Source: a bacterium (GTDB lineage: Bacteria; UBA8248). Taken from it: DNA of 64,000 nt. The notes below the pieces were generated by a model, which was given only the letters and a program-made list of their open reading frames with translations, was not told where the DNA came from and ran no database searches. Positions 1 through 64,000 of the stretch are shown here, piece after piece. A program made the translations under genes and the position numbers. Where the stretch lies: the NCBI GenBank assembly GCA_965261085.1, contig OZ253442.1:2016001-2080000 (forward strand), given 5' to 3'. The stretch's first letter is position 1. Each line of letters starts with the position of its first letter.

Positions 1-121
1 CGGCCATCTCCTGAATCCCTTCCATCCCCCGCCGTCCTCCGGGCGCCAACGCAACCCAGGAGCCCGTATCCCCAAGCACTTCGTAGTTCATCTGAATTCC
101 GCGTATCTGCACTACCGGCAT
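1..121 (-). CDS. alpha/beta hydrolase, N-terminal part (runs off window start)
   Basis: Not in the ORF track. Hand translation from ATG at 121: MPVVQIRGIQMNYEVLGDTGSWVALAPGGRRGMEGIQEMA, a typical a/b-hydrolase N-terminus. G-rich RBS upstream; follows the cupin gene on the same strand. Confidence 0.6.
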   Translation of the reverse strand, partial: MPVVQIRGIQMNYEVLGDTGSWVALAPGGRRGMEGIQEMA

Positions 122-178
122 TGTTGGTTACCCCCTGAACGGCTTGCATGTCTAATTTCGAGACACCTATGCCTCGCG

Positions 179-658
179 TCAGCCGGTGGCCTCGAGTTCT
201 TTACCGTTGATAACGACGGGATCGGCGGCTAGAAGCGTGAACGCGATAACACAGGGCTCCGTACCGTTATTGATCCAGTTGTGAATCGCGCCATGCTGCA
301 CACACACATCGCCTTCCTTCAGATGTACGATGACGCCATCATCGAGTTCCATGTCTATCTCGCCCTTCATGATCACCACGTAGTCGAGCGAATGGGTCCG
401 GTGCATTCGGGCCGTAACGCCGGGACTGTATTTCGTGACCCTGATCTTCGAGGCCGTCGAACCCGGCGGCCCGGATTCCATCGCCTTGCCGTCGGCGCCG
501 GTATTCAGGTCGGCCGGATATACGTCGGTAGCCCATATGCCATGCCCCTCGTTTCCGGGCCTGTTTGAGCGGGGCTCGCTCATCAGCTCGTCGATCTTGA
601 CGACAGCCTTGCCGTTCTCATCGTGCCCGGTAACGACCCGTCTTACCGAAAATGCCAC
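179..658 (-). CDS. cupin domain protein
   Basis: RRVVTGHDENGKAV N-terminus; cupin motifs MHRTHSLDY...GEIDMELDDG and GDVCVQHGAIHNWIN. Confidence 0.85.
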   Translation of the reverse strand: MAFSVRRVVTGHDENGKAVVKIDELMSEPRSNRPGNEGHGIWATDVYPADLNTGADGKAMESGPPGSTASKIRVTKYSPGVTARMHRTHSLDYVVIMKGEIDMELDDGVIVHLKEGDVCVQHGAIHNWINNGTEPCVIAFTLLAADPVVINGKELEATG

Positions 659-688
659 CTTTGTATCTCCTTTTCCCTCATGAGCCCG

Positions 689-1570
689 TCACTGGCGTTT
701 CCCTGTTTCCCCGTGCGCATTGGAGCCATGCGCGCCATCAACGGAAAACAGCAATTGATTCCTGGATGGCGGCATATACCTATCTCTGAGATGCCTGAGG
801 CCCGGGCCAAACGATTTTTCAAGAATTTTGCTATGTTTCCCGTAAATTTCAGCCAAATAGAACTCATGAAGAAAATATCCTTCGATCACATAGACCATGG
901 ACTGATTGCGAGAATAGGAACCTCCCCATTCCTCTCCCGAAACGGCTACCAGCATATCGGTGGAATCCACCGACATCGAAATTTTGGTATTGGACAAAGA
1001 GGTGACTTTGATGCCGGTGCTCTCGTGGGGGATCACGATAAATTCAGGATACCGTTCGATTTTTTCGGCAGCGTCATTATAGAGAATCAGTATGACCTCG
1101 ACTCCACGGCCCGCCGCGCTTTTGAGGTCTTCCAAATAAGAATCGACCGCTCCCTCAAACGCTTTTATCCAGACGTGGCGTTTTGCGCCTGCAATCATTT
1201 CCGAAATTTTATTTTGAATTTTCTTTTTTCCAACCAACATCCAGATATACATCTGATCGTTCGAATCGGACTTCTTCTTCAAAACCGTGGAAAGTTCATC
1301 GCAAATCTTCCGGGTATTATCGACGACGCCCAGGAGATATTCCTCGGGATCGCGGGGGATGTATCGCACGGGGTCTTCACTAATGGGCTGCACAGCTCCT
1401 TTTGACTCCAAGGATTTAAGAACGTCATACGCATTGCTTCGGGGAAGCTGGGCAGCCTTGCTTATTTCGTAGCCGGTCGCGGGGTGGCGTTCACAAATGG
1501 CCAGATAAACACGGGATTCATGATCGGTAAAACCGAGTTGTCTCAGGCTATGTAGAATCTCCTGCGACAT
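689..1570 (-). CDS. TrmB family transcriptional regulator
   Basis: wHTH LRQLGFTDHESRVYLAI...GYEISKAAQLPRSNAYDVLKSLESKG plus a PLD-like sensor domain (RGVEVILIL). Start taken at ATG 1570 (ORF track 1621). Confidence 0.88.
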   Translation of the reverse strand: MSQEILHSLRQLGFTDHESRVYLAICERHPATGYEISKAAQLPRSNAYDVLKSLESKGAVQPISEDPVRYIPRDPEEYLLGVVDNTRKICDELSTVLKKKSDSNDQMYIWMLVGKKKIQNKISEMIAGAKRHVWIKAFEGAVDSYLEDLKSAAGRGVEVILILYNDAAEKIERYPEFIVIPHESTGIKVTSLSNTKISMSVDSTDMLVAVSGEEWGGSYSRNQSMVYVIEGYFLHEFYLAEIYGKHSKILEKSFGPGLRHLRDRYMPPSRNQLLFSVDGAHGSNAHGETGKRQ

Positions 1571-1866
1571 TGGCGGGGTCTCAGCGACGACATTTACTAC
1601 CTTTCCACTTGATCGGACCATTCAGATTCTCCGCTTGTCCATACATTTCTTCCGCACCGCAAATCGCCGTAAACAGATCAAGAACACCAACAGCAAACCC
1701 AACCGCAAGCGCTTCCGGTATTTCCCTGATGTGGTTGATCTGAAAATTTGACACCAAAACATCTTGCGTCTTGCGGATACCTGGCCTTATCTCTCTAAAG
1801 ACACGCCAACGACTCACGACCCGGCGGCTTTTTCGTCTGGAATGCATCAAATTTAGATTTTATTCG

Positions 1867-1883
1867 TTGTATTTGCAACTACT
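1867..1883. promoter_or_regulatory. possible TrmB-type operator (imperfect palindrome GTTGT-N7-ACTAC)
   Basis: gttgtatttgcaactac in the AT-rich stretch upstream of the trmB-like gene; assignment to this regulator is inference. Confidence 0.3.
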
Positions 1884-2302
1884 ATATGAAAAGAATAGTT
1901 CTCCTTCCGCCCGTTTAGAGGCGGAGAGCGGTCTTCATCGGCGGTGAAATCCCGTTATCCTGTTGATGTCATTGGGGAATATTCGTTGTCCCGGTCTCGT
2001 TCGGGATTCGTAGTCCGCAGGATGTAATCAAAACGAAAGCGGATTCCTTAAAACTCCTGCGCACCTCAGAGCGCCCTTGTCGGACCATTGAGTAGTCAGC
2101 ACTAAATTCCGGCTTACTTCCGGTCATGATCCGCTCCGCCGCCTCCGGGAACGTCGGCTCAGGGACCACCGCTCCGCGCTCTCGTTTCAATGTAAGGTCC
2201 ATGCGATCCTGACAGATAGAACAGGCGCAACCGCCGGCCAAGTAAGATAATAGACAGAGCGCCAGGAGATTTAACTCTGATTACAGCGGGCCATCGTTTG
2301 AA

Positions 2303-3994
2303 TCAGAAAACCGGCGTCTCCCGGTAGGTGCCCCAGACCGACTTCAGTTTCTCGACGATATCTCCCATTGTTGCGCCCTCGCGCACAAGTTCAATGGTGA
2401 TGGGCATGATGTTCCGCGTCTCGTCCTTTGCGACCGAGACGAGCTTGTCCAGAAGCATCTCGACCTTGGCGTTGTCGCGTTCCTCGCGCACCCTTTTCGT
2501 CCGCGCGATCTGCCGATCGGCGGTCGTGGAATCATAGGGATGGGTCTCAATCTCCTGGTTTTCGTCCTCCTCGACCATGGTGTTGACCCCGATGACCGGC
2601 TTTTCACCGGATTGCTTGCGCAAGGCGGTCTCATAGGCGAAGTCGGCGATCTGCTTCTGGAACCAGCCTTCCTCGATCAATTTGATCGTGCCGCCATTTT
2701 CATCCACATAGTCGAGAATCTCGAAAATGCGCGTCTCGAACTCGTTGGTCAGGCTCTCGACATAGTAGGAACCGCCCACCGGATCGATGACGTTGGCGAC
2801 GTTTGTTTCCTCTGCAATTATCTGCTGCGTGCGCAAGGCCATCCGCATGGCGTCCTCGGTCGGAATCGCGAACGCTTCGTCATAGCCGTTTGTGTGCAGC
2901 GACTGGCAACCGCCAAGGACTGCGGCGAGGGCCTGGAACGCAGTGCGCACGATGTTGATCCGGTATTGCGGCTTGGTCAGGGTCGCGGCCGCGGTCTGGC
3001 AATGGAAACGAAGCCGCATCGATTCCGGGTTCTTTGCGCCAAAGCGCTCTTTCATGATCTTGGCGTAACAGCGGCGCAGCGCCCGGAACTTGGCGATCTC
3101 CTCGAACAGGTCCGCTTGCGAGACGTAGAAGAAAGCAAGCCTCGGCGCGAACTCGTCGACGTTCATGCCGATCTTTAGCACCTCCTCCACGTAGACGATC
3201 AGGTTGGCCATGGTGAAGGCGGCCTCATGCAAAGGCGAGGAGCCGGCCTCCGAGATGTGATAACCCGAGATATTGATCGGGTTGTACCGCTTCATATTGC
3301 GGCCGCAGAAGGATATGCAATCGCGCACGATGCGGACCGATGGCGCGATCGGATAGATCCACTCCTTCTGCGACATATACTCTTTCAGTATGTCCGCCTG
3401 GATGGTGCCTGAGAGCTTGTTAAGGTCGAGGCCGCGCTTCTCGGCCAGCGCCACATACATGGCGAGCAAGATCCAGGCACTGGGGTTGATGGTCATCGAT
3501 ACGGAGATGTTCTCGAGATCGATGCCGTCGAACAGCGCCTCCATGTCGGCGAGCGTATCCACGGCCACGCCTTCGCGGCCCACCTCGCCCTCGCTCAGCG
3601 GATGGTCGGAGTCGTAGCCCATGAGCGTGGGCATATCGAAGTCGGTCGATAGTCCTGTCTGCCCCTGCGAGATCAGATATTTGAAGCGTTTGTTGGTGTC
3701 TTCGCCAGTACCGAAACCGGCGATCTGGCGCATGGTCCACACCCGACTGCGATACATCGTCGGGTAGGGCCCGCGCGTAAAGGGATAGCGCCCCGGCAGA
3801 CCGATATCCTCGAGTGGCGTTTCAGCAATATCGGCAGCGGTATAGACACGCTGCACTGGAAAATCGCCGATTGTGAAGAATTGCTCCTTGCGCTCGGCTT
3901 GTTTCTTCAGGAAGGCAGCGACCTCGTTGCTCTCCCAATGCTCGAACTCGCTCCGGAGTTTCTCAAGTGAATTTAGAGTGAACATCTCGTTCAT
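2303..3994 (-). CDS. hcmA: 2-hydroxyisobutyryl-CoA mutase large (substrate-binding) subunit
   Basis: B12-dependent acyl-CoA mutase fold. WTMRQIAGFG has Ile where MCM has Tyr and ICM has Phe, and LSTDFDMPT has the HCM-specific Asp. C-terminus WGTYRETPVF. Start ATG 3994 (MNEMFTL) with RBS, 563 aa. Confidence 0.93.
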   Translation of the reverse strand: MNEMFTLNSLEKLRSEFEHWESNEVAAFLKKQAERKEQFFTIGDFPVQRVYTAADIAETPLEDIGLPGRYPFTRGPYPTMYRSRVWTMRQIAGFGTGEDTNKRFKYLISQGQTGLSTDFDMPTLMGYDSDHPLSEGEVGREGVAVDTLADMEALFDGIDLENISVSMTINPSAWILLAMYVALAEKRGLDLNKLSGTIQADILKEYMSQKEWIYPIAPSVRIVRDCISFCGRNMKRYNPINISGYHISEAGSSPLHEAAFTMANLIVYVEEVLKIGMNVDEFAPRLAFFYVSQADLFEEIAKFRALRRCYAKIMKERFGAKNPESMRLRFHCQTAAATLTKPQYRINIVRTAFQALAAVLGGCQSLHTNGYDEAFAIPTEDAMRMALRTQQIIAEETNVANVIDPVGGSYYVESLTNEFETRIFEILDYVDENGGTIKLIEEGWFQKQIADFAYETALRKQSGEKPVIGVNTMVEEDENQEIETHPYDSTTADRQIARTKRVREERDNAKVEMLLDKLVSVAKDETRNIMPITIELVREGATMGDIVEKLKSVWGTYRETPVF

Positions 3995-4967
3995 GGTCTC
4001 CCTCTCTTTCGAGCGTCGTCGAGAGCAATTCTTCCGCCAGAGAATAGGGATCGCTCTCTCGGCGCATAAGCTGTTCGGCAAGTTTCGCGCTCGCCGCCGC
4101 CGTAGCAACGTTAAATCGATCATACAAAAGATTTTCGGCGGTCTTGCGCAGCCGGAATTCTGCGATGCTTTTGCGCCGCGCCCGGCCCGCATCAGTATCT
4201 GAGGTCACATCGCGATGCCGGGCAATCGCCTTCAGCAGCTCGTCGAGCCCTTCTCCGGAAACAGAGCTGGTGCCGATCACGGAGACAGCCCAGTCGGATG
4301 GTTCGTGCTCGCGCATTCCGAGCGTCAGCATTTGCTTCAAATCGGTCAGCGTCCGATTGGCGTCGCTGCGGTCGCATTTCGACACTACATGGATGTCGGC
4401 GATCTCCAGAATGCCCGCCTTGATCGCCTGGATCTCGTCGCCAAGGCCGGGCGCGGAAACCACTACCGTGGTGTGGGAAGCCCGCACGATCTCGACCTCG
4501 TCCTGGCCCACGCCAACGGTTTCCAGAATGATGACCCCAAAACCGGCGGCATCAAGAATATCGACCGCCTCGAGAGCCGCGCGCGCCATGCCGCCAGTCG
4601 CCCCGTGAGTCGCCATGCTGCGGATATAAATGCCGGGATCGACCCCTATGTCGCTCATGCGAATGCGGTCTCCCAGGATGGAGCCGCCCGAAAAGGGAGA
4701 GGATGGATCAATCGCAATGATGCCGACCTTGTCGCCGCTGGCACGCAGTCTTTGCGCCAGATGGCTAACGAGCGTGGATTTTCCGCTGCCGGGTACCCCG
4801 GTTACGCCAACGACATGCGCTCGTCCGGCAAGTTTGTGAATCTGGGCGAGTGCGTCACGCGCTTCCGCCAGGCCCGACTCCGCGCGCGATATGAGGCGAC
4901 CGATCGCGGCCGGCTCGCCTGTTTGAACGCGAGAAATGAGTTCCACGGAAGGGACATAGACTCCCAT
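3963..4967 (-). CDS. meaH: MeaB-family GTPase chaperone of the mutase
   Basis: GVTGVPGSGKST P-loop, DPSSPFSGGSILGDRIRM, ETVGVGQDE; overlaps hcmA. Confidence 0.92.
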   Translation of the reverse strand: MGVYVPSVELISRVQTGEPAAIGRLISRAESGLAEARDALAQIHKLAGRAHVVGVTGVPGSGKSTLVSHLAQRLRASGDKVGIIAIDPSSPFSGGSILGDRIRMSDIGVDPGIYIRSMATHGATGGMARAALEAVDILDAAGFGVIILETVGVGQDEVEIVRASHTTVVVSAPGLGDEIQAIKAGILEIADIHVVSKCDRSDANRTLTDLKQMLTLGMREHEPSDWAVSVIGTSSVSGEGLDELLKAIARHRDVTSDTDAGRARRKSIAEFRLRKTAENLLYDRFNVATAAASAKLAEQLMRRESDPYSLAEELLSTTLEREGDHERDVHSKFT

Positions 4968-6397
4968 CAGCGGTTTTCTTCATCCAGTTGTGTTTGCATC
5001 TCCTGGAAGACGGCCCTATCGTCGATCACGCGGCGCGCCTTGAAATCCGTTCGGGGGATCGAGCCCGGCTCGACGATCTCCACGGCCGTCCGCAGCCCGA
5101 GCACCTTCTGCAATTGGCGCTCAACCTCAGTGCAGAACCGGGCGGCGCCGTCAGCATTGGCGAAGGTCTCGGTGTCGGCCTCGACGCTCAACAGTAACTC
5201 GTCCATTGCCGCCTCGCGGCTGATCACGATCCGGTGCTCTCCGCCATAGTGCGCAAGTTCGTTGAGCGCGGCGTCTATCTCGCTTGGATAAACATTCTCG
5301 CCGCGGATCGTGAACATGTCATCGATGCGCCCGAAAATACCGTGCGGCAGGCGCGGATAGGTCCGTCCACACGGGTTCAGTTCGTTGACCCATCGAGTCA
5401 GGTCCCCCGACGCCAGGCGGATCATTGGCTGAGACACGCGTTCGAGATGGGTGTACACAGGCGTTCCTCGTTCCCCGTAGGGGACCCGACGCATGGTTTC
5501 GGGATCGCACACTTCCGTGTAGACGACGTCCTGCCAGCAGAGCATTCCGTCCGTCTCGGCCGAACTTGCCACGTTCATCCACGGACTCATCTCGGCCATG
5601 GAGCCGCTGTCGTAAACCTTGGCCCCGTAGAGCCCCTCGATGCGCTCGCGGATGGCCGGGATCGAGGCGCCGGGCTCACCGGAAAAGAACATGATTTTGA
5701 GCTGCATGTCGCGAGGGTTCAGGCCCTCGTCTTCCGCGACCTGGGCGAGGCGCAGGGCGTAGGTCGGCGTACCGTAGAAGGCGGTGGGCTTCAGCATGTC
5801 GAGCCATTGCACGCAGCGCGCCGACATGCCAGACGCGCCGGCGCCAAACGGGAAAGATTTCGCACCGAGGCGTTCTGCGCCGGCGAGCGCCCCCCAGCTC
5901 CCCATATAGAGAGAAAATACAGCGGCAATACAAATCGTATCCCCGGGGCGCAGACCCATGCTCCACATGATACGCGCATGCGCGTTGGCTATAGCGCGCC
6001 AGTCGCCCTGTGAGATGGCGAAGGCAGTGGGTCGCCCGGTCGTGCCACTGGTGCCATGGATGTGAAAGACATCGTCTTCGCCCACGCAGAGGTAATCACC
6101 AAAGGGCGGATTGCGTTCCTGGGCCTCGCGCAGGTCCTTCTTGGTAAGGACCGGGACCTTCTCCTCGAAGTCCTCAAGCGACTTAAGCCGGCTCGGGTGA
6201 AAACCGGCCTCATCCCATTTGTGGCGATAGAGGGCTGCATGCTCGTAGGCATAGGCGCAGACTTGCTGAAGGCGCCCCAGGATGGCCTTCTCCCGGTCTC
6301 CCGCCGGCATTGTCTCCCGCCGGGGGAACCAGTAGCGGCTATCTGGAGCCGGCAGAAAGTTCTCGTCGTAAGCGGGTGGGAATGACCAGGACTCCAT
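4967..6397 (-). CDS. hcl: 2-hydroxyisobutyrate-CoA ligase (PaaK-like adenylate-forming enzyme)
   Basis: HGTSGTTGRP, GRIDDMFTIRGENVYPSEID; N-terminus ...YWFPRRETMPAGDREKAILGRLQQVC resembles HCL; lies between hcmB and meaH. Confidence 0.85.
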   Translation of the reverse strand: MESWSFPPAYDENFLPAPDSRYWFPRRETMPAGDREKAILGRLQQVCAYAYEHAALYRHKWDEAGFHPSRLKSLEDFEEKVPVLTKKDLREAQERNPPFGDYLCVGEDDVFHIHGTSGTTGRPTAFAISQGDWRAIANAHARIMWSMGLRPGDTICIAAVFSLYMGSWGALAGAERLGAKSFPFGAGASGMSARCVQWLDMLKPTAFYGTPTYALRLAQVAEDEGLNPRDMQLKIMFFSGEPGASIPAIRERIEGLYGAKVYDSGSMAEMSPWMNVASSAETDGMLCWQDVVYTEVCDPETMRRVPYGERGTPVYTHLERVSQPMIRLASGDLTRWVNELNPCGRTYPRLPHGIFGRIDDMFTIRGENVYPSEIDAALNELAHYGGEHRIVISREAAMDELLLSVEADTETFANADGAARFCTEVERQLQKVLGLRTAVEIVEPGSIPRTDFKARRVIDDRAVFQEMQTQLDEENR

Positions 6398-6407
6398 GGA
6401 TATAGGC

Positions 6408-6815
6408 TCAGCGCGCGCCGCGCTCCTCCACGAGACGGGTCAGTGTATCGATAATCGTTTGCGGTGGCGTATCCTGCAGCAACACCTTGCTTACCCCCAT
6501 TTTCTTGAGCTGGACCACATCTTCGTCCGGCATAACACCGCCGGCCACGACGATCATGTCATCGGCGCCGTTGGTCCGAAGCAGTTCGAATATCTTGGGG
6601 AACACCGTCATCTGCACACCGGACAAGAGACTTACGCCGAGCACGTCAACGTCTTCCTGTACGGCAGCGGTCACCAACTCTTCCGGTGAGCGGTGAAGGC
6701 CAGTGTAGATCACGTCCATACCGGCGTCCCGCAGGGCACGGGCGACGATCTTGACGCCTCGGTCGTGACCGTCGAGACCCACCTTCGCCAGCAGGACGCG
6801 AATTGGTTGACTCAT
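6408..6815 (-). CDS. hcmB: 2-hydroxyisobutyryl-CoA mutase small (B12-binding) subunit
   Basis: KVGLDGHDRG (DxHxxG), GVSLLSG, VAGG cobalamin-binding motifs; first gene of the operon. Confidence 0.92.
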   Translation of the reverse strand: MSQPIRVLLAKVGLDGHDRGVKIVARALRDAGMDVIYTGLHRSPEELVTAAVQEDVDVLGVSLLSGVQMTVFPKIFELLRTNGADDMIVVAGGVMPDEDVVQLKKMGVSKVLLQDTPPQTIIDTLTRLVEERGAR

Positions 6816-6838
6816 GGGGCGTTCCTCGTCGAGCTCTT

Positions 6839-6890
6839 ATTTGTATACGAAAACAGTAAACAACCTGCACAAAAAGCACCATACTGTCAA
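6839..6890 (-). promoter_or_regulatory. putative hcm operon promoter with GntR/FadR-like operator
   Basis: TTGACA (-35) on the minus strand at 6885-6890 with a weak -10; near-palindrome TTGTATACGA at 6841-6850 resembles FadR-subfamily TTGTATACAA boxes. Confidence 0.4.
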
Positions 6891-6967
6891 GGGAAACAGA
6901 ATCGACTCGCAGGAAGGAACGATCTCCTGGACGCTCTTGCTCACCCGAAGACACTCGTTGTGAAGTG

Positions 6968-7255
6968 ACAAAAATAATTGCGAACGGCCTGGAAAAACCG
7001 CTGAATTTCCAGGCTGTTTCGCCCTGGAAAAATTGCCGGTTTTCGGGGGTTTTCGGGCCGAAAAACGCTCTTTAAAAGCGGCATCGCGCGCCCTGAAGCG
7101 GGCATTTAATCCCCTCGGCATTTGAAACACGCCCCGCATGGGCCGAAGCCCCCCTGGCCGTCGGGTTGAGGGTCGCGGCAGGAGACGGCGAGCTCGACGA
7201 GCACCCGGGGCGCCATGGGGCGGGTCTGCGCTTTCGAGACGGGATTCGGCCAGCC
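6968..7255. repeat. direct repeat copy 1 (288 bp), IS-end-like non-coding element
   Basis: Aligns by eye with 9742-10020 over its whole length (aataattgcg...gggattcggccagcc); internal hairpin cctggaaa...tttccagg. Confidence 0.9.
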
Positions 7256-7485
7256 GAACGGATCGGCCCACTCCCAGGGATGAGCGCGCATGGCGGCGAT
7301 GGCGTCGTGAAAGGCCGTCCAGGCGCTCCGGCGCGTGGCTCGCTCCGCGGCGTAGGCCGGCCTATGAGCGGGAGCGTAGCGCCAAACCCGGCGCGGTTCA
7401 GCGTGACAGCGATGTTCTCTGTTACAAATCTATGGTATAAAGAATCATGGAACTTCCTAGTTTAAGATAAGAAAGAGAGCAGCCA

Positions 7486-9468
7486 ATGCTGACTGTCATC
7501 AAGTCTGTGAATACCGTAAAGCTGGCCATTGCAGGGGTTGGAAATTGTGCGAGCTCGTTGGTTCAGGGCATTGCGCATTATAGGAAGGGCCGCGTCGAGG
7601 TCCTGCCCGGTCTGATGCACCCCTATATCGGGGGCTGGGGCCCGGGTGATCTGGAGGTCGTGGCCGCCTTTGACGTCGACCGCCGAAAGGTCGGGCGACC
7701 CCTGGAGGAGGCGATCTTCGCCAAGCCCAATTGCACGATGGTCTTCGAGGATGAGCTTCCCTCATCGGGCGTCGTGGTCCAGATGGGACCCGTTCTCGAC
7801 GGCGTTGCGCCACACATGGCGGATTATCCCGATGACGAGGCATTCCGTCCGGCCGATGCCGATCCGGTTGATATCGCGGATGTCTTTAAGCGAACCGGCG
7901 CGGAGGTGCTGGTCTGCTACCTGCCGGTCGGCTCGGAGCAGGCGGCGCTGCATTACGCCCAGGCCTGCCTCGACACGGGCGTTGCCATGGTGAACTGCAT
8001 ACCCGTGTTCATCGCCTCAAATCCCAGCTGGGCGGAGAAGTTCAAGATCGCTGGGGTGCCAATCGTGGGCGACGACATCAAGAGCCAAGTCGGCGCCACG
8101 ATCGCACATCGGCTCTTGACACGTCTGTTCGGCGACCGCGGTTACACCCTGGACCGCACCTATCAACTGAACACCGGCGGCAACACCGACTTCCTCAACA
8201 TGAAGGCCCTGGACCGGCTGACATCGAAGAAGGTGTCCAAGACGGAATCCGTTCAATCGCAACTCGATGTGCGCCTCGGCGGGCGCGACATCCATATCGG
8301 CCCGTCAGACTACGTGCCCTGGCAAGGCGACAACAAAGTCGCCTTTATCCGCATGGAAGGACGCGGGTTTGGCAGCGCTCCCATCGAGATCGAGATGCGC
8401 CTCTCGGTCCAGGATTCGCCCAACAGCGCCGGCGTCGTCATCGACGCCGTCCGCTGCGCCAGGCTCGGCATGGTGCGGGGTATGGCGGGTCCGCTGGAAG
8501 CGCCGTCTTCCTATTACATGAAATCGCCGCCGGTCCAGATGCGCGATTCCGTCGCCCGCGACTTGTGTGACGCGTTCATCGAAGAAGGGCGCGCCGAAGC
8601 ACCGGCGGCCCGAATCGTGAAGTCGGCGGCGGAGCAGACGCGTGTTTCAACCACGGTGGGGGAGCCTGGTGACATGACCGGAGAGGAGGCGAGCGCCGGC
8701 ATGTCCGGGCATTTCGCCAGGGTGGCGGAGGTCTACGGCACGGTCCGGACCACCGATCGGGACCCGGTACACTATATTCGCGATGCCCTGGCCGATCGGG
8801 CAAACGTGCGCGCGGCCGATATCGGATGCGGCGACGGGCGCTACGACAGGCTGCTGTTCGACCATATACCCAACCTGCACCTCGTCTGCGTGGATTCCAG
8901 CGCGCCGATGCTGGAACGACTCTTCGATTGCCTCGCTGAGGCGCGCATCGACAATTTCGTGACCCGGTTGTCCGGCGTCAACGACTTGGCGCTCGAGGAC
9001 GATTCCCTGGACGCCATCCTCACCTTCAATGCGGTGCACCATTTCAACGTTCCCGCCTTTCTGGCCAAAGCCCGGCGCGCGCTCAGAGACGCCGGCCGCC
9101 TGTTCATCTATACACGCACGCCCGAACAGAACGCGGGCACCCTATGGGGGCGTTTCTTCCCGCGCTTCACCGAGAAGGAATCGCGGCTCCACACTATCAA
9201 AAGCATGGAAGCATGGATCGCCGGGACACCCGGCCTCGAAATGGTCGAGGCGAGAGTGTTTAGATATGCCCGGACGGCAAGCCTGGACCGCCTGTTCGAA
9301 CAAATGCGGAGCCGGCACTACTCGACCTTTTCGCTCTATGACGAGCGGGAGTTCGAGGAAGCATGTCGTGGTTTCGACGAACGAATCCGCGACGCGTTCG
9401 ATGATCTCGAGGCCATTCGATGGTACGACGAGAACATCATGCTGCACCTGGTTAGAATCGAGGTCTGA
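7486..9468 (+). CDS. ino1: myo-inositol-3-phosphate synthase fused to a class I SAM-dependent methyltransferase
   Basis: Ino1 motifs GVGNCASS, GDDIKSQVGAT, QLNTGGNTDFLNM, SKKVSKT, DSPNSAG in about aa 1-365; Ala/Glu linker; methyltransferase motif I ADIGCGDG and DAILTFNAVHHF in the C-terminal ~250 aa; no stop in between. Confidence 0.88.
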   Translation: MLTVIKSVNTVKLAIAGVGNCASSLVQGIAHYRKGRVEVLPGLMHPYIGGWGPGDLEVVAAFDVDRRKVGRPLEEAIFAKPNCTMVFEDELPSSGVVVQMGPVLDGVAPHMADYPDDEAFRPADADPVDIADVFKRTGAEVLVCYLPVGSEQAALHYAQACLDTGVAMVNCIPVFIASNPSWAEKFKIAGVPIVGDDIKSQVGATIAHRLLTRLFGDRGYTLDRTYQLNTGGNTDFLNMKALDRLTSKKVSKTESVQSQLDVRLGGRDIHIGPSDYVPWQGDNKVAFIRMEGRGFGSAPIEIEMRLSVQDSPNSAGVVIDAVRCARLGMVRGMAGPLEAPSSYYMKSPPVQMRDSVARDLCDAFIEEGRAEAPAARIVKSAAEQTRVSTTVGEPGDMTGEEASAGMSGHFARVAEVYGTVRTTDRDPVHYIRDALADRANVRAADIGCGDGRYDRLLFDHIPNLHLVCVDSSAPMLERLFDCLAEARIDNFVTRLSGVNDLALEDDSLDAILTFNAVHHFNVPAFLAKARRALRDAGRLFIYTRTPEQNAGTLWGRFFPRFTEKESRLHTIKSMEAWIAGTPGLEMVEARVFRYARTASLDRLFEQMRSRHYSTFSLYDEREFEEACRGFDERIRDAFDDLEAIRWYDENIMLHLVRIEV

Positions 9469-9477
9469 CCGGCCCCT

Positions 9478-9715
9478 GTCCGGGACACGGCTCGCGCTGG
9501 GCTTTTCCTTCATGGGCGTCGTAGCCGCGGAGATGCTGGCCGCGGACAAGGGCATCGGCTTCCTCATCATGCAGAGCACGAACATCATCGCGCCCGCTGA
9601 GATGTTTGTCGGATTTTTTATGCTGGGCTCGTTCGGCCTCATCACCGACCAACTCTTCCGAATGACCATCCACAGGCTCATGCGACGTTATATGATTTCC
9701 ATGACGCACGAATGA
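9478..9715 (+). pseudogene. C-terminal fragment of a sulfonate/nitrate (SsuC/TauC-type) ABC permease
   Basis: SGTRLALGFSFMGVVAAEMLAADKGIGFLIMQ matches the permease C-terminal pattern; the N-terminal two thirds are missing. Confidence 0.7.
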
Positions 9716-9741
9716 GACAGGGGTCCGATCAGTGTAGTCGA

Positions 9742-10020
9742 ACAACAATAATTGCGGATGGCCTGGAAAAACCGCTGGATTTCCAGGTTGTTTCGCCCTG
9801 GAAAAATCGCCGGTTTTCGGGGGTTTTCGGGCCGAAAAACGCTCTTTAAAAGCGGCATCGCGCGCCCTGAAGCGGGCATTTAATCCCCTCGGCATTTGAA
9901 ATACGCCCCGCATGGGCCGAGGCCCCCCTAGCCGTCGGGTTGAGGGTCGCGGCAGGAGACGGCGAGCTCGACGAGCGCCATGGCGTGGGCCTGCGCTTTC
10001 GAGACGGGATTCGGCCAGCC
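9742..10020. repeat. direct repeat copy 2 (279 bp; 9-bp deletion relative to copy 1)
   Basis: See copy 1; it abuts the point where the integrase fragment is truncated. Confidence 0.9.
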
Positions 10021-10108
10021 CCCGGTCCCAGAAGAGGGCGTCCCCCGCCTCGACGCTCAGCGCGTCGAAGGCGCGCTTGGTAATTTTGAGTTCGCTTCTT
10101 TTGGGCAT
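10012..10108 (-). pseudogene. tyrosine integrase N-terminal (arm-DNA-binding) fragment
   Basis: MPKRSELKITKRAFDALSVEAGDALFWDRGLA fits the K[LI]TKR.VDAL...FWDR.L.GF start of P4-like integrases; breaks off at the repeat after ~32 aa. Confidence 0.7.
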
Positions 10109-10333
10109 AGACCTGCCCGGAAAAATCCGTAATCAAAACGCATACGAGCGGCATCAATCCGAGGCGTATTAAAGCATAAGTATGGCGAAAATACAAGAGA
10201 GAATTGAATCGAAATTATCAGAAATAACTGAATATAAACAGATAGTTATCGTATGAAGAGGCGTTCAGTCGTACGATTGGCAAACAGACGGATTTGTTAC
10301 AATGTCTCAGCTCCCTCATCAGTCGCGACAAAC

Positions 10334-10402
10334 CCTCCCTCATCGGTCGGGTCTGACCTCCCTCATCGGTCGGGTCTGACCTCCTGCATTGGTCGAGATT
10401 GA
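10334..10402. repeat. 23-bp tandem repeat x3 (two perfect, one degenerate)
   Basis: cctccctcatcggtcgggtctga x2, then cctcctgcattggtcgagattga. Confidence 0.85.
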
Positions 10403-10483
10403 CCACCGTGAGGAGGTGAGGCGTACTCATCGACTCAGGCGTGACAAGGAAATATGAAAATAATCCAATTTCCTGAAAATATC

Positions 10484-10575
10484 GATAAATTCACGGGGTT
10501 TTTCGATAAATTGATTGGATGATATGATACTTGAATTATATATTGTAAATCATTGATATAGCTGGATATATAACT
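10484..10575. repeat. AT-rich element, left copy (inverted relative to 15533-15676)
   Basis: 10484-10512 is the exact reverse complement of 15637-15665 (29 bp); blocks gatatgata and tgtaa.t.attgatata are also shared in the same order. Confidence 0.8.
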
Positions 10576-10577
10576 TT

Positions 10578-11453
10578 TTATCTGGATGCGGAATTCACGA
10601 GATAGATGCCCGATGAGATAAGAACAGCTCCCCCGAGCATGAGCAGCGTCAGGGGTTCCGCGAGCAGCAAAGCGCCCATCAAAACCCCGAATACGGGGGT
10701 CAAGAACATGAACACGCCCACGCGGCTCGCCGGGTAGTCCGTCAGCAGCCACAGCCAGGGAATCATGGCAAAGCCCGTGCCGATGAGGCCGCTATAGCCC
10801 ACCCCGGTGAGCACGTTCGTATCCGTGAGATCGGGCCAGGGCTCGCCCCGAAGCGAGGCGATGAGAAAGAACGGGAGCACGGCCAGAAGCTGGGTCCAGG
10901 CGGTGATTCTGAAGGCGTCGAAACTCCTCAGCCTCAATTTCAGGAAAATCGACTGCACCGCCCACACAACAGCCGCCAGGACGACGATGGCGTCCCCGTA
11001 CCAGGTGGAACCGCCGGCCGAGGAGAGCTTGTCGCCAAAGAGAAACACCATGCCCAGACTCGCGGCCATGAAGCCGAAAACCGCACGGACACCCACCCTC
11101 TCATGGGGCAGAATCCACGCCGCGAGCGCCGTCAGCAACAGGGGCTGGACGTATAGGAACAACGAGGCGCGCCCCGCTGTGGTGTGGTTCACCCCGTGAT
11201 AGTAGGTGATGAACATGATGTTGTGCAGGCAGGCGTTGATCCAGAAATCGCGATTCTCCTTCCCGCCGCCCGGGTGCGGAGGCAGAACCGGCATTTTTCG
11301 GATAAACATGATCAGAAAAACGCTCGACGCCGAGATGAGGCCCCGGAGCCAGAGGAACGTAAAAGGCTCCACGCCGCGCAGGCCTATCTTGGCCGCCGGA
11401 AAGCTCAGGCCCCACAGAAAAGTGACGGTGAAAATCAAAACGAAAAATCGCAA
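10578..11453 (-). CDS. DMT/EamA family transporter
   Basis: 10 TM; LWGLSFPAAKIGL, LYVQPLL, LTPVFGVLMGALLLAEPL. Confidence 0.88.
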   Translation of the reverse strand: MRFFVLIFTVTFLWGLSFPAAKIGLRGVEPFTFLWLRGLISASSVFLIMFIRKMPVLPPHPGGGKENRDFWINACLHNIMFITYYHGVNHTTAGRASLFLYVQPLLLTALAAWILPHERVGVRAVFGFMAASLGMVFLFGDKLSSAGGSTWYGDAIVVLAAVVWAVQSIFLKLRLRSFDAFRITAWTQLLAVLPFFLIASLRGEPWPDLTDTNVLTGVGYSGLIGTGFAMIPWLWLLTDYPASRVGVFMFLTPVFGVLMGALLLAEPLTLLMLGGAVLISSGIYLVNSASR

Positions 11454-11530
11454 TTCCTGCCTGTTCCTTCAGCAAATCCGCTCTATACCGGGTATCGAAC
11501 AGCGGGTGAAATTCGGGGAAAGCGCCGCCT

Positions 11531-12154
11531 TTAGCTGTCGGACTCTTTTTTCTTCGGAAACGGCTCCAGGTCCTTCAAATCCACTTTTTGCTCCAGTTCG
11601 TCGTGACAGGCATCGCAGCGCGGCTGCGCCGTGGCCGCCACCATGAACCCTTTCGCCCTCTCGCCGTCAAGCCGGTGGCCGTTGTGGCACTGCACGCAGT
11701 TCGCCTTTAACTCCGCGTGGTCTGAAATGGCGTGAAAGGCGTCATCGGCCAGTTCCAGAAGACGCTCCTCTTCATGACACTTCACACAGTCATTATCGAG
11801 AATAGGATGGAAAACGCGCGAGGGCTGCTCATAATCGCCAATAATGAATTTATACAGATCCTTGTTCGCCAGAATCGTCGTGCGAATCATGCCCGTGATG
11901 CCCTCTTCCCCGTGACAGGAGATGCACCGCACGTCGCCCACGCTCTTATGCCATCCGCCCAGCGTCTGCACCGCGTTCTTCACGCGCGCGCCGTCATCGA
12001 GATAATCCTGATGATCCTGTAAGTGACACGCCGTGCAAAAAGGATCGTAGGACTCCACGGCGCGAATCCCGTACAACCCGCCGACCCCGGCCAAGGGGGA
12101 TAAGACAATGATCAGAATCAACCATTTCCACCATCGCCCCCAAAATCTTCGCAT
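11531..12154 (-). CDS. membrane-anchored pentaheme cytochrome c (NapC/NirT-like N-terminus)
   Basis: N-terminal TM; five CxxCH motifs: CTACH, CISCH, CVKCH, CVQCH, CDACH. Confidence 0.85.
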   Translation of the reverse strand: MRRFWGRWWKWLILIIVLSPLAGVGGLYGIRAVESYDPFCTACHLQDHQDYLDDGARVKNAVQTLGGWHKSVGDVRCISCHGEEGITGMIRTTILANKDLYKFIIGDYEQPSRVFHPILDNDCVKCHEEERLLELADDAFHAISDHAELKANCVQCHNGHRLDGERAKGFMVAATAQPRCDACHDELEQKVDLKDLEPFPKKKESDS

Positions 12155-12300
12155 TTAGGTTCTCCTTGGCCATCACATGCTAACACCGCCACTCCCCACT
12201 CACCAGGATATAGAACCGCCATCCCATTTTCTGCGTGTTAGATCTTCCTCATTATAGCGCGATTTGCTAGGATGGCTCTTGATGATAGGAGGTTGATCCG

Positions 12301-12663
12301 ATGGCGAGAACAAGATTCAGCGCGAACAAACGCCGCCCGGGGCGCAGGAGCGCTCCCAAGCCGGCCGCCCTTACCGGAGAAAGCGCGAAACAGATCGCCG
12401 CGCGCCTGAAATCCTCTGCGAGCGTGGGCAAGAACGCGCAGGACTACCGGCGCAAATCGCTTGAAATTCACGGCTGGTTCTGTGCGAAATGCGGCCGGGA
12501 TTTCGATGAAAACAACCTCCATATCTTGACGGTTCACCACCGTGACGGTGACCACAAAAACAATCCGCCGGACGGGAGCAACTGGGAGAATCTGTGTGGG
12601 GAATGCCACGAGGATGAACACTCCCGCGACATGCTTGGCCGTTATCTGAGCGATGACAGTTAA
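12301..12663 (+). CDS. yajD: YajD family HNH nuclease
   Basis: CAKCGRDF, LTVHHRDGDHKNNPPDGSNWENLCGECHEDEH. Confidence 0.85.
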   Translation: MARTRFSANKRRPGRRSAPKPAALTGESAKQIAARLKSSASVGKNAQDYRRKSLEIHGWFCAKCGRDFDENNLHILTVHHRDGDHKNNPPDGSNWENLCGECHEDEHSRDMLGRYLSDDS

Positions 12664-12684
12664 TAATCTAAAACACCCACCATC

Positions 12685-13971
12685 ATGATATTGTCGGTTA
12701 AGCCAACCATCGCAAAAGGAACCACCAGCGTACCCGGTTCGAAATCCCATTCCATCCGCGCCGTCGCGTTCGCATCCCTGGCTTCCGGGAAAAGCGTGAT
12801 ATCAAACCCCCTGGATTCAGAGGACGGCCTCTCGGCGGCCAGCGTCTACGCGAGCTTTGGCGCTAAAATACACAAGGAAAATGAGGTCTGGTCCGTGGAG
12901 GGTTTCGGCGCCCGGCCCAATGCGCCTCAAGGAATTCTCGACGTGGGAAATTCAGGGACCACCTGCCGGATGGCGCTCGGCACCGCCGCGCTCATACGGG
13001 AGGGCGAAGCTTGTTTCGATGGCGATCCCCAGACCAGAAAACGCCCGATGGGGCCATTGCTCGATGCCCTCCAAAACCTGGGCGCAAAGACGCAATACGG
13101 CGGCGGCTTCCTGCCCGTCACGGTGGGCGGCCCGTGGCGCGGCGGCCGGACGAAAGTGGACGGGACGACCAGTCAGTTTACGTCCTCCTTGTTGTTGAAC
13201 GCACCTTTCGGCGAGGAGACAACCATCATCGAGCCGATTGATCTGAACGAGCGCCCATACGTCGAGATGACGCTGTGGTGGCTTGATCGTCTGGGCTTAC
13301 GATACGAGCGCGATGAATACCGCAGCTTCATGGTTCCGGGCGGACAGACGCTCTCTAGATTCGAAGTTACCGTCCCCGCCGATTGGAGTTCCGCCGCCTT
13401 TCTCGTGGCCGCAGGCGCGCTGCCGGGTGGTGACGTAACGCTCGAGGGGCTGGATCTCAACGACTCTCAAGGGGATAAGGAGATTCTCAGATTCGTCGAG
13501 GAAATGGGCGCTGATGTTCTCGTCACAGAGACCAGCGTCCGAATACGCGGAAAAGCGCTGCGCGGAGGTGAATTCGACTTAAACGCCACGCCCGATCTGC
13601 TGCCAGTCATGGCCGTGCTCGGTGCGTTCGCAGATGGGGAGACCAGACTCCTCAACACGCCCCAGGCCCGCATCAAGGAAACGGATAGAATCTCCGCCAT
13701 GCGCGAAGTGCTCGAAACGTTGGGCGGTGAGGCGAGAGAACTGACGGATGGCATCATTATTAAGGGTGGCGGATTGAAGGGCGGGGCTGTTCATGGTTTC
13801 GGCGATCACCGCGTCGTCATGTCCGCAGCCATTGCCGGGCTCGCCGCCCCGGAGGGAGTATCGGTCGACACGGCGGAGGCGATGGCGGTAACATTTCCTG
13901 ATTTTTGCGAACGCATGGCGTCACTGGGCGCCGATATACAGACGAAGGATTCATTCGATGCCAATCTATGA
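12685..13971 (+). CDS. aroA: 3-phosphoshikimate 1-carboxyvinyltransferase
   Basis: PGSKSHS, GNSGTT, RPM, TSQF, DWSSA, KETDRI, GDHR motifs. Confidence 0.95.
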   Translation: MILSVKPTIAKGTTSVPGSKSHSIRAVAFASLASGKSVISNPLDSEDGLSAASVYASFGAKIHKENEVWSVEGFGARPNAPQGILDVGNSGTTCRMALGTAALIREGEACFDGDPQTRKRPMGPLLDALQNLGAKTQYGGGFLPVTVGGPWRGGRTKVDGTTSQFTSSLLLNAPFGEETTIIEPIDLNERPYVEMTLWWLDRLGLRYERDEYRSFMVPGGQTLSRFEVTVPADWSSAAFLVAAGALPGGDVTLEGLDLNDSQGDKEILRFVEEMGADVLVTETSVRIRGKALRGGEFDLNATPDLLPVMAVLGAFADGETRLLNTPQARIKETDRISAMREVLETLGGEARELTDGIIIKGGGLKGGAVHGFGDHRVVMSAAIAGLAAPEGVSVDTAEAMAVTFPDFCERMASLGADIQTKDSFDANL

Positions 13972-14290
13972 GTATGAGTGCAAGGAGTGCGGCTTTATTT
14001 CCGGCCATCTGGTGATGAAGCCGGCGGACAGGAGAAAACTCACCTGCCGCTCCTGCGGAAACAAAAAACTCAGAAAAATCATGTCGCGCTTTTCTTCTCA
14101 CCAGACCGAAGCCCAGCGGCTCGAATCGTTCGACCCATCGAAGCCGCAGGACGGTTCTTTCTACAAGGACGATCGCAACATCGGGCTCTGGGCCCAAAAA
14201 CGCGCCCAGCAGCTGGGCGTCGACCTTGGCGATTCTTTCGGTGAAACCCTGGAAAAGGGACGCTCGAAGAAAATTCTCGATAACCTATGA
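13958..14290 (+). CDS. FmdB family zinc-ribbon protein
   Basis: MPIYEYECKECG...CRSCG...KIMSRF. Confidence 0.85.
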   Translation: MPIYEYECKECGFISGHLVMKPADRRKLTCRSCGNKKLRKIMSRFSSHQTEAQRLESFDPSKPQDGSFYKDDRNIGLWAQKRAQQLGVDLGDSFGETLEKGRSKKILDNL

Positions 14291-14294
14291 GGTC

Positions 14295-14978
14295 ATGTTG
14301 ACCCTCGAAATTAAGATGAGCGAGGCGCTTCGCGCCGAGGCGGTGCCGCTTTGGGAAACAATCCATGAGCATTCCTTCGTTCGGGGCCTCGGTGAAGGCA
14401 CCCTGCCTCTTGCGCAATTTCGCTTCTATATGTGCCAGGACTACATTTTCTTGAAGGAATACAGCCGCGTCATCGCCCTGGCCGTCGTGAAAGCCCCCGA
14501 ACTGGCGGATATGGGGCGTTTCGCCGACCTGCTGAACGCCACGCTGAACACGGAGATGGAACTCCACCGGAGTTTTGCGGCGAAATTCGGCATATCAACC
14601 GCAGAGATTGAGGCGACAAAGCCCGCCCCCACGTGCAAGGGATACACCGATTTCCTGCTCGAGGCGGCCTATTCGGGCACGTTCGGGGAAATCGCCGCCG
14701 CCATGCTACCCTGCCAATGGGACTACGCCATCATCGGCGAGTTGCTCGCCTCCAAGGGGGTCCCTGAAAACGCGCCGCTCCACGCCGAGTGGATAGAGAC
14801 TTACGCGTCCGATGAATTCGCTCAACTCGCCCGCTGGCTGCGCGAAATGCTCGACCAAGCCGCATCGACCGCCAGCCCCGCCGAGCGTGAGCGCATGCGC
14901 GCGCACTTTCTGATGGGCACGCGATATGAATACCTCTTCTGGGATATGAGTTGGAACATGGAAGAGTGGCCCCTATAG
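14295..14978 (+). CDS. tenA: thiaminase II
   Basis: HSFVRGLGEGTL, YMCQDYIFL, catalytic Cys in MLPCQWDY, WIETYAS, YEYLFWDM; start at 14295 or 14316. Confidence 0.9.
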   Translation: MLTLEIKMSEALRAEAVPLWETIHEHSFVRGLGEGTLPLAQFRFYMCQDYIFLKEYSRVIALAVVKAPELADMGRFADLLNATLNTEMELHRSFAAKFGISTAEIEATKPAPTCKGYTDFLLEAAYSGTFGEIAAAMLPCQWDYAIIGELLASKGVPENAPLHAEWIETYASDEFAQLARWLREMLDQAASTASPAERERMRAHFLMGTRYEYLFWDMSWNMEEWPL

Positions 14979-14999
14979 CCCAAGCCGGATAGAGCCGAT

Positions 15000-15536
15000 A
15001 TGTCCCCCAGAACGCGAAAAGACATCCCCAACCCCAAACGGTGCACATGGGCCGAGGGCGACCCGATGATGGAGAAATACCATGACGAGGAATGGGGGTT
15101 TCCCGTCCGAACGACCCGGAAACATTTTGAACAACTGACGCTCGAAATCTTTCAGGCGGGCCTCTCCTGGCGAACCATCCTCCATAAGCGCGCGGAGTTC
15201 AGAAAGGAATTTTTGCGATTCTCACCCGAGAAGGTCGCCCTCTTCACCGAGAAGGATATTAGACGCATTCTCGGGAACACCGGCGTCGTGCGGAACCGAA
15301 AGAAAATCGAGGCGACCATCGAGAACGCCAAAAGATTCCTGGCCATCCAGAAAAAACATGGCTCGTTCAACCGCTACCTCGCCTCCCTGCCGGACGATCT
15401 ACCATCGTTACAAAAGATATTCCGCGAGGAATTCACCTTCATGGGACCCAAGATCGCAGAAGCCTATCTCGAAAGCGTGGGGAAGATACCCGAACTCCAC
15501 GATCCGCGCTGCTGGCGGAATAAAACAAATAGATAA
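15000..15536 (+). CDS. tag: DNA-3-methyladenine glycosylase I
   Basis: RCTWA, YHDEEWG, LEIFQAGLSW, VRNRKKIEATIENA, FTFMGP, HDPRC. Confidence 0.92.
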   Translation: MSPRTRKDIPNPKRCTWAEGDPMMEKYHDEEWGFPVRTTRKHFEQLTLEIFQAGLSWRTILHKRAEFRKEFLRFSPEKVALFTEKDIRRILGNTGVVRNRKKIEATIENAKRFLAIQKKHGSFNRYLASLPDDLPSLQKIFREEFTFMGPKIAEAYLESVGKIPELHDPRCWRNKTNR

Positions 15537-15676
15537 CCATTTATATATCAATAAATTACATATTTGTTACTAAAGTGTATTATCATATCTGTTCACCCGT
15601 TCGTCTCTCCTCTTTTGCTTTCAGAAATACCCCGTTAATTTATCGAAAAACCCCGTGAATTTATCTAAATTTATCG
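15533..15676. repeat. AT-rich element, right copy, with internal 21-bp tandem (aaa.accccgt.aatttatc.)
   Basis: 15625-15645 and 15646-15666 are tandem units, followed by a third aatttatcg; inverted match to 10484-10575. Confidence 0.8.
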
Positions 15677-16111
15677 AATTGTTCAGTTCATACCTGAGCG
15701 GTATGTGAGAGTTTGCGCTTCTCCTAAGAAGGCAAGATCGCGCCACTGAAGCCGAATCGCCCGTTTCATTTTCTCCCTCCTTCAATCGATGAGAACACTC
15801 TCTTTTCCCGAGCGGAATTCTCGCCTGGCTGGACCAAAACCCCGTGACGGCAAATGCGGGAAAATGCGTGATCAATACCGAGCGGGGAGGGAGGGATAGC
15901 CGAGCGGGGAGTGAGGGATTGCCGACCAAGTGGAGTGGGACACTCTCGCCCGAAGAGAAGAGTATGCGACCGGCGAGAGAGGGTGCCGCTTTCCTCCTGA
16001 GAGGACCTGCGCCATGCGGGAGATCCCGACGGCGGACTTCCAGCGGTGTTCAGGTCGGGAGTTTGTCGTCATCGACGCGCGGGGACGGGGAGGATGGGCC
16101 GAAAGTTCTCT

Positions 16112-16495
16112 TCAGGCCGTCTCGATATCGGTCTGAGCGAAGTCTTCGCCCTTGAACAGGAGCGGCTCGCCGGTGAGGTCCGCGAGGGCGTATGCGAAGC
16201 AATCGCCCAGATTCAGCCTCGCCGGATGATTCCCCCTTCCGAAGCGCCGCCAAGCGCGCCGGGCGGCCTGCGCCTGCTCCACCGTGACGGGTGCGAGTTC
16301 GATTCCCGCCGTTTCGATAAACGCATCGAGTTCCTCGCCCGCCGCCGCGCCGCCTCTGCCTTCGAGCACCATCGCCGCCTCGAGCAGCCCGACGACCGAC
16401 ATGCGGCAGTGGCCCTGCGCTATCGCCTTCTCGTAGCGCTCCGCGTCCGGCTCGCCGAACAGGACGGCCAGAAGAGCCGACGTATCGACAATCAT
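16112..16495 (-). CDS. vapC: VapC PIN-domain toxin
   Basis: MIVDTSALLAVLFGEP, LNLGDCFAYALA, LLFKGEDF. Confidence 0.93.
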   Translation of the reverse strand: MIVDTSALLAVLFGEPDAERYEKAIAQGHCRMSVVGLLEAAMVLEGRGGAAAGEELDAFIETAGIELAPVTVEQAQAARRAWRRFGRGNHPARLNLGDCFAYALADLTGEPLLFKGEDFAQTDIETA

Positions 16496-16749
16496 CTGGG
16501 CAGTCCCCGCTCGTCATAGAGCGCATCGCCGTGTTCGACGGCGGAGGGCCCCTGCCCGACCAGCCCGGCGCAGCGCCGCCCGATGGCGTGAAGTTCGCGG
16601 GCCAGGGCGTCCGCATCGCGCCGGCGTTTTTCCCGAGCGAGGCGCTCGCGCAGCGCAAGCGTGATGGCGCCCGTCTTGCTCTCTCCCGTCAGACGGGCGA
16701 GTTCGCCCGCGAGCCGGCAGGTTTCCTCGTTCTTGATGTTGAGGCCCAT
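16492..16749 (-). CDS. vapB: VapB antitoxin (Rv0623-like)
   Basis: MGLNIKNEETCRLAGELARLTGESKTGAI...LYDERGLPR; ATGA overlap with vapC. Confidence 0.9.
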   Translation of the reverse strand: MGLNIKNEETCRLAGELARLTGESKTGAITLALRERLAREKRRRDADALARELHAIGRRCAGLVGQGPSAVEHGDALYDERGLPR

Positions 16750-16981
16750 CGCCTTTTCTCCTTGGGTGCACTCAAGGGTAGAATGCCTTTTCTTTTTCTA
16801 CCCTAAGGCATTTCGGGACGATGGGCAAGGGGGAATTTTGAAGCTAGGGATAGGGAATTGCGGCGATGGCCCGATATCATTGAGACGGCATCGATGGTTG
16901 GAACGGTATTAGCAGTCGTCAAAAGACATATGCTAAATCGGTTGGCGAGGCCAGTAGCTTTAATGTGCAGTTGGATCAATC

Positions 16982-17140
16982 CTAATCAAATCGCACATCC
17001 GAGCGGTTGCACTGGGGACATCGGACGGGTGAAGTCGGTCGATTCTTGCTCCTCGCCTTACGCTTTTCATCTTCGTCAAGGATATTTGTCTCAAACCTGT
17101 TACCGCAATTCCTGCAAAAAAAACGTACCAGTTTAGTCAT
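16982..17140 (-). CDS. small zinc-ribbon protein (52 aa)
   Basis: MTKLVRFFCRNCGNRFE...VRCPQCNRSDVRFD, two CxxC; its ATG overlaps the TIR gene end (ATGACTAA). Confidence 0.7.
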   Translation of the reverse strand: MTKLVRFFCRNCGNRFETNILDEDEKRKARSKNRPTSPVRCPQCNRSDVRFD

Positions 17141-18068
17141 AGGATATCCCTGCCTGTTTGATGAACTCAGACCATAGAATCTCTGCGGCCTGTTGAGGCG
17201 AGAGCTTTTTATCTTGGTCGGAAATAAAAAACATATGGGGCCGTAGGAAAAGGTCGTATTCGTCAGCTTCAACACTAAAGCCGCCGTTTGCAGTGTTAAG
17301 TGGAGCGTTCTCCGAAAATGAGTAGTAGATGTCTGCAAAACCCATGTTACTGTTATGTGCATGTACGGTGATGTGTGCTGCTCCCCGGTTCATATGTTGG
17401 TTGACTATAGTACAAGTGAAGCTCTGCGGGTCGGCCGTAATCAAACGACCCCGAAGACCTTCGATGCTGTCAATTTCAGCGATAGCGGACTCGAAGAAGC
17501 TGTGAACTTCCTCAAATGCTTTATAGCGGAAATCTCTACGGTCAATCTCATCGAAGTCTCGTTTGACCCTATAGCGGTGACTTGCAGATACTGAAGGAGC
17601 GCTTGGTGTAACAGTCGTAGCGGGTTGAACTGCATTGTAGCTGGTTAGAATTCTTCGCAACTCTGTAACAATGTCCAAGAATGCATTGTTTTCGTTTGTC
17701 CATTCTGTGATGGGTTTTCCATCGCGCGGAAGTGCCTTTAGCTTTTTAAGTGAAGAGGCTTTCCAATCACATGGTTCAATGATTATCGGGACGACTCGCA
17801 TCTGACCAGCATCGTGGCGCTCAAGTGCTCGCATCATTTCATTATCGTAGCAATAGTCTGATGCAAGGAAATCCGGGCTTATTAGTGGTAAAAAAAGACA
17901 ACAAGACTCAAGTTGTTCGGAAATCTCCTGATCCAGATCTCCACCGGCGAGAATTTCTCGGTCATACCAGTTATTGAGTTCGCCATCACGGCGAAGCATC
18001 ACAAGATGTGTATGCAGCCGTTCTAGAACTCTTTCGTCCTTGTGAGAATATGAGATGAACGCTTTCAT
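17133..18068 (-). CDS. TIR domain protein with uncharacterised C-terminal domain
   Basis: AFISYSHKD, WYDREILAG, ISPDFLASDYCYDNEM, VVPIIIEPCDW; clearly lower GC than the flanks. Confidence 0.9.
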   Translation of the reverse strand: MKAFISYSHKDERVLERLHTHLVMLRRDGELNNWYDREILAGGDLDQEISEQLESCCLFLPLISPDFLASDYCYDNEMMRALERHDAGQMRVVPIIIEPCDWKASSLKKLKALPRDGKPITEWTNENNAFLDIVTELRRILTSYNAVQPATTVTPSAPSVSASHRYRVKRDFDEIDRRDFRYKAFEEVHSFFESAIAEIDSIEGLRGRLITADPQSFTCTIVNQHMNRGAAHITVHAHNSNMGFADIYYSFSENAPLNTANGGFSVEADEYDLFLRPHMFFISDQDKKLSPQQAAEILWSEFIKQAGISYD

Positions 18069-18241
18069 CTACTCTCTATCCTTCTCTTTTTGTTCTGATT
18101 TGTGAGTCAGCACTTTGAATTTGGTTTTGGATTCTACATGGGCGGAAAGCGGAATATATCAGAATCAATTCATTTTGCAATGGTTTGGTTAAAGCGGGTT
18201 GGCCACTTTCGTTTTTCTAATTGCGATAAACCCTCCCCCCC

Positions 18242-19354
18242 CTAACCCTCAAACCGGTAGAGCGCCATTGCGTTGTCGCGCATGATGCGCTGGCGCAGTT
18301 CGGCGTCCACTTGGCGGGGCAGGGCGTGGATAGGCGAGTCGAAATCCCAGTGGGGGTAGTCGGTGGCGAACAGGAGGATTTTCTCGGCGTGGGCCATCTC
18401 GAATATCTGGAGCAGGTGTTCATCTTTTTCGGGTTCCTCGATGGGCTGGCTCGTTACGCTGAAATGCTCATAAAAATACTCGCTCGGCAGCTTTTTGAGC
18501 CATGGGACTTCGGCGCGCATTCCCCGGTAGTTCTTGTCCAGGCGCCAGAGCAGCCCCGGAATCCAGGAGAGGCCGCCTTCTATCAGGACGATTTTTAGTT
18601 TTGGGAAGAGTTCGAACACGCCCTCGCAGATGAAGCTCACGGCGTGCGTCATGAAGCACTGGCACATGGCCGTGTGCCATTCGATGTAGTAGGTGGGCCA
18701 GCCCGAAGCCGTGGGCGGCGGCGCGTTGCCTGCGCCGGAACCCCCGAAATGTATGCCGATGGGGAGTCCGCGTTCTTCCGCCGCCTCGTATATGGGGTGA
18801 TATTTCCTCTGGCCGTAGGGGGCGTGCGAGCCCGCCGGGAATAGCACCTGCGCCATGTCGGCGCGCTCGCCGACGCGCTTTATCTCATCCACGGCGTGCT
18901 GGGGGTCCTGATGCGAGACGGTGATGGCTCCGCGCAGGCGAGCGTCTTTTTCGAGCCAGTGCTCGATGGTCCAGTCGTTATGCGCGCTTGCCAGGGCCGC
19001 GCCGAACTCGGGGATTCCCATGAAGGAGACGTTGTAATACGCCCCGTTCAGCACCCCGTAGCTCACCCCGTAGGCGTCCAGAACCTGTTCCTGAAGCATC
19101 GAGAGGCTCGAACCCGCCGGGCCGCCCGGCGGTATGGCGTCCTTGCGGACGCCGCCGCCCGCCGTCTTGGGATAAGGCGCGTTCGGCAGTTTCGTATAGT
19201 CCGTTTCTTCGACGTAGTTTCGCCACTCGGTAGGTAGGTAGGGCAGCAGGGCGTCCAGAGAAGGGGGTACGTGGTGGATGTCGGAGTCCACCATGCCGAG
19301 GCTCGTCTCCGAGACCGGCTGGGGCGTTTTTACGGCTTGCGTGGTCGTGCTCAT
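18242..19354 (-). CDS. amidohydrolase family protein (Amidohydro_2)
   Basis: [41 protein letters not shown]. Confidence 0.9.
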
Positions 19355-19439
19355 TATCGTTCCTCCATGCGATTTGTTTGCATTTTAGCACGAGAAAACG
19401 AGAAGCGAAGGTGTACTAGACGAACAGCAGACGTATCGA
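19345..19439. repeat. 95-bp direct repeat copy 1
   Basis: Matches 22127-22221 with 6 mismatches (counted by hand). Confidence 0.92.
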
Positions 19440-19681
19440 ACGATCCCTCGCGCCTTGCCCGATTCGTAGTCAGCAGGGTCGGGAGGGGAACCGGGCGGGG
19501 TACGCGGGACGAAGAGAATCAAAATATTTAGGCCTAAAGACGAAAAATTCTCAATCTTGCAAATGGTTACGAGCTTTGGCAGCGTAGACGGAAACCTTTG
19601 GACGGAGTAGCGATGGCTTTTCATGATGAACATATGAACGAGCCCGGCAGCGGCCGGCACCAGTCCCGGCCCGGTGTCCTG

Positions 19682-20578
19682 ATGGGACACGTGCCGAGTC
19701 TTCCGCCCCTCGAGGCGCTGTGCTTCTTCGAGGCGGCGGCGCGGCTGGAGAGCTTTGCCGCTGCCGCCAGGGAACTCGGCGTGACGCCGGGCGCGGTCTC
19801 GCACCGCATCAAAGCACTGGAGGAGTATCTGGGCGCCCGGCTGTTCGAACGCCGTCCCCACGAAGTGCAGCTCAACCGGCTGGGGCGGGCGTATCTGCTA
19901 GATGTCCAGCGCGTGTTCACAGAGTTGCGCGATGTGACCGAGCGGCGGCTCGGCGGCGGCGCGTTTCTGAAGCTGGTGGCGGTCGAGGCGGTGGCGGAGA
20001 AATGGCTGATGCCACGGCTGGCGGAGTTCCGGGCGGCGCACCCCGACATCGCCATCGAGTTCGAGACCGACCACCGTAAGGTCGACCCCAAGCGGCGCGA
20101 CTTCGACGTCTGGATCGCCTTCACCGGCGAGGTCGGGGGGCAGCTCCATGCCGAGACGCTGTTAGAGGAGACGCTTCTGCCGGTGTGCAGCCCGGCCCTC
20201 TTGGAGGAGCGGGGCCGGCCCGGGAAGCCGGGCGATTTGCACGGCTGGTCGCTGCTCTACGATTTGCACTGGACGTCCTACTGGGCCCACTGGTTTGCGC
20301 ATCACGGCGTGAAGCCGCCCGACCTGTCGCGGGCGCTGGGCTTCCGCCTCTACAGCATGATGGTGCAGGCCGCGGTCGAAGGTATGGGAGTGGCGCTTGG
20401 TCATTCACTGATGATCGCACGGGAGTTGGAGGAGGGACAGTTGGTGACGCTGTTCGACACCCCTGTCCCGGCGCCCGACCGCTATCTGCTGGTCACGTCG
20501 CCGGCCTCGAGACGCAAGCCCGAGGTGCGGGCGTTCAGGGAGTGGATCCTGGAGCAGAGGCTAGGCGAGGAACGATGA
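19682..20578 (+). CDS. LysR family regulator (GcvA/AmpR-like)
   Basis: LPPLEALCFFEAAARLESFAAAARELGVTPGAVSHRIKALEEYLG; WLMPRLAEFRAAHPDI. Confidence 0.93.
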   Translation: MGHVPSLPPLEALCFFEAAARLESFAAAARELGVTPGAVSHRIKALEEYLGARLFERRPHEVQLNRLGRAYLLDVQRVFTELRDVTERRLGGGAFLKLVAVEAVAEKWLMPRLAEFRAAHPDIAIEFETDHRKVDPKRRDFDVWIAFTGEVGGQLHAETLLEETLLPVCSPALLEERGRPGKPGDLHGWSLLYDLHWTSYWAHWFAHHGVKPPDLSRALGFRLYSMMVQAAVEGMGVALGHSLMIARELEEGQLVTLFDTPVPAPDRYLLVTSPASRRKPEVRAFREWILEQRLGEER

Positions 20579-20648
20579 TTGCCTGAGCCTGTTTCTCTAG
20601 GGAGTGTTTTTGTGCACTTTTCTCAACTGGCAAGAAAGGGGACAAGCC

Positions 20649-22019
20649 ATGCTTAAGAGGAATCGACTTTCAATCCTAGTAATAACCGCGCTTGCGGCAG
20701 TCACTCTGGTTTTATCCGGTTGTGGCGGTGGGGATTCCAAATCGGCGGCTCGTGAGTCGATGCCGAGCACTCCGATGACAACACCGACACCGACACCGAC
20801 TCCAACACCGACTCCAACTCCAACACCGGGGGCCTGTATGGTGGGGGGTACTTTGTCCGCGGGTCAATCGTGCAGCCATGAAAGTCCCGGAAACAGATTC
20901 ACCTTTACAGTAAGAGACGATGGGAGGGGCTGCGTGGGCGGAATTTGTAGCGGCGCTGGCATTACACTCAATAACTTTTCTGCAAGAAATAACAATGATG
21001 GGAGCTGGGAAGTCACGGCCCTTCCCGGTGTCGCGATGACGCCATCAAATGGTGGCAACGCTCCCACCATTGAGCGAACCGTCGGTAACATTCAATACTT
21101 TAAGGTAGCTCAAGCCGCGCGAAACACGCCTAGGGCAGGGAGTGTAACGCAGTCCTCGGATGCAGATGCGGACGGCGTCACGGTCGATTTCGTCAACATT
21201 GAAGTAAGTGGTCCTGCCGGACAGCAAACCTACGCCGCATACTACAACGGCATGGAAGTAGTCAGCACCGCAAACGGAACTCCGGCTGAAGGTGTGGATG
21301 GGGTTCTTGATCAACCCAAGGGAACACGGCTGCATGAGCGGATAGACGGCGGCGTCGAGTTTTATCGGAGTCTGGGACAGGCGGAAGCTGCGCTACTCGG
21401 TCTTGCACCCGGAGATATCTGGATCGATGTATACACGGATCATGAAGGTGGCAATGACGCAGACTATCTCGCAGGAGGCATATGGGTGTATGCGCCGGAT
21501 AACACATCCAATCTCAATGACTACGAATATGGAGCCTTCGTTGATGGCAACGATCCGTTTCAGCAGGACAATTTGGCGGGCGTGACGGGGACTGTGACGT
21601 ATTCTCTAGAGGAAGGCGTCACCGGAGTGTTTCCGGTCGTGGAAGTAGGAAGAAATTACTTCTTTAACGCCGACGTCGCGCTTACAGCCGAGTTCGGCGA
21701 TGGCAGCGAGTTGGGAACAATTAGCGGGCGCATCCACAGTTTCAAAATCTATTTCGAGGAGGAACGAATAAACCTTCCCGAAAATCCGGTATTGACGCTG
21801 GGCAGAACCGATATCGGGAGTTCGAACAGCGGGTTCTTCACAGGCGACACCAGCATGACGTTTGACGGCAGCGACTTCACCGGCAAATGGGGCGGTCAGT
21901 TCTACGGCAACGGGGCCGACCCGACTGATGCGCCGGGTTCCGTTGCCGGAACTTTCGGCGGCGCCACCGCTGATGGAAACGAAAGTTTTCTAGGCACCTT
22001 TGGGGCCTATAAGCGGTAG
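20649..22019 (+). CDS. surface lipoprotein: Pro-Thr linker, small Cys-containing domain, TbpB-like C-terminal beta-barrel
   Basis: Lipobox LSGC; (TP)n run; C-terminal GKWGGQFYGNG...SVAGTFG...FLGTFGA pattern. Confidence 0.7.
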   Translation: MLKRNRLSILVITALAAVTLVLSGCGGGDSKSAARESMPSTPMTTPTPTPTPTPTPTPTPGACMVGGTLSAGQSCSHESPGNRFTFTVRDDGRGCVGGICSGAGITLNNFSARNNNDGSWEVTALPGVAMTPSNGGNAPTIERTVGNIQYFKVAQAARNTPRAGSVTQSSDADADGVTVDFVNIEVSGPAGQQTYAAYYNGMEVVSTANGTPAEGVDGVLDQPKGTRLHERIDGGVEFYRSLGQAEAALLGLAPGDIWIDVYTDHEGGNDADYLAGGIWVYAPDNTSNLNDYEYGAFVDGNDPFQQDNLAGVTGTVTYSLEEGVTGVFPVVEVGRNYFFNADVALTAEFGDGSELGTISGRIHSFKIYFEEERINLPENPVLTLGRTDIGSSNSGFFTGDTSMTFDGSDFTGKWGGQFYGNGADPTDAPGSVAGTFGGATADGNESFLGTFGAYKR

Positions 22020-22049
22020 ACGCATACCGTAACACCACCAACGCAAGCT

Positions 22050-22080
22050 AGAAGGGCAGCCGCGCGGCTGCCCTTCTTTT
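22050..22080 (+). terminator. rho-independent terminator
   Basis: agaagggcagccg-cg-cggctgcccttct followed by a T-tract, downstream of the lipoprotein gene. Confidence 0.8.
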
Positions 22081-22126
22081 GTGATTTCCGATACCCGCGA
22101 AGAAGTCGCTTTATTCCTCGCCTTCA

Positions 22127-22221
22127 TCGTGCTCATTATCGTTCCTCCATGCGATGTCTCTGTATTTTAGCACGAGAAAACGAGAAGCGAAGGTTTCCTA
22201 GACGAACAGCAGACGTATCGA
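22127..22221. repeat. 95-bp direct repeat copy 2
   Basis: See copy 1; contains the TauE 3' end and an orphan RBS + ATG AGC ACG. Confidence 0.92.
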
Positions 22222-22944
22222 TCCGCCCAGCGCGATGCTCAGCACGCACAGGTTGAACGTGCGCCCGTTCAGCCTCTCCTGCACCCATGCGCCGGCCTTG
22301 ATGCCCAGCCACAGCACGGGCAGGCCGACCATGCTCGCCCAGACGGTATCCATCGTCACCACGGAAACCTGCCAGAAGGCGACCACCTTGATGGGGTTCA
22401 TCACCGCAAAGAGAGCCCATATCGTGCTCACCAGGGTGATCTTCTCCAGTTTCTGGCTGATGAGAACGGGGGTGAGAAAAATCGCCCCGCTGTTGGCGAG
22501 CGAGGAGCAAAGCCCGCTCATGATGCCGAAGCCCCCGCCCTGCCACATCGGCAGTGGGGGAATTTCAAAGGGTCTGCCTCTTATTTCCACGAGCGTCTGG
22601 TAGGAGGCGAGGGATAAACAGATGGCGCCGATCAGGAGCTTCAGTCCCTCGCCCGGGAGCCAGGTGAGCAGCCAGACGCCGCAGGCGAGCCCGATAATGA
22701 TGCCGGGCGCCAGGAGGAACACGTAGCGCAGGTTCCACTTTCCCCAGAAATCGGGCGCCGCCCCCAGGCTCGACCAGCAACTGAACAGCGCGATGAGGCC
22801 CAGGGAGAAAGTGGGCGAGAACGCGAAAATGAGAAAGGGCGTGATGACCAGGCCCACGCCCGCTCCGAACGTGCGCACGAGAAAACCGTTGCAAAACGCC
22901 GCCGCCAGGACGAAGGCCCACTCGGCCAGGGAGAAATCCGGCAT
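22198..22944 (-). CDS. sulfite exporter TauE/SafE family protein
   Basis: Start MPDFSLAEWAF; GFLVRTFGAGVGL, GIMSGLCSSLANSG; multi-TM. Confidence 0.8.
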   Translation of the reverse strand: MPDFSLAEWAFVLAAAFCNGFLVRTFGAGVGLVITPFLIFAFSPTFSLGLIALFSCWSSLGAAPDFWGKWNLRYVFLLAPGIIIGLACGVWLLTWLPGEGLKLLIGAICLSLASYQTLVEIRGRPFEIPPLPMWQGGGFGIMSGLCSSLANSGAIFLTPVLISQKLEKITLVSTIWALFAVMNPIKVVAFWQVSVVTMDTVWASMVGLPVLWLGIKAGAWVQERLNGRTFNLCVLSIALGGSIRLLFV

Positions 22945-22946
22945 CG

Positions 22947-23693
22947 CTAGCTCGACTCCAGAAGAAGGCGCAGGGCGGTGACGAGGGACAAGAGCAGGAG
23001 GATGAAAATGAATCCTTTCTGGGGGATTTGACGGAGCGTCTGCTTGCCGCACCAGCTTCCGGCCCACGCCAGGGGAAAGGCGAGAGCGCCCGCCACCAGC
23101 ATGGGCGTCTGCACGACGCCCCCGAACCACAGCGAGGCGACCTTGAAGGGGTTCACCCAGAGCCATACGACGATGATGCTCGCCACTATAGCCGTTTTCG
23201 AAAGCCCCTGGCTGATGTAGAAAAGACTCAATACGAGGCCTCCCGAGTGGAACATGGCGCTGATGATTCCGCCGCCTATGCCGATTCCCACTCCCGCCGG
23301 GGGGCTGATGGGCGGCGGCTTGATATCTCCGCGCGCCTCGCGCCAGATGAGCAGCCCGGCGAAGAAGACGCAGGTTAAGCCGATGCCTTTTCTCAGCCAG
23401 TAATCGGGCAGATTCACCAGCGCGTAGACGCCGATGATGATGCCGATGTAGAAGCCGGGCACCAGGAAGCGCAGAAAGCGGCTCTCCCACTGCTTCCAGA
23501 ACATGGGGATGGCGAAAAAGTCCGTCACCCACATGATGACGGCCACGATGCCGATGATGAATCGAGTGGGCCAGAAGATGATCATGATCGGAACGAGAAA
23601 GATGCCGATCCCGGAGCTGAAGGTGGTTTTCAGAAAGCCGACGAAAAAAGCGGCGATCCCGACCGCTAGTAGCTCATGAGTCGAGTAGTCCAA
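22947..23693 (-). CDS. sulfite exporter TauE/SafE family protein
   Basis: GFLKTTFSSGIG, GGIISAMFHSGG; multi-TM; TTG start. Confidence 0.8.
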   Translation of the reverse strand: MDYSTHELLAVGIAAFFVGFLKTTFSSGIGIFLVPIMIIFWPTRFIIGIVAVIMWVTDFFAIPMFWKQWESRFLRFLVPGFYIGIIIGVYALVNLPDYWLRKGIGLTCVFFAGLLIWREARGDIKPPPISPPAGVGIGIGGGIISAMFHSGGLVLSLFYISQGLSKTAIVASIIVVWLWVNPFKVASLWFGGVVQTPMLVAGALAFPLAWAGSWCGKQTLRQIPQKGFIFILLLLSLVTALRLLLESS

Positions 23694-23778
23694 AATATCC
23701 TCTGCTTGCCTGTGACGAAACGAGGGGCCAGCTTAGCGATTCGGGGGGTCGAGAACAAGCTCGCGGGCACGCCCGGCC

Positions 23779-24036
23779 CTAGAACTTGGTGACGTGTCCC
23801 TCGACTCCGAACAGCTTGGGTAGCAGGCCGTGGAAGTAGTAGACGTCCAGAAAGATCAGGGCGAAGAAGAGCGCGATGAAAATGAGAATCAGCCCGGCGA
23901 TGAAGCACGGGATCTGGGCGATGGCGTGAAAGACGCCCCCGATTCCGCCTTTTCTGAGCGGATAGCCGCAGTGTGGGCAGGAGGTGGCCTCGGTGCTCAG
24001 GATCCCCCCGCATTCGGGGCAGTTGAGGAGCGCCAT
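23779..24036 (-). CDS. zinc-ribbon membrane protein
   Basis: MALLNCPECGGILSTEATSCPHCGYP then one TM helix; starts right after the synthetase stop. Confidence 0.75.
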   Translation of the reverse strand: MALLNCPECGGILSTEATSCPHCGYPLRKGGIGGVFHAIAQIPCFIAGLILIFIALFFALIFLDVYYFHGLLPKLFGVEGHVTKF

Positions 24037-24037
24037 C

Positions 24038-25984
24038 TCATCGCGCCTCTTTGATGGCGTAGAGAAACTCCGGCGCCTCGATGGAAGAAGTGTCGATGTT
24101 CGCGGGGTCCTCGCCCAGATATATCTTCTTGATGGCGCCGCGCACGATCTTCGCCGAGCGCGTCTTGGGCAGCGCCTCGACGAACTTGACCTCATCGGGC
24201 CTGAGGCTTTTTCCGAGATATTTGACGGTTTCTTCCTTGAGTGTTTCTCGCAGCGCGTCGGTCGGTTCATGGCCCGCGCTCAATACCACGAAACAGCAAA
24301 GGCCCTCGCCCTTGATGGGGTGCGGCGCGCCGATGACGGCGGCCTCCACCACGGCGGGATGCCCGATGAGGGCGGATTCCACCTCGGCGGGCCCCACGCG
24401 CTTGCCCGCGACGTTGATGGTGTCGTCCGAACGCCCGAAGAGATACCACTGCCCGTCCTCATCCAGGCGCGCCCAGTCGCCGTGGTACCACACGTTCGGC
24501 CAGCGGGAGAAATACGTTTCGATGAAGCGCTCATCGTCTTTCAGGAAACCCTTGGTCATCGAGGGGACGGGCTGTTTGAGCACGAGATGGCCGATTTCCC
24601 CGCGCACGGGCCGGCCCTCTTCGTTGAACACGTCGGCGTCCGAACCCAGGGCCGGGCCGCCAAGGGAGCACGGCGTGAGCGGAACGATGGGGTAGGGCTG
24701 GAGTATGCAGCCGCAAAGCTCGGTGCCGCCCGATATGTTCATGACGGGACACCGCCCGCCGCCTACCTTTTCGAAGTACCACATGTAGGATTCCGGGTCC
24801 CAGGGCTCTCCGGTGGAGGCCAGCACGCGCAGTGAGGAGAGGTCGTGTTTTTCCACCCATTCATCGCCCATGCTGATGAGGAGCCGCACGGCGGTGGGCG
24901 AGACGCCGAAGATGGTGACCCCGTGATCGCTCAGGAGTTTCCAGAGCCTGTCGGGTTCGGGCCAGTTGGGCGCGCCATCGTAGATGAGATAAGTGCCGCC
25001 CCCGAACTGAACGCCTATCATCTCCCACGGACCCATCATCCAGCCGATGTCCGTCACCCAGAACAAGACGTCCTCATCGCGCAGGTCCATGCAATAGCGA
25101 ATCTCCTTTGACACGTTGAGCATGCAGCCCGCGTGGGTGTGCATCGTGCCTTTCGGCTTTCCGGTGGTGCCGGACGTATAGATGATGAGGGAGAGGGCCT
25201 CGGCGGGCAGGCGTTCTGTTTCGGCCTCCTCGGATTGGCCAGCGATAAAATCGTCCCAATAAACGTCGCGCCCTTTCTGCATGGGGACGCTCGTTTCGGT
25301 TCTTTGGAAGACGACGACTTTCTCGACCTGGGTCCCGGCTTCGAGCGCCTGATCCATCAGGGCCTTTACACCCACTTCCTTGCCCCGGCGCATCCCGCCG
25401 TTCGAGGTGAAGACGAGCCGCGCCTCGGCGTGGTCGAGTCGCTCGGTGACGGCTTCCGGGCCGAAGCCCGAAAAGATGGGAATCGCGATCACCCCGATTT
25501 TCAGGCACGCGAACATGGCGAAGACGGTCTCCGGGATCATGGGCATGAAGATGCCGGCGCTGTCTCCGGGGCGCATCCCCATCTCGCGCATGGCGTTCGC
25601 GAGGCGGCAGACCTGCGCGTTCATCTCCGCGTAGGTGTAACGGCGCACTTCGCCCCCGTCTCCCTCCCAGATGAGGGCCGTCTTGTCGCGCGTGGGCGTC
25701 TCAAGATGCCTGTCGATGCAGTTGTGGACGATGTTGAGCTCCCCGCCCAGGAACCACTTCGTCCAGGGCAGGCCGCCCGATGAGTCCATTACCTGGTCAT
25801 AGCGCCTGTACCAGGAGACGCCCATGTCCTTCTCAATCGCCTCCCAGAAGCGGGCGACGTCTTCCCGGAAAAAATCGAGCAACGCCTCGTAGCTCGCCAG
25901 CCCCTGTTTTTTCATGAAGCGGGCGACGTTCGAGTTTTCGAGAAAATCCTCATTGGGCCGCCAGATGATGTCCTGTACGCTCAT
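24038..25984 (-). CDS. acetate/acyl-CoA synthetase (AMP-forming)
   Basis: YTSGTTGKPKG, TDIGW, STGEPW, HGD, GRSDD, LPKTRSAKIVR. Confidence 0.9.
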   Translation of the reverse strand: MSVQDIIWRPNEDFLENSNVARFMKKQGLASYEALLDFFREDVARFWEAIEKDMGVSWYRRYDQVMDSSGGLPWTKWFLGGELNIVHNCIDRHLETPTRDKTALIWEGDGGEVRRYTYAEMNAQVCRLANAMREMGMRPGDSAGIFMPMIPETVFAMFACLKIGVIAIPIFSGFGPEAVTERLDHAEARLVFTSNGGMRRGKEVGVKALMDQALEAGTQVEKVVVFQRTETSVPMQKGRDVYWDDFIAGQSEEAETERLPAEALSLIIYTSGTTGKPKGTMHTHAGCMLNVSKEIRYCMDLRDEDVLFWVTDIGWMMGPWEMIGVQFGGGTYLIYDGAPNWPEPDRLWKLLSDHGVTIFGVSPTAVRLLISMGDEWVEKHDLSSLRVLASTGEPWDPESYMWYFEKVGGGRCPVMNISGGTELCGCILQPYPIVPLTPCSLGGPALGSDADVFNEEGRPVRGEIGHLVLKQPVPSMTKGFLKDDERFIETYFSRWPNVWYHGDWARLDEDGQWYLFGRSDDTINVAGKRVGPAEVESALIGHPAVVEAAVIGAPHPIKGEGLCCFVVLSAGHEPTDALRETLKEETVKYLGKSLRPDEVKFVEALPKTRSAKIVRGAIKKIYLGEDPANIDTSSIEAPEFLYAIKEAR

Positions 25985-26001
25985 GGGTTTTCCTTAATCA
26001 G

Positions 26002-26889
26002 TCATAAAATTTTACGGTTGTAGGCCAAACGCATGAGTTCTTTTAACGCATCGGCGTGGTTCTTGATATCGCCCTTATTTAGCTGAACCTCATAAGTTTG
26101 TTTTTTGTACTCAAAGTCGAGATCGGTTTGTTCGAGTTGTTGTTCGATTTCTTGTGATTTCTCAAGAAAAACGATGAGACGAAGAAGATTTTTCCGGGGT
26201 TTAAGCCGAATCAAGCTGTTGACCCGACCATCTTTCGAGAGACCAATGTATTGTTTGTTGTACTTTGGTTCCAATTCGGCGTCGAAGTCTTTCACCATTT
26301 CCAAAAGTTGCTCGGCGAGTAAAACTGTGGCTTTGGACCCACGTTGTTCCCAATATGACCGATCCGCAGGTGGTTGTCTTTCTTCGTCCTCTTCTACCAG
26401 TCCTCGCGTCAGCTCATCCATCACGGTCGTGAATACCAGCGAGGTGTATTCTTCGATCTTCAAGGCCTGAAACTGAATCGCGACTAAAGGAATCGCGCCG
26501 TTGAAGAGGGAAACGACGTTCAGAAATCGGCTGGTGACGTTCTCCGCGACCAAAACGGCGCAATGCTCGTACTGCGGATACCGCTTTCGCTCGATATCCC
26601 AATACTCAATTGTGCGAATGATATGCGATTCGTCGGTTGCTCCGAGTTGAATTTCCACCTCATACCTGCGGTCTGTGTCCGGATCTTGGAGCAACATATC
26701 CAAACGACCTGCCCCAGGCTGTTTACGCTCGGTGTCCCTCAAAACAAGATCGCCGAGGCCGAGGAGGGAAGGATCGTCGGAGATTAGTCTCTGAACCCAT
26801 TTTTCGTCCAATTCAGGATGATTTTTCAGCCAAATTCTCTCAGGCTTAACGTATCCCCCTACACCCATTTCCATTCTATCTACCTCCAC
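26002..26889 (-). CDS. NucS/PD-(D/E)XK-like nuclease-fold protein with DUF5655-like C-terminus
   Basis: GRLDMLLQD...YEVEIQLG...HIIRTIEYW; C-terminal KYNKQYIGL; lower GC. Confidence 0.65.
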   Translation of the reverse strand: MEVDRMEMGVGGYVKPERIWLKNHPELDEKWVQRLISDDPSLLGLGDLVLRDTERKQPGAGRLDMLLQDPDTDRRYEVEIQLGATDESHIIRTIEYWDIERKRYPQYEHCAVLVAENVTSRFLNVVSLFNGAIPLVAIQFQALKIEEYTSLVFTTVMDELTRGLVEEDEERQPPADRSYWEQRGSKATVLLAEQLLEMVKDFDAELEPKYNKQYIGLSKDGRVNSLIRLKPRKNLLRLIVFLEKSQEIEQQLEQTDLDFEYKKQTYEVQLNKGDIKNHADALKELMRLAYNRKIL

Positions 26890-26890
26890 T

Positions 26891-28837
26891 TCACACCGCC
26901 TCCCTGATGGCGTCCAGGTGCGCGGGGTTTTCGAGCGAGTTCAGGTCCATGTGGTCCACAGGCTCGCCCAGATAGACTTTCTTGATGGCGTTGCGCACGA
27001 TTTTAGCCGATCGCGTCTTGGGCAGGGCTTTGACGAACCTGACCTCATCGGGCCTCAAGCTCTTGCCGAGATATTCGACCGCCTGATCTTTCAGCTCCTC
27101 GCGCAGGGCGTCGCTCGGCTGATAGGAGTCGTGCATGACGACGAAGCAAGTCAAGCCTTCTCCCTTCACCGGGTGCGGCGTTCCCACGACGGCGGCCTCG
27201 ATGACGCCGGGGTGCTTGATGAGTTCCGATTCGATTTCGTTGGGGCCCACGCGCTTGCCCGATACCTTGATGGTGTCGTCCGAGCGGCCGTAGAGATACC
27301 AGAGCCCCTTCTCGTCCACCTTGGCCCAGTCGCCGTGGTACCACACGCCCTCCCAGCGCGAGAAATAGGTCTCGAGGTAGCGTTCGGGCTCCTTCCAGAA
27401 ACCGTTGGTGAGCGAGGGAATGGGCTGTTTGAGCACGAGGTGGCCCACCTCGCCGCGAACCGGCTTGGCGTCTTCGCCGAACACGTCGGTGTCCGTGCCC
27501 ATGGAGGGGCCGCCCACCGTGCAAGGTGCGAGTTCCATGACGGGCAGGGGTTGTAAGAGGCAGGCGCCTATTTCCGTGCCGCCCGATATGTTCATGACGG
27601 GGCACCGCCCGCCGCCCACCTTGTTGAAATACCACATGTAGGATTCCGGGTCCCAGGGTTCGCCCGTGGAGCCGAGCACCCTGAGCGAAGAAAGATCGTG
27701 GTTTTCCACCCACTCATCGCCCGCGCTTATCAGCACGCGCACCGCCGTGGGCGAAAGGCCCAGGTGGGTGACCCCGTGTTTGGCGATGATTCGCCACAGC
27801 CTGTCGGGCGTGGGGTGGTTCGGCACGCTCTCGTACAGCAGGCACGAATGGCCGCTGAAGTGAGAGCCCACGAGTTCATAAGGCGCCATGACCCACCCGA
27901 AGTCCGTGACCCAGAAGACCGTGTCGCCGTCTCGCATGTCGAGGCAATACTTGAGTTCGCGACCCGGGCCGCTCATGAGGCCCGCGTGGGTGTAGACGGT
28001 GCCCTTGGGCTTGCCGGTGGTGCCCGAGGTGTACATGATCATCGAGACGGCGTCGGAGGGAAGGCGCGCCGTTTCGGCTTCGGTTGATTTTCCCGCAACA
28101 AACTCGTCCCAGGTGACGTCGCGTCCTTCCTTCATGGGAACGGCGTCGCCCGAGCGCTCGAGGACGACCACTTTTTCGACCTTCGTGCCGCGCTCGAGCG
28201 CTGCATCCACCGTGCCCTTCAGGGGAACCTTCTTGCCCCGGCGGACGGCGCCGTCCACCGTGAAGAGAATGCGCGCTTCTGCGTGTATGAGGCGTTCGGC
28301 CAGACCCTCGGGGCCGAAGCCCGAAAACACGGGCAGCACGGCCACCCCCGTCTTGAAGCACGCATACATGACGATGGCGGCTTCAGGCACCATGGGGAGG
28401 AACACGCCCGCCACGTCGCCGGGTTTGAGGCCCATCTCGCGCATGGCGTTCGCAAGACGTGAGACCTCCGCTGAGAGTTCGGCGTAGGTGAACGTGCGCG
28501 CTTCGCCCCCGTCGCTCTCCCAGACGAGCGCGGTCTGATCCTTGCGGCCGCCCTCCACGTGGCGGTCGATGCAGTTCAAGACGATGTTCGTCTCCCCGCC
28601 GATGAACCACTTCGCCCACGGGAAGCCGCCGCTCAGGTCGAGAAGCTCATCATAAGGCCTGTACCATTCAAGCCCCATGTCTTCGAGCACGATCTCCCAG
28701 AAGCGCCGGATGTCCTCGACCGACCACCTGAGAAACTCGCGGTAATCCGAGATGCCGAGCTTTTTCATCAGCTTGGCGACGTGGCTGTTCGTCAGAAAAT
28801 CCTCATCCGGCCGCCAAATGATGTCCGAGGCGTTCAC
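26891..28837 (-). CDS. acetate/acyl-CoA synthetase (AMP-forming), paralogue
   Basis: Same motifs as 24038-25984; GTG start at 28837 after GGAGG. Confidence 0.9.
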   Translation of the reverse strand: MNASDIIWRPDEDFLTNSHVAKLMKKLGISDYREFLRWSVEDIRRFWEIVLEDMGLEWYRPYDELLDLSGGFPWAKWFIGGETNIVLNCIDRHVEGGRKDQTALVWESDGGEARTFTYAELSAEVSRLANAMREMGLKPGDVAGVFLPMVPEAAIVMYACFKTGVAVLPVFSGFGPEGLAERLIHAEARILFTVDGAVRRGKKVPLKGTVDAALERGTKVEKVVVLERSGDAVPMKEGRDVTWDEFVAGKSTEAETARLPSDAVSMIMYTSGTTGKPKGTVYTHAGLMSGPGRELKYCLDMRDGDTVFWVTDFGWVMAPYELVGSHFSGHSCLLYESVPNHPTPDRLWRIIAKHGVTHLGLSPTAVRVLISAGDEWVENHDLSSLRVLGSTGEPWDPESYMWYFNKVGGGRCPVMNISGGTEIGACLLQPLPVMELAPCTVGGPSMGTDTDVFGEDAKPVRGEVGHLVLKQPIPSLTNGFWKEPERYLETYFSRWEGVWYHGDWAKVDEKGLWYLYGRSDDTIKVSGKRVGPNEIESELIKHPGVIEAAVVGTPHPVKGEGLTCFVVMHDSYQPSDALREELKDQAVEYLGKSLRPDEVRFVKALPKTRSAKIVRNAIKKVYLGEPVDHMDLNSLENPAHLDAIREAV

Positions 28838-28853
28838 TTGAATGTACCCTCCG

Positions 28854-29669
28854 CTATTTTCTGGCGTTATCGTTCGTCCACACCTTGAAACCATGCGCGA
28901 CGTACTCATCGACCACGCCCCACTTGCCGGCCTCGACCTTCGCCGGTGGGTCGTGTTCACCCGCGGCCACTTCTTCCGCGAACTGCGCCATTCGCCCGAT
29001 GATGGCGATATCCTCGCACGGGTCGGTATGGCCCGAGCAGACGAATTTCGCGTCGTTTTCTTCCGCGATTTTATCGAGCCTCCGCATCGAAGGCCCGTAT
29101 TCGGACAAGACGGCCGTGGGAACCTGAATGAACAGCGGCTGGCCGGGTTTTACGAGGTCACCCGAGATCAAGACGCGCTCTTTCTCGTCATACAAGGAGA
29201 TGCTGCAGGGCGAGTGGCCCGGCGTGTCGTAGACCTGAATTTTTCTGCCCCCAAGGTCGATTGTATCGCCTTCGGACACCGCCCAGCCGAACTTTCCGGG
29301 CGGTATGGTGAAGGTGTCGGGGTCGAACCCTTCGGGAAAAGGTTTACCGTCCCAGGTTTTTACGAAATCCCGGCAACCCGCGGTGTAGTCGTTCGCGAGC
29401 TTGTCCTTGCCGTTGGGGTGAACGCCCACCGCCTCCCATTCATGTGCCGCGCCCACGTGATCCCAGTGCGTGTGGGTGAGCACGTGCTCCACAGGCAGAT
29501 CGGTAATGGACTCGCATAGCCTGCGCACGCCGCCCACGCCGATTCCGCCGTCGAGCGAGAGGGCCTTTTCCTCTCCGACGAGCAGGAACATGTTCCACCG
29601 CCCGGCTTCTGATATCTGATAGGTGTCCGGCGCGAACTCGATGACCTCATACCAGCCTTGCGTATCCAT
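28854..29669 (-). CDS. MBL-fold metallo-hydrolase
   Basis: THTHWDH, TPGHSP, SGD, SGH; start MDTQGWY. Confidence 0.9.
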   Translation of the reverse strand: MDTQGWYEVIEFAPDTYQISEAGRWNMFLLVGEEKALSLDGGIGVGGVRRLCESITDLPVEHVLTHTHWDHVGAAHEWEAVGVHPNGKDKLANDYTAGCRDFVKTWDGKPFPEGFDPDTFTIPPGKFGWAVSEGDTIDLGGRKIQVYDTPGHSPCSISLYDEKERVLISGDLVKPGQPLFIQVPTAVLSEYGPSMRRLDKIAEENDAKFVCSGHTDPCEDIAIIGRMAQFAEEVAAGEHDPPAKVEAGKWGVVDEYVAHGFKVWTNDNARK

Positions 29670-29688
29670 GGCGTCTCGTCTATTCGGG

Positions 29689-30510
29689 TTACTTTCTCGC
29701 GTGATCCTGAATCCACACCTTGGCGCGGGGGAACACGTATTCATCCACCTCGCCCCACGCGCCGCCGTCCACCTTGGCGGGCGGGTCGTACTTGCCCGCT
29801 TCGAGATCCTCCATGTTCTGCGCCAACTCGCCGATGATGGAGGAGTCCGGGTAGGGGTCGGTGTGGCCCGAGGTGATCCAGCGCACCTCGTTCTCCGCGG
29901 CGACTTTCTCGAGTTTGCGCAGTGAGGGAGCGTAGTCGGAGAGCACCGCCGTGGGCACCTGGAGGAAGAGGTATTCCTCACAGCGAATCAGGTCGCCCGA
30001 GACGAGAATTTTCTCGCGCTCATCGTAGAGCGAGATGCTGCAAGGCGAGTGTCCGGGCGTCTCATACACGTGGAACTTCCTGTTGCCCAGGTCGAAGGTA
30101 TCGCCCTCTTCGAGCGTCCAGCCGAACGTGGCGGGCTTGATGGTGTAGGCCGCCTCGTCGAACCACTCGGGGAAGGTGTTTCCGTTGTTCTTCCACATGT
30201 TCAAAAAACCCTGCTCCAGTTTCGATAAATCGTTGGCGAGCAGGGTTTCGCCGACCGGGTGAACGCCCACCTTCTCCCATTGCGAGGCCGCCCCCACGTG
30301 GTCCCAGTGCGTGTGGGTGAGGATGAAGTCGATGGGCTTGTCCGTGATGCTCTCGTAGAGTTTCCTTAAGTTTCCGATGCCGATGCCGCCGTCGATGGCG
30401 ACCGCCTTGTCGTCTCCCACCAGGAGGAGCATGTTGAACCTGCCGCCCTCGGTGATTTGGTAGCTGCCCGGTGCGAATTCATTGACGGAATACCAGTCCT
30501 GGGTTTCCAT
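29689..30510 (-). CDS. MBL-fold metallo-hydrolase, paralogue
   Basis: THTHWDH, TPGHSP, SGD, SGH; collinear with the adjacent copy. Confidence 0.9.
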   Translation of the reverse strand: METQDWYSVNEFAPGSYQITEGGRFNMLLLVGDDKAVAIDGGIGIGNLRKLYESITDKPIDFILTHTHWDHVGAASQWEKVGVHPVGETLLANDLSKLEQGFLNMWKNNGNTFPEWFDEAAYTIKPATFGWTLEEGDTFDLGNRKFHVYETPGHSPCSISLYDEREKILVSGDLIRCEEYLFLQVPTAVLSDYAPSLRKLEKVAAENEVRWITSGHTDPYPDSSIIGELAQNMEDLEAGKYDPPAKVDGGAWGEVDEYVFPRAKVWIQDHARK

Positions 30511-30714
30511 GGAAGCGCCTTTCTGCTTGAGGGATAAGAATTCGTTCGCCTTTCGATGGGGGCGTCCTCGCCCCTGCCATCGGTACGAATAGATGGTCTT
30601 AATCTAGCCCCATTGCCCCGCGCGAATCAAGCGAGGGCGCGGTTGGCTTAATTTAGAAATGTTGATGGTGGCATACGCCTATGCTAAAGTGTTAATGAGT
30701 GATGGATAGATGAA

Positions 30715-31038
30715 ATGCCTCGTTTTCTAGTCACAAGGAGTGAGAACATGGAGTTGCAATTTTTAGACGAACGTCCTATCAGTGTGCAGAACACAGCCAG
30801 AGTGTATCAATTTGAAGATTGCAAAGTATATCGGATAGATGGTTTTGATTATATAGAAACTAAAGATACAGTATCGTGTGCGAAGCGTCATTTTCCCCCA
30901 CTTGGATACGACCCCTGCCCTAAATGCAATCCACTAAATGATGTACATGAGGACGGAAGGTCATTAGACCCAGTCTGCCGTGTTTGTTCTCATTGCGGTG
31001 GTAGTGCAATCGTACGAAGCAACAAACCGCTGTTTTAG
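30715..31038 (+). CDS. hypothetical low-GC Cys-rich protein
   Basis: CPKC and CRVCSHC; AT-rich; preceded by TTGATG-17-TAAAGT at 30662-30690. Confidence 0.5.
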   Translation: MPRFLVTRSENMELQFLDERPISVQNTARVYQFEDCKVYRIDGFDYIETKDTVSCAKRHFPPLGYDPCPKCNPLNDVHEDGRSLDPVCRVCSHCGGSAIVRSNKPLF

Positions 31039-31095
31039 CTTGTCCTAATATACTTTTCTGCCCCTAAGCTTCTCCCCTGAATAGCATTCCCGACC

Positions 31096-32007
31096 TCAGC
31101 CCTTGAATACGGGCGTCGGCTGGCTGAAAAACCGCTCGATGAGATAATAGACCAAACGATGGTTTTTCTCCTGGAGGCTGGCGTGGGCGATGCCGGGCAT
31201 CATGACGAACTGCTTGTCCGGGTTCGGCAGCAACTTGAAGAATTCCAGCAGATCATCGAGATGGGCGATTCCGTCGAACTGCCCGCGCGTAATCATCACC
31301 GAAGCGGTGATTTTTTTGGGGTTCACCAGGGGCAGGCGCTCGCACATGTCGATATACGTGCCGTTGGGGATGGTGTCGTCGAGCGCGCAGATCGCTTTTG
31401 CGTATTCATCTATGACGTCGCGGTACGCCGTGCCGGGATGATCGCGCGTGAAGATGCTCTTGATGAAAGCCGGATCGACGGGTCTTCTCGACGTGGAAGC
31501 CACGCCTTCGAATCGCTTGCTTCTCTCCTTGAGCGTGGGGCTTCCTTCGCCCGTCCACACGAAGGCGTCGAGAATCAGCCGCTTCACCCGCCTTGGGTTT
31601 TTCTGCGCGAACAAAGCGGCTCGCAGCGCGCCGGATGAAATGCCGTAGAGGTGAAGCGCGCTCGCCTTGCCGACTCGCCGTATCTCGTTCGCCGCCGCCA
31701 GGAGGTCCCTTGCGCCGCGCTCGACGCCGCAGGAGACACGCCTGGTTTTGGTGGATCTGCCGTAACCCTCGCAATCCACGCACCAGACGTCGTAGCCGCG
31801 CTCGGCGAGATAGTCCATCAAGGAGTATTCGGGCCGGCTTTTCACCTGGAGATCGAATGTGGGCGTGGAGGCCATGGATGAGCCGTGCGCGAGGAGCACG
31901 GCGCCTTGCGGCTTTGCCGGCCCCGCTTTTCGCTTTCTCCACAAGAACAAATCGGCCCCGTCGTGATGCGCCCAATGTTCGGTGCCCGTGATTTTTGTTT
32001 TCGGCAT
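31096..32007 (-). CDS. alpha/beta hydrolase
   Basis: LLAHGSS, DCEGYGRS, nucleophile elbow YGISSGA, GQFDG, GIAH. Confidence 0.88.
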   Translation of the reverse strand: MPKTKITGTEHWAHHDGADLFLWRKRKAGPAKPQGAVLLAHGSSMASTPTFDLQVKSRPEYSLMDYLAERGYDVWCVDCEGYGRSTKTRRVSCGVERGARDLLAAANEIRRVGKASALHLYGISSGALRAALFAQKNPRRVKRLILDAFVWTGEGSPTLKERSKRFEGVASTSRRPVDPAFIKSIFTRDHPGTAYRDVIDEYAKAICALDDTIPNGTYIDMCERLPLVNPKKITASVMITRGQFDGIAHLDDLLEFFKLLPNPDKQFVMMPGIAHASLQEKNHRLVYYLIERFFSQPTPVFKG

Positions 32008-32122
32008 GGGTATCCTTCTCTCAAGAATGAAAATCGTTTGTGCAAACCGCGCTTCCTGTGGGATTCTCGAATCAGCGTAATATGAGAGCGGAAAAATGAA
32101 AAATCACAAAAAGGGGTTTTAA

Positions 32123-32533
32123 GTGGAATTCCGATACGATCACGTACACTTCCTGACGCGCGACGTGCGCGCGATGGCGGATTTTTTCGAAAACATATTC
32201 GAACTCGATCTCATCTCCTACGAGGAGGATTTCAAGGGCGCGCCCTACGCCATCTACAAACTCGGGGAGGGGGACCTGCGCATCCGGGGCTACCGCCCGG
32301 GCGACGACCCGGACGCCGTAGCGCCTGCGCTGACGCACGGCCTGGATCACCTGGGCGTCGCGGTGGACGACGTGGCGGCGAGCGTCGCCCGTTTGGAAGA
32401 GCGCGGGGCGGAGGTTTCGATGCCGCCCGTGGCCGCGGGAGTGGGCGGCCGCATGATCGCCTTCATCAAGGGGCCCGAGAACATTCGCGTCGAAATTTGC
32501 GAGCGGCCCAGCACTTCCGGGGAGAGCGATTGA
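32123..32533 (+). CDS. VOC/glyoxalase family protein
   Basis: YDHVHF, GLDHLGVAVDD, FIKGPENIRVE. Confidence 0.88.
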   Translation: MEFRYDHVHFLTRDVRAMADFFENIFELDLISYEEDFKGAPYAIYKLGEGDLRIRGYRPGDDPDAVAPALTHGLDHLGVAVDDVAASVARLEERGAEVSMPPVAAGVGGRMIAFIKGPENIRVEICERPSTSGESD

Positions 32534-33450
32534 CCAGCCGCCCGGCCTCCCCGAAATCATCCGCCGATGGGGGAATGACGCTCGAACTGGTGTTGGGCTC
32601 GTTGCTCCTCACGATGGTGTGGGGCATGGCGCAGCCCGTCATCAAGGGCGCCTACGCGGGCGTCACCCCCTACGCCATGATATGGATGCGCTGCTGCACG
32701 GGGGTCTTGACTCTCACGCTTTACAGGCTGCTGATGCGCATCCCAGATAGCGTGACCCACCACGACCCCTGGAAGGAGAAGGGCCACCGCATCCTGAACG
32801 CCCTCATGCACAACGTCTATGTCTGGTTCCTCTATCAGGGGATGTTCGGAACCGCCGCCGCGCGCGCCTCGGTGCTGCTCTACTCGCAACCCGTCTGGGT
32901 GATGCTCCTGAGCGCCGCCTTTCTCACCGGTGAGCGCATCACCCTGGTGCGGGCGCTGGGCTTCGCCACGGCGATGGCGGGCACCGTGACGGTGTTCTCG
33001 AACAGCATGGGAGCGGGAAGCTCCCTCCGGGCGGAATTTTACATCCTGATCGCCGCCGCCGGATGGGCGACGCAGACGATCCACTACCGCCGGTATCTCG
33101 GAAATTCAGACGTTACCTCGATCGCCAGATGGGCCATGCTCATCGGAGCGCCGACCTATTTCCTCCTGTCTTTCTCTCAGCCCAATTTCGGCATCACCCA
33201 TATTGGCGGCCCGCAGATTTTCGCGGTGTTCTACATGGGCGTCATAGCGAGCGCGCTTCTTCTGGCCTACTGGGGCCATCTGCTGCTCCGCTACTCACCC
33301 GCCAAGATATCGGTGTTCTTCTTCATGACGCCCATCGTCGGCGTGGTGGGCAGCGGCCTCTACCTGGGCGAGCAGTTGGGATGGCATCTGCTAATCGGCG
33401 CCGCCCTGACGGCGGCGGGCGTGTGGCTCGTGACGGGGGAGAGGAGATAG
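32530..33450 (+). CDS. DMT/EamA family transporter
   Basis: VWGMAQPVIK, LYSQPVW, MTPIVGV...LGE; start uncertain (TTG 32530 or a downstream ATG). Confidence 0.85.
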   Translation: MTSRPASPKSSADGGMTLELVLGSLLLTMVWGMAQPVIKGAYAGVTPYAMIWMRCCTGVLTLTLYRLLMRIPDSVTHHDPWKEKGHRILNALMHNVYVWFLYQGMFGTAAARASVLLYSQPVWVMLLSAAFLTGERITLVRALGFATAMAGTVTVFSNSMGAGSSLRAEFYILIAAAGWATQTIHYRRYLGNSDVTSIARWAMLIGAPTYFLLSFSQPNFGITHIGGPQIFAVFYMGVIASALLLAYWGHLLLRYSPAKISVFFFMTPIVGVVGSGLYLGEQLGWHLLIGAALTAAGVWLVTGERR

Positions 33451-33460
33451 TTTTGGCGCT

Positions 33461-34609
33461 TCAAGAAATCGCGGGCACGCAGACCATTCCTTCCATGAGC
33501 CTTCGCGCCGTGCGGTAGACGATCACTTTTTCGGCTTTTGGTCCTTCGGGTGTTTTCGAGACCACCGCGTTTATCGTCTGCACGCCCGAGGGGTGTCCCA
33601 GGCGGATGTCGCCCTCGCTGCTCCGGGCGGACTCGTGCACCACTGTGCCGGGGATTCGCGCGGCGACGGCGAGGCACATCGCGCCCGTGAGCGCGAAGGC
33701 GCGGTGGGTCTTGCCCATCGAGATGATGCGGGCCGCGACCTCGCAATCATCCGCGGCGATAATCTCGCCTTTCAGGTCCATGTATTCCAGAGGAGGCGCG
33801 ACGAACACCACCTTCGGCACCGCCTGCACGCTCTCGGAAGCCTCTCTTCTGTCGCGCGCGAGCCCCATTCGCACCGCCGCCTCCGCGCGGATTTGCTCTA
33901 GATTCACCATCACCTCGACCCGGCTGTCGATGAGGCCGGGGCCCTCTCCGCCGCTGAGTCCTATGTCGGCAGCGCGCACGAAGACCATCGGGTTGGTGGC
34001 GTCCACCATGCTCACCTCGACGCTTCCCACCCCCTCGATCTCGAAGGTGTCCACCGCGTTGCCCGAGGGCAGGATCGATCCTGTGGCCGCGCCTCCGGGG
34101 TCCATGAATTCGAGGGTGATTTGCGCGCCCGTCCCCGAGACGCCGGGCAGCTCAAACGAGCCGCTCACGCCGGCTGCGCCGTCTTCCACCGGAAAACGCG
34201 CGTGGTAGGTTTTTCCTGTGTTCGTGTTGTAGACGCGCACGACAGCAACCCCGCCCCCATCCACCCGCACCAGACCCTCATCCACGGCGAACGGCCCGAC
34301 CGCGCTCGATATGTTTCCGCACGTGCCGACGTAGTCCACGGTTTCATCGGCAACGCCCACCTGCGCGAAGGTGAAATCCACGTCCGCGTCCGCGCGCGCA
34401 GAAGGCGCTACGACCGCGATTTTGCTTAAAGAGGATATCCCGCCCCCCAGGCCGTCGAGCTGGCGCCCGTTCGGGTCGGGACTGCCGAGGGCTTTCAGAA
34501 ATATGGAGTCCCTTTCGGAGCGTTCTTTCGGTAAATCTTTCTCGTGAAAGACGATGGCGCGGCTCGTGCCCCCGCGCATGAAGACGGCCGGATATTTCAT
34601 CTGCCTCAT
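33461..34609 (-). CDS. prpF: PrpF family isomerase
   Basis: FMRGGTSR, GSPDPNGRQLDGLGGGISSLSK, CGNISSAVG, HPSG, RTARRLMEG. Confidence 0.92.
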   Translation of the reverse strand: MRQMKYPAVFMRGGTSRAIVFHEKDLPKERSERDSIFLKALGSPDPNGRQLDGLGGGISSLSKIAVVAPSARADADVDFTFAQVGVADETVDYVGTCGNISSAVGPFAVDEGLVRVDGGGVAVVRVYNTNTGKTYHARFPVEDGAAGVSGSFELPGVSGTGAQITLEFMDPGGAATGSILPSGNAVDTFEIEGVGSVEVSMVDATNPMVFVRAADIGLSGGEGPGLIDSRVEVMVNLEQIRAEAAVRMGLARDRREASESVQAVPKVVFVAPPLEYMDLKGEIIAADDCEVAARIISMGKTHRAFALTGAMCLAVAARIPGTVVHESARSSEGDIRLGHPSGVQTINAVVSKTPEGPKAEKVIVYRTARRLMEGMVCVPAIS

Positions 34610-34610
34610 G

Positions 34611-36593
34611 TCAGGAGTCGTCCTGCGTTTCGCCGGGAGGTGTCGCGCCGGAGCCTGCGCCTTCGATGCGGGCCAGGGCGAGCGCCCCGCCCGCATCGAG
34701 CATGCGCCTCTCTCGCTCGGTCAACACGCATGCCGCGCCGAAGCTGTAGCCCGTCGCCTGGTTTTCGACCTGAAAAACTCCCGTGGTGAGGGAATCCTGG
34801 ATATTGGAGATGGATAGGCTCTGTTCCTGGTCCACCTTCTCGTAGTCGTCCTCGTCGACGAACGTGAGGGGCAGAATGCCCCAGTTGATGAGGTTCGCGC
34901 GGTGGATTCTCGCAAAGCTCTTGGCGAAGACGGCGCGGACGCCCAGTATCATCGGGCAGATGGCCGCCTGCTCGCGGGCGGAGCCCTGGCCGTATGTCTT
35001 CGCCCCGACGATGATGCCGCCGCCCGCTTCTCTCGCGCGGGAGGCGAAGGTCTCGTCCACGCGCCTGAAGGTGAAATCGGCCAGCGCGGGCATGTTCGTG
35101 CGGTAGGTGATGGCCTCGACCCCCGCCGGGCTGATGTGGTCGGTCGAGACGTTATCTCCCAGCTTGATGAGAACCTCCCCGGTGTAGGAATCCCCGGGCG
35201 CCTCTCCCACCTGTACGGGCTGGATGTTCGGCCCCCGGATGATTTCCACCTCCGCCGGATCCTCCGCAGGCGCCACGATTCCCGTTCTGTCGCACATGAA
35301 GCGGTAGGGCAGCAGGACGTCGGGCGGTTTCCCCTCGATTCTCGGATCTCTTATCTCGCCGTGTAAGGCGGCCACGGCGGCCAGTTCGGGACTCGCCAGA
35401 TATACGGTGTCCTCGTTCAGCCCCGAGCGGCCCTTGAAGTTGCGGTTGAACGCGCGCAGGGAGTTCATCCCCGGAGCCGGTATGTGGGCGTAGCCGGGGC
35501 ATGAGCCGCACGTGGATTCCGAAATGCAGACGCCCGCGGCCAGCAGGTCGGCCAGATGGCCCGCTCTCGCGAGTTCCTCAAAGGCTTGGCGGCTGCCCGG
35601 AAAGACGATGGCGTCGACGCCGTCGGCCACCTTGCGGCCCCTGAGCACCTGCGCGAAAGAAGCCACGTCGGTGAACGTGCCGTTCGTGCAGCTTCCGATG
35701 ATGACCTGGTGAATCGGCGTGCCGAGAACCTCGGATACGGGAACCACGTTCTCGGGGTTTGAGGGCAGGGCGACCAAGGGTTCGATCTCGCCCAGATCCA
35801 GTTCGATTTCTTCATCATAGACCGCGCCCGGGTCCGCCGCGTGTGGGTACCAGTCGCCGGGGCGGCTCATGCGCTCGTAGAACAATCTGGTCTGCGCGTC
35901 GCTGGGGAAGATGCTCCCCGTGAGGCCGAGTTCCGTGCCCATGCTCGCGATGGTGAAGCGCTCCGGCACCGAGAGGGTGCGGACGCCGGGACCGGTGTAT
36001 TCAAAAAACTTGCCGATTCCCCCGCGCGCGCCCAGACGGCGCAAGAGTTCGAGGACGGCGTCTTTCGCCGTGGCCCAGTTCTTTAGTTTCCCGGTGAGCT
36101 TCACCTCGACGATGAGCGGACGGGGGATGATGGTCGCACCCGTCGCCATGGCGGTGGCCACGTCCATGCCGCCCGCGCCGATGGCCAGCATTCCCACCGC
36201 GCCGCCTTGCGGGGTATGCGAGTCGGTGCCAAGTAGGCTTTTGCCCGGAACCGAGAATTCCTCCAGATGGACGTTGTGGCAGATGCCGTTTCCCGGTTTC
36301 GAGAAATGGATGCCGTGCTTGCGGCAGAATCCGAGCATGAAGCGGTGGGCGTCGGTGTGCAGGCTGTTGACCTGGATGGTCTGGTGGTCGCCGTACATGA
36401 CGGCTATCTTCTGCTTCACTCTTTCAAAGCCCATGGCCTCGAAGTGGAGCAGGGCGGTGGGGCCTGAAGCGTCCTGTAAGAGCACCTGGTCGATTCGTAT
36501 TTCGATTTCTTCGCCCGGCGTTCCCGACGCGCCCGAGACGAGGTGCGCGTCGATGAGCTTTTGCGTGAGGCTGCGCGAGCCCTGCTCAGCCAC
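34611..36593 (-). CDS. aconitate hydratase (short ~660-aa single-chain type)
   Basis: QDASG, GNGICH, DSHT, GSCTN, CGSCPG (three Fe-S Cys), FNRNF.GR, STDHI, YGQGSARE; GTG start at 36593. Confidence 0.9.
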   Translation of the reverse strand: MAEQGSRSLTQKLIDAHLVSGASGTPGEEIEIRIDQVLLQDASGPTALLHFEAMGFERVKQKIAVMYGDHQTIQVNSLHTDAHRFMLGFCRKHGIHFSKPGNGICHNVHLEEFSVPGKSLLGTDSHTPQGGAVGMLAIGAGGMDVATAMATGATIIPRPLIVEVKLTGKLKNWATAKDAVLELLRRLGARGGIGKFFEYTGPGVRTLSVPERFTIASMGTELGLTGSIFPSDAQTRLFYERMSRPGDWYPHAADPGAVYDEEIELDLGEIEPLVALPSNPENVVPVSEVLGTPIHQVIIGSCTNGTFTDVASFAQVLRGRKVADGVDAIVFPGSRQAFEELARAGHLADLLAAGVCISESTCGSCPGYAHIPAPGMNSLRAFNRNFKGRSGLNEDTVYLASPELAAVAALHGEIRDPRIEGKPPDVLLPYRFMCDRTGIVAPAEDPAEVEIIRGPNIQPVQVGEAPGDSYTGEVLIKLGDNVSTDHISPAGVEAITYRTNMPALADFTFRRVDETFASRAREAGGGIIVGAKTYGQGSAREQAAICPMILGVRAVFAKSFARIHRANLINWGILPLTFVDEDDYEKVDQEQSLSISNIQDSLTTGVFQVENQATGYSFGAACVLTERERRMLDAGGALALARIEGAGSGATPPGETQDDS

Positions 36594-37722
36594 GGCTTCT
36601 GAGTGTCCTGTAGGGCCGCTTTGCGGGGCCGGTGTAGCGCGCGCGGGGCCGGATGAGGCGGTTGTCGGCCTGTTGCTCCAGAATGTTGGCCGTCCAGCCG
36701 GCCACCCTCGACATGGCGATGATGGGAACGAACAACTCCATGGGAATCCCCAGACCCTGCCAGAGGGGTGCGGAGTAGAAATCCACGTTCGGGATGACGC
36801 CCTTTCTGCTCTGCACCGCATGGTCGAGCGCCTTCGCCATATCGAACCACTTGGCGTCCCGACCGGGTTGGCGGCACACCTCCTCGGCCAGTTCGATGAG
36901 CACGCTGGCGCGCGGGTCTCCGCTCTTCGTATATACCCGGTGGCCGAAACCCATGAACAGCCTCTTCCTGGCGAGGGCCGCCTCGACGAAGGGCTCCACG
37001 TTCTCTATATCGCCGATCTCCCTCAAGGTCTCCATCACCGCGAGGCCTGCGCCCCCGTGCAGCGGACCCTTCAGCGCGCCGATGCCCGCCGTGACGGCGG
37101 AGTAGATGTCCGACATGGTGGAGGTGACGACGCGCGTCGCGAAAGTGGAGGCGTTAATTTCGTGTTCGGCATAGAGAACGAGGGTGGCGTCGAGCGCGCG
37201 GGTGTCGATCTTATCGGGCGCCTCACCCGTGATCATGTAGAGGAAATTCGCCGCGTGTCCGAGTCCCCTGCGGGGATTCAGAGGTCTTAAGCCCGCCGCG
37301 AGGCGGTGCTGGGCCGCGACGATGGTGGGAATCTTCGCGGTGAGCCTGAGCGCTTTTCTGCGGTTCGCCTCCGTCGAGGTATCCTCCGCTTCTGGGTCGA
37401 AAAGCCCGAGAATACCCACGCCGCCTCTCAGCGCAGCCGTCCTCTGCTCACCGGGGGGTATCTGCTTCAAGGCGCGGAGCATATCGGGCGAGAGGCTGCG
37501 TTCGGCCTTGAGCGCCTCGTCGAACCCCTTCAGGCGTTCGCGGGTGGGCAGTTCGCCGTGCCACAGGAGATATATGATTTCCTCGAACGTGACCTTCTTG
37601 CGCACCATTTCCGGCACGTCGTACCCGCAATACGCCAAAACGCCGTTTACGCCGTCGAGATCGCATATCCGCGTATCGGTCGCGATGACTCCCTCCAGGC
37701 CTCGGATGGGTGTATCTTCCAT
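36586..37722 (-). CDS. citrate/2-methylcitrate synthase
   Basis: GLEGV, HEINAST, GPLHGGA, GFGHRVY, DPR, PNVDFY. Confidence 0.93.
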   Translation of the reverse strand: MEDTPIRGLEGVIATDTRICDLDGVNGVLAYCGYDVPEMVRKKVTFEEIIYLLWHGELPTRERLKGFDEALKAERSLSPDMLRALKQIPPGEQRTAALRGGVGILGLFDPEAEDTSTEANRRKALRLTAKIPTIVAAQHRLAAGLRPLNPRRGLGHAANFLYMITGEAPDKIDTRALDATLVLYAEHEINASTFATRVVTSTMSDIYSAVTAGIGALKGPLHGGAGLAVMETLREIGDIENVEPFVEAALARKRLFMGFGHRVYTKSGDPRASVLIELAEEVCRQPGRDAKWFDMAKALDHAVQSRKGVIPNVDFYSAPLWQGLGIPMELFVPIIAMSRVAGWTANILEQQADNRLIRPRARYTGPAKRPYRTLRSRG

Positions 37723-37746
37723 GAAGACTCTCCTCTGTGGCGCGCC

Positions 37747-38703
37747 TCAGTCGTATAGTTCGGGATTCGCGAGCGAGGTGACTTTTTCGCCCTCCACCGC
37801 TCGCTTGATATTATCGCACAAAAGCCGGTAGCTCTCACGCTGCACGCTTTCGGTCTGGGCGGCGTTGTGCGGCGACATCACCACGTTGGGAAAATTGTAG
37901 AGGGGATGGTCTCCGGGAAGAGGGTCCGGTTCGATCACGTCGAGGCCCGCGCCTGCGATTTTTCCCTCTCGTATGGCGTCGGTGAGCGCGTCGGAATCCA
38001 CGTGGGGGCCGCGCGAGACGTTGATGAGAAACGCCGTATCCTTCATGAGCGCGAGTTCCCGTCCGCCGATCAGGCCCGTGCTCTCTGGCGTGAGGGGGAG
38101 GGTGAGCGCCACGAAATCGGCGCGCGGCAGGAGATCACCCAGCGTCTCCACTTCTTCCACCTCGAAGCCCACCGGCTTGAATTTCCCCCGCGTTCGCGTG
38201 TAGGCGCATATTTCCATCTCGAAGGCGGCGGCGCGCCTGGCGAGCGCCTGGCCGATATTCCCGAGACCCACGATACCCAGCGTCGCTCCTTGAAGCTGAA
38301 AGTGGAGCCTGCGCTCCCCCGTGGGCCAGAGCCAGGGCCTTCGCGCCATGATGAGGGTGAGCGTCATGGCGTGTTCCGCCACGGGGACGCAGCGCATCGA
38401 GCCGGGCGCGTTGGCGACGGGGATGCCGAGTTCGGTGGCGGCCTGAACGTCGATGTTGTCCACACCCGTGCCCACCTTGCCGACCACCTTGATATCCGGC
38501 CCCGCCTCCATGAGTTCCCTCGTGATGGGGGCGAACCCGGTGGTCAGCGCGCACGCGCTCGCGGCCTCCTCGCGCAGGGTGGCGTTGTCGAAGGATTCCG
38601 GCTCTACGAACTCATACCCCTCATGCAGGTATTCCTCCATGAAGGCCCGGCGCGCGGGTTGCGTAAGGGAGCGCTCATCCACGCTCAAGACGCGGTGCGT
38701 CAT
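37747..38703 (-). CDS. D-2-hydroxyacid dehydrogenase family protein
   Basis: GTGVDNID, VAEH, GLGNIG, INVSRG, GAGLDV, SPHNA. Confidence 0.9.
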   Translation of the reverse strand: MTHRVLSVDERSLTQPARRAFMEEYLHEGYEFVEPESFDNATLREEAASACALTTGFAPITRELMEAGPDIKVVGKVGTGVDNIDVQAATELGIPVANAPGSMRCVPVAEHAMTLTLIMARRPWLWPTGERRLHFQLQGATLGIVGLGNIGQALARRAAAFEMEICAYTRTRGKFKPVGFEVEEVETLGDLLPRADFVALTLPLTPESTGLIGGRELALMKDTAFLINVSRGPHVDSDALTDAIREGKIAGAGLDVIEPDPLPGDHPLYNFPNVVMSPHNAAQTESVQRESYRLLCDNIKRAVEGEKVTSLANPELYD

Positions 38704-38734
38704 TTTGATGTTTCTCCTCCGCTTTACTGGCGCA

Positions 38735-39367
38735 TCACCCAGAAAGACTGCCGAATTTCTCTTTCGCGCCCGCCATGCTCGAGACGCCGGGCCGCCATGC
38801 GGGGGGCGGGTCCGCATCGTCTCGCGGGTATCCGTCGCGCTCGAGCCTGTCGCGGTACCAGGCCTCGTCCACCCGGTTGGAGTGCGCGTCGATCCTGGCC
38901 ATGTCGCAGAAAATCTCGATGCCGTTTCCGCACGGGTCGTGAAAATAAAAGGCGCGGTTCTCGCCCAGGGTGCCGTCGCCCTCGGGGTGCGTGGGGCTGT
39001 GGACGAGCGGCCCCGCCACGAGCTTGATTCCCTTCGAGCGGACGTGCGCAGCCCAGGCTTCGAGTTCTTCTTTCGAGCCCACCTCGAAGGCGACGTGGTG
39101 CAGGCCGACCTCGGGCGCTCTCATGTCGCCTTCTCTGGGCGCGAGGCCCGCTTCTTTGGGGTATGCGATGAGGGATACCTCGTGGTGCCCCTCGCCGCAG
39201 CGCATGAAGCAAATTCCCCACGGGCTGTGAGGGTTGTCGCCCGGTTCGTAGCGATCCGAAACCTGGAGTCCCATGACGTCGCGGTAGAAAGCCACCGCTT
39301 CGTCCAGGTCATGGACCTTGAGGCCCACGTGCTGGATGCGTCTCAGCGCAGGAGGAGTTTTGCTCAT
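38735..39367 (-). CDS. VOC family protein (resembles an extradiol dioxygenase domain)
   Basis: IQHVGLKV, HHEVSL, GLHHVAFEV, YFHDPCGNGIE. Confidence 0.85.
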   Translation of the reverse strand: MSKTPPALRRIQHVGLKVHDLDEAVAFYRDVMGLQVSDRYEPGDNPHSPWGICFMRCGEGHHEVSLIAYPKEAGLAPREGDMRAPEVGLHHVAFEVGSKEELEAWAAHVRSKGIKLVAGPLVHSPTHPEGDGTLGENRAFYFHDPCGNGIEIFCDMARIDAHSNRVDEAWYRDRLERDGYPRDDADPPPAWRPGVSSMAGAKEKFGSLSG

Positions 39368-39395
39368 GATGCCTCCTTCTCGGAATGAACGGGAA

Positions 39396-41864
39396 TCAGG
39401 CGGGCTGCAACTCCTCGCCGCCGCGCGTTCTTTGCATGATGAACACCGCCACGAGGGCGATGACGCCGACGGCGTATGCGGGGTAGCGCAAGTCTCCTTC
39501 CAGCGGGGTGACGAAGATCACGAAATTCCCCACGGGCAGGAGGAGGCATACCGAACTGATGAACATCAACGCCCGCTCCACGCCGTTCGCATACCGCGTC
39601 ATGAAGTTCTCCATCCATCCGGCCCACCCGATGATGCCGATGAGGCACGCCACGAAGGTGATGGCCACCTCGGTCGCCGTGCCGCTCAAGAGAAGCGGGG
39701 TGTAGACGAACAGGAAAGGCATGATGAAGAGCCACGAGGCGAGTTTCAGGGCCTGGAAGCCCGTTTTCACCGGGTCCGAGACGGCGATGGCGCTCGCCGC
39801 GTATGCGGCCAGGGCGACCGGCGGGGTCACGGCGCTTACGACGGCCACCCAGAAGCAGATGAGGTGCGCGTGGAGGGTCGGCACGCCCAGGTTGGTGAGC
39901 GCGATGACGCCGAAGATGACCAGCACCACGTAGCTCGCCGTGATGGGCAGGCCCATGCCGACGATGTAGCCCGCGATGATAACCCATATGATGGTGAGCG
40001 GCAGGAGGCCGAAGCTGAACTCGGTCAACAATATGGAGATGCGGCCTGAGAGATCGCTTTGCGTCGCGCAGGAGAGCAGTATGCCGAGCACGCACGCGAT
40101 GCAGCCGATGACGAGTGTGTTCCTCGCGCCCGCTTCGAGAGAAATCCAGGTGATCTTGACGATTTGGACGGCGAGTTCACCGAGCCGCGTGAAGAGAATG
40201 GGGCCCGTCTCATACTCCGGGTCCACGGATTCGCCCTGCGTCGCGGCCTTGAGGATTTCGGCGAGCTTCAGAACGATGAACGCCGCGACGGTCCAGAACA
40301 GGGCGTCTCCCCAGTTCATGCCGCGCAGCGTGTCCGCGAACCAGGCGAACGGAGCGCCGACTGTAAGGCCGAAGAAATAGGAGAAGACGCCGAAGACGAT
40401 TGAAATCAGCAGGAACGGGCGGCCCGTTTTTTCCGCCGTCGGTGTCTTGATGTTCGAGAGCAGTTCGCAGATTTTCAGCATGAGGATGAGGCAGATGGTC
40501 TTGAATGCCGCCAGGAACGCGGAATCGCCGATGACGAGGTAGTACACCATCACGGGGATGGGCAGCAGGAAATGGAGGCGCGGGATGATCCTGCTCCAGG
40601 GGGGCAACTCCGAGGGGTCGACGCCGTGGAGCCCACGCCGCACGGCGCGGATGTAGACCATGTAGCCCACCGAGAGATAATAGAGAATGGCCGGGAGCGT
40701 CGCTATTTTGACGATGTCGAAATACGAAGTTTCGGTGAGTTGCGCGATGAGAAAGGCCCCGCCCGCCATGATGGGCGGCATGTAGGCCCCTCCCGTGGAG
40801 GCGGCCGCCTCGACCGCGCCCGCGAATTCGGAGCGATAGCCCACCCGCTTCATGAGCGGGATCGTGAAGGTTCCCGTCGTCACGACGTTGGCCACGCCGC
40901 TGCCCGAGATCATGCCGAACAACCCGCTCGACATGACGGCCGTGAGGCCGGGGCCGCCCGTCCTCTGGCCCGTCACCCGGTAGGTGGCGTCGATGAGGAA
41001 TTCCCCTAAACCCGTTTTTTCCAGAAACGCGCCCAGCACGACGAAGATGACGATGTAGGTGGCGAAAACCTCGACGATGAGGCCGGTAAGGCCGTCGGCT
41101 TCTAGCATGAGGAACTCGGCCACGCGGTCGAGCCCGAAGCCGTCGTGAAACAGAAGGCCCGGAGACATCTGCGCGATGGGCTTGAAGCTGTAGATCAGGA
41201 ACAAGAAGCCGATGAGCGGGATGACGGGGCCGATGACCCTCCTCGCGATGTCGAAGCTCACCGCCGTGAGCAGCAGCGTGTATATCACCACCGAGGTGGG
41301 CACGGGGCCGCCGATGCGCGTGGTGAGCTCGATGTTGTAGATGTTCCACCAGATGATGGGGGCGACGGCCGCTATGATGAACAGCCAGTCCGAAAGCGAG
41401 GGAAGCTCCGATATGCGCTCCCTGGTTGCTTCGCGCCAGTAGAGGAACGCGCCGAGGAGCCCGCCGAGCAAGATGACCAGATATATTCCGCCGCCCAGGA
41501 ATTCGCTCCACAGCCCGTCGCGGTAGAAAGCGCCCCAGTAGGCCCACAGGGCTAGGGATGCGCACAGGGTGACGAGCGCGAGGAAGGAGAAGATTTCATC
41601 GAGATAGGCGAACCCGTCGCGAACGGGCCTTTGCCTGCCTTTATAGACGAGGATGCACAAGGTGGCTGTCGCCAGAATGTAGACGCCCTTGAAGATTTCC
41701 GAACGCGGGGGACCGAAGTAGGCGATATGAACGAAGAAGTAGGAAAACCCCACGGAAATAATCGAAACGATGACGCGCGAAATACCCCGCAGGTCGCGCG
41801 GCATGACCATCTCGTCCGATATGAGGCCGAGCTTTATCAATATGGGCAAGAGGTTTCGAAACAT
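39396..41864 (-). CDS. TRAP transporter fused 4TM/12TM permease
   Basis: GMISGSGVANVVTTGTFTIPLMK, EAAASTGG, PPIM, GMGLP, VTPPVALAAYA. Confidence 0.93.
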   Translation of the reverse strand: MFRNLLPILIKLGLISDEMVMPRDLRGISRVIVSIISVGFSYFFVHIAYFGPPRSEIFKGVYILATATLCILVYKGRQRPVRDGFAYLDEIFSFLALVTLCASLALWAYWGAFYRDGLWSEFLGGGIYLVILLGGLLGAFLYWREATRERISELPSLSDWLFIIAAVAPIIWWNIYNIELTTRIGGPVPTSVVIYTLLLTAVSFDIARRVIGPVIPLIGFLFLIYSFKPIAQMSPGLLFHDGFGLDRVAEFLMLEADGLTGLIVEVFATYIVIFVVLGAFLEKTGLGEFLIDATYRVTGQRTGGPGLTAVMSSGLFGMISGSGVANVVTTGTFTIPLMKRVGYRSEFAGAVEAAASTGGAYMPPIMAGGAFLIAQLTETSYFDIVKIATLPAILYYLSVGYMVYIRAVRRGLHGVDPSELPPWSRIIPRLHFLLPIPVMVYYLVIGDSAFLAAFKTICLILMLKICELLSNIKTPTAEKTGRPFLLISIVFGVFSYFFGLTVGAPFAWFADTLRGMNWGDALFWTVAAFIVLKLAEILKAATQGESVDPEYETGPILFTRLGELAVQIVKITWISLEAGARNTLVIGCIACVLGILLSCATQSDLSGRISILLTEFSFGLLPLTIIWVIIAGYIVGMGLPITASYVVLVIFGVIALTNLGVPTLHAHLICFWVAVVSAVTPPVALAAYAASAIAVSDPVKTGFQALKLASWLFIMPFLFVYTPLLLSGTATEVAITFVACLIGIIGWAGWMENFMTRYANGVERALMFISSVCLLLPVGNFVIFVTPLEGDLRYPAYAVGVIALVAVFIMQRTRGGEELQPA

Positions 41865-42009
41865 GGCGACCTTACCTCGGCCCGGGCGATCGGGCCGTCA
41901 ATGGCGAGAAAACCGCGAGGCGAAAGAATCCCGGGGAGAAGGAGATTTTCTCGGTTTCTCCTCCTCCCCGGGCGCTATTTCTCGCCGTGTTTTCCTGGCG
42001 TTGCGAGAA

Positions 42010-43002
42010 TCAGAAGCCTTTCACGACCTCGGCGGGCACCTTCACGCCGCGTTCTTTCCAGTAACGCGCGGCTGCGGGGTGCACCAAGATACCGTGAACT
42101 TTCAGCGCGTTGAAGTTGCCGCTCAGGTCACGCCAGTAGCGCGCCGTCTTGGTCAACTGCTTGAGGTTCTCGGGAGAGGCGATGACCTTGAGCATGTTGT
42201 ATACGGCGTCGTTGGACATCTGCTTGTGCGCGATCCACCAGACGTCATAGGCGATGGAGCGCGCGGGAGCCTTCATTCCCAAGACTTCTTTTTGCGGGGG
42301 AATGGTGATCGGCACGTAGAACTTGTGAGCGCCGGTCACCTTCTTCTGCTCGGCCTCGCTCAAGCTGATGTAGCGCACCGGCTTCTGGATGGAGAGCCGG
42401 GTGAGGGCCGGGATGGTGAAGGGGGCTCCGGCGGAGCAGTACACGTCGACCTGGCGGTCGCCCAGGGCGCGGCCCGAGGCGGAGAAGCCCAGGTAGCGCG
42501 GCTTGATCTTGTCGAGGATGCCGATGGCGGCGAATATGTTCTTGCAGTTCACGTGGCTGCCCGTTCCCTGCTTGAGCAGGTTCACCCTCTTGCCCACCAT
42601 GTCCATGTAGGACTTGATGGGGCTGTCCGCCAGCACGGCGATGATCTGCGACTGGGCGCGGACGTTGGCGACGATGCGGAAGTTCTTGTTGGCGCCGTCT
42701 TTCTTGAACAGGCCGGTGCCCGTCCAGGACTGATAGACCTGGCCCACGTGTCCCCACGAGGTGGCGAATTCGCCCAGGCTCACGCGGCGGACGTTCGCCA
42801 CCGAACCGGCCGAGGGGGAATACTGGTAGTAGAATTTCTTGCCGAGTTTTCTGTTGAGAAGCTGGGTTCCCGCGCTGATGGAGGGATGCCACGCGCCGCC
42901 GGAGGGGCCTCCGCCGAAACGGTAGCGCTCGGCGGCGTCCGCTGCGCAGATCGTGAACGCCACGGCTGCCGCCACTGTTGCAAAGAATGCGAATTTCTTC
43001 AT
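42010..43002 (-). CDS. TAXI family TRAP solute-binding subunit
   Basis: Signal peptide; GGPSGGAW, SAGSVANV, GKRVN...GTGS, VHPAAARYWKE. Confidence 0.92.
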   Translation of the reverse strand: MKKFAFFATVAAAVAFTICAADAAERYRFGGGPSGGAWHPSISAGTQLLNRKLGKKFYYQYSPSAGSVANVRRVSLGEFATSWGHVGQVYQSWTGTGLFKKDGANKNFRIVANVRAQSQIIAVLADSPIKSYMDMVGKRVNLLKQGTGSHVNCKNIFAAIGILDKIKPRYLGFSASGRALGDRQVDVYCSAGAPFTIPALTRLSIQKPVRYISLSEAEQKKVTGAHKFYVPITIPPQKEVLGMKAPARSIAYDVWWIAHKQMSNDAVYNMLKVIASPENLKQLTKTARYWRDLSGNFNALKVHGILVHPAAARYWKERGVKVPAEVVKGF

Positions 43003-43359
43003 TACGGGCTCCTTTTTATGGTGAAATCGTGCACGATTTATGGTGATGACGCCTCATCACCGGATGAACGCTTCAAGCCCTGGAGAGTTCCCCGTGAGCC
43101 CAAGGCCACTCTATCTTCAAACAATCTCCTCCCCATCATTCGCACGGCGGGGCGCGCGTCTTTGTTTACGCTGATGAGAATGACTCATTATCTCCGCTGA
43201 AAAATCTGTGTCAAGGCCTTTGGCGTCGCGCGCAGGAGGCCCCGGAAGCGAGAGCATTTTCTCTTCATGTGTGATAAGGAATAGGAAATCAGACGGAATC
43301 CATTGCTCCACTATTTAGAGAAATTCAAACTCCATGATGTCTCAATCTAATGGGAGAAG

Positions 43360-44343
43360 ATGATGAAGATCATACACGTGCATGAATTCGGCGACCCCGA
43401 GGTGATGGTTCTGGAGGAGGCGGCGGACCCGGCGCCCGCAGCGGGGCAAATCCTGGTCGACGTGAAGGCGGCGGGCGTGAACCCCGTGGACACCACCTTT
43501 CGCTCGGGCGCGCATCCGCTCTCCAAAAGCCTGGCGCTGCCCTGGACGCCCGGCATCGACGCTGCGGGCGATGTGATAGCCGTCGGAGACGGCGTAAGCG
43601 CCTTCTCCCCCGGCGACAGGGTCTTCGGCGCAGCCACAAGCGGCGCTTACGCCGAAAAGGCGCTCTTGAATCCATTCCGCACGGCGAAACTCCCCGACAA
43701 CCTCTCGTATGAAGAAGGCGCGTCCTTGCCGGTGGTCTTGTACACGGCCTATTACGCGCTGATTTACAAGGCGGGCATCAAGGCGGGCGAGACGGTGCTC
43801 ATCCACGCGGGCGCGGGCGGCGTGGGCTGCATGGGGATTCAGATCGCGAAAGCCGCCGGTGCGCGCGTCATCACCACGGTGAGTTCCGAGGAAAAGGCCG
43901 CGTTTTGCCGCGAGTTCGACGCCGACGTGGTGATCAACTACCGCGAGGAGGATTTCGCCGAGCGCTGCCTCGCCGAGACCGACGGGCGCGGGGTGGATTC
44001 GGTGGTCGAGATGGTGGTGGTGGAGAATTTCGACGCCGACTGCCGGGCGGTGAAGAAATACGGCTGCATCGTCGTCCTGGGGGCCGGCACGGGCAAAAAC
44101 CCCGTTGGTTCGGTGAACTATCCGCCGTTTTACTCCAAAGACATCGACGTGCGGGGGATGAGCCTGTTCAACTCCGACCCCGTTTTCCCGGAAATGGTGC
44201 GTCAGTTGGATCTGATGCTGGCCGATGGCAGGGTGCGCGCCTCGGTGGGAGAGACGATGCCGCTCGCAGAGGCGGCGCGCTCCCACGACGTGCTCATGAC
44301 GGGAAAGGTTTTCGGGAAAATCGTTTTGACGATGGGCGGCTAG
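43360..44343 (+). CDS. NADPH:quinone reductase / MDR family oxidoreductase
   Basis: AAGVNPVD, PGIDAAG, HAGAGGVG, GKIVL. Confidence 0.9.
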   Translation: MMKIIHVHEFGDPEVMVLEEAADPAPAAGQILVDVKAAGVNPVDTTFRSGAHPLSKSLALPWTPGIDAAGDVIAVGDGVSAFSPGDRVFGAATSGAYAEKALLNPFRTAKLPDNLSYEEGASLPVVLYTAYYALIYKAGIKAGETVLIHAGAGGVGCMGIQIAKAAGARVITTVSSEEKAAFCREFDADVVINYREEDFAERCLAETDGRGVDSVVEMVVVENFDADCRAVKKYGCIVVLGAGTGKNPVGSVNYPPFYSKDIDVRGMSLFNSDPVFPEMVRQLDLMLADGRVRASVGETMPLAEAARSHDVLMTGKVFGKIVLTMGG

Positions 44344-44373
44344 CCGCCGCATCGGAGCATCTGGTGAACCCAC

Positions 44374-44676
44374 ATGAATGACGATGCGATTCAGCCGGGA
44401 ATTGCGGGGACGTATTCCGTCGTCGTGGCGGATGAGCACGCGCCCCAGCACCTAAGGGGTACGAACGCCGAGGTGGTGGCGACGCCCAAGGGGATGCGGA
44501 TTGAGGCGCGGGCGCGGCATATCGAGCGTGAGGGAAGGCGCTGCGTGTTCCAAGTGGAGATTCACGACGAGGTGGAAGTCGTCGCCAGGGGAGAGAACGA
44601 GCGCTTTATCGTTCCCCGTGAGCGCACGAATAAAAAACTCATGCGGAAGATTGAAGAAGTTAATAAACGACAGTAA
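44374..44676 (+). pseudogene. FlK-like (fluoroacetyl-CoA) thioesterase with an in-frame internal deletion
   Basis: The N-terminus ...EVVATP runs directly into the C-terminal ATPKGMRIEARA...GENERFIV; the central helix and His-bearing strand are absent; 100 aa versus ~135 typical. Confidence 0.6.
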
Positions 44677-44717
44677 TTCAAATCGATACGGATATCTCAC
44701 AAGATTCAAGGAAAGAC

Positions 44718-45890
44718 ATGGATGGTTTGGAAGGAATTCGGGTGCTGGACCTCACGCATTACGTGGCGGGTCCGTTCTGCACATTGATGATGGGCGACGC
44801 GGGCGCGGACGTGGTGAAGCTCGAACCGCCGGAGGGCGATCGCGTCCGGAATTTTCCGTCCTCCTTCGCCGGGGAGAGCAGGCTCTTTCTGGGACTCAAC
44901 CGCAGCAAGCGGAGTCTCGCACTCAACCTGCGCACGGAGCAGGGCAGGGAGATCGCCAAAAAACTCGCCTCACAAGTGGACGTGTTCGTGGAGGGTTATC
45001 GCCCCGGCGCCATCGAGAAATTCGGACTCGGCGCGGACGCCCTGATGCGCGAAAACCCCCGGCTCATCTATCTCTCGGTCTCCGCCTACGGGCAGGGTGG
45101 CCCTCTGCGCGAACGCCGGGGCATCGACCCCATCATCCAGACGACGGCGGGCATTCCCGCCGAGCAGGGAGCGGGCGGCGCGCCTGAACTCGTGCAGGGT
45201 TCTTTTGTGGATTACATGACGGGCGCGCTCGCACTCGGCGCGGTGATGATGGCGCTTTACGTGCGCGAGCGCACCGGCGAGGGCCAGCGCATCGACGCAT
45301 CGCTCCTGGGCGGGGCCACGGCCATGCAGTTCGGCCGCCTCATGTGGGCGAGCGATTCAGAACCCGTCTCTGAGGTGGAAGACGCCCTGAACGACAGGAT
45401 CGCCCGCGTCTATGAAGTTTCCGATGGACACATCTATCTCTACATGGACGTGGATGGTTTCTGGGAGAAATCCTGCGAGATTTTAGGCCTTCCCGAATTG
45501 CTTAAAGTCGATGCCTGGCGAACCTTCCGGGGAAGGCACGATGCGCGCGAAGTCATCATCCCCCGCGTTCAGGAGGTCTTGCGCACCGCGCCGGGCGAGG
45601 AGTGGGTGCGCAAGTTCGAGGGCGAGGGCGTGCCCTGCGCGCGCGTTAGGAAGCCCACGGATCTATATGAGGATCCCCAGATGAAGGCGATGGGCTATCT
45701 GGCGCAGGCCGAGCATCCCGAATACGGCGTTTTACAAATCGGAGGCGTGCCCGTGAAGTTCGATAAAACCCCATCCTCCGTGCGGAGGCCGCCGCCCATG
45801 CTGGGACAGCATACCGATGAGGTGCTGGCGGAGCTGGGTTTCTCCGAAGAAGAGATAGCCGCTCTCAGAACGGAGGACGTCGTCCGCTAG
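44718..45890 (+). CDS. family III CoA-transferase (CaiB/BaiF)
   Basis: GIRVLDLT, AGPFC, GADVVKLE, NRSKRS, catalytic Asp in FVDYMTG, PPMLGQHT. Confidence 0.93.
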   Translation: MDGLEGIRVLDLTHYVAGPFCTLMMGDAGADVVKLEPPEGDRVRNFPSSFAGESRLFLGLNRSKRSLALNLRTEQGREIAKKLASQVDVFVEGYRPGAIEKFGLGADALMRENPRLIYLSVSAYGQGGPLRERRGIDPIIQTTAGIPAEQGAGGAPELVQGSFVDYMTGALALGAVMMALYVRERTGEGQRIDASLLGGATAMQFGRLMWASDSEPVSEVEDALNDRIARVYEVSDGHIYLYMDVDGFWEKSCEILGLPELLKVDAWRTFRGRHDAREVIIPRVQEVLRTAPGEEWVRKFEGEGVPCARVRKPTDLYEDPQMKAMGYLAQAEHPEYGVLQIGGVPVKFDKTPSSVRRPPPMLGQHTDEVLAELGFSEEEIAALRTEDVVR

Positions 45891-46020
45891 CATATTTTAT
45901 ATTTTCAGTCGGGCGTATTGACCGAAAGACGCACCGCGCTTAGCATCCCGCCGGAATCCAAGACATATAAAATTTTCGGCGAAACTTTTTTTGCCATTTT
46001 AATCAAACGTGGAGAGGAAA

Positions 46021-47241
46021 ATGATTCGCAAACTACGCACCGAAAGAGACAACCAGCAGTGGATGCTCGACCTGGCCTTGAACATGAGAGGCCGCGTCCA
46101 GAACTTCGAGCGCGATTACCTGGAAGTCCCCCAGGGCAAGCGCGCGCACAACTACCAGATGCTGCCCAAGGTCTGGCGCGAGTCCGCAGAAGAACACGAG
46201 AAACTCGCCAAGAAGGCCCAGAGAGAAGGCTTTAACGCCACGGCCACGGAGCATTACGACCACGCCATCGAGGCCTACCGCATGGCGCAGCACCCGATAT
46301 TCTATGACGACAACCCGGTGAAGATTTATCTGTGCAACAAGCTCAAGGAGATGGTCGACAGGCGCTCCGAGACGGCCTCCTACCCCATCGAGCGCGTCGA
46401 GGTGCCCTTTGACGACGGCAAGACCATATCCTGCCTCCTGCACCTGCTGCCCGACCGCAGGAAAGCGCCCTGCATCATCTACGTGCCGGGCATGGACCAG
46501 AGCAAGGAAGTCTTCCCCCGCGCGCGGCACAACGTGGCGGCGGACCGGGGCTTTCACGTCCTGGCGATGGACGGTCCCGGACAAGGGAATTCCAACATCC
46601 AGAAAATCCGCGCCGTAGGCGACAACTACGAGCGCGCGGGCGCAGCGGTGATGGACTACCTCCTGGGGCGCGAGGAGATCGAGCCCACCAAGATCGGCAT
46701 CTACGGCATCAGCATGGGCAGCTTCTGGTCGCTCCGCCTGGCGAGTTACGATCACCGTGCGGCGGCTGTGGCGAGTGCGGTGGCGTGTTTCAACCCGAAC
46801 AACACCATCTTCACGCAGTCCTCGCCGCGCTTCAAGCAGGTGTTCATGTACATGGCGGGCATGGACGATGAAGATGCGTTCGACGAGATGGCGCGCAACA
46901 TGACCGTCAAGGGCTACATGGACAAGATCCAGTGCCCCACGCTGCTGGTGACGGGCGAGTTCGACCCGCTCTGCCCGCTCGAGGACGCCATCGAGGTGTA
47001 TGAGGATTTGACGTGTAAGAAAGAGATGTGGGTGTTCGAGAACCAGTTCCACCCCTTGGTGAGCTTGAAGAACCTGGGCGGCATGGACAACCACCAGTAC
47101 ATTTTGGATTGGCTGCACCGCGCCCTGATGGATGAGAACGTGAACGAGAGCCGCGTCGCCTACGTCAAGGAGAAAGGCGACGGGCCGTTCGGCGAGTGCG
47201 AGTGGACGCCTCCCGTAAGGCCCGGAGAGGTGTATTTCTAG
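46021..47241 (+). CDS. alpha/beta hydrolase (2,6-dihydroxypseudooxynicotine hydrolase/FrsA-like)
   Basis: PGMDQSKE, DGPGQG, GISMG, GEFDPL, NQFH. Confidence 0.82.
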   Translation: MIRKLRTERDNQQWMLDLALNMRGRVQNFERDYLEVPQGKRAHNYQMLPKVWRESAEEHEKLAKKAQREGFNATATEHYDHAIEAYRMAQHPIFYDDNPVKIYLCNKLKEMVDRRSETASYPIERVEVPFDDGKTISCLLHLLPDRRKAPCIIYVPGMDQSKEVFPRARHNVAADRGFHVLAMDGPGQGNSNIQKIRAVGDNYERAGAAVMDYLLGREEIEPTKIGIYGISMGSFWSLRLASYDHRAAAVASAVACFNPNNTIFTQSSPRFKQVFMYMAGMDDEDAFDEMARNMTVKGYMDKIQCPTLLVTGEFDPLCPLEDAIEVYEDLTCKKEMWVFENQFHPLVSLKNLGGMDNHQYILDWLHRALMDENVNESRVAYVKEKGDGPFGECEWTPPVRPGEVYF

Positions 47242-47345
47242 GAAGAGCGGAGAGGGCCGGGCATCCATTCGGCAGGGGGGAACTCCTCATTTGGGGTTCA
47301 CTCCCCCCTGGAGATGCATTGCCTATCGACGAGAGAGGAGAAAAC

Positions 47346-47516
47346 CACTCCCCCCTTGAGGGGGAGTCAGTGAGCTAAGGGCAAAAGCCCGCAAGCGAAC
47401 TGGTGGGGGGTATGGTTCTGAAATATGGGTTCTCCACAAAATGGGATTCACCCCTCACCGACTCAGCCTTCGCATAAACCGCTCGGCTTCGCCGACTCCC
47501 CCTCAAGGGGGGAGTG
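47346..47516. repeat. 171-bp palindromic MITE/REP-like element with perfect 23-bp terminal inverted repeats
   Basis: CACTCCCCCCTTGAGGGGGAGTC (47346-47368) ... GACTCCCCCTCAAGGGGGGAGTG (47494-47516). Confidence 0.85.
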
Positions 47517-47669
47517 AACCGCGGCCGATCTGGTATAGAGTTTCACCGAATCGAAGTTTCCCGGGAGGCGCTCATGTTTTCTGCAGGTCTTGAATCCCTC
47601 GTCGTATCGCCGGCCGCCGCTCCCCGGTTTTTCGGCGTCAGCGTCTCCCCGAGCCGGTAAGCCCACTCC

Positions 47670-48545
47670 TTGGATCACCACCTCGCCATAGTTTTGAGTC
47701 TCGTGGCGTCGGTTTCGTTCGCCGTCTTCAGCATCGTTGCGAGAAAGGGGCTGGGGGAGACCTCGCCCTACGTCGGCGCCCTCATCGGACTGGCGATAGG
47801 GATTCCGATTCTGGGGGGTCTCTCCCTCGTCTTCTCGGACTGGGGCGGACTCACTTACAAGGCGGCGCTGTGGTTCTTCGTGGGCGGAATCCTCGCGCCG
47901 GGCTTCAGCCGGTTTCTTCTTTTTTTAGGCTACAGAACCATCGGCGTGGGCCGCACCATGCCTCTGGTGACGATTACCCCTTTCCTCGCGACGCTGGTGG
48001 CGATCGCCTGGCTCGGGGAGAGACCGGACGTAGCTGTCTGGCTCGCCATTTTTTTCGTCACGGCGGGGTGCCTGTTCCTGACGGTGAAGCCCGAGGGGGA
48101 TTCCGACTGGCGGCGGATTCACATGATCTATCCTTTTCTGCACGCCTTCGTGATGGCCTTCGCCTCTACAATGAGGCGCTATGGGTTGCTTCTGTATGGA
48201 GACTTCATCATCGGCGCGCTGATTGCGAACGTCGTCTCCCTGCCCACGCTCCTGCTGTTCGCTCCCGCCCTGCCCAAGGCCGAGCGTTTCCGTATGGACA
48301 AAAGGGGGCTTGCATGGTTCACGGTCGCGGGCATCATCAACGCGGTGGCGTATATCACGTTTTTCGCCGCGTTTCAGTATGGAGAAGTGTTCATCGTCAT
48401 GCCCTTGAGCTATACGGCTCCTTTGTTCTCCTTGCTGCTCGCGCGGGTCTGGCTGAAGGAGGAGGAGAAACTGACGTGGCAAAAATGGGCCGGCGCGGCC
48501 CTGCTCTTTTTCGGCACGGTCATCATCGCCTGGGCGAGCGCGTAG
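47670..48545 (+). CDS. DMT/EamA family transporter
   Basis: 10 TM; GGILAPG, IGVGRTMPL, WLGERP, TAPLFSLLLA. Confidence 0.88.
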   Translation: MDHHLAIVLSLVASVSFAVFSIVARKGLGETSPYVGALIGLAIGIPILGGLSLVFSDWGGLTYKAALWFFVGGILAPGFSRFLLFLGYRTIGVGRTMPLVTITPFLATLVAIAWLGERPDVAVWLAIFFVTAGCLFLTVKPEGDSDWRRIHMIYPFLHAFVMAFASTMRRYGLLLYGDFIIGALIANVVSLPTLLLFAPALPKAERFRMDKRGLAWFTVAGIINAVAYITFFAAFQYGEVFIVMPLSYTAPLFSLLLARVWLKEEEKLTWQKWAGAALLFFGTVIIAWASA

Positions 48546-48579
48546 GCGAAATGGAAAAAGCCTCAAACTGGAGAACGCC

Positions 48580-49455
48580 TTGAATCCCATGTTGGCCTCG
48601 TTTTTTGCGCTCGCCTCCTCAGTGCTCTTCGCCGTCTTCAGCGTCATGGCGCGAAGGACCATGCGCCACACGAGCGCCTTCACGGGCAGCCTGGTGACGC
48701 TGAGCATCGGGACGGTGGTTCTGGTGGTCGTTTCCGCCTTTTTTTCCTCATGGGACAAGCTCACGCTGCCGGTCGCCTTGTGGTTTCTGGCGGGCGGCGC
48801 GCTCGCGCCCGGAATGGCGCAGGCGCTCATGTTCCTGAGCATCAGCTATATCGGGGTGGGCCGCGCCATGCCGCTCATCACGGTGACGCCTTTTTTCTCC
48901 ACGCTCGTGGCGATGGCCTGGCTGGGCGAGCGACCGGGCGTCGTGGTATTAGGCGCGACGATTTTCGTGGTCGCGGGATGCGTTCTGCTGGCCCTGAAAA
49001 GAGTAGGGGAAAAGCCCTGGCGGAGGATTTTCATCCTCATGCCGCTGGCGCACGCTATCTCGTTCGCCTTCGCCGCATCCATCAGAAAACAGGCGATCAC
49101 TCTCATGCCCGAACCGCTGCTGGGGGCCACGCTTTCCTATGTGATTTCCATTCCCGTGCTGTTCCTGTTCTATCCCTTCCTGCCGGAAGATGAGCGTATC
49201 TCCTTCAACCGGGCGGGCGTGAAGGGATTCGCGCTGGCGGGCTCGATTCTCACGCTTTCTTTTTTCTGCCACTTCACGTCGTATCGCTACGGGGACGTCT
49301 CGATCATCGCCCCCATCGTGTATACGGCCCCGCTGTTCTCCCTGCTGCTGGCGCGAGTCTGGCTCAAGGGAGAGGAGGAGATTACCTGGCAGAAAACCGC
49401 CGGCGCCGTCTTGTTGTTCATCGGGATGGTGGTGATCATCTGGCAGGCCGCGTGA
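48580..49455 (+). CDS. DMT/EamA family transporter, tandem paralogue
   Basis: Same length (291 aa) and collinear motifs with the upstream copy. Confidence 0.88.
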   Translation: MNPMLASFFALASSVLFAVFSVMARRTMRHTSAFTGSLVTLSIGTVVLVVVSAFFSSWDKLTLPVALWFLAGGALAPGMAQALMFLSISYIGVGRAMPLITVTPFFSTLVAMAWLGERPGVVVLGATIFVVAGCVLLALKRVGEKPWRRIFILMPLAHAISFAFAASIRKQAITLMPEPLLGATLSYVISIPVLFLFYPFLPEDERISFNRAGVKGFALAGSILTLSFFCHFTSYRYGDVSIIAPIVYTAPLFSLLLARVWLKGEEEITWQKTAGAVLLFIGMVVIIWQAA

Positions 49456-49496
49456 CGTAAGGGGGCACCCCTACCGAGAAACTTGGTATTCAATGT

Positions 49497-49773
49497 CACT
49501 CCCTCTTGAGGGTTAAACGCGACCGGGGAGGAAGGAGATTCACTCCCCCCTTGTTTGCAATCACTCCCTTGAGGGTCGGGCTTTCCGAGGGGAAAGTCCG
49601 TCGGCAAGGCGAGGACGGAGTCTGAAGCCGCGCCGGTGGGGGGTATGATTCTCAAATATAGGTTACCCAGAAAAGTATAAGCTCCCCCCACCAGTTCGGT
49701 TGCGGGCTTACGCCCTTACCTCACTGACAATCCCTCATTCTTCAATCGGGCTTGACCCTCAAGGGGGGAGTGG
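49497..49773. repeat. degenerate second copy of the CACTCCCCCCTTGAGGG element
   Basis: Shares ggtggggggtatg.ttct.aaatat.ggtt and an inverted cccccaccagttcg.ttgcgggctt..gcccttA arm with 47346-47516; ends ccctcaaggggggagtg. Confidence 0.7.
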
Positions 49774-49802
49774 TTCTCCTATTTTTTGATCGGACTTCAC
49801 CC

Positions 49803-49879
49803 GTAGGGGCGGACCTGCGTGTCCGCCCGGTTTCATGACGACCGCCTCGGCACGGGAGAACACGCAGGTTCTCCCCTAC
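49803..49879. repeat. GTAG-type REP doublet
   Basis: gtaggggcggacctgcgtgtccgccc ... gggagaacacgcaggttctcccctac. Confidence 0.8.
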
Positions 49880-50007
49880 AAACCCACCTCTTTTTATAGC
49901 CGCCCATTTGGACAGGCGCGTCGCAGGAGTGATACGTTTTTTCCCAATAACAATTCCGGTTTCCATGCGCGCGCCAGGGCGCATCTTGAGGCGAAAGGGG
50001 GTTGAAC

Positions 50008-51111
50008 ATGCAGGCTGATCTGTTCCGCGTGGCGATGGATTCACCAGACGACATATCCGGCGTGGTCGCTCTCGTCGAGGAGGGTAAATGCAGGCCCGAG
50101 GAAATCGTCGGCATCATGGGCAAGACCGAAGGAAACGGCTGCGTGAACGATTTTTCCCGGGGGTTCAGCAATTTCGTCCTGCTCGATTATTTTTCAAGAG
50201 TGACGGGAAAGAAGCGTGAGGAGGTGGAAGAGCAGATCGCCCTCATCATGTCCGGGGGAACCGAGGGGGTCATGTGTCCACACTTTTCGGTGTTCTCCAG
50301 ATCGGAGAACGGCGGAGGCGACGGAAGCGCGAAGCGCCTCGCCATCGCCTCGGGCCACACGACGGATTTTCTTCCCGAGGAGATGGGCAGGATGGCGCAG
50401 ATACACGCGACGGCCGACCTCGTCCGGCGATTGATGGAAGAGGCGCAAATCGAAAGCGTAGAGGATCTGCATTTCGTTCAGGTGAAGTGCCCGCTCCTGA
50501 CCGGGGACCGCATGGCGGACGCCTTAGGGCGCGGGAAGACGCTCTGCACCGAGGACACTTATAAGTCCATGGGATACTCACGCGGCGCATCGGCGCTGGG
50601 CGTGGCCCTGGCGGCGGGCGAGGTGGAAGAGAATCAGTTGAGCGACGACGTGGTTTGTAAGGATTGGTCGCTGCAATCGGGTGTCGCCTCCACCTCCGCG
50701 GGAATCGAATTGATGTGCAACGAGGTGATGGTCATCGGCAACAGCGCGGCCTGGGGCGGAGAACTGGTCGTCGGCCACAGCGTCATGCAAGACGCCATCG
50801 ACCGGGACGCGGTTCGCGAAGCCATCGTGAACGCGGGGATTTCATTCGACTGGGCGCTCTCACCCGAGGAGCGCGGGCGAATCGTCAACGTCTTTGCGAA
50901 ATGCGAGGCCTCCCCCGACGGCCTGGTGCGGGGCCGCAGGCACACGATGCTCGATGATTCGGACATCAACAATACGCGCCACGCCCGCTCGGTCGTGAAC
51001 GCCGTGGTCTCCTCCGTCGTCGGCGACCCGATGATGTTCGTCTCGGGAGGCGCTGAGCACCAGGGTCCTCCCGGCGGCGGGCCCGTCGCGGCCGTCGTCC
51101 GGGCGGAGTAG
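50008..51111 (+). CDS. atzD: cyanuric acid hydrolase (AtzD/barbiturase ring-opening amidohydrolase family)
   Basis: GKTEGNGCVNDFSR, MSGGTEG, VQVKCPLL, SMGYSRGASALG, STSAG, RRHTMLDDSDI, SGGAEHQGPPGGGP (cyanurate-hydrolase-type C-terminus). Confidence 0.88.
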   Translation: MQADLFRVAMDSPDDISGVVALVEEGKCRPEEIVGIMGKTEGNGCVNDFSRGFSNFVLLDYFSRVTGKKREEVEEQIALIMSGGTEGVMCPHFSVFSRSENGGGDGSAKRLAIASGHTTDFLPEEMGRMAQIHATADLVRRLMEEAQIESVEDLHFVQVKCPLLTGDRMADALGRGKTLCTEDTYKSMGYSRGASALGVALAAGEVEENQLSDDVVCKDWSLQSGVASTSAGIELMCNEVMVIGNSAAWGGELVVGHSVMQDAIDRDAVREAIVNAGISFDWALSPEERGRIVNVFAKCEASPDGLVRGRRHTMLDDSDINNTRHARSVVNAVVSSVVGDPMMFVSGGAEHQGPPGGGPVAAVVRAE

Positions 51112-51209
51112 GCGTCCCTCGATACGGCGCAAAAGCGCGCCTACTCGGGATGAGGGATGTGTATATATTATAAGGATAAGGAGGGTGGACTCTCCGCCGG
51201 GCTTCCCTT

Positions 51210-51597
51210 GTAGGGACAGGTCGCGACCTGTCCATTGAATTCTTTGTCAACCGAAACGAAAAAAGGGCGGACACATAGGTCCTCCCCTACAATCCCATCG
51301 CGTTTTGCGTAGGGCAGCCCCTCCTTCATCAGTCGGAGTTGACTATGTCTCCGCCCAGGCCCCCTTGGTTATCCTTCGCAAATCAGGGTGTCGTGTAGGG
51401 GCGGACCTATGTGTCCGCCCTGCCCCCTGTGGTTGTCCATTGCAGAACGGGGCTTCGGACAGGTCGCGACCTGTCCCTACGGGCTGTCAAGGTTTTCCGT
51501 AGGGGCCGCATATATGCGGCCCTCATGGCACGAACCGGTCGGGTCGGTCGGGTCGCATGTATGCGTGGGGCGGTCCCGAATAGGAACCGCCACCTAC
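51210..51597. repeat. cluster of GTAG-type REP doublets
   Basis: Inverted pairs at 51210-51290, 51395-51480 and 51499-51597, each GTAGGG+hairpin ... hairpin+CCTAC. Confidence 0.8.
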
Positions 51598-51621
51598 AAA
51601 ACCATTCTCCCCGAGAGGATT

Positions 51622-52698
51622 CTATCCCGCCGATATGTTGCGCCGCGCCTGCACGAACACCACCGTCAGGACGATGATGGCCTGAAAGACGAACACCGCG
51701 GCCCCCGGCAGACCGATGCTGCGCTGCAGCGAATCAGAACCCGACACCAGCACGGCGAACACCGCGGCGGCTATCGTCACCCCCAGGGGGTTGTTGCGCC
51801 CGATGACTGCTATCAGAATGGCCATCGCCCCGTAGTTGGGCGCGCCCTCCGAGCCGCTTATCCCCAGAAGCAGGCTCTGGTGGAATCCCGAGACCTCGAT
51901 GGCTCCGGCCAGGCCCGAGAGCGCGCCGCAGGTCGGCATGATGATCAAGGTGATGCGCGCGACGTTGATGCCGCCGAAGCGCGCGGCCCGGGGGTTGTCC
52001 CCCACCGCGCGGATCTCATAGCCCACGATGGTGCGCGTCATCAAGAAATACATGCCCACGGCCGCCGCCAGCGCGATGATGAAACCGAAGTGCGCGCCCG
52101 ATTTCGGCATCACCTGGGGCAGCACGGAGGCGTCCGGAATCGGAAGCGAGATGGCATCTCCCGCCAGGGGGTCGTTCCAGGGGCCGTTGGCGAGGTAATC
52201 CACCAGATAGAGCGCGACGAAGTTCAGCATCACCGTCACGAATATCTCGCTCACCTGGTAGCGCACGCGCAGGATTCCGGGAATGAATCCCCAGAACCAC
52301 CCGCCCAGAATGCCGCCCAGAAGTCCCAGGGGGACGAAGACCGGCCAGGGCAGGTTCAAACCTTCTAAAGCAAAGGCCGTGCCCGTCATGCCGATGGCGC
52401 CCGCGTATATCTGCCCGTCCACGCCGATGTTGAAGTGCCCGCCCCGCATTCCGAAGGCGACCGCGAGCGAAGCCAGAAGCAGGGGGCAGAATTTGTTCAA
52501 GGTCTGCGCGAACCCGCCCCACGTGCCGAGCGAGGAGCGAAGAACGGTCCCCAACGCCACGAGCACGTCCCCGCCGAAGGCGACGATGAAGATTGCGCCG
52601 CACGCCAGGGCCAGTATAGCCGCCGACGAGTAGGTGATCGCGATTTCAATGGCCGCTTTTTTCTTCTCCGCCAAACTCGCCGCGCTCGAACTCGCCAT
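51622..52698 (-). CDS. ABC transporter permease (nucleoside/BMP-associated)
   Basis: FNIGVDGQ, SEIFVTVMLNF, GYEIRAVGDNPRAARFGGI. Confidence 0.9.
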   Translation of the reverse strand: MASSSAASLAEKKKAAIEIAITYSSAAILALACGAIFIVAFGGDVLVALGTVLRSSLGTWGGFAQTLNKFCPLLLASLAVAFGMRGGHFNIGVDGQIYAGAIGMTGTAFALEGLNLPWPVFVPLGLLGGILGGWFWGFIPGILRVRYQVSEIFVTVMLNFVALYLVDYLANGPWNDPLAGDAISLPIPDASVLPQVMPKSGAHFGFIIALAAAVGMYFLMTRTIVGYEIRAVGDNPRAARFGGINVARITLIIMPTCGALSGLAGAIEVSGFHQSLLLGISGSEGAPNYGAMAILIAVIGRNNPLGVTIAAAVFAVLVSGSDSLQRSIGLPGAAVFVFQAIIVLTVVFVQARRNISAG

Positions 52699-52699
52699 T

Positions 52700-54277
52700 T
52701 TAAGAGCCCGCCTCGAGTTTCTGGCCCGCCATGAGGGAGCCTATCTGGTAGATGTCGTACTCGGGGCCGTCAAAAGCGCCTGAAATCTCCCCCGCATAGA
52801 TCACGATGATCCGGTCGCTCATGAGGCGAAGTTCATCGAGGTCTTCTGAAATCAGCAGGACGCCTGCGCCTTGCGCGCGAAGCTCCTGTAAGCGGCCATG
52901 CACGAACGAGGCGGCCATGACGTCGAGACCGCGCGTGGGGTTGTTGGCGATCATCACCTTCCCGCCCGTCTTGTGGGCGAGCATCACCGAGCGCGCCACG
53001 ATGGTCTTCTGGATGTTTCCGCCCGATAGATGCGCGGCGGGCACGTGCTCGTTTCGCGCCAGAATGTTGAATTCCGCGATGGCGTTTCTACCCATTTCGT
53101 GGGCGGCCTCGCGATCGAATATCCCGCGCCGCTTGAAGATGTGCGGGTGCAGGCCGAGCACGAAATTCTCCGCAAGGCTCAAGCCCGGCAGAATCCCCTC
53201 CTCGATCCTGTCCTGGGGGATGAGGCTCATCCCCCGCGCGATGCGTTCGGACACCGAAAGGCCTGTGACCTCCTCACCGCCCAAGTGGACTTCGCCTTCT
53301 TGAATCTCGATGAGCCCGGCCAGGGCTTCCGCCAGTTCCTTCTGGCCGTTGCCGGAGATGCCCGCCAAACCGACGATGAGACCCCGGGGGACGTCGAAGG
53401 CGACGTCCTTGAGAGGCACCCCCCACTTCGAGGAGGTATGAACCTCCCGAACCGAGAGGGCGGGATGCCCCTCCCGGGCCGCCGAAGGCCCGGTTGGCCG
53501 CTCGCCCTCCGGAGGCAGGCCGCGCTCGCCCATCATCATCTGGACGAGTATTTCGCGGGTGGCGTCCACGCGGAGGATCGTGTCGATCTTCCGCCCGCCC
53601 CGGAAGACGGTAATCCGGTCGCAGTTGTCCAGAACTTCCTGGATTTTGTGCGTGATGAAGACGACCGTCAGGCCCTCCTTGGCGAAGGACTTGAGTATCG
53701 AGAACAGACCGTCCACCTCGTGGGGAGTCAGCATGGTCGTCGGCTCGTCCAGAATCAGGATGTCCGCGCCGTGATAAAGCGCCTTCAGGATTTCGACTTT
53801 CTGCTGAATCCCGGCGGGAAGGGTTTTCACCTGCTCATCAAGCGGTATGGAGAGGCCGTAGTTCGCGGCGAGTTCCTCCACGGAACTGCGCCGGGCGTCC
53901 ACGTCGAGCTTCCAGCGCGAACCTTCCCGCCCGAGCAGAATGTTTTCCAGCGCGGTGAAGTTGCCAATCAACTCCACGTGCTGGTGAACCATCCCGACGC
54001 CGGCCCTGATCGCATCCTGGGGAGAGCGGACCTCCACCTCGCGCCCGTCGATGGCGATTTGCCCATCGTCCATGCGGTAGAGGCCGCTCAGGATGTTCAT
54101 GAGCGTGGTCTTGCCCGCGCCGTTTTCTCCGAGGAGGGCGTGGATCTCCCCCTCCCCCGCCTCGAAATCGACCGCGTCCAGGGCGACGACCTCCCCGAAG
54201 GACTTGCTGACGCCGTACATTTCAACTCGGGGGACGATCTTTTCCGTCATCACTTTCATCCATTCCAAGCGCCCCAC
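52700..54277 (-). CDS. ABC transporter ATP-binding protein (two-domain sugar/nucleoside type)
   Basis: GENGAGKTT, LILDEPT, LSGGNIQK, NPTRGLD; start may lie slightly downstream. Confidence 0.92.
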   Translation of the reverse strand: MGRLEWMKVMTEKIVPRVEMYGVSKSFGEVVALDAVDFEAGEGEIHALLGENGAGKTTLMNILSGLYRMDDGQIAIDGREVEVRSPQDAIRAGVGMVHQHVELIGNFTALENILLGREGSRWKLDVDARRSSVEELAANYGLSIPLDEQVKTLPAGIQQKVEILKALYHGADILILDEPTTMLTPHEVDGLFSILKSFAKEGLTVVFITHKIQEVLDNCDRITVFRGGRKIDTILRVDATREILVQMMMGERGLPPEGERPTGPSAAREGHPALSVREVHTSSKWGVPLKDVAFDVPRGLIVGLAGISGNGQKELAEALAGLIEIQEGEVHLGGEEVTGLSVSERIARGMSLIPQDRIEEGILPGLSLAENFVLGLHPHIFKRRGIFDREAAHEMGRNAIAEFNILARNEHVPAAHLSGGNIQKTIVARSVMLAHKTGGKVMIANNPTRGLDVMAASFVHGRLQELRAQGAGVLLISEDLDELRLMSDRIIVIYAGEISGAFDGPEYDIYQIGSLMAGQKLEAGS

Positions 54278-54308
54278 CCCCCGATCGGGGACGGGGCGCT
54301 TATACCTT

Positions 54309-55310
54309 CTATTTCGCCAACATGACTTTTTTCATTTCCAGCCGGGGCTTAATGGCTCCGGAGCGTACTTTCGCATAGGCCTCTTTGGTTCTCTTGATGG
54401 CCTCGGCCGATACGTTGCCCAGAGAGCTGATCTCGAAACCGACTCCGGGGCGCATGGGCACGTATCCCCCCATGGCTCCTTTCATGATTCCTTGCATGGC
54501 TTTCTGGTAGGGAGGCCGGAAATCGATGATCAGCGTGCCGGCGAAATGCTTGGGCGCCTTGTCCGTCTTGTCGGTGTAAAACGTGGTGACCAGAACCTTG
54601 CTCTTCGCCTTTTTGGCGGCCTCCACGACCCCGTATACCCCCAGGTTCACCATGTTGATGATGAAGTCGACGCCGTTCGCGATCATGGCGTCGGCGGTCT
54701 GGCGCGCCTTGACCGGGTCGTTCTGGTTCCCGGTGAAGGCGTAGACGAGCTTCGCCTTGGGGTTGGTCGCTTTCAGGGCGTCCGAGATGGTGTTGATGGA
54801 AGCCTTGAAGTCAGGCAACTGGATGCCCGCGATGACGCCCACCTTGTTCGTCTTCGTGGCGAGACCGGCCAGCACCCCGAAGGGATAGAAGGCCTCGAAA
54901 TAGTGGCGGTGAATGTTCCAGACGTTCTTGGGCACCTTGAACTTTCCCGAACTCTCCATGATAAAAGTGGTGCCGGGGAATTTCGGGGCCAGCTTCTGCA
55001 CGAGCCGGACGTATTGCCCGCCGTGGAAGCCGATGATGGTGAAGCCCGAGGATATGTACTCGCGCGCCACCCTCTCGGCGTCCGCCGGAGAGATTCGCTC
55101 GGAGTAGGAGGTTTCGATCTTGAACCTCTTCTTGATGTCCTGGGCAACCTCATAGCCCCGGAAGTTGTAGTCCGCATCCTCGATGGGTCCGGGGACGATG
55201 ATGGCGAACTTGTGGGCCTTCGCGGCGAGCGCCTGACCGGGGGCTACGGCGAGGGAGAGGGCCGCGAGCGCGGCGGCGAAGAACAATCGGCGTGTCCATT
55301 TGGTTTTCAT
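54309..55310 (-). CDS. BMP family (PnrA/TmpC-like) substrate-binding protein
   Basis: Signal peptide from MKTKWTRR; PGPIEDADYN, GVLAGLATKTNKVGVIAG, DPVKARQ. Confidence 0.88.
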   Translation of the reverse strand: MKTKWTRRLFFAAALAALSLAVAPGQALAAKAHKFAIIVPGPIEDADYNFRGYEVAQDIKKRFKIETSYSERISPADAERVAREYISSGFTIIGFHGGQYVRLVQKLAPKFPGTTFIMESSGKFKVPKNVWNIHRHYFEAFYPFGVLAGLATKTNKVGVIAGIQLPDFKASINTISDALKATNPKAKLVYAFTGNQNDPVKARQTADAMIANGVDFIINMVNLGVYGVVEAAKKAKSKVLVTTFYTDKTDKAPKHFAGTLIIDFRPPYQKAMQGIMKGAMGGYVPMRPGVGFEISSLGNVSAEAIKRTKEAYAKVRSGAIKPRLEMKKVMLAK

Positions 55311-55356
55311 TTCACACTCCTCCTTGATGAGAAAGCAAAAAATCCCGGGCGCGGGT

Positions 55357-56298
55357 TCAATCCCGGGTTTCACGATCGTAAGGCCTCGTAAGCGCGCGGG
55401 GGCTCTCGGCGCCCCGCGCCACCTGAACCAGCACAATCATGGCGAACACGTACGGCAGCATCAGCAAAAACTGCGGCGGAATGATTTTGGCGAACTGCGG
55501 CAGAGCGCTCACCTTGAACTGAAAAGCGTCCACGTAGGCGAACAGCAGCGCGCCGACGAACGACCAGAGAGGAACCCACCGGCCGAATATCACCAGCATC
55601 AGGGCGAGCCACCCTCTTCCGTTCACGATGTTGTCCGTGAACGAGCCCGAGATCACGAGCGGCAGGTATGCGCCCGCGACGCCCAGGAAAAGTCCGCCCA
55701 CCGCACAGGCGCCATAGCGCATGCGGGCGACGTCTATCCCCACCGTGTCCGCCGCGCGGGGGTTTTCCCCGCAGGCGCGCAGCCTCAGACCCAGCGGCGT
55801 CTTGAAGAGGAAAAAGCTCACCGCCGCGACGAGGAAATAGGACAAATAGACGAGTCCGTTCTGCGCGAAGAAAATCTCGCCGACGAAGGGGATGCTCCCC
55901 AGAAGCGGGATGTGTATCTCTCTCAAGGTCGGCACCTGGGGAATGGACTGCACGACGCCTACCGCCAGGCGGTAGATGGTGGGCGAGATTCCCAGCCCCA
56001 GGACGAATATCCCCAGCCCGATGACGATCTGGTTCGCGCGCAGGGTGATGGAGAAATACGCCAGAAGCAGAGTCAGCACACTTCCCGAGAGCGCCGCGAC
56101 CAAGCAGCCGATAATCGCGCTGCCCGAGTAGTAGGTGAGCAGAAAACCCGTCACCGCTCCGAGCGTCACGATGCCCTCGATGCCGACGTTCAGAATCCCC
56201 GAGCGCTCGATGATGGTCTCGCCGAGACACGCGATGATGAGCGGCGCCATCATGAGCATAGTGAGCTGGAAAAGGGATATGTCGAAAAAAAGGGACAA
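55357..56298 (-). CDS. ABC transporter permease (nucleoside/BMP-associated)
   Basis: ERSGILNVGIEG, LRACGENPRAADTVG, GRGWLAL, LPYV. Confidence 0.9.
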   Translation of the reverse strand: MSLFFDISLFQLTMLMMAPLIIACLGETIIERSGILNVGIEGIVTLGAVTGFLLTYYSGSAIIGCLVAALSGSVLTLLLAYFSITLRANQIVIGLGIFVLGLGISPTIYRLAVGVVQSIPQVPTLREIHIPLLGSIPFVGEIFFAQNGLVYLSYFLVAAVSFFLFKTPLGLRLRACGENPRAADTVGIDVARMRYGACAVGGLFLGVAGAYLPLVISGSFTDNIVNGRGWLALMLVIFGRWVPLWSFVGALLFAYVDAFQFKVSALPQFAKIIPPQFLLMLPYVFAMIVLVQVARGAESPRALTRPYDRETRD

Positions 56299-56659
56299 GA
56301 AGGCGCACTCCTCGTAGTGGTGTGAAAATGCGAAAACTCGTCTCCGTGCGCCGCTGCTCGGGAGACGGAGTGTATTTATCCTTGTGGCTTTGGCAGTCAG
56401 TATGCCTTACGTGTTCCCCAAATTCAAAAGATACAGGTTTTATGTTTCCGTCATGTAACGCGGATTCCCCCGCGATTCGCTCCGAGATTGAAAATCCCGC
56501 CCGGCGCGCCGTCCGCCGCATGGCGTTCGCGATGAAAGCGGATGCGTTGCCCGCCGCGTCCGGTTCATACATAATACGCGCATTGCACATACTTCCCATA
56601 TGAACCGACTGCCAAGATGGAGATCGTTTCTTTTCTTCGTCCAAAAGGAGACCTCCGAG

Positions 56660-57379
56660 ATGGAATTGATCGATTTGAGCATGGAAATATACCGGGACAT
56701 GCCGATATACCCCGACCTGCCCGGCCCCTCCCTCACCGTCGATGAGGACTGGGACACCGTGGCCCGGCGGACCGGGGCCATCAACTACGGCGCCGACATC
56801 GTGACAAACCACTGCGTCATCTTCATGAGCGACCACACGGGGACGCACATCGACTCCCCCTGGCACAACAACCCGGACGGTTTCACGACCGAGCGCATCC
56901 CGATCGAGTGGTGCATGTCTGACGGCGTGGTTCTCGATTTCACCGACAAGGAGTCGGGCTACGCGATCACGGCGGCGGACGTGGAAGGCGCGCTCCAGAA
57001 GATCGACTACTCGCTCAAGCCGCTCGACATCGTGCTCATCCGCACCGACGCGAGCGTGGACTGGCAGACGAACCCCGACTACACGATGAACCAGCCCGGC
57101 ATGAGCGCCGAGGCGACCCACTACCTCATCGACAACGGCATCCGCGTGATGGGGATCGACGGGAGCGGGTGGGACGTGCCGATCTGGAAGATGCACGAAA
57201 CGCGCAGCTACTGGGAGGCCCACCGGGTCATGCTGGAGAAGGACTACTGCCACATCGAGAACATGGTGAACCTGAACCTCATTCCAAAGTCCCACGGGTT
57301 CAAGCTCTCGGTGCTGCCCATCAAGTTCCGCGGCATGTCGGGTTCTCCCATTCGCGCGGTGGCGATCATCGAAGATTAG
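56660..57379 (+). CDS. cyclase family amidohydrolase (kynurenine formamidase/isatin hydrolase fold)
   Basis: HTGTHIDSPWH (HxGTHxDxPxH), MGID, IEN, GSPIRAVA; ATG 56660 after AGGAG. Confidence 0.9.
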   Translation: MELIDLSMEIYRDMPIYPDLPGPSLTVDEDWDTVARRTGAINYGADIVTNHCVIFMSDHTGTHIDSPWHNNPDGFTTERIPIEWCMSDGVVLDFTDKESGYAITAADVEGALQKIDYSLKPLDIVLIRTDASVDWQTNPDYTMNQPGMSAEATHYLIDNGIRVMGIDGSGWDVPIWKMHETRSYWEAHRVMLEKDYCHIENMVNLNLIPKSHGFKLSVLPIKFRGMSGSPIRAVAIIED

Positions 57380-57398
57380 ACTCTGGGGAGCGAATGAA

Positions 57399-58967
57399 AT
57401 GGCGGTAGCCGTTCGCGTCCTCACCGGCGCGTACCACGATTCGGTGAAGCTCATGCGCATCAGCGCCGCCGCCTGCGAGAGGCCGGGCGTTCGGGGGGCG
57501 GTGGTCCTCATGGGCACGCCGATGAATCTGGAGCAACTCGCATCGATCGGACTGCTCTCAGAGGAGGCGCAACGCGCGGGTCCGAACGACCTCGTTCTCG
57601 CCGTGGAGGCGGAGGGCGCGGAGGCGGCGCAAGAAGAACTCGCCGTCATGGAAGCGGCGCTGAGCGCGCCCCGCGTAGCCACAGGAGCGGGATTGTTCGC
57701 AAAACTCTCCGCACCGACGCTTGACGCGGCGCTCGGGAAAGACCCTCTCATCAATCTGGCCCTCTTCTCGATTCCCGGTCCAAGCGTGCGGCGCGAGGCG
57801 GAGCGCGCGCTTAGTAAAGGCCTCCACTGCCTCATCTTCAGTGACAACGTGCCCGTCGAAGACGAGGTGGCGCTCAAGCGCATAGGCCGCGAGAAGGGTT
57901 TGCTGGTGATGGGTCCTGACTGCGGAACGGCGCACATCGGAGGCGTCGGCCTCGGGTTTTGCAACGTCATGCGGCCTGGGAAAATCGGGATCGCGGGCGC
58001 GGCGGGAACGGGGATTCAGGAGGCGATGGCCGCCATCGACGCTGCAAGAGGCGGAATATCGTGCGCCCTCGGCACCGGAGGACGTGACGTCTCGGACGCG
58101 GTCGGCGGCCTCGCCATGGTTCAGGCTATTGAAACTCTTAGCGAAGATACGGCGACGGAGGTTCTCCTCGTTCTCGGAAAACCGCCCGAGGCGGCGGCGA
58201 TGAAAAAAGTGCTCGAAGCGGCTGGGCGGTGTACGAAGCCCGTGGCCATACACTTCGTCGGGGCCCAAGCCGAGGATATACGCCGACACTCCGGTGAGCA
58301 TCCCCATCTCTACCCTGCCGATTCGCTGGCCGGGGCAGGGAAGCTCGCCGTTTCACTCCCGGGAGGGCCGGCCCCTGCAATGACGCCGGAAATCAATCCC
58401 GAAACACGGGAGAAAATCGCCGAATGGCGCCGCGCGCGCACGAAAGGTCAGCGATTCCTGCGCGGCGTCTATACGGGGGGAACGCTGTGCGCCGAGGCGC
58501 AGGCGATCATCGGAAAAACCGTGGCGGGGATTCGCTCCAACGCGCCCATAGGTAAAGCCGGCGGCAAGATGGCCGACCCCATGAAATCACAAGGCCATGC
58601 GGTCGTGGACATGGGCGATGACCTCTTCACGCGGGGAAAACCCCATCCCATGATCGAGCCTGAGCCGAGAAGCGCCCGTATACTCCAGGAAGCGCAAGAC
58701 CCCGAAACGGCGGTGGTGCTCTTCGACGTGGTGCTGGGGCTGGGTGCGCATGAAGATCCGGCGGGAGAAGCGGCGAAGGCTGTAGAGAAAGCGCGCGCCT
58801 CTCATCCCGGTGTTTTGTTCATCGGCTCGGTAACGGGCACCGAGGGCGACCCGCAGGGTTTGAATGCCCAGCGCGCCAGATTGAAAGAGGCCGGCGCCCT
58901 CGTGGCGGATACGCACTTAGAGGCGTGCCTCGCCGCCGCCGCCGCACTCGAGGGTTTGAACGAATGA
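57399..58967 (+). CDS. fdrA: FdrA (AllF)-like succinyl-CoA-synthetase-fold protein
   Basis: YHDSVKLM, MGTPMN, FSDNV, MGPDCGT, GTGGRD, GGTLCAEA, DMGDD.FTRGKPHPMI. Confidence 0.9.
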   Translation: MAVAVRVLTGAYHDSVKLMRISAAACERPGVRGAVVLMGTPMNLEQLASIGLLSEEAQRAGPNDLVLAVEAEGAEAAQEELAVMEAALSAPRVATGAGLFAKLSAPTLDAALGKDPLINLALFSIPGPSVRREAERALSKGLHCLIFSDNVPVEDEVALKRIGREKGLLVMGPDCGTAHIGGVGLGFCNVMRPGKIGIAGAAGTGIQEAMAAIDAARGGISCALGTGGRDVSDAVGGLAMVQAIETLSEDTATEVLLVLGKPPEAAAMKKVLEAAGRCTKPVAIHFVGAQAEDIRRHSGEHPHLYPADSLAGAGKLAVSLPGGPAPAMTPEINPETREKIAEWRRARTKGQRFLRGVYTGGTLCAEAQAIIGKTVAGIRSNAPIGKAGGKMADPMKSQGHAVVDMGDDLFTRGKPHPMIEPEPRSARILQEAQDPETAVVLFDVVLGLGAHEDPAGEAAKAVEKARASHPGVLFIGSVTGTEGDPQGLNAQRARLKEAGALVADTHLEACLAAAAALEGLNE

Positions 58968-60382
58968 GCGGAAAAAAATTACTGGAGGGCGTCCGCGTCG
59001 CGAACGTCGGCGTGGAGTTGTTCGCGGAGAGCTTGGCCGCACAAAACGCCCCCGTGGTGCAGGTGGACTGGCGTCCCCCCGCCGGAGGAGATACCGAAAT
59101 GATCGAGCATCTCGACCGATTAGCGGTTTGCGATGCGGCCAACGACGTCGCCATCGAGCGTCTTCAGGCCGCAAGGCCCGTATGGGTGGACTTAAGCGTG
59201 GCCATCGACGAGATACCCGGCATGGGCGAGAGAACCCTCCTACACTCGGGCCCGCCCATCACCTGGGAGCACATGTCGGGGCCTCTTAAGGGCGCGATGA
59301 TAGGGGCCGCCCTGCTGGAAGGCTGGGCGAACGATGCGGAAGCGGCGGAAAGACTCTGCGCGAGCGGAGAAATCACTTTCGAGCCCTGTCACCACCATTC
59401 CACGGTGGGGCCTATGGCGGGCGTGGTATCGCCCTCGATGCCCGTGAGCATCATCGAAAACCGCGCGCCCGCTGAACTCGGAGGCGGCGGGAGGACCTAT
59501 TGCACCTTAAACGAAGGCTTGGGCAAGGTGCTGCGCTACGGCGCCTATTCCGAGGACGTGCTGGCGCGCCTTAAGTGGATGGCGGACGAACTCGCTCCCG
59601 CCCTTGGCTCGGCGGTGCAAGCGATGCCGGATGGCCTCGACATCAAGAACGTCATCGCGCGCGCCCTGCACATGGGCGATGAGGCGCACAACCGGAACCA
59701 CGCGGCGACGGGGACGGTGGCCCGCGCCCTCATGCCCTATCTCGCGGATTCGGTGAACGATACGAAGGTCATTTCCCGCGTGGCGGAATTTTTCGCGGGA
59801 AACGATCACTTCTTCCTGAATCTGGCGATGCCCGCCGCCAAGGCGAGCCTGGACACCATGGCGGGAATTGAAGGCTGCTCCCTGGTCTACACCATGGCGC
59901 GCAACGGGACGGATTTCGGCATCCGGGTCGGCGGTCTGGGAGATGCGTGGTTCACCGCACCGGCGAAGCATCCGGTGGGGCTCTTCTTCCCGGGCTATTC
60001 CCAGGAAGACGCAAATCCCGACATCGGCGATTCGGCCATCATGGAGACGCTGGGCGTCGGGGGATTCGCCATGGCCGCGGCGCCCGCCATCGTCGCCTTC
60101 GTGGGCGGCTCGACGGCGGAGGCCTTTCAGGCGACGAACGAGATGTACGGGATCACCTGGGCGCGGAGCCGGGACTACACCCTCCCCGTATTCGATTTCG
60201 CAGGGGTTCCGACCGGCATCGACGTCCGCAAGGTGATCGAGACGGGCATCTACCCCAACATCAACACCGGAATCGCCCACAAGGACGCAGGCGTCGGGCA
60301 GATAGGCGCAGGCGTTCTCCGCGCGCCCGAAGAGCCGTTTCAAAAGGCCTTCGAAGCCCTCGCCGGGAAGATGGGCGGGTAG
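58964..60382 (+). CDS. DUF1116 / YlbE (AllG)-like protein
   Basis: N-terminal VDWRPPAGGD module; LLHSGPP, PCHHHSTVGPMAG, MGDEAHNRN, FFLNLAM, MARNG, DIGDSAI, INTGIAH, GQIGAG; ATGA overlap with fdrA. Confidence 0.9.
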   Translation: MSGKKLLEGVRVANVGVELFAESLAAQNAPVVQVDWRPPAGGDTEMIEHLDRLAVCDAANDVAIERLQAARPVWVDLSVAIDEIPGMGERTLLHSGPPITWEHMSGPLKGAMIGAALLEGWANDAEAAERLCASGEITFEPCHHHSTVGPMAGVVSPSMPVSIIENRAPAELGGGGRTYCTLNEGLGKVLRYGAYSEDVLARLKWMADELAPALGSAVQAMPDGLDIKNVIARALHMGDEAHNRNHAATGTVARALMPYLADSVNDTKVISRVAEFFAGNDHFFLNLAMPAAKASLDTMAGIEGCSLVYTMARNGTDFGIRVGGLGDAWFTAPAKHPVGLFFPGYSQEDANPDIGDSAIMETLGVGGFAMAAAPAIVAFVGGSTAEAFQATNEMYGITWARSRDYTLPVFDFAGVPTGIDVRKVIETGIYPNINTGIAHKDAGVGQIGAGVLRAPEEPFQKAFEALAGKMGG

Positions 60383-60460
60383 CGGGAAAGTCCTTACCTG
60401 ACCAAGGAAAATCACTCTCACCTTGAAGATCAACACCAATTGAAGAATGAGAATTTACGG

Positions 60461-60490
60461 GTGATGCGGGAGGTCAAACCCTCCCGCATT
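60461..60490. terminator. hairpin between convergent genes
   Basis: atgcgggagg-tcaaac-cctcccgcat; weak T-tract. Confidence 0.45.
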
Positions 60491-60549
60491 GGTCGGGCCA
60501 AACGCTCGCCCCGCGCTCTCGTTAAACATTCCCTCTTCGGTCGGGTTTA

Positions 60550-60828
60550 CTACCTGGTTCGCTCGATGAGTTCGCGCAGGGACGCCATGGACTCCTCGTG
60601 CCTGCGCCCGGACTCTTCATCCCTGCGCCGGGATTCGGCCATGAACTCGTCGTGTCTGCACTCGGAATCGGTCATCGTCTCCGCGTGTTTGCGCTCGGAG
60701 TCGGTCGCTCGCATTTCGGCGCCCTTCGCCATGGTGCGGATGCCGTAGTAGATCAGCGCGAGACCGCCGTAAGAGGCAAGGAGGTTCATGAGAGCAATGG
60801 TGAGGTTGAAGTGTTCATACGTCGTCAT
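60550..60828 (-). CDS. small membrane-anchored protein with 11-aa charged repeats
   Basis: Hydrophobic N-terminal helix, then SERKHAETMTD / SECRHDEFMAE / SRRRDEE / SGRRHEESMAS; GGAG RBS. Confidence 0.6.
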   Translation of the reverse strand: MTTYEHFNLTIALMNLLASYGGLALIYYGIRTMAKGAEMRATDSERKHAETMTDSECRHDEFMAESRRRDEESGRRHEESMASLRELIERTR

Positions 60829-61050
60829 GCGTTTTCTCCGTGGCGACGGGTCCCTCAGACGCCTCGTGATGCTTATGACTATAAAGAAGGCGCGCGCGTT
60901 TCGTCAATTCCCTCTCTTCCCGGTCGAATTTGATGGGAAACAACGGAAGGCGAAAGACAAAATCCCTGGGCTCCGTATTCCCTCCCTCTCCGATCGGAAA
61001 TAATGCCGGAATGACGAGAAAATGCGAAAAACACTCCCCCATCGCCGAAT

Positions 61051-61079
61051 TTGACAAAAAATCACCCAAGCAATACGAT
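61051..61079 (+). promoter_or_regulatory. sigma70-type promoter
   Basis: TTGACA-17 nt-TACGAT. Confidence 0.6.
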
Positions 61080-61405
61080 TTAATGAATTCACCATAAAGA
61101 ACCTGATTCAAGATAGCCTTCCTGCAAGACACCAGGAGGCACTTGTAGATGGATTTCCTCTCTCGCTCACGAAGGCCATCCTCTCTAAATCCGTCCGTGA
61201 GGTCTGCGGGCGACAAGCCATCTTCCACATCAACTCCATCGGCTCACCGGCCTTCGAGTCGCGTGAGGCAGGGAAAATGACAGCCAGACATATAAGTCCG
61301 CCACCAGGTTCCCGGACGGGAACATTTCTTCTTCTCACCAAGGGCCGCAACCCCCCGAAGTTTCCGGAGTCGGCGGCACGGACCCTTTATCATGGAGGAA
61401 ATACG

Positions 61406-62623
61406 ATGAGCGCACGCATGAAACGAGGGCTTTGCATATTTATCGGGCTGGCGTTCGCCCTGGGCGTCGTTCTCTCCGCCGCGCCCGCCCAGGCGGCGAA
61501 GAAGCCGGTCGTCATCGGAGTGGCCATCGCACTCACCGGCAAAGTTTCCAAATCCGGGAAACTCACCCTTCGCGGGTACGAGATGTGGCAGCGCGAGGTC
61601 AACGCGCGGGGCGGACTGCTCGGCCGCAAGGTCGTGCTCAAGGTCTATGACGATGAGAGCAACCCCACCACCGGGGCGAAGCTCATCGAACGCCTCATCA
61701 ACCGCGATAAGGCGGAAATCATTTTTGGCCCCTTCAGCAGTCCGGTCACCTACGCGACGAGCACCGTCACCGAAAAATACAAATTCCCCATGATCGCGGG
61801 CGGCTCCAGCAGTTCCAAGCCGTTCTCCCGGGGCTACAAGTATCTCTTCCAGGTGATGCGGGTGAACAACGACGCCCTGCTCGGCAATCTCTCCCTCTTG
61901 AAGGAAAAGGGCGCGAAGACCATCGCCATCATCCACTCGGCCAGCATCTACCCCTCTTCTCTCGCCAGAGGGGTCCGGAAACTGGGCGAGAAGCTCGGCT
62001 TCAAGGTGGTCTCGGTGGACAAATACCCCCCAAAGACCACGGACTACACCTCGCTCCTCTTAAAGGCGAAGGCCCTGAACCCCGACGTCCTCTGCCTGTT
62101 CGGCTACTACCCCGACGGGCTGGCCATCTCCAAGCAGGCCAAGGAGATGGACGTCAACCCCCGCCACCTGAACGTCATGCTGGGAGCTTCGTATGACGAG
62201 TACGGCTCCAAGAAGGGCGTGGGGCTGGATTCGAATTACGTGAGCGGCTACACGGGCTGGGAGCCTTTCATGAAAACGCCGGGCAACAAGGCGTTCGTCA
62301 AGAGGTATTTCGATGAGTACAAGGACGACCGCTTCATGGACGCGCACGTCACCTACGGCTACATCGTCGGCCAGGTGATGGAAAAGGCGGTGAAAAAGGT
62401 CGGCTCGTTCGACAGGGATAAAATCCGCGACGCGATCGCCGCGATGAAGTTCGACAGCATGATGCCGGGGCAGTTCCGGGTCGATCCCGAGACCGGCATG
62501 CAGGTCGGACACCAGTGGGCGGCCTTCCAGTGGCAAAACGGAAAAAAGGTCATCGTATGGCCGAAGAGCGCCGCCACGGGCAAGTTCATCTACCCCACAC
62601 CCAAGTGGAGAGGAAGAAACTAG
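61406..62623 (+). CDS. branched-chain amino acid (Liv-type) ABC substrate-binding protein
   Basis: Signal peptide; NARGGLLGRKV, YDDESNP, GPFSS, QWQNG...VWP; GGAGG RBS before ATG 61406. Confidence 0.9.
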   Translation: MSARMKRGLCIFIGLAFALGVVLSAAPAQAAKKPVVIGVAIALTGKVSKSGKLTLRGYEMWQREVNARGGLLGRKVVLKVYDDESNPTTGAKLIERLINRDKAEIIFGPFSSPVTYATSTVTEKYKFPMIAGGSSSSKPFSRGYKYLFQVMRVNNDALLGNLSLLKEKGAKTIAIIHSASIYPSSLARGVRKLGEKLGFKVVSVDKYPPKTTDYTSLLLKAKALNPDVLCLFGYYPDGLAISKQAKEMDVNPRHLNVMLGASYDEYGSKKGVGLDSNYVSGYTGWEPFMKTPGNKAFVKRYFDEYKDDRFMDAHVTYGYIVGQVMEKAVKKVGSFDRDKIRDAIAAMKFDSMMPGQFRVDPETGMQVGHQWAAFQWQNGKKVIVWPKSAATGKFIYPTPKWRGRN

Positions 62624-62725
62624 CCGCTCCCCGGAGGGTGTGAACAAGTGTGATTTGATCGTCGTCGGCCCGCCTACCGCTCCCGGGCGGGGGGCGGGCG
62701 CCGACGCACGAGGAGAACGTGCGCC

Positions 62726-63604
62726 GTGAGCCTGGAAATAATGCCGCTCATGTTCACGCAGGCCGTCATCAGCGGCATGTTGATGGGCGCGGTCTACGCC
62801 CTCCTCGCCCTCGGCCTCACGATGGTCTTCGGCGTCATGCGCGTCATCAACATCTCACACGGCGAGATGCTCATGCTGGGAGCCTACGTGAGCTTCTGGC
62901 TCTTTCACCAGTTCGGCCTGAGTCCCCTGCTGGCCATACTGGTCGCCGCCCCGCTCATGTTCGCCGTCGGGGCGCTCATCGAAAAGGGGATCATCGAAAA
63001 AGTCGTCGAGGACATCGAGACGAACTCCCTCCTCGTCACCTTCGGGGTCTCCATCTGCATCGTGAACATAACCATCTGGCTGTGGACCACCGACTTCAAG
63101 GCCATCCCCTACCTCTCGGGCTCTTGGTTCTACGGCTCGCTGGTGTTTCCAAAACCCCGCTTGGTGGGCGCGGCCTTCGCCCTCGCGCTGACGGCGCTCG
63201 TCTACTTTTTTCTCAAATTCTCCCGCCTCGGCAAGGCCATCCGCGCCACGGCCGGCAGCCACGATCTGGCGGCCACCTGCGGCATTCACGTCAAGCGCAT
63301 CTACTTCGTCACCTTCGGCCTGGCGAGCGCGATGGGCGGAGCCGCGGGCGTGCTGGCGAGCATCATGTTCGCCATCTACCCCGAGATGGGCGAATCGTTC
63401 CTCATGCGCTCGTTCACCGTCATCGTGCTCGGGGGGATGGGCCACGTCATGGGGGCGGTGCTCGGCGGGATGGTTTTGGGGCTGGCGGAGGGCATCGGCA
63501 GCCTCTATCTCAGCGGAGAGGGCGGGGGAGCCATCTCGTTCGCCATTTTACTGCTCATCCTCATCTTTCGCCCTTCCGGCCTCCTGGGCCGGCGGGAGGA
63601 ATGA
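62726..63604 (+). CDS. LivH-type ABC permease
   Basis: YALLALGLTMVFGVMRVINISHGE, GKAIRA, VLGGMG, RPSGLLG. Confidence 0.92.
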   Translation: MSLEIMPLMFTQAVISGMLMGAVYALLALGLTMVFGVMRVINISHGEMLMLGAYVSFWLFHQFGLSPLLAILVAAPLMFAVGALIEKGIIEKVVEDIETNSLLVTFGVSICIVNITIWLWTTDFKAIPYLSGSWFYGSLVFPKPRLVGAAFALALTALVYFFLKFSRLGKAIRATAGSHDLAATCGIHVKRIYFVTFGLASAMGGAAGVLASIMFAIYPEMGESFLMRSFTVIVLGGMGHVMGAVLGGMVLGLAEGIGSLYLSGEGGGAISFAILLLILIFRPSGLLGRREE

Positions 63605-63611
63605 AGCGCAA

Positions 63612-64000
63612 GTGAAAAAATACGCCCTCATCATTCTCGTGCTGGCCGCGCTTTGTCTCTACCCCTACTTCATGGGGCCTTATTTCATATCCATGGCGCT
63701 TTTGATCTTCATGTACATCAGCCTCGCCGGAAGCTGGAACATCATCTCGGGCTTCGTGGGCTACGTCTCACTCGGCCACGCGGTGTTCTTCGGGGTCGGG
63801 GCGTATCTGGCGGCGCTCCAGATAACGAACTTCGGAACCCACTGGCTGCCGGCCTCCCTGCTCGCCGGCGTGGGGACGTCCCTGCTGGCGGTGCCCGTGG
63901 GGGCGCTCTGCCTGCGCCTCAGGGGGCCTTTTTTCGCCATCTTCATGCTCGGGCTGAACGAGCTGATGGCCATCGTCGCCTCGGTGTACGACAACATCAC
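63612..64000 (+). CDS. LivM-type ABC permease, N-terminal part (runs off window end)
   Basis: Not in the ORF track. Hand translation from GTG 63612 gives ...SWNIISGFVGYVSLGHAVFFGVGAY...LRLRGPFFAI. Confidence 0.85.
   Translation, partial: MKKYALIILVLAALCLYPYFMGPYFISMALLIFMYISLAGSWNIISGFVGYVSLGHAVFFGVGAYLAALQITNFGTHWLPASLLAGVGTSLLAVPVGALCLRLRGPFFAIFMLGLNELMAIVASVYDNI

Follow-up and report, generated by a model that had tools for sequence, protein, structure and literature searches.

A candidate lineage-specific catabolic island for nitrogen-rich cyclic ureides in a bacterium of UBA8248

What does a bacterium do with a cyanuric acid hydrolase, an ABC importer and a cyclase-FdrA-AllG operon encoded side by side? 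In the window, by which we mean the whole 64,000-nucleotide stretch that was analysed, positions 50008-60382 hold atzD, a minus-strand four-gene ABC importer of the BMP type and, divergent from it, a cyclase-FdrA-AllG (DUF1116) operon. All eight genes of this block lie where the original prediction had put them, and Pfam and NCBIfam profile matches agree with the identities that it gave them (Table 1). Because the arrangement recurs in related species, chance juxtaposition is ruled out. The reading that we favour, and to which we give about an even chance, is a lineage-specific set of catabolic genes that would take nitrogen-rich cyclic ureides to carbamoyl phosphate and substrate-level ATP, with AtzD best read as a frequent but dispensable feeder. 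The cluster extends past the window end, where a LIV/Urt-type binding protein and two permeases are followed by a carbamate kinase; no ATPase genes were found after these permeases. As had been predicted, a Pfam scan of the called, GC3-filtered ORFs detected no amidase-signature or isochorismatase genes in the window.

The starts of atzD, the cyclase gene and allG were refined by reading N-termini and by homologue lengths. The atzD ORF opens at TTG 50002, with a GGGGG ribosome-binding stretch before the refined ATG at 50008, and the cyclase ORF opens at 56600, with its refined ATG at 56660; the allG ATG at 58964 overlaps the fdrA stop as ATGA, its homologues being 464-480 aa long. For the BMP protein, whose ORF opens at 55436 (54309-55436), the N-terminus points to ATG 55310 as the likely start, followed by the signal peptide MKTKWTRRLFFAAALAALSLAVAPGQALA.

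Table 1. Features of the locus, in window coordinates unless stated otherwise.
Feature	Position	Strand	Evidence
atzD/trzD-type cyanuric acid hydrolase	50008..51111	+	PF09663 497.6 bits; NF052395 526.8 bits, cut-off 360
ABC permease 2 (BPD_transp_2)	51622..52698	-	PF02653 126 bits
ABC ATPase, two nucleotide-binding domains	52700..54277	-	PF00005, two stretches, 155 bits
BMP/PnrA-family periplasmic binding protein	54309..55310	-	PF02608 112 bits
ABC permease 1 (BPD_transp_2), first gene of transporter operon	55357..56298	-	PF02653 107.5 bits
Divergent intergenic region, transporter/cyclase operon	56299..56659	.	one promoter-like site 56547-56575 (+)
Cyclase-family metal-dependent amidohydrolase, 239 aa	56660..57379	+	PF04199 129 bits
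fdrA/allF-like subunit (CoA_binding + Ligase_CoA)	57399..58967	+	NF004760 441.1 bits, cut-off 433
allG/DUF1116 subunit, 472 aa	58964..60382	+	PF06545 309 bits
Small ORF, 102 aa, no family	60440..60748	+	no Pfam match at E<=10
LIV/Urt-type binding protein	61277-62623	+	PF13458 229.6 bits; UrtA model 101 bits, cut-off 493
Two LIV-type permeases	62726-63604; 63612 onward, off window end	+	within 61277..64000
Carbamate kinase	genome C1:2080695-2081702 = window-equivalent 64695-65702	-	NF009007 325.3 bits, cut-off 266

The favoured pathway would begin with uptake and ring opening. The BMP-type system, whose genes run in the order permease 1, binding protein, tandem ATPase and permease 2, may import one or more planar ring compounds, which the original prediction would derive from damaged purines; permease 2 has copies in 19 related loci at 78-99% identity, and the tandem ATPase scores under every NCBIfam equivalog cut-off. 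In the divergent intergenic region, consensus promoter matches were no more numerous than in shuffles and no riboswitch was detected, the Rfam search at E<=1 giving only a chance snoRNA-like match elsewhere. AtzD would then convert cyanuric acid to 1-carboxybiuret. Its assignment draws on the NCBIfam cyanuric acid amidohydrolase equivalog (NF052395) and on its closest structures, with 490.8 bits to 5T13 and 457.5 to 6BUM, both cyanuric acid amidohydrolases, against 278 to the barbiturase 5HWE. Aligned with 4NQ3, it keeps three of three Ser-Lys dyads and three Arg, that is, all nine catalytic residues listed for solved cyanuric acid hydrolases (PMC4051656).

The third step would fall to FdrA and AllG, which we propose to form, with a single unlinked AllH recruited in trans, a catabolic transcarbamoylase of the AllFGH type that uses phosphate to split off the N-carbamoyl end group of a linear ureide. 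In E. coli, the oxamic transcarbamylase AllFGH is reported to turn oxalurate and phosphate into oxamate and carbamoyl phosphate, with the catabolic carbamate kinase AllK as its partner (PMC11326118). Counterparts of three products of this allFGHK cluster (fdrA-ylbE-ylbF-ybcF) are encoded here, 39% identical to AllF, 51% to AllG and 41% to the carbamate kinase, and they likely follow the same logic, from ureide and phosphate through carbamoyl phosphate to ATP. The most economical substrate would be 1-carboxybiuret, yielding carbamoyl phosphate and allophanate, with allophanate or oxalurate as alternatives. Carboxybiuret reportedly undergoes spontaneous decarboxylation (half-life about 20 min; PMC7948467), an instability that counts against the 1-carboxybiuret route. 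The layout differs from that of E. coli in several respects: the N-terminal ~50 residues of AllG match the C-terminal tail of E. coli FdrA, allB, allC, allD and allE are not beside the cluster, whose neighbours are instead atzD, the BMP importer and the cyclase-family hydrolase, and AllH lies outside the operon. The AllH (DUF2877) gene, which the original prediction had left to a genome search, is encoded as a single copy 1.18 Mb away and is thus unlinked to the block. Across the phylum AllH tracks AllG, both being present in 39 of 51 genomes and neither in eight, with AllG alone in three and AllH alone in one.

A different activity for this enzyme pair, of the YahF/YahG type and, for example, ADP-forming and ligase-like on an acyl or carbamoyl compound, with a non-ureide substrate, is in our view unlikely. 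It would suit the succinyl-CoA-synthetase-alpha-like domains of FdrA, the position of AllH outside the operon and the near equidistance of both subunits from E. coli AllF/AllG and the uncharacterised YahF/YahG (38% identity of FdrA to YahF against 39% to E. coli FdrA; 45% of AllG to YahG against 51% to YlbE). The split into a short FdrA and a long AllG is also that of YahF (515 aa) and YahG (472 aa) in the uncharacterised E. coli cluster yahE-yahF-yahG-yahI-yahJ (NC_000913). That cluster, however, contains yahI, which is carbamate-kinase-like, as well as a DUF2877 gene, and the paralogous yah system is therefore probably also concerned with carbamoyl phosphate; YahI is, moreover, the closer E. 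coli match to the carbamate kinase found here (46% identity). The yah cluster differs from our block in keeping the DUF2877 gene (yahE) and an amidohydrolase (yahJ) and in having no atzD, cyclase or BMP importer. Also against a non-transcarbamoylase activity stand the allophanate hydrolase and AtzD that adjoin the module and the carbamate kinase linkage, which persists through three different arrangements.

A carbamate kinase linked to the cluster, as a genome search revealed, fits the carbamoyl-phosphate-yielding route of the original prediction and would carry out the fourth step, from carbamoyl phosphate and ADP to ATP, NH3 and CO2. It scores below the TIGR00746 cut-off (335.4 bits vs 358). 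In this genome it lies 4.3 kb past allG on the opposite strand, with an IS element adjoining; this loose placement counts against the favoured reading. Elsewhere the gene is found immediately upstream of atzD and codirectional with it (nine loci, in nine species), beside the transporter without atzD (one locus), after LIV genes as here (one further locus) and directly after allG (L036, which corresponds to genome G046, and the metagenome locus L044).

The original prediction had this route replacing the usual biuret/allophanate hydrolases, and that claim is supported in part. None of 51 genomes of the phylum has a BiuH that reaches the model cut-off, and this genome encodes no AtzE above the cut-off, no urease and no urea carboxylase; urease is absent from E. 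coli as well, according to PMC11326118. Elsewhere this genome nevertheless encodes an allophanate hydrolase homologue that passes the curated cut-off. In two other genera the enzyme follows allG directly (G041) or follows allG and the carbamate kinase (L044 and L036; TIGR02713 583 bits, cut-off 511). On account of both observations, the route looks like a hybrid rather than a full replacement of the biuret/allophanate pathway, and in its fifth step allophanate hydrolase would complete the breakdown.

The cyclase, whose stop lies 19 bases before fdrA, would supply or rescue substrate in a sixth step, possibly by taking over from the absent biuret hydrolase or by opening a second ring such as parabanate. 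Its HxGTHxDxPxH motif is invariant in our alignment (A1), and its PDB matches are weak (best 8HMO, 59.6 bits; kynurenine formamidases and isatin hydrolases, 31-39 bits). A plain kynurenine formamidase was rejected, in line with the original prediction, the arylformamidase model TIGR03035 giving 60.5 bits against a cut-off of 223. Beyond these relatives the cyclase keeps no constant company, a point against the favoured reading: among its homologues of other phyla (46-55% identity), FdrA, AllG, AtzD or carbamate kinase adjoined 0 of 77 metagenome loci by tblastn, and none of the four was found by Pfam in the 119 flanking ORFs of the 30 longest of these loci. In several relatives the gene immediately upstream of the cyclase encodes a fused HyuA/B-type enzyme similar to caprolactamase, oxoprolinase and acetophenone carboxylase (six genome loci and two metagenome loci), a hint that the original substrate of the module was a different cyclic amide.

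The synteny survey covered 25 related species loci, all from one taxonomic family and thus kin rather than independent cases, with loci that had contig room for a test as denominators. The cyclase gene is followed by fdrA at 24/24 loci, fdrA by allG at 22/22, and the divergent ABC operon is present at 20/20. AtzD stands beside permease 2 at 12 of 16 testable loci, which bears out the expected linkage to the cluster, and atzD and allG share a contig within 15 kb in 14 genomes of the phylum. The stronger notion of AtzD and cyclase-FdrA-AllG as one block holds only in part, as the two are separable in both directions. The module occurs without atzD at the other four testable loci (L023, L031, L034, L040) and in seven genomes (G015, G022, G024, G028, G040, G041, G046). 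AtzD, which 38 of the 51 surveyed genomes of the phylum encode, occurs without the module in the sister family (G001, G002, G004), with cupin, RidA and MFS genes as its neighbours; in G004, whose assembly is a single contig, 760 kb separate it from the closest allG.

This separability favours two independent routes side by side, a possibility that we take seriously but hold to be rather unlikely. The importer, cyclase, FdrA-AllG and carbamate kinase would then serve an oxalyl- or hydantoin-type ureide, the cyclase opening parabanate to oxalurate, for example, or the relatives' HyuA/B opening hydantoin, ahead of an E. coli-like oxalurate transcarbamoylase. AtzD would work apart, through the distant allophanate hydrolase and a putative biuret hydrolase, and the proximity of the genes would stem only from common control of nitrogen scavenging or from common uptake. 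The HyuA/B gene that relatives carry upstream of the cyclase agrees with this, as do oxalurate as the only demonstrated AllFGH substrate (PMC11326118) and the membership in the cyclase family of isatin hydrolase, an enzyme cleaving a cyclic alpha-keto amide (a weak likeness, 37.9 bits to 5NNB). Against separate routes stand the carbamate kinase directly upstream of atzD, the lack of BiuH or AtzE at hand for the AtzD product, and the finding after allG, in two genera, of allophanate hydrolase, not an oxamate-degrading enzyme. In addition, the window holds no allantoin-to-oxalurate genes, and elsewhere in the genome AllC and AllD have only paralogues of 31-33% identity.

Inherited gene order, without functional coupling of atzD, the importer and the cyclase operon, appears very improbable. 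The evidence does come from one family of related genomes, and the locus is often surrounded by IS elements and rearrangements. The core has nonetheless been retained through insertions, HyuA/B loss, carbamate kinase relocation and the gain and loss of LIV genes, and in genome G012 a 64%-identical BMP binding protein still adjoins atzD, divergently, with the rest of the cluster absent. The 102-aa ORF after allG is weakly conserved in some relatives (six of the 25 loci, at 56-80% by tblastn), and its part in the system is uncertain.

The closest published parallel to the proposed island is the set of biuH/trtA/atzF, bmpA-nupABC and allFGHK clusters described in comammox Nitrospira and ammonia-oxidising archaea (PMC12625717). 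These likewise unite in one locus a BMP-type ABC importer, an AllFG-type enzyme accompanied by carbamate kinase, and enzymes of the cyanurate/triuret/biuret branch, and some archaeal contigs are described as having no collocated atzF (PMC12625717). They differ in carrying BiuH and TrtA, in place of which atzD and the cyclase-family enzyme stand here, and in keeping allH; their authors report the nitrifier genomes to be without atzD and read allFGHK as a separate oxalurate pathway (PMC12625717). With the canonical cyanuric acid pathways, described as atzD-biuH-atzF in Rhizobium and Herbaspirillum and atzDGEHF in Pseudomonas sp. ADP (PMC7948467; also PMC5806882, PMC6219798), the locus shares AtzD as first step and, given the allophanate hydrolase homologue, probably the last. 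It departs from them in its middle step, with neither BiuH nor AtzE above cut-off, and in its neighbours, a transcarbamoylase-type enzyme and carbamate kinase. If the favoured reading is true, the use of cyanuric rings and ureides via carbamoyl phosphate to ATP would be an undescribed way of using nitrogen-rich rings.

The eight genes that the original prediction placed in this block, namely atzD, the four genes of a BMP-type ABC importer and the divergent cyclase, fdrA and allG (DUF1116), were all confirmed by profile and sequence matches, and the cluster was found to continue beyond the window. Genes in the window, whose GC content is about 61%, were called from ORF length and third-position GC, and start codons were refined by reading N-termini and by comparing homologue lengths; the resulting coordinates are listed in the table. 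The importer is a BMP/PnrA-type set with two BPD_transp_2 permeases, and its nearest NCBIfam equivalog is a putative B6 transporter, at 66.5 bits against a cut-off of 400. The block contains no regulator gene, and an RNA-family search of its intergenic regions found neither a riboswitch nor another RNA element. A promoter and terminator scan of the block gave no more matches than shuffled sequences did and is hence uninformative, and a domain search downstream of allG found no hidden AllH (DUF2877) or other domain at E<=10.

Coordinates of the genes of the block, of the downstream region and of related features. Positions are those of the window unless a contig (C1, the contig that carries the window) or a locus number (L) is given.
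Feature	Coordinates	Strand	Remark
atzD	50002/50008-51111	+	ATG start at 50008 from start-codon reading
permease 2	51622-52698	-	last in importer order
tandem ATPase	52700-54277	-	two-domain importer ATPase
BMP binding protein	54309-55310/55436	-	signal peptide present
permease 1	55357-56298	-	first in importer order
cyclase	56600/56660-57379	+	239 aa counted from 56660
fdrA	57399-58967	+	divergent operon with cyclase and allG
allG/DUF1116	58925/58964-60382	+	472 aa; ATG overlaps the fdrA stop
LIV/Urt-type binding protein and two permeases	61277-64000; L009:1277-4538		no ATPase genes after the permeases
carbamate kinase	C1:2080695-2081702	-	4.3 kb downstream of allG
low-GC3 ORFs and IS transposase	L009:5700-13751		past carbamate kinase
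AtzF (allophanate hydrolase) homologue	L017:14602-15981		amidase domain only, 459 aa
fused HyuA/HyuB gene of related loci	L039:5982-9959; L044:297-4241; also L035, L036, L037, L040, L041, L045		about 1320 aa

Downstream of allG, the gene order is a small unassigned ORF, the LIV/Urt-type binding protein, its two permeases, carbamate kinase, low-GC3 ORFs and an IS transposase. Nine of the 25 related loci share this ATPase-less LIV/Urt-type set. The low-GC3 ORFs have no family match, and the transposase carries DDE_Tnp_1 and DUF772 domains; among relatives, IS elements interrupt the locus in one case (L031) and border it in two (L035, L039). Elsewhere in the window, PrpF, aconitase-family and citrate-synthase-family proteins are encoded in a row (33461-37722, minus strand) in an apparent 2-methylcitrate-cycle set, a myo-inositol-1-phosphate-synthase domain and a SAM methyltransferase domain are fused in one protein of 660 aa (7486-9468), and an 822-aa DctM-type TRAP membrane protein adjoins an NMT1_3 (TAXI-type) binding protein (39396-43002).

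Every sequence criterion identifies AtzD as a homologue of cyanuric acid hydrolases. It scores 526.8 bits against NF052395 (cut-off 360) and 520 bits against TIGR02714 (cut-off 153), and it matches the cyanuric acid hydrolases 5T13, 6BUM and 4BVQ at 490.8, 457.5 and 398.3 bits, compared with 278.2 bits for the barbiturase 5HWE. For the Azorhizobium enzyme, the dyads Ser79/Lys40, Ser226/Lys156 and Ser333/Lys285 and the substrate-binding residues Arg52, Arg188 and Arg314 are reported in PMC4051656. All nine of these residues, together with Glu230, are identical in an alignment of AtzD with 4NQ3, including the arginine at position 188, which is Gln in barbiturases. The genome also encodes a second AtzD paralogue outside the window, at about 3.06 Mb (locus L010, C1:3055001-3075000; NF052395 402 bits, cut-off 360), in the neighbourhood of a TRZ/ATZ-family amidohydrolase, a cupin, a RidA protein, a flavin amine oxidase and a distant cyclase paralogue. 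The trio of this paralogue, amidohydrolase and cupin recurs in another genome of the phylum (G039, locus L132) with a creatininase nearby, and it may constitute a pathway of its own that handles triazines or other aminated rings. We rejected this second pairing of atzD and cyclase as independent support for the block, since its cyclase is only 30% identical and the genome holds at least ten cyclase paralogues. A small cupin adjoins atzD in the sister family (L126 in G004, L127 in G002, L130 in G001) and at both loci of the second paralogue (L010:8319-8756, L132:12090-12494), often with RidA also present, and it might act on the unstable product of AtzD.

The cyclase matches PF04199 at 129 bits and carries HTGTHIDSPWH, an instance of the motif HxGTHxDxPxH, which we take to be the metal-binding motif of the cyclase superfamily; its His and Asp residues are invariant among 22 aligned homologues. 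The possibility that this enzyme is a plain kynurenine formamidase, which would have spoken against the original prediction, was not borne out, with TIGR03035 at 60.5 bits against a cut-off of 223 and solved kynurenine formamidases at 34-39 bits. Sequence matches to the isatin hydrolases 5NNB, 5NNA, 4J0N and 5NMP are also weak (26.8-37.9 bits), and the best match among solved structures, the unnamed metal-dependent hydrolase 8HMO, is itself weak at 59.6 bits. In other phyla the neighbours of cyclase homologues include SDR proteins, PQQ dehydrogenase, aldehyde:ferredoxin oxidoreductase (AFOR), molybdenum hydroxylase, UPF0261 proteins, a PEP-utilising enzyme and a GntR regulator; these contexts are heterogeneous and were therefore rejected as a guide to substrate. 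The cyclase subfamily alone points to no substrate.

Aligned homologues of the cyclase, used to scan metagenomes, returned 80 loci. Three of them, with cyclases at 85-91% identity, carry genes of the cyclase-FdrA-AllG module; in the remaining 77 (cyclase 46-55%), many of which lie on short contigs, tblastn detected no FdrA, AllG, AtzD or carbamate kinase, and none of the four turned up when Pfam was run on 119 flanking ORFs of the 30 longest metagenome loci. The pairing of this cyclase with FdrA and AllG is thus an invention of this lineage. Ring-opening families are strongly expanded in the genome as a whole, with at least 10 cyclase-family, at least 12 hydantoinase/oxoprolinase-type and 17 amidase-signature matches.

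FdrA narrowly passes the FdrA subfamily model NF004760 (441.1 bits, cut-off 433), AllG matches PF06545 at 309 bits, and the two subunits are encoded together. The E. coli system offers the closest biochemical precedent: AllFGH converts oxalurate and phosphate into carbamoyl phosphate and oxamate, AllK makes ATP, and allF, allG and allH are all reported to be required for the oxamic transcarbamylase (PMC11326118). The island mirrors allFGHK in combining FdrA (the AllF counterpart) and AllG with a linked carbamate kinase, but it differs in that AllH is not in the operon and allantoin genes are not nearby. Compared with E. coli K-12, FdrA is 39% identical to FdrA/AllF and 38% to YahF, AllG is 51% identical to YlbE/AllG and 45% to YahG, and the carbamate kinase is 46% identical to YahI and 41% to YbcF/AllK. 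The first ~50 residues of AllG match the C-terminal tail of E. coli FdrA, so that the boundary between the two proteins is the one found in YahF/YahG. Identities of 38-39% for FdrA and 45-51% for AllG do not assign the pair to the All or the Yah branch and, together with the YahF/YahG-like split, do not discriminate between orthology to the characterised oxamic transcarbamylase and to the uncharacterised Yah paralogue. The carbamate kinase, on the strand opposite to allG, scores 325.3 bits against NF009007 (cut-off 266) and lies below the arcC equivalog cut-off (335 versus 358 bits). We consider it improbable that FdrA/AllG has a function other than that of a transcarbamoylase.

The original prediction had named carbamate kinase and ylbF (DUF2877, AllH) as genes to be sought; the kinase proved to be present and linked, and the AllH gene to be present as a single copy but unlinked, 1.18 Mb from the window. 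AllH (PF11392) was found neither in the window nor in 28 related loci, and wherever positions can be compared it shows no linkage to allG of the window type; in G039 it adjoins an allG. Across the phylum, AllH occurs in 40 of 51 genomes (single-copy in 39; in G041 another contig carries a fragment as well) and AllG in 42. The two genes track each other: 39 genomes have both, three only AllG, one only AllH and eight neither. Outside the lineage, AllG has its closest homologues at 57-60% identity, and the few of these that are named come mostly from Bacillota, e.g. Moorellaceae and Desulfitobacteriaceae. Further copies are found in other contexts. A second AllG in this genome adjoins a cytosine-deaminase-like amidohydrolase, and a second FdrA (472 bits; L018:8339-16240, C1 at about 2.78 Mb) has no DUF1116 gene beside it and is accompanied by an amidase, a UbiX prenyltransferase, a HIBADH-like dehydrogenase, a fumarate-reductase-type flavoprotein and a UPF0261-family protein, a family shared with the neighbourhoods of cyclase homologues in other phyla. 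In the sister family, one locus (L128, G004:C1:2021701-2041700) has an MFS transporter, AllG, a carbamate kinase (arcC 380 bits, cut-off 358) and a fumarylacetoacetate-hydrolase-family protein in a row, with FdrA not adjacent.

To follow the block among relatives, we scanned a genome collection with the cyclase, which yielded 25 species loci (cyclase identity 80-97%), and mapped the window proteins onto them by tblastn, counting only where the contig permits the test. The cyclase is followed by FdrA in 24/24 loci (FdrA being in pieces in L035), FdrA is followed by AllG in 22/22, and the divergent ABC operon is present in 20/20, with the binding-protein gene missing in L040 and L042. Carbamate kinase occurs in 12 of the 25 loci, and a thirteenth has a fragment of it. 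In nine loci the gene immediately precedes atzD on the same strand; in L023, where atzD is absent, it adjoins permease 2; in L019, as in this genome, it follows the LIV genes on the opposite strand; and in L036 it comes right after allG. Cyclase, FdrA, AllG and the importer form a conserved unit, near which carbamate kinase has been held through several rearrangements. Many of these loci and the phylum genomes represent the same genomes, and as the surveyed genomes are kin, the counts describe one lineage and not independent events. A neighbourhood devoid of functional meaning is, in our estimate, a very improbable account.

The link to atzD is looser. Loss of this link in relatives would have weakened the original prediction, and it was not observed as a rule, since atzD lies beside permease 2 in 12 of 16 testable loci; it is absent from that position in L023, L031, L034 and L040. 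AtzD was found in 38 of 51 phylum genomes and in 0 of 14 control genomes, and in 14 genomes a single contig carries both atzD and allG, no more than 15 kb apart, with the two on separate short contigs in many others. The atzD genes of the sister family have cupin, RidA and MFS genes on their flanks and no linkage to allG, the distance between the two being 760 kb in the single-contig genome G004. In another genome, G012, a BMP binding protein 64% identical to that of the window stands divergent beside atzD and an ammonium transporter, the other genes of the cluster being missing there. Six genome and two metagenome loci carry, immediately ahead of the cyclase and on the same strand, the fused HyuA/HyuB gene, which resembles caprolactamase, oxoprolinase and acetophenone carboxylase; its best NCBIfam matches, to caprolactamase and acetophenone-carboxylase subunits, are all far under the cut-offs. 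The locus of this genome has no such gene, and the genome holds only paralogues at 36-45% identity.

These observations bear on the main rival explanation, in which the module degrades a ureide of its own, by the parabanate-to-oxalurate route of the original prediction or by a hydantoin route, and atzD only shares uptake or regulation with it. The module and atzD each occur without the other, the cyclase seems to have had an ATP-dependent enzyme of the lactam or hydantoin type as its ancestral neighbour, and oxalurate is the only proven substrate of the FdrA/AllG enzyme class. Allantoin genes, a source of oxalurate, are absent from the window, and AllC and AllD are represented elsewhere in the genome only by paralogues at 31-33% identity. 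We regard the separate-ureide explanation as rather unlikely.

The genome, a single contig of 4.27 Mb, was also searched for the enzymes of the usual route. Biuret hydrolase (BiuH) is absent above the cut-off, the best match (122.8 bits against 370) fitting RutB better; no BiuH exceeds the cut-off in any of the 51 phylum genomes, and the best BiuH-like proteins of the sister family, at 253-279 bits, also lie under it. Carboxybiuret hydrolase (AtzE) was likewise not found above its cut-off (best 256 bits against 461) in a scan that took in four amidases, at 3.39 Mb and 2.78 Mb, and left out the other amidase-signature genes found. The proposal that the allophanate hydrolase step had been replaced did not hold, as an AtzF homologue above the cut-offs (TIGR02713 597.9 bits, cut-off 511; NF006043 642 bits, cut-off 487) is encoded 1.3 Mb from the window. 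The interpretation thus stands in part, for the linked genes and the missing biuret and carboxybiuret enzymes, and falls for allophanate hydrolase. Above its cut-off, this enzyme occurs in 25 of 51 genomes, all within the family of the window, and in none of the sister family. It also enters the island itself: in L036 (contig C5 of G046) and the metagenome locus L044, HyuAB, cyclase, FdrA, AllG, carbamate kinase, a gene fragment and an allophanate hydrolase (TIGR02713 583 bits, cut-off 511) follow one another, and in G041 allophanate hydrolase comes directly after allG. Urease and urea carboxylase are both absent from this genome and were rejected as a urea sink, and their absence argues against biuret-to-urea phosphorolysis as the main route.

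Four observations point to an integrated island for ureides of the cyanurate/biuret/allophanate family: carbamate kinase immediately preceding atzD in nine species; allophanate hydrolase directly following allG in two genera; the absence of BiuH, AtzE, urease and urea carboxylase; and the BMP binding protein that stays beside atzD in G012. We judge the chances of such an island to be evenly balanced. In the most economical scheme, in which every substrate is inferred, AtzD would open cyanuric acid to 1-carboxybiuret, and FdrA/AllG, with AllH acting in trans, would convert 1-carboxybiuret and phosphate into carbamoyl phosphate and allophanate. Carbamate kinase would then form ATP from carbamoyl phosphate, and allophanate hydrolase would release ammonia and CO2 from allophanate. 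Carboxybiuret is reported to decarboxylate spontaneously with a half-life of ~20 min (PMC7948467), and the cyclase could handle the biuret so formed. This specific version, in which the breakdown of cyanuric acid is not purely hydrolytic but includes phosphorolysis of 1-carboxybiuret (N-carbamoyl-allophanate) through AllFG(H) and the cyclase is a non-homologous biuret hydrolase, is speculative and, in our estimate, unlikely.

The nearest published parallel to the island is provided by the clusters of biuH/trtA/atzF, bmpA-nupABC and allFGHK reported for comammox Nitrospira and ammonia-oxidising archaea; that account treats allFGHK as an adjacent oxalurate pathway and reports no atzD in those nitrifier genomes (PMC12625717). 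General support for the formation of cyanuric acid, triuret, parabanic or oxaluric acid from oxidised guanine or urate is given in PMC12623156 and PMC7948467, and this origin is background and not evidence on the present locus. In the literature, judged mostly by titles and abstracts, we found no description of atzD beside fdrA, allG or carbamate kinase, nor of a cyclase-fdrA-allG operon.

Cyanuric acid hydrolase is unusually common in this lineage, and the enzymes known for the next step were not found above cut-off; its companions are instead a transcarbamoylase-type enzyme, carbamate kinase and, in relatives, allophanate hydrolase. The enzyme function of FdrA/DUF1116/DUF2877 was reportedly assigned no earlier than 2024, with oxalurate in E. 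coli as the sole case, and thousands of FdrA/DUF1116-class homologues, as well as the E. coli yah paralogues, are without an assigned substrate. To our knowledge, cyanuric acid has so far been treated only as a nitrogen source; if the proposal is true, ATP would be gained from this ring compound. Phosphorolysis of carboxybiuret would constitute an energy-conserving cyanurate pathway with no need for BiuH or urease, provide the first FdrA/DUF1116 substrate besides oxalurate and suggest a function for the widespread yahEFG-type clusters. The locus also supplies candidates for the missing biuret/carboxybiuret enzyme and for a BMP protein that binds cyanurate. Should the coupling turn out to be false, the conserved module of cyclase, FdrA, AllG and carbamate kinase still stands. 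The island offers a testable, potentially new biochemical step within a system of known kind.
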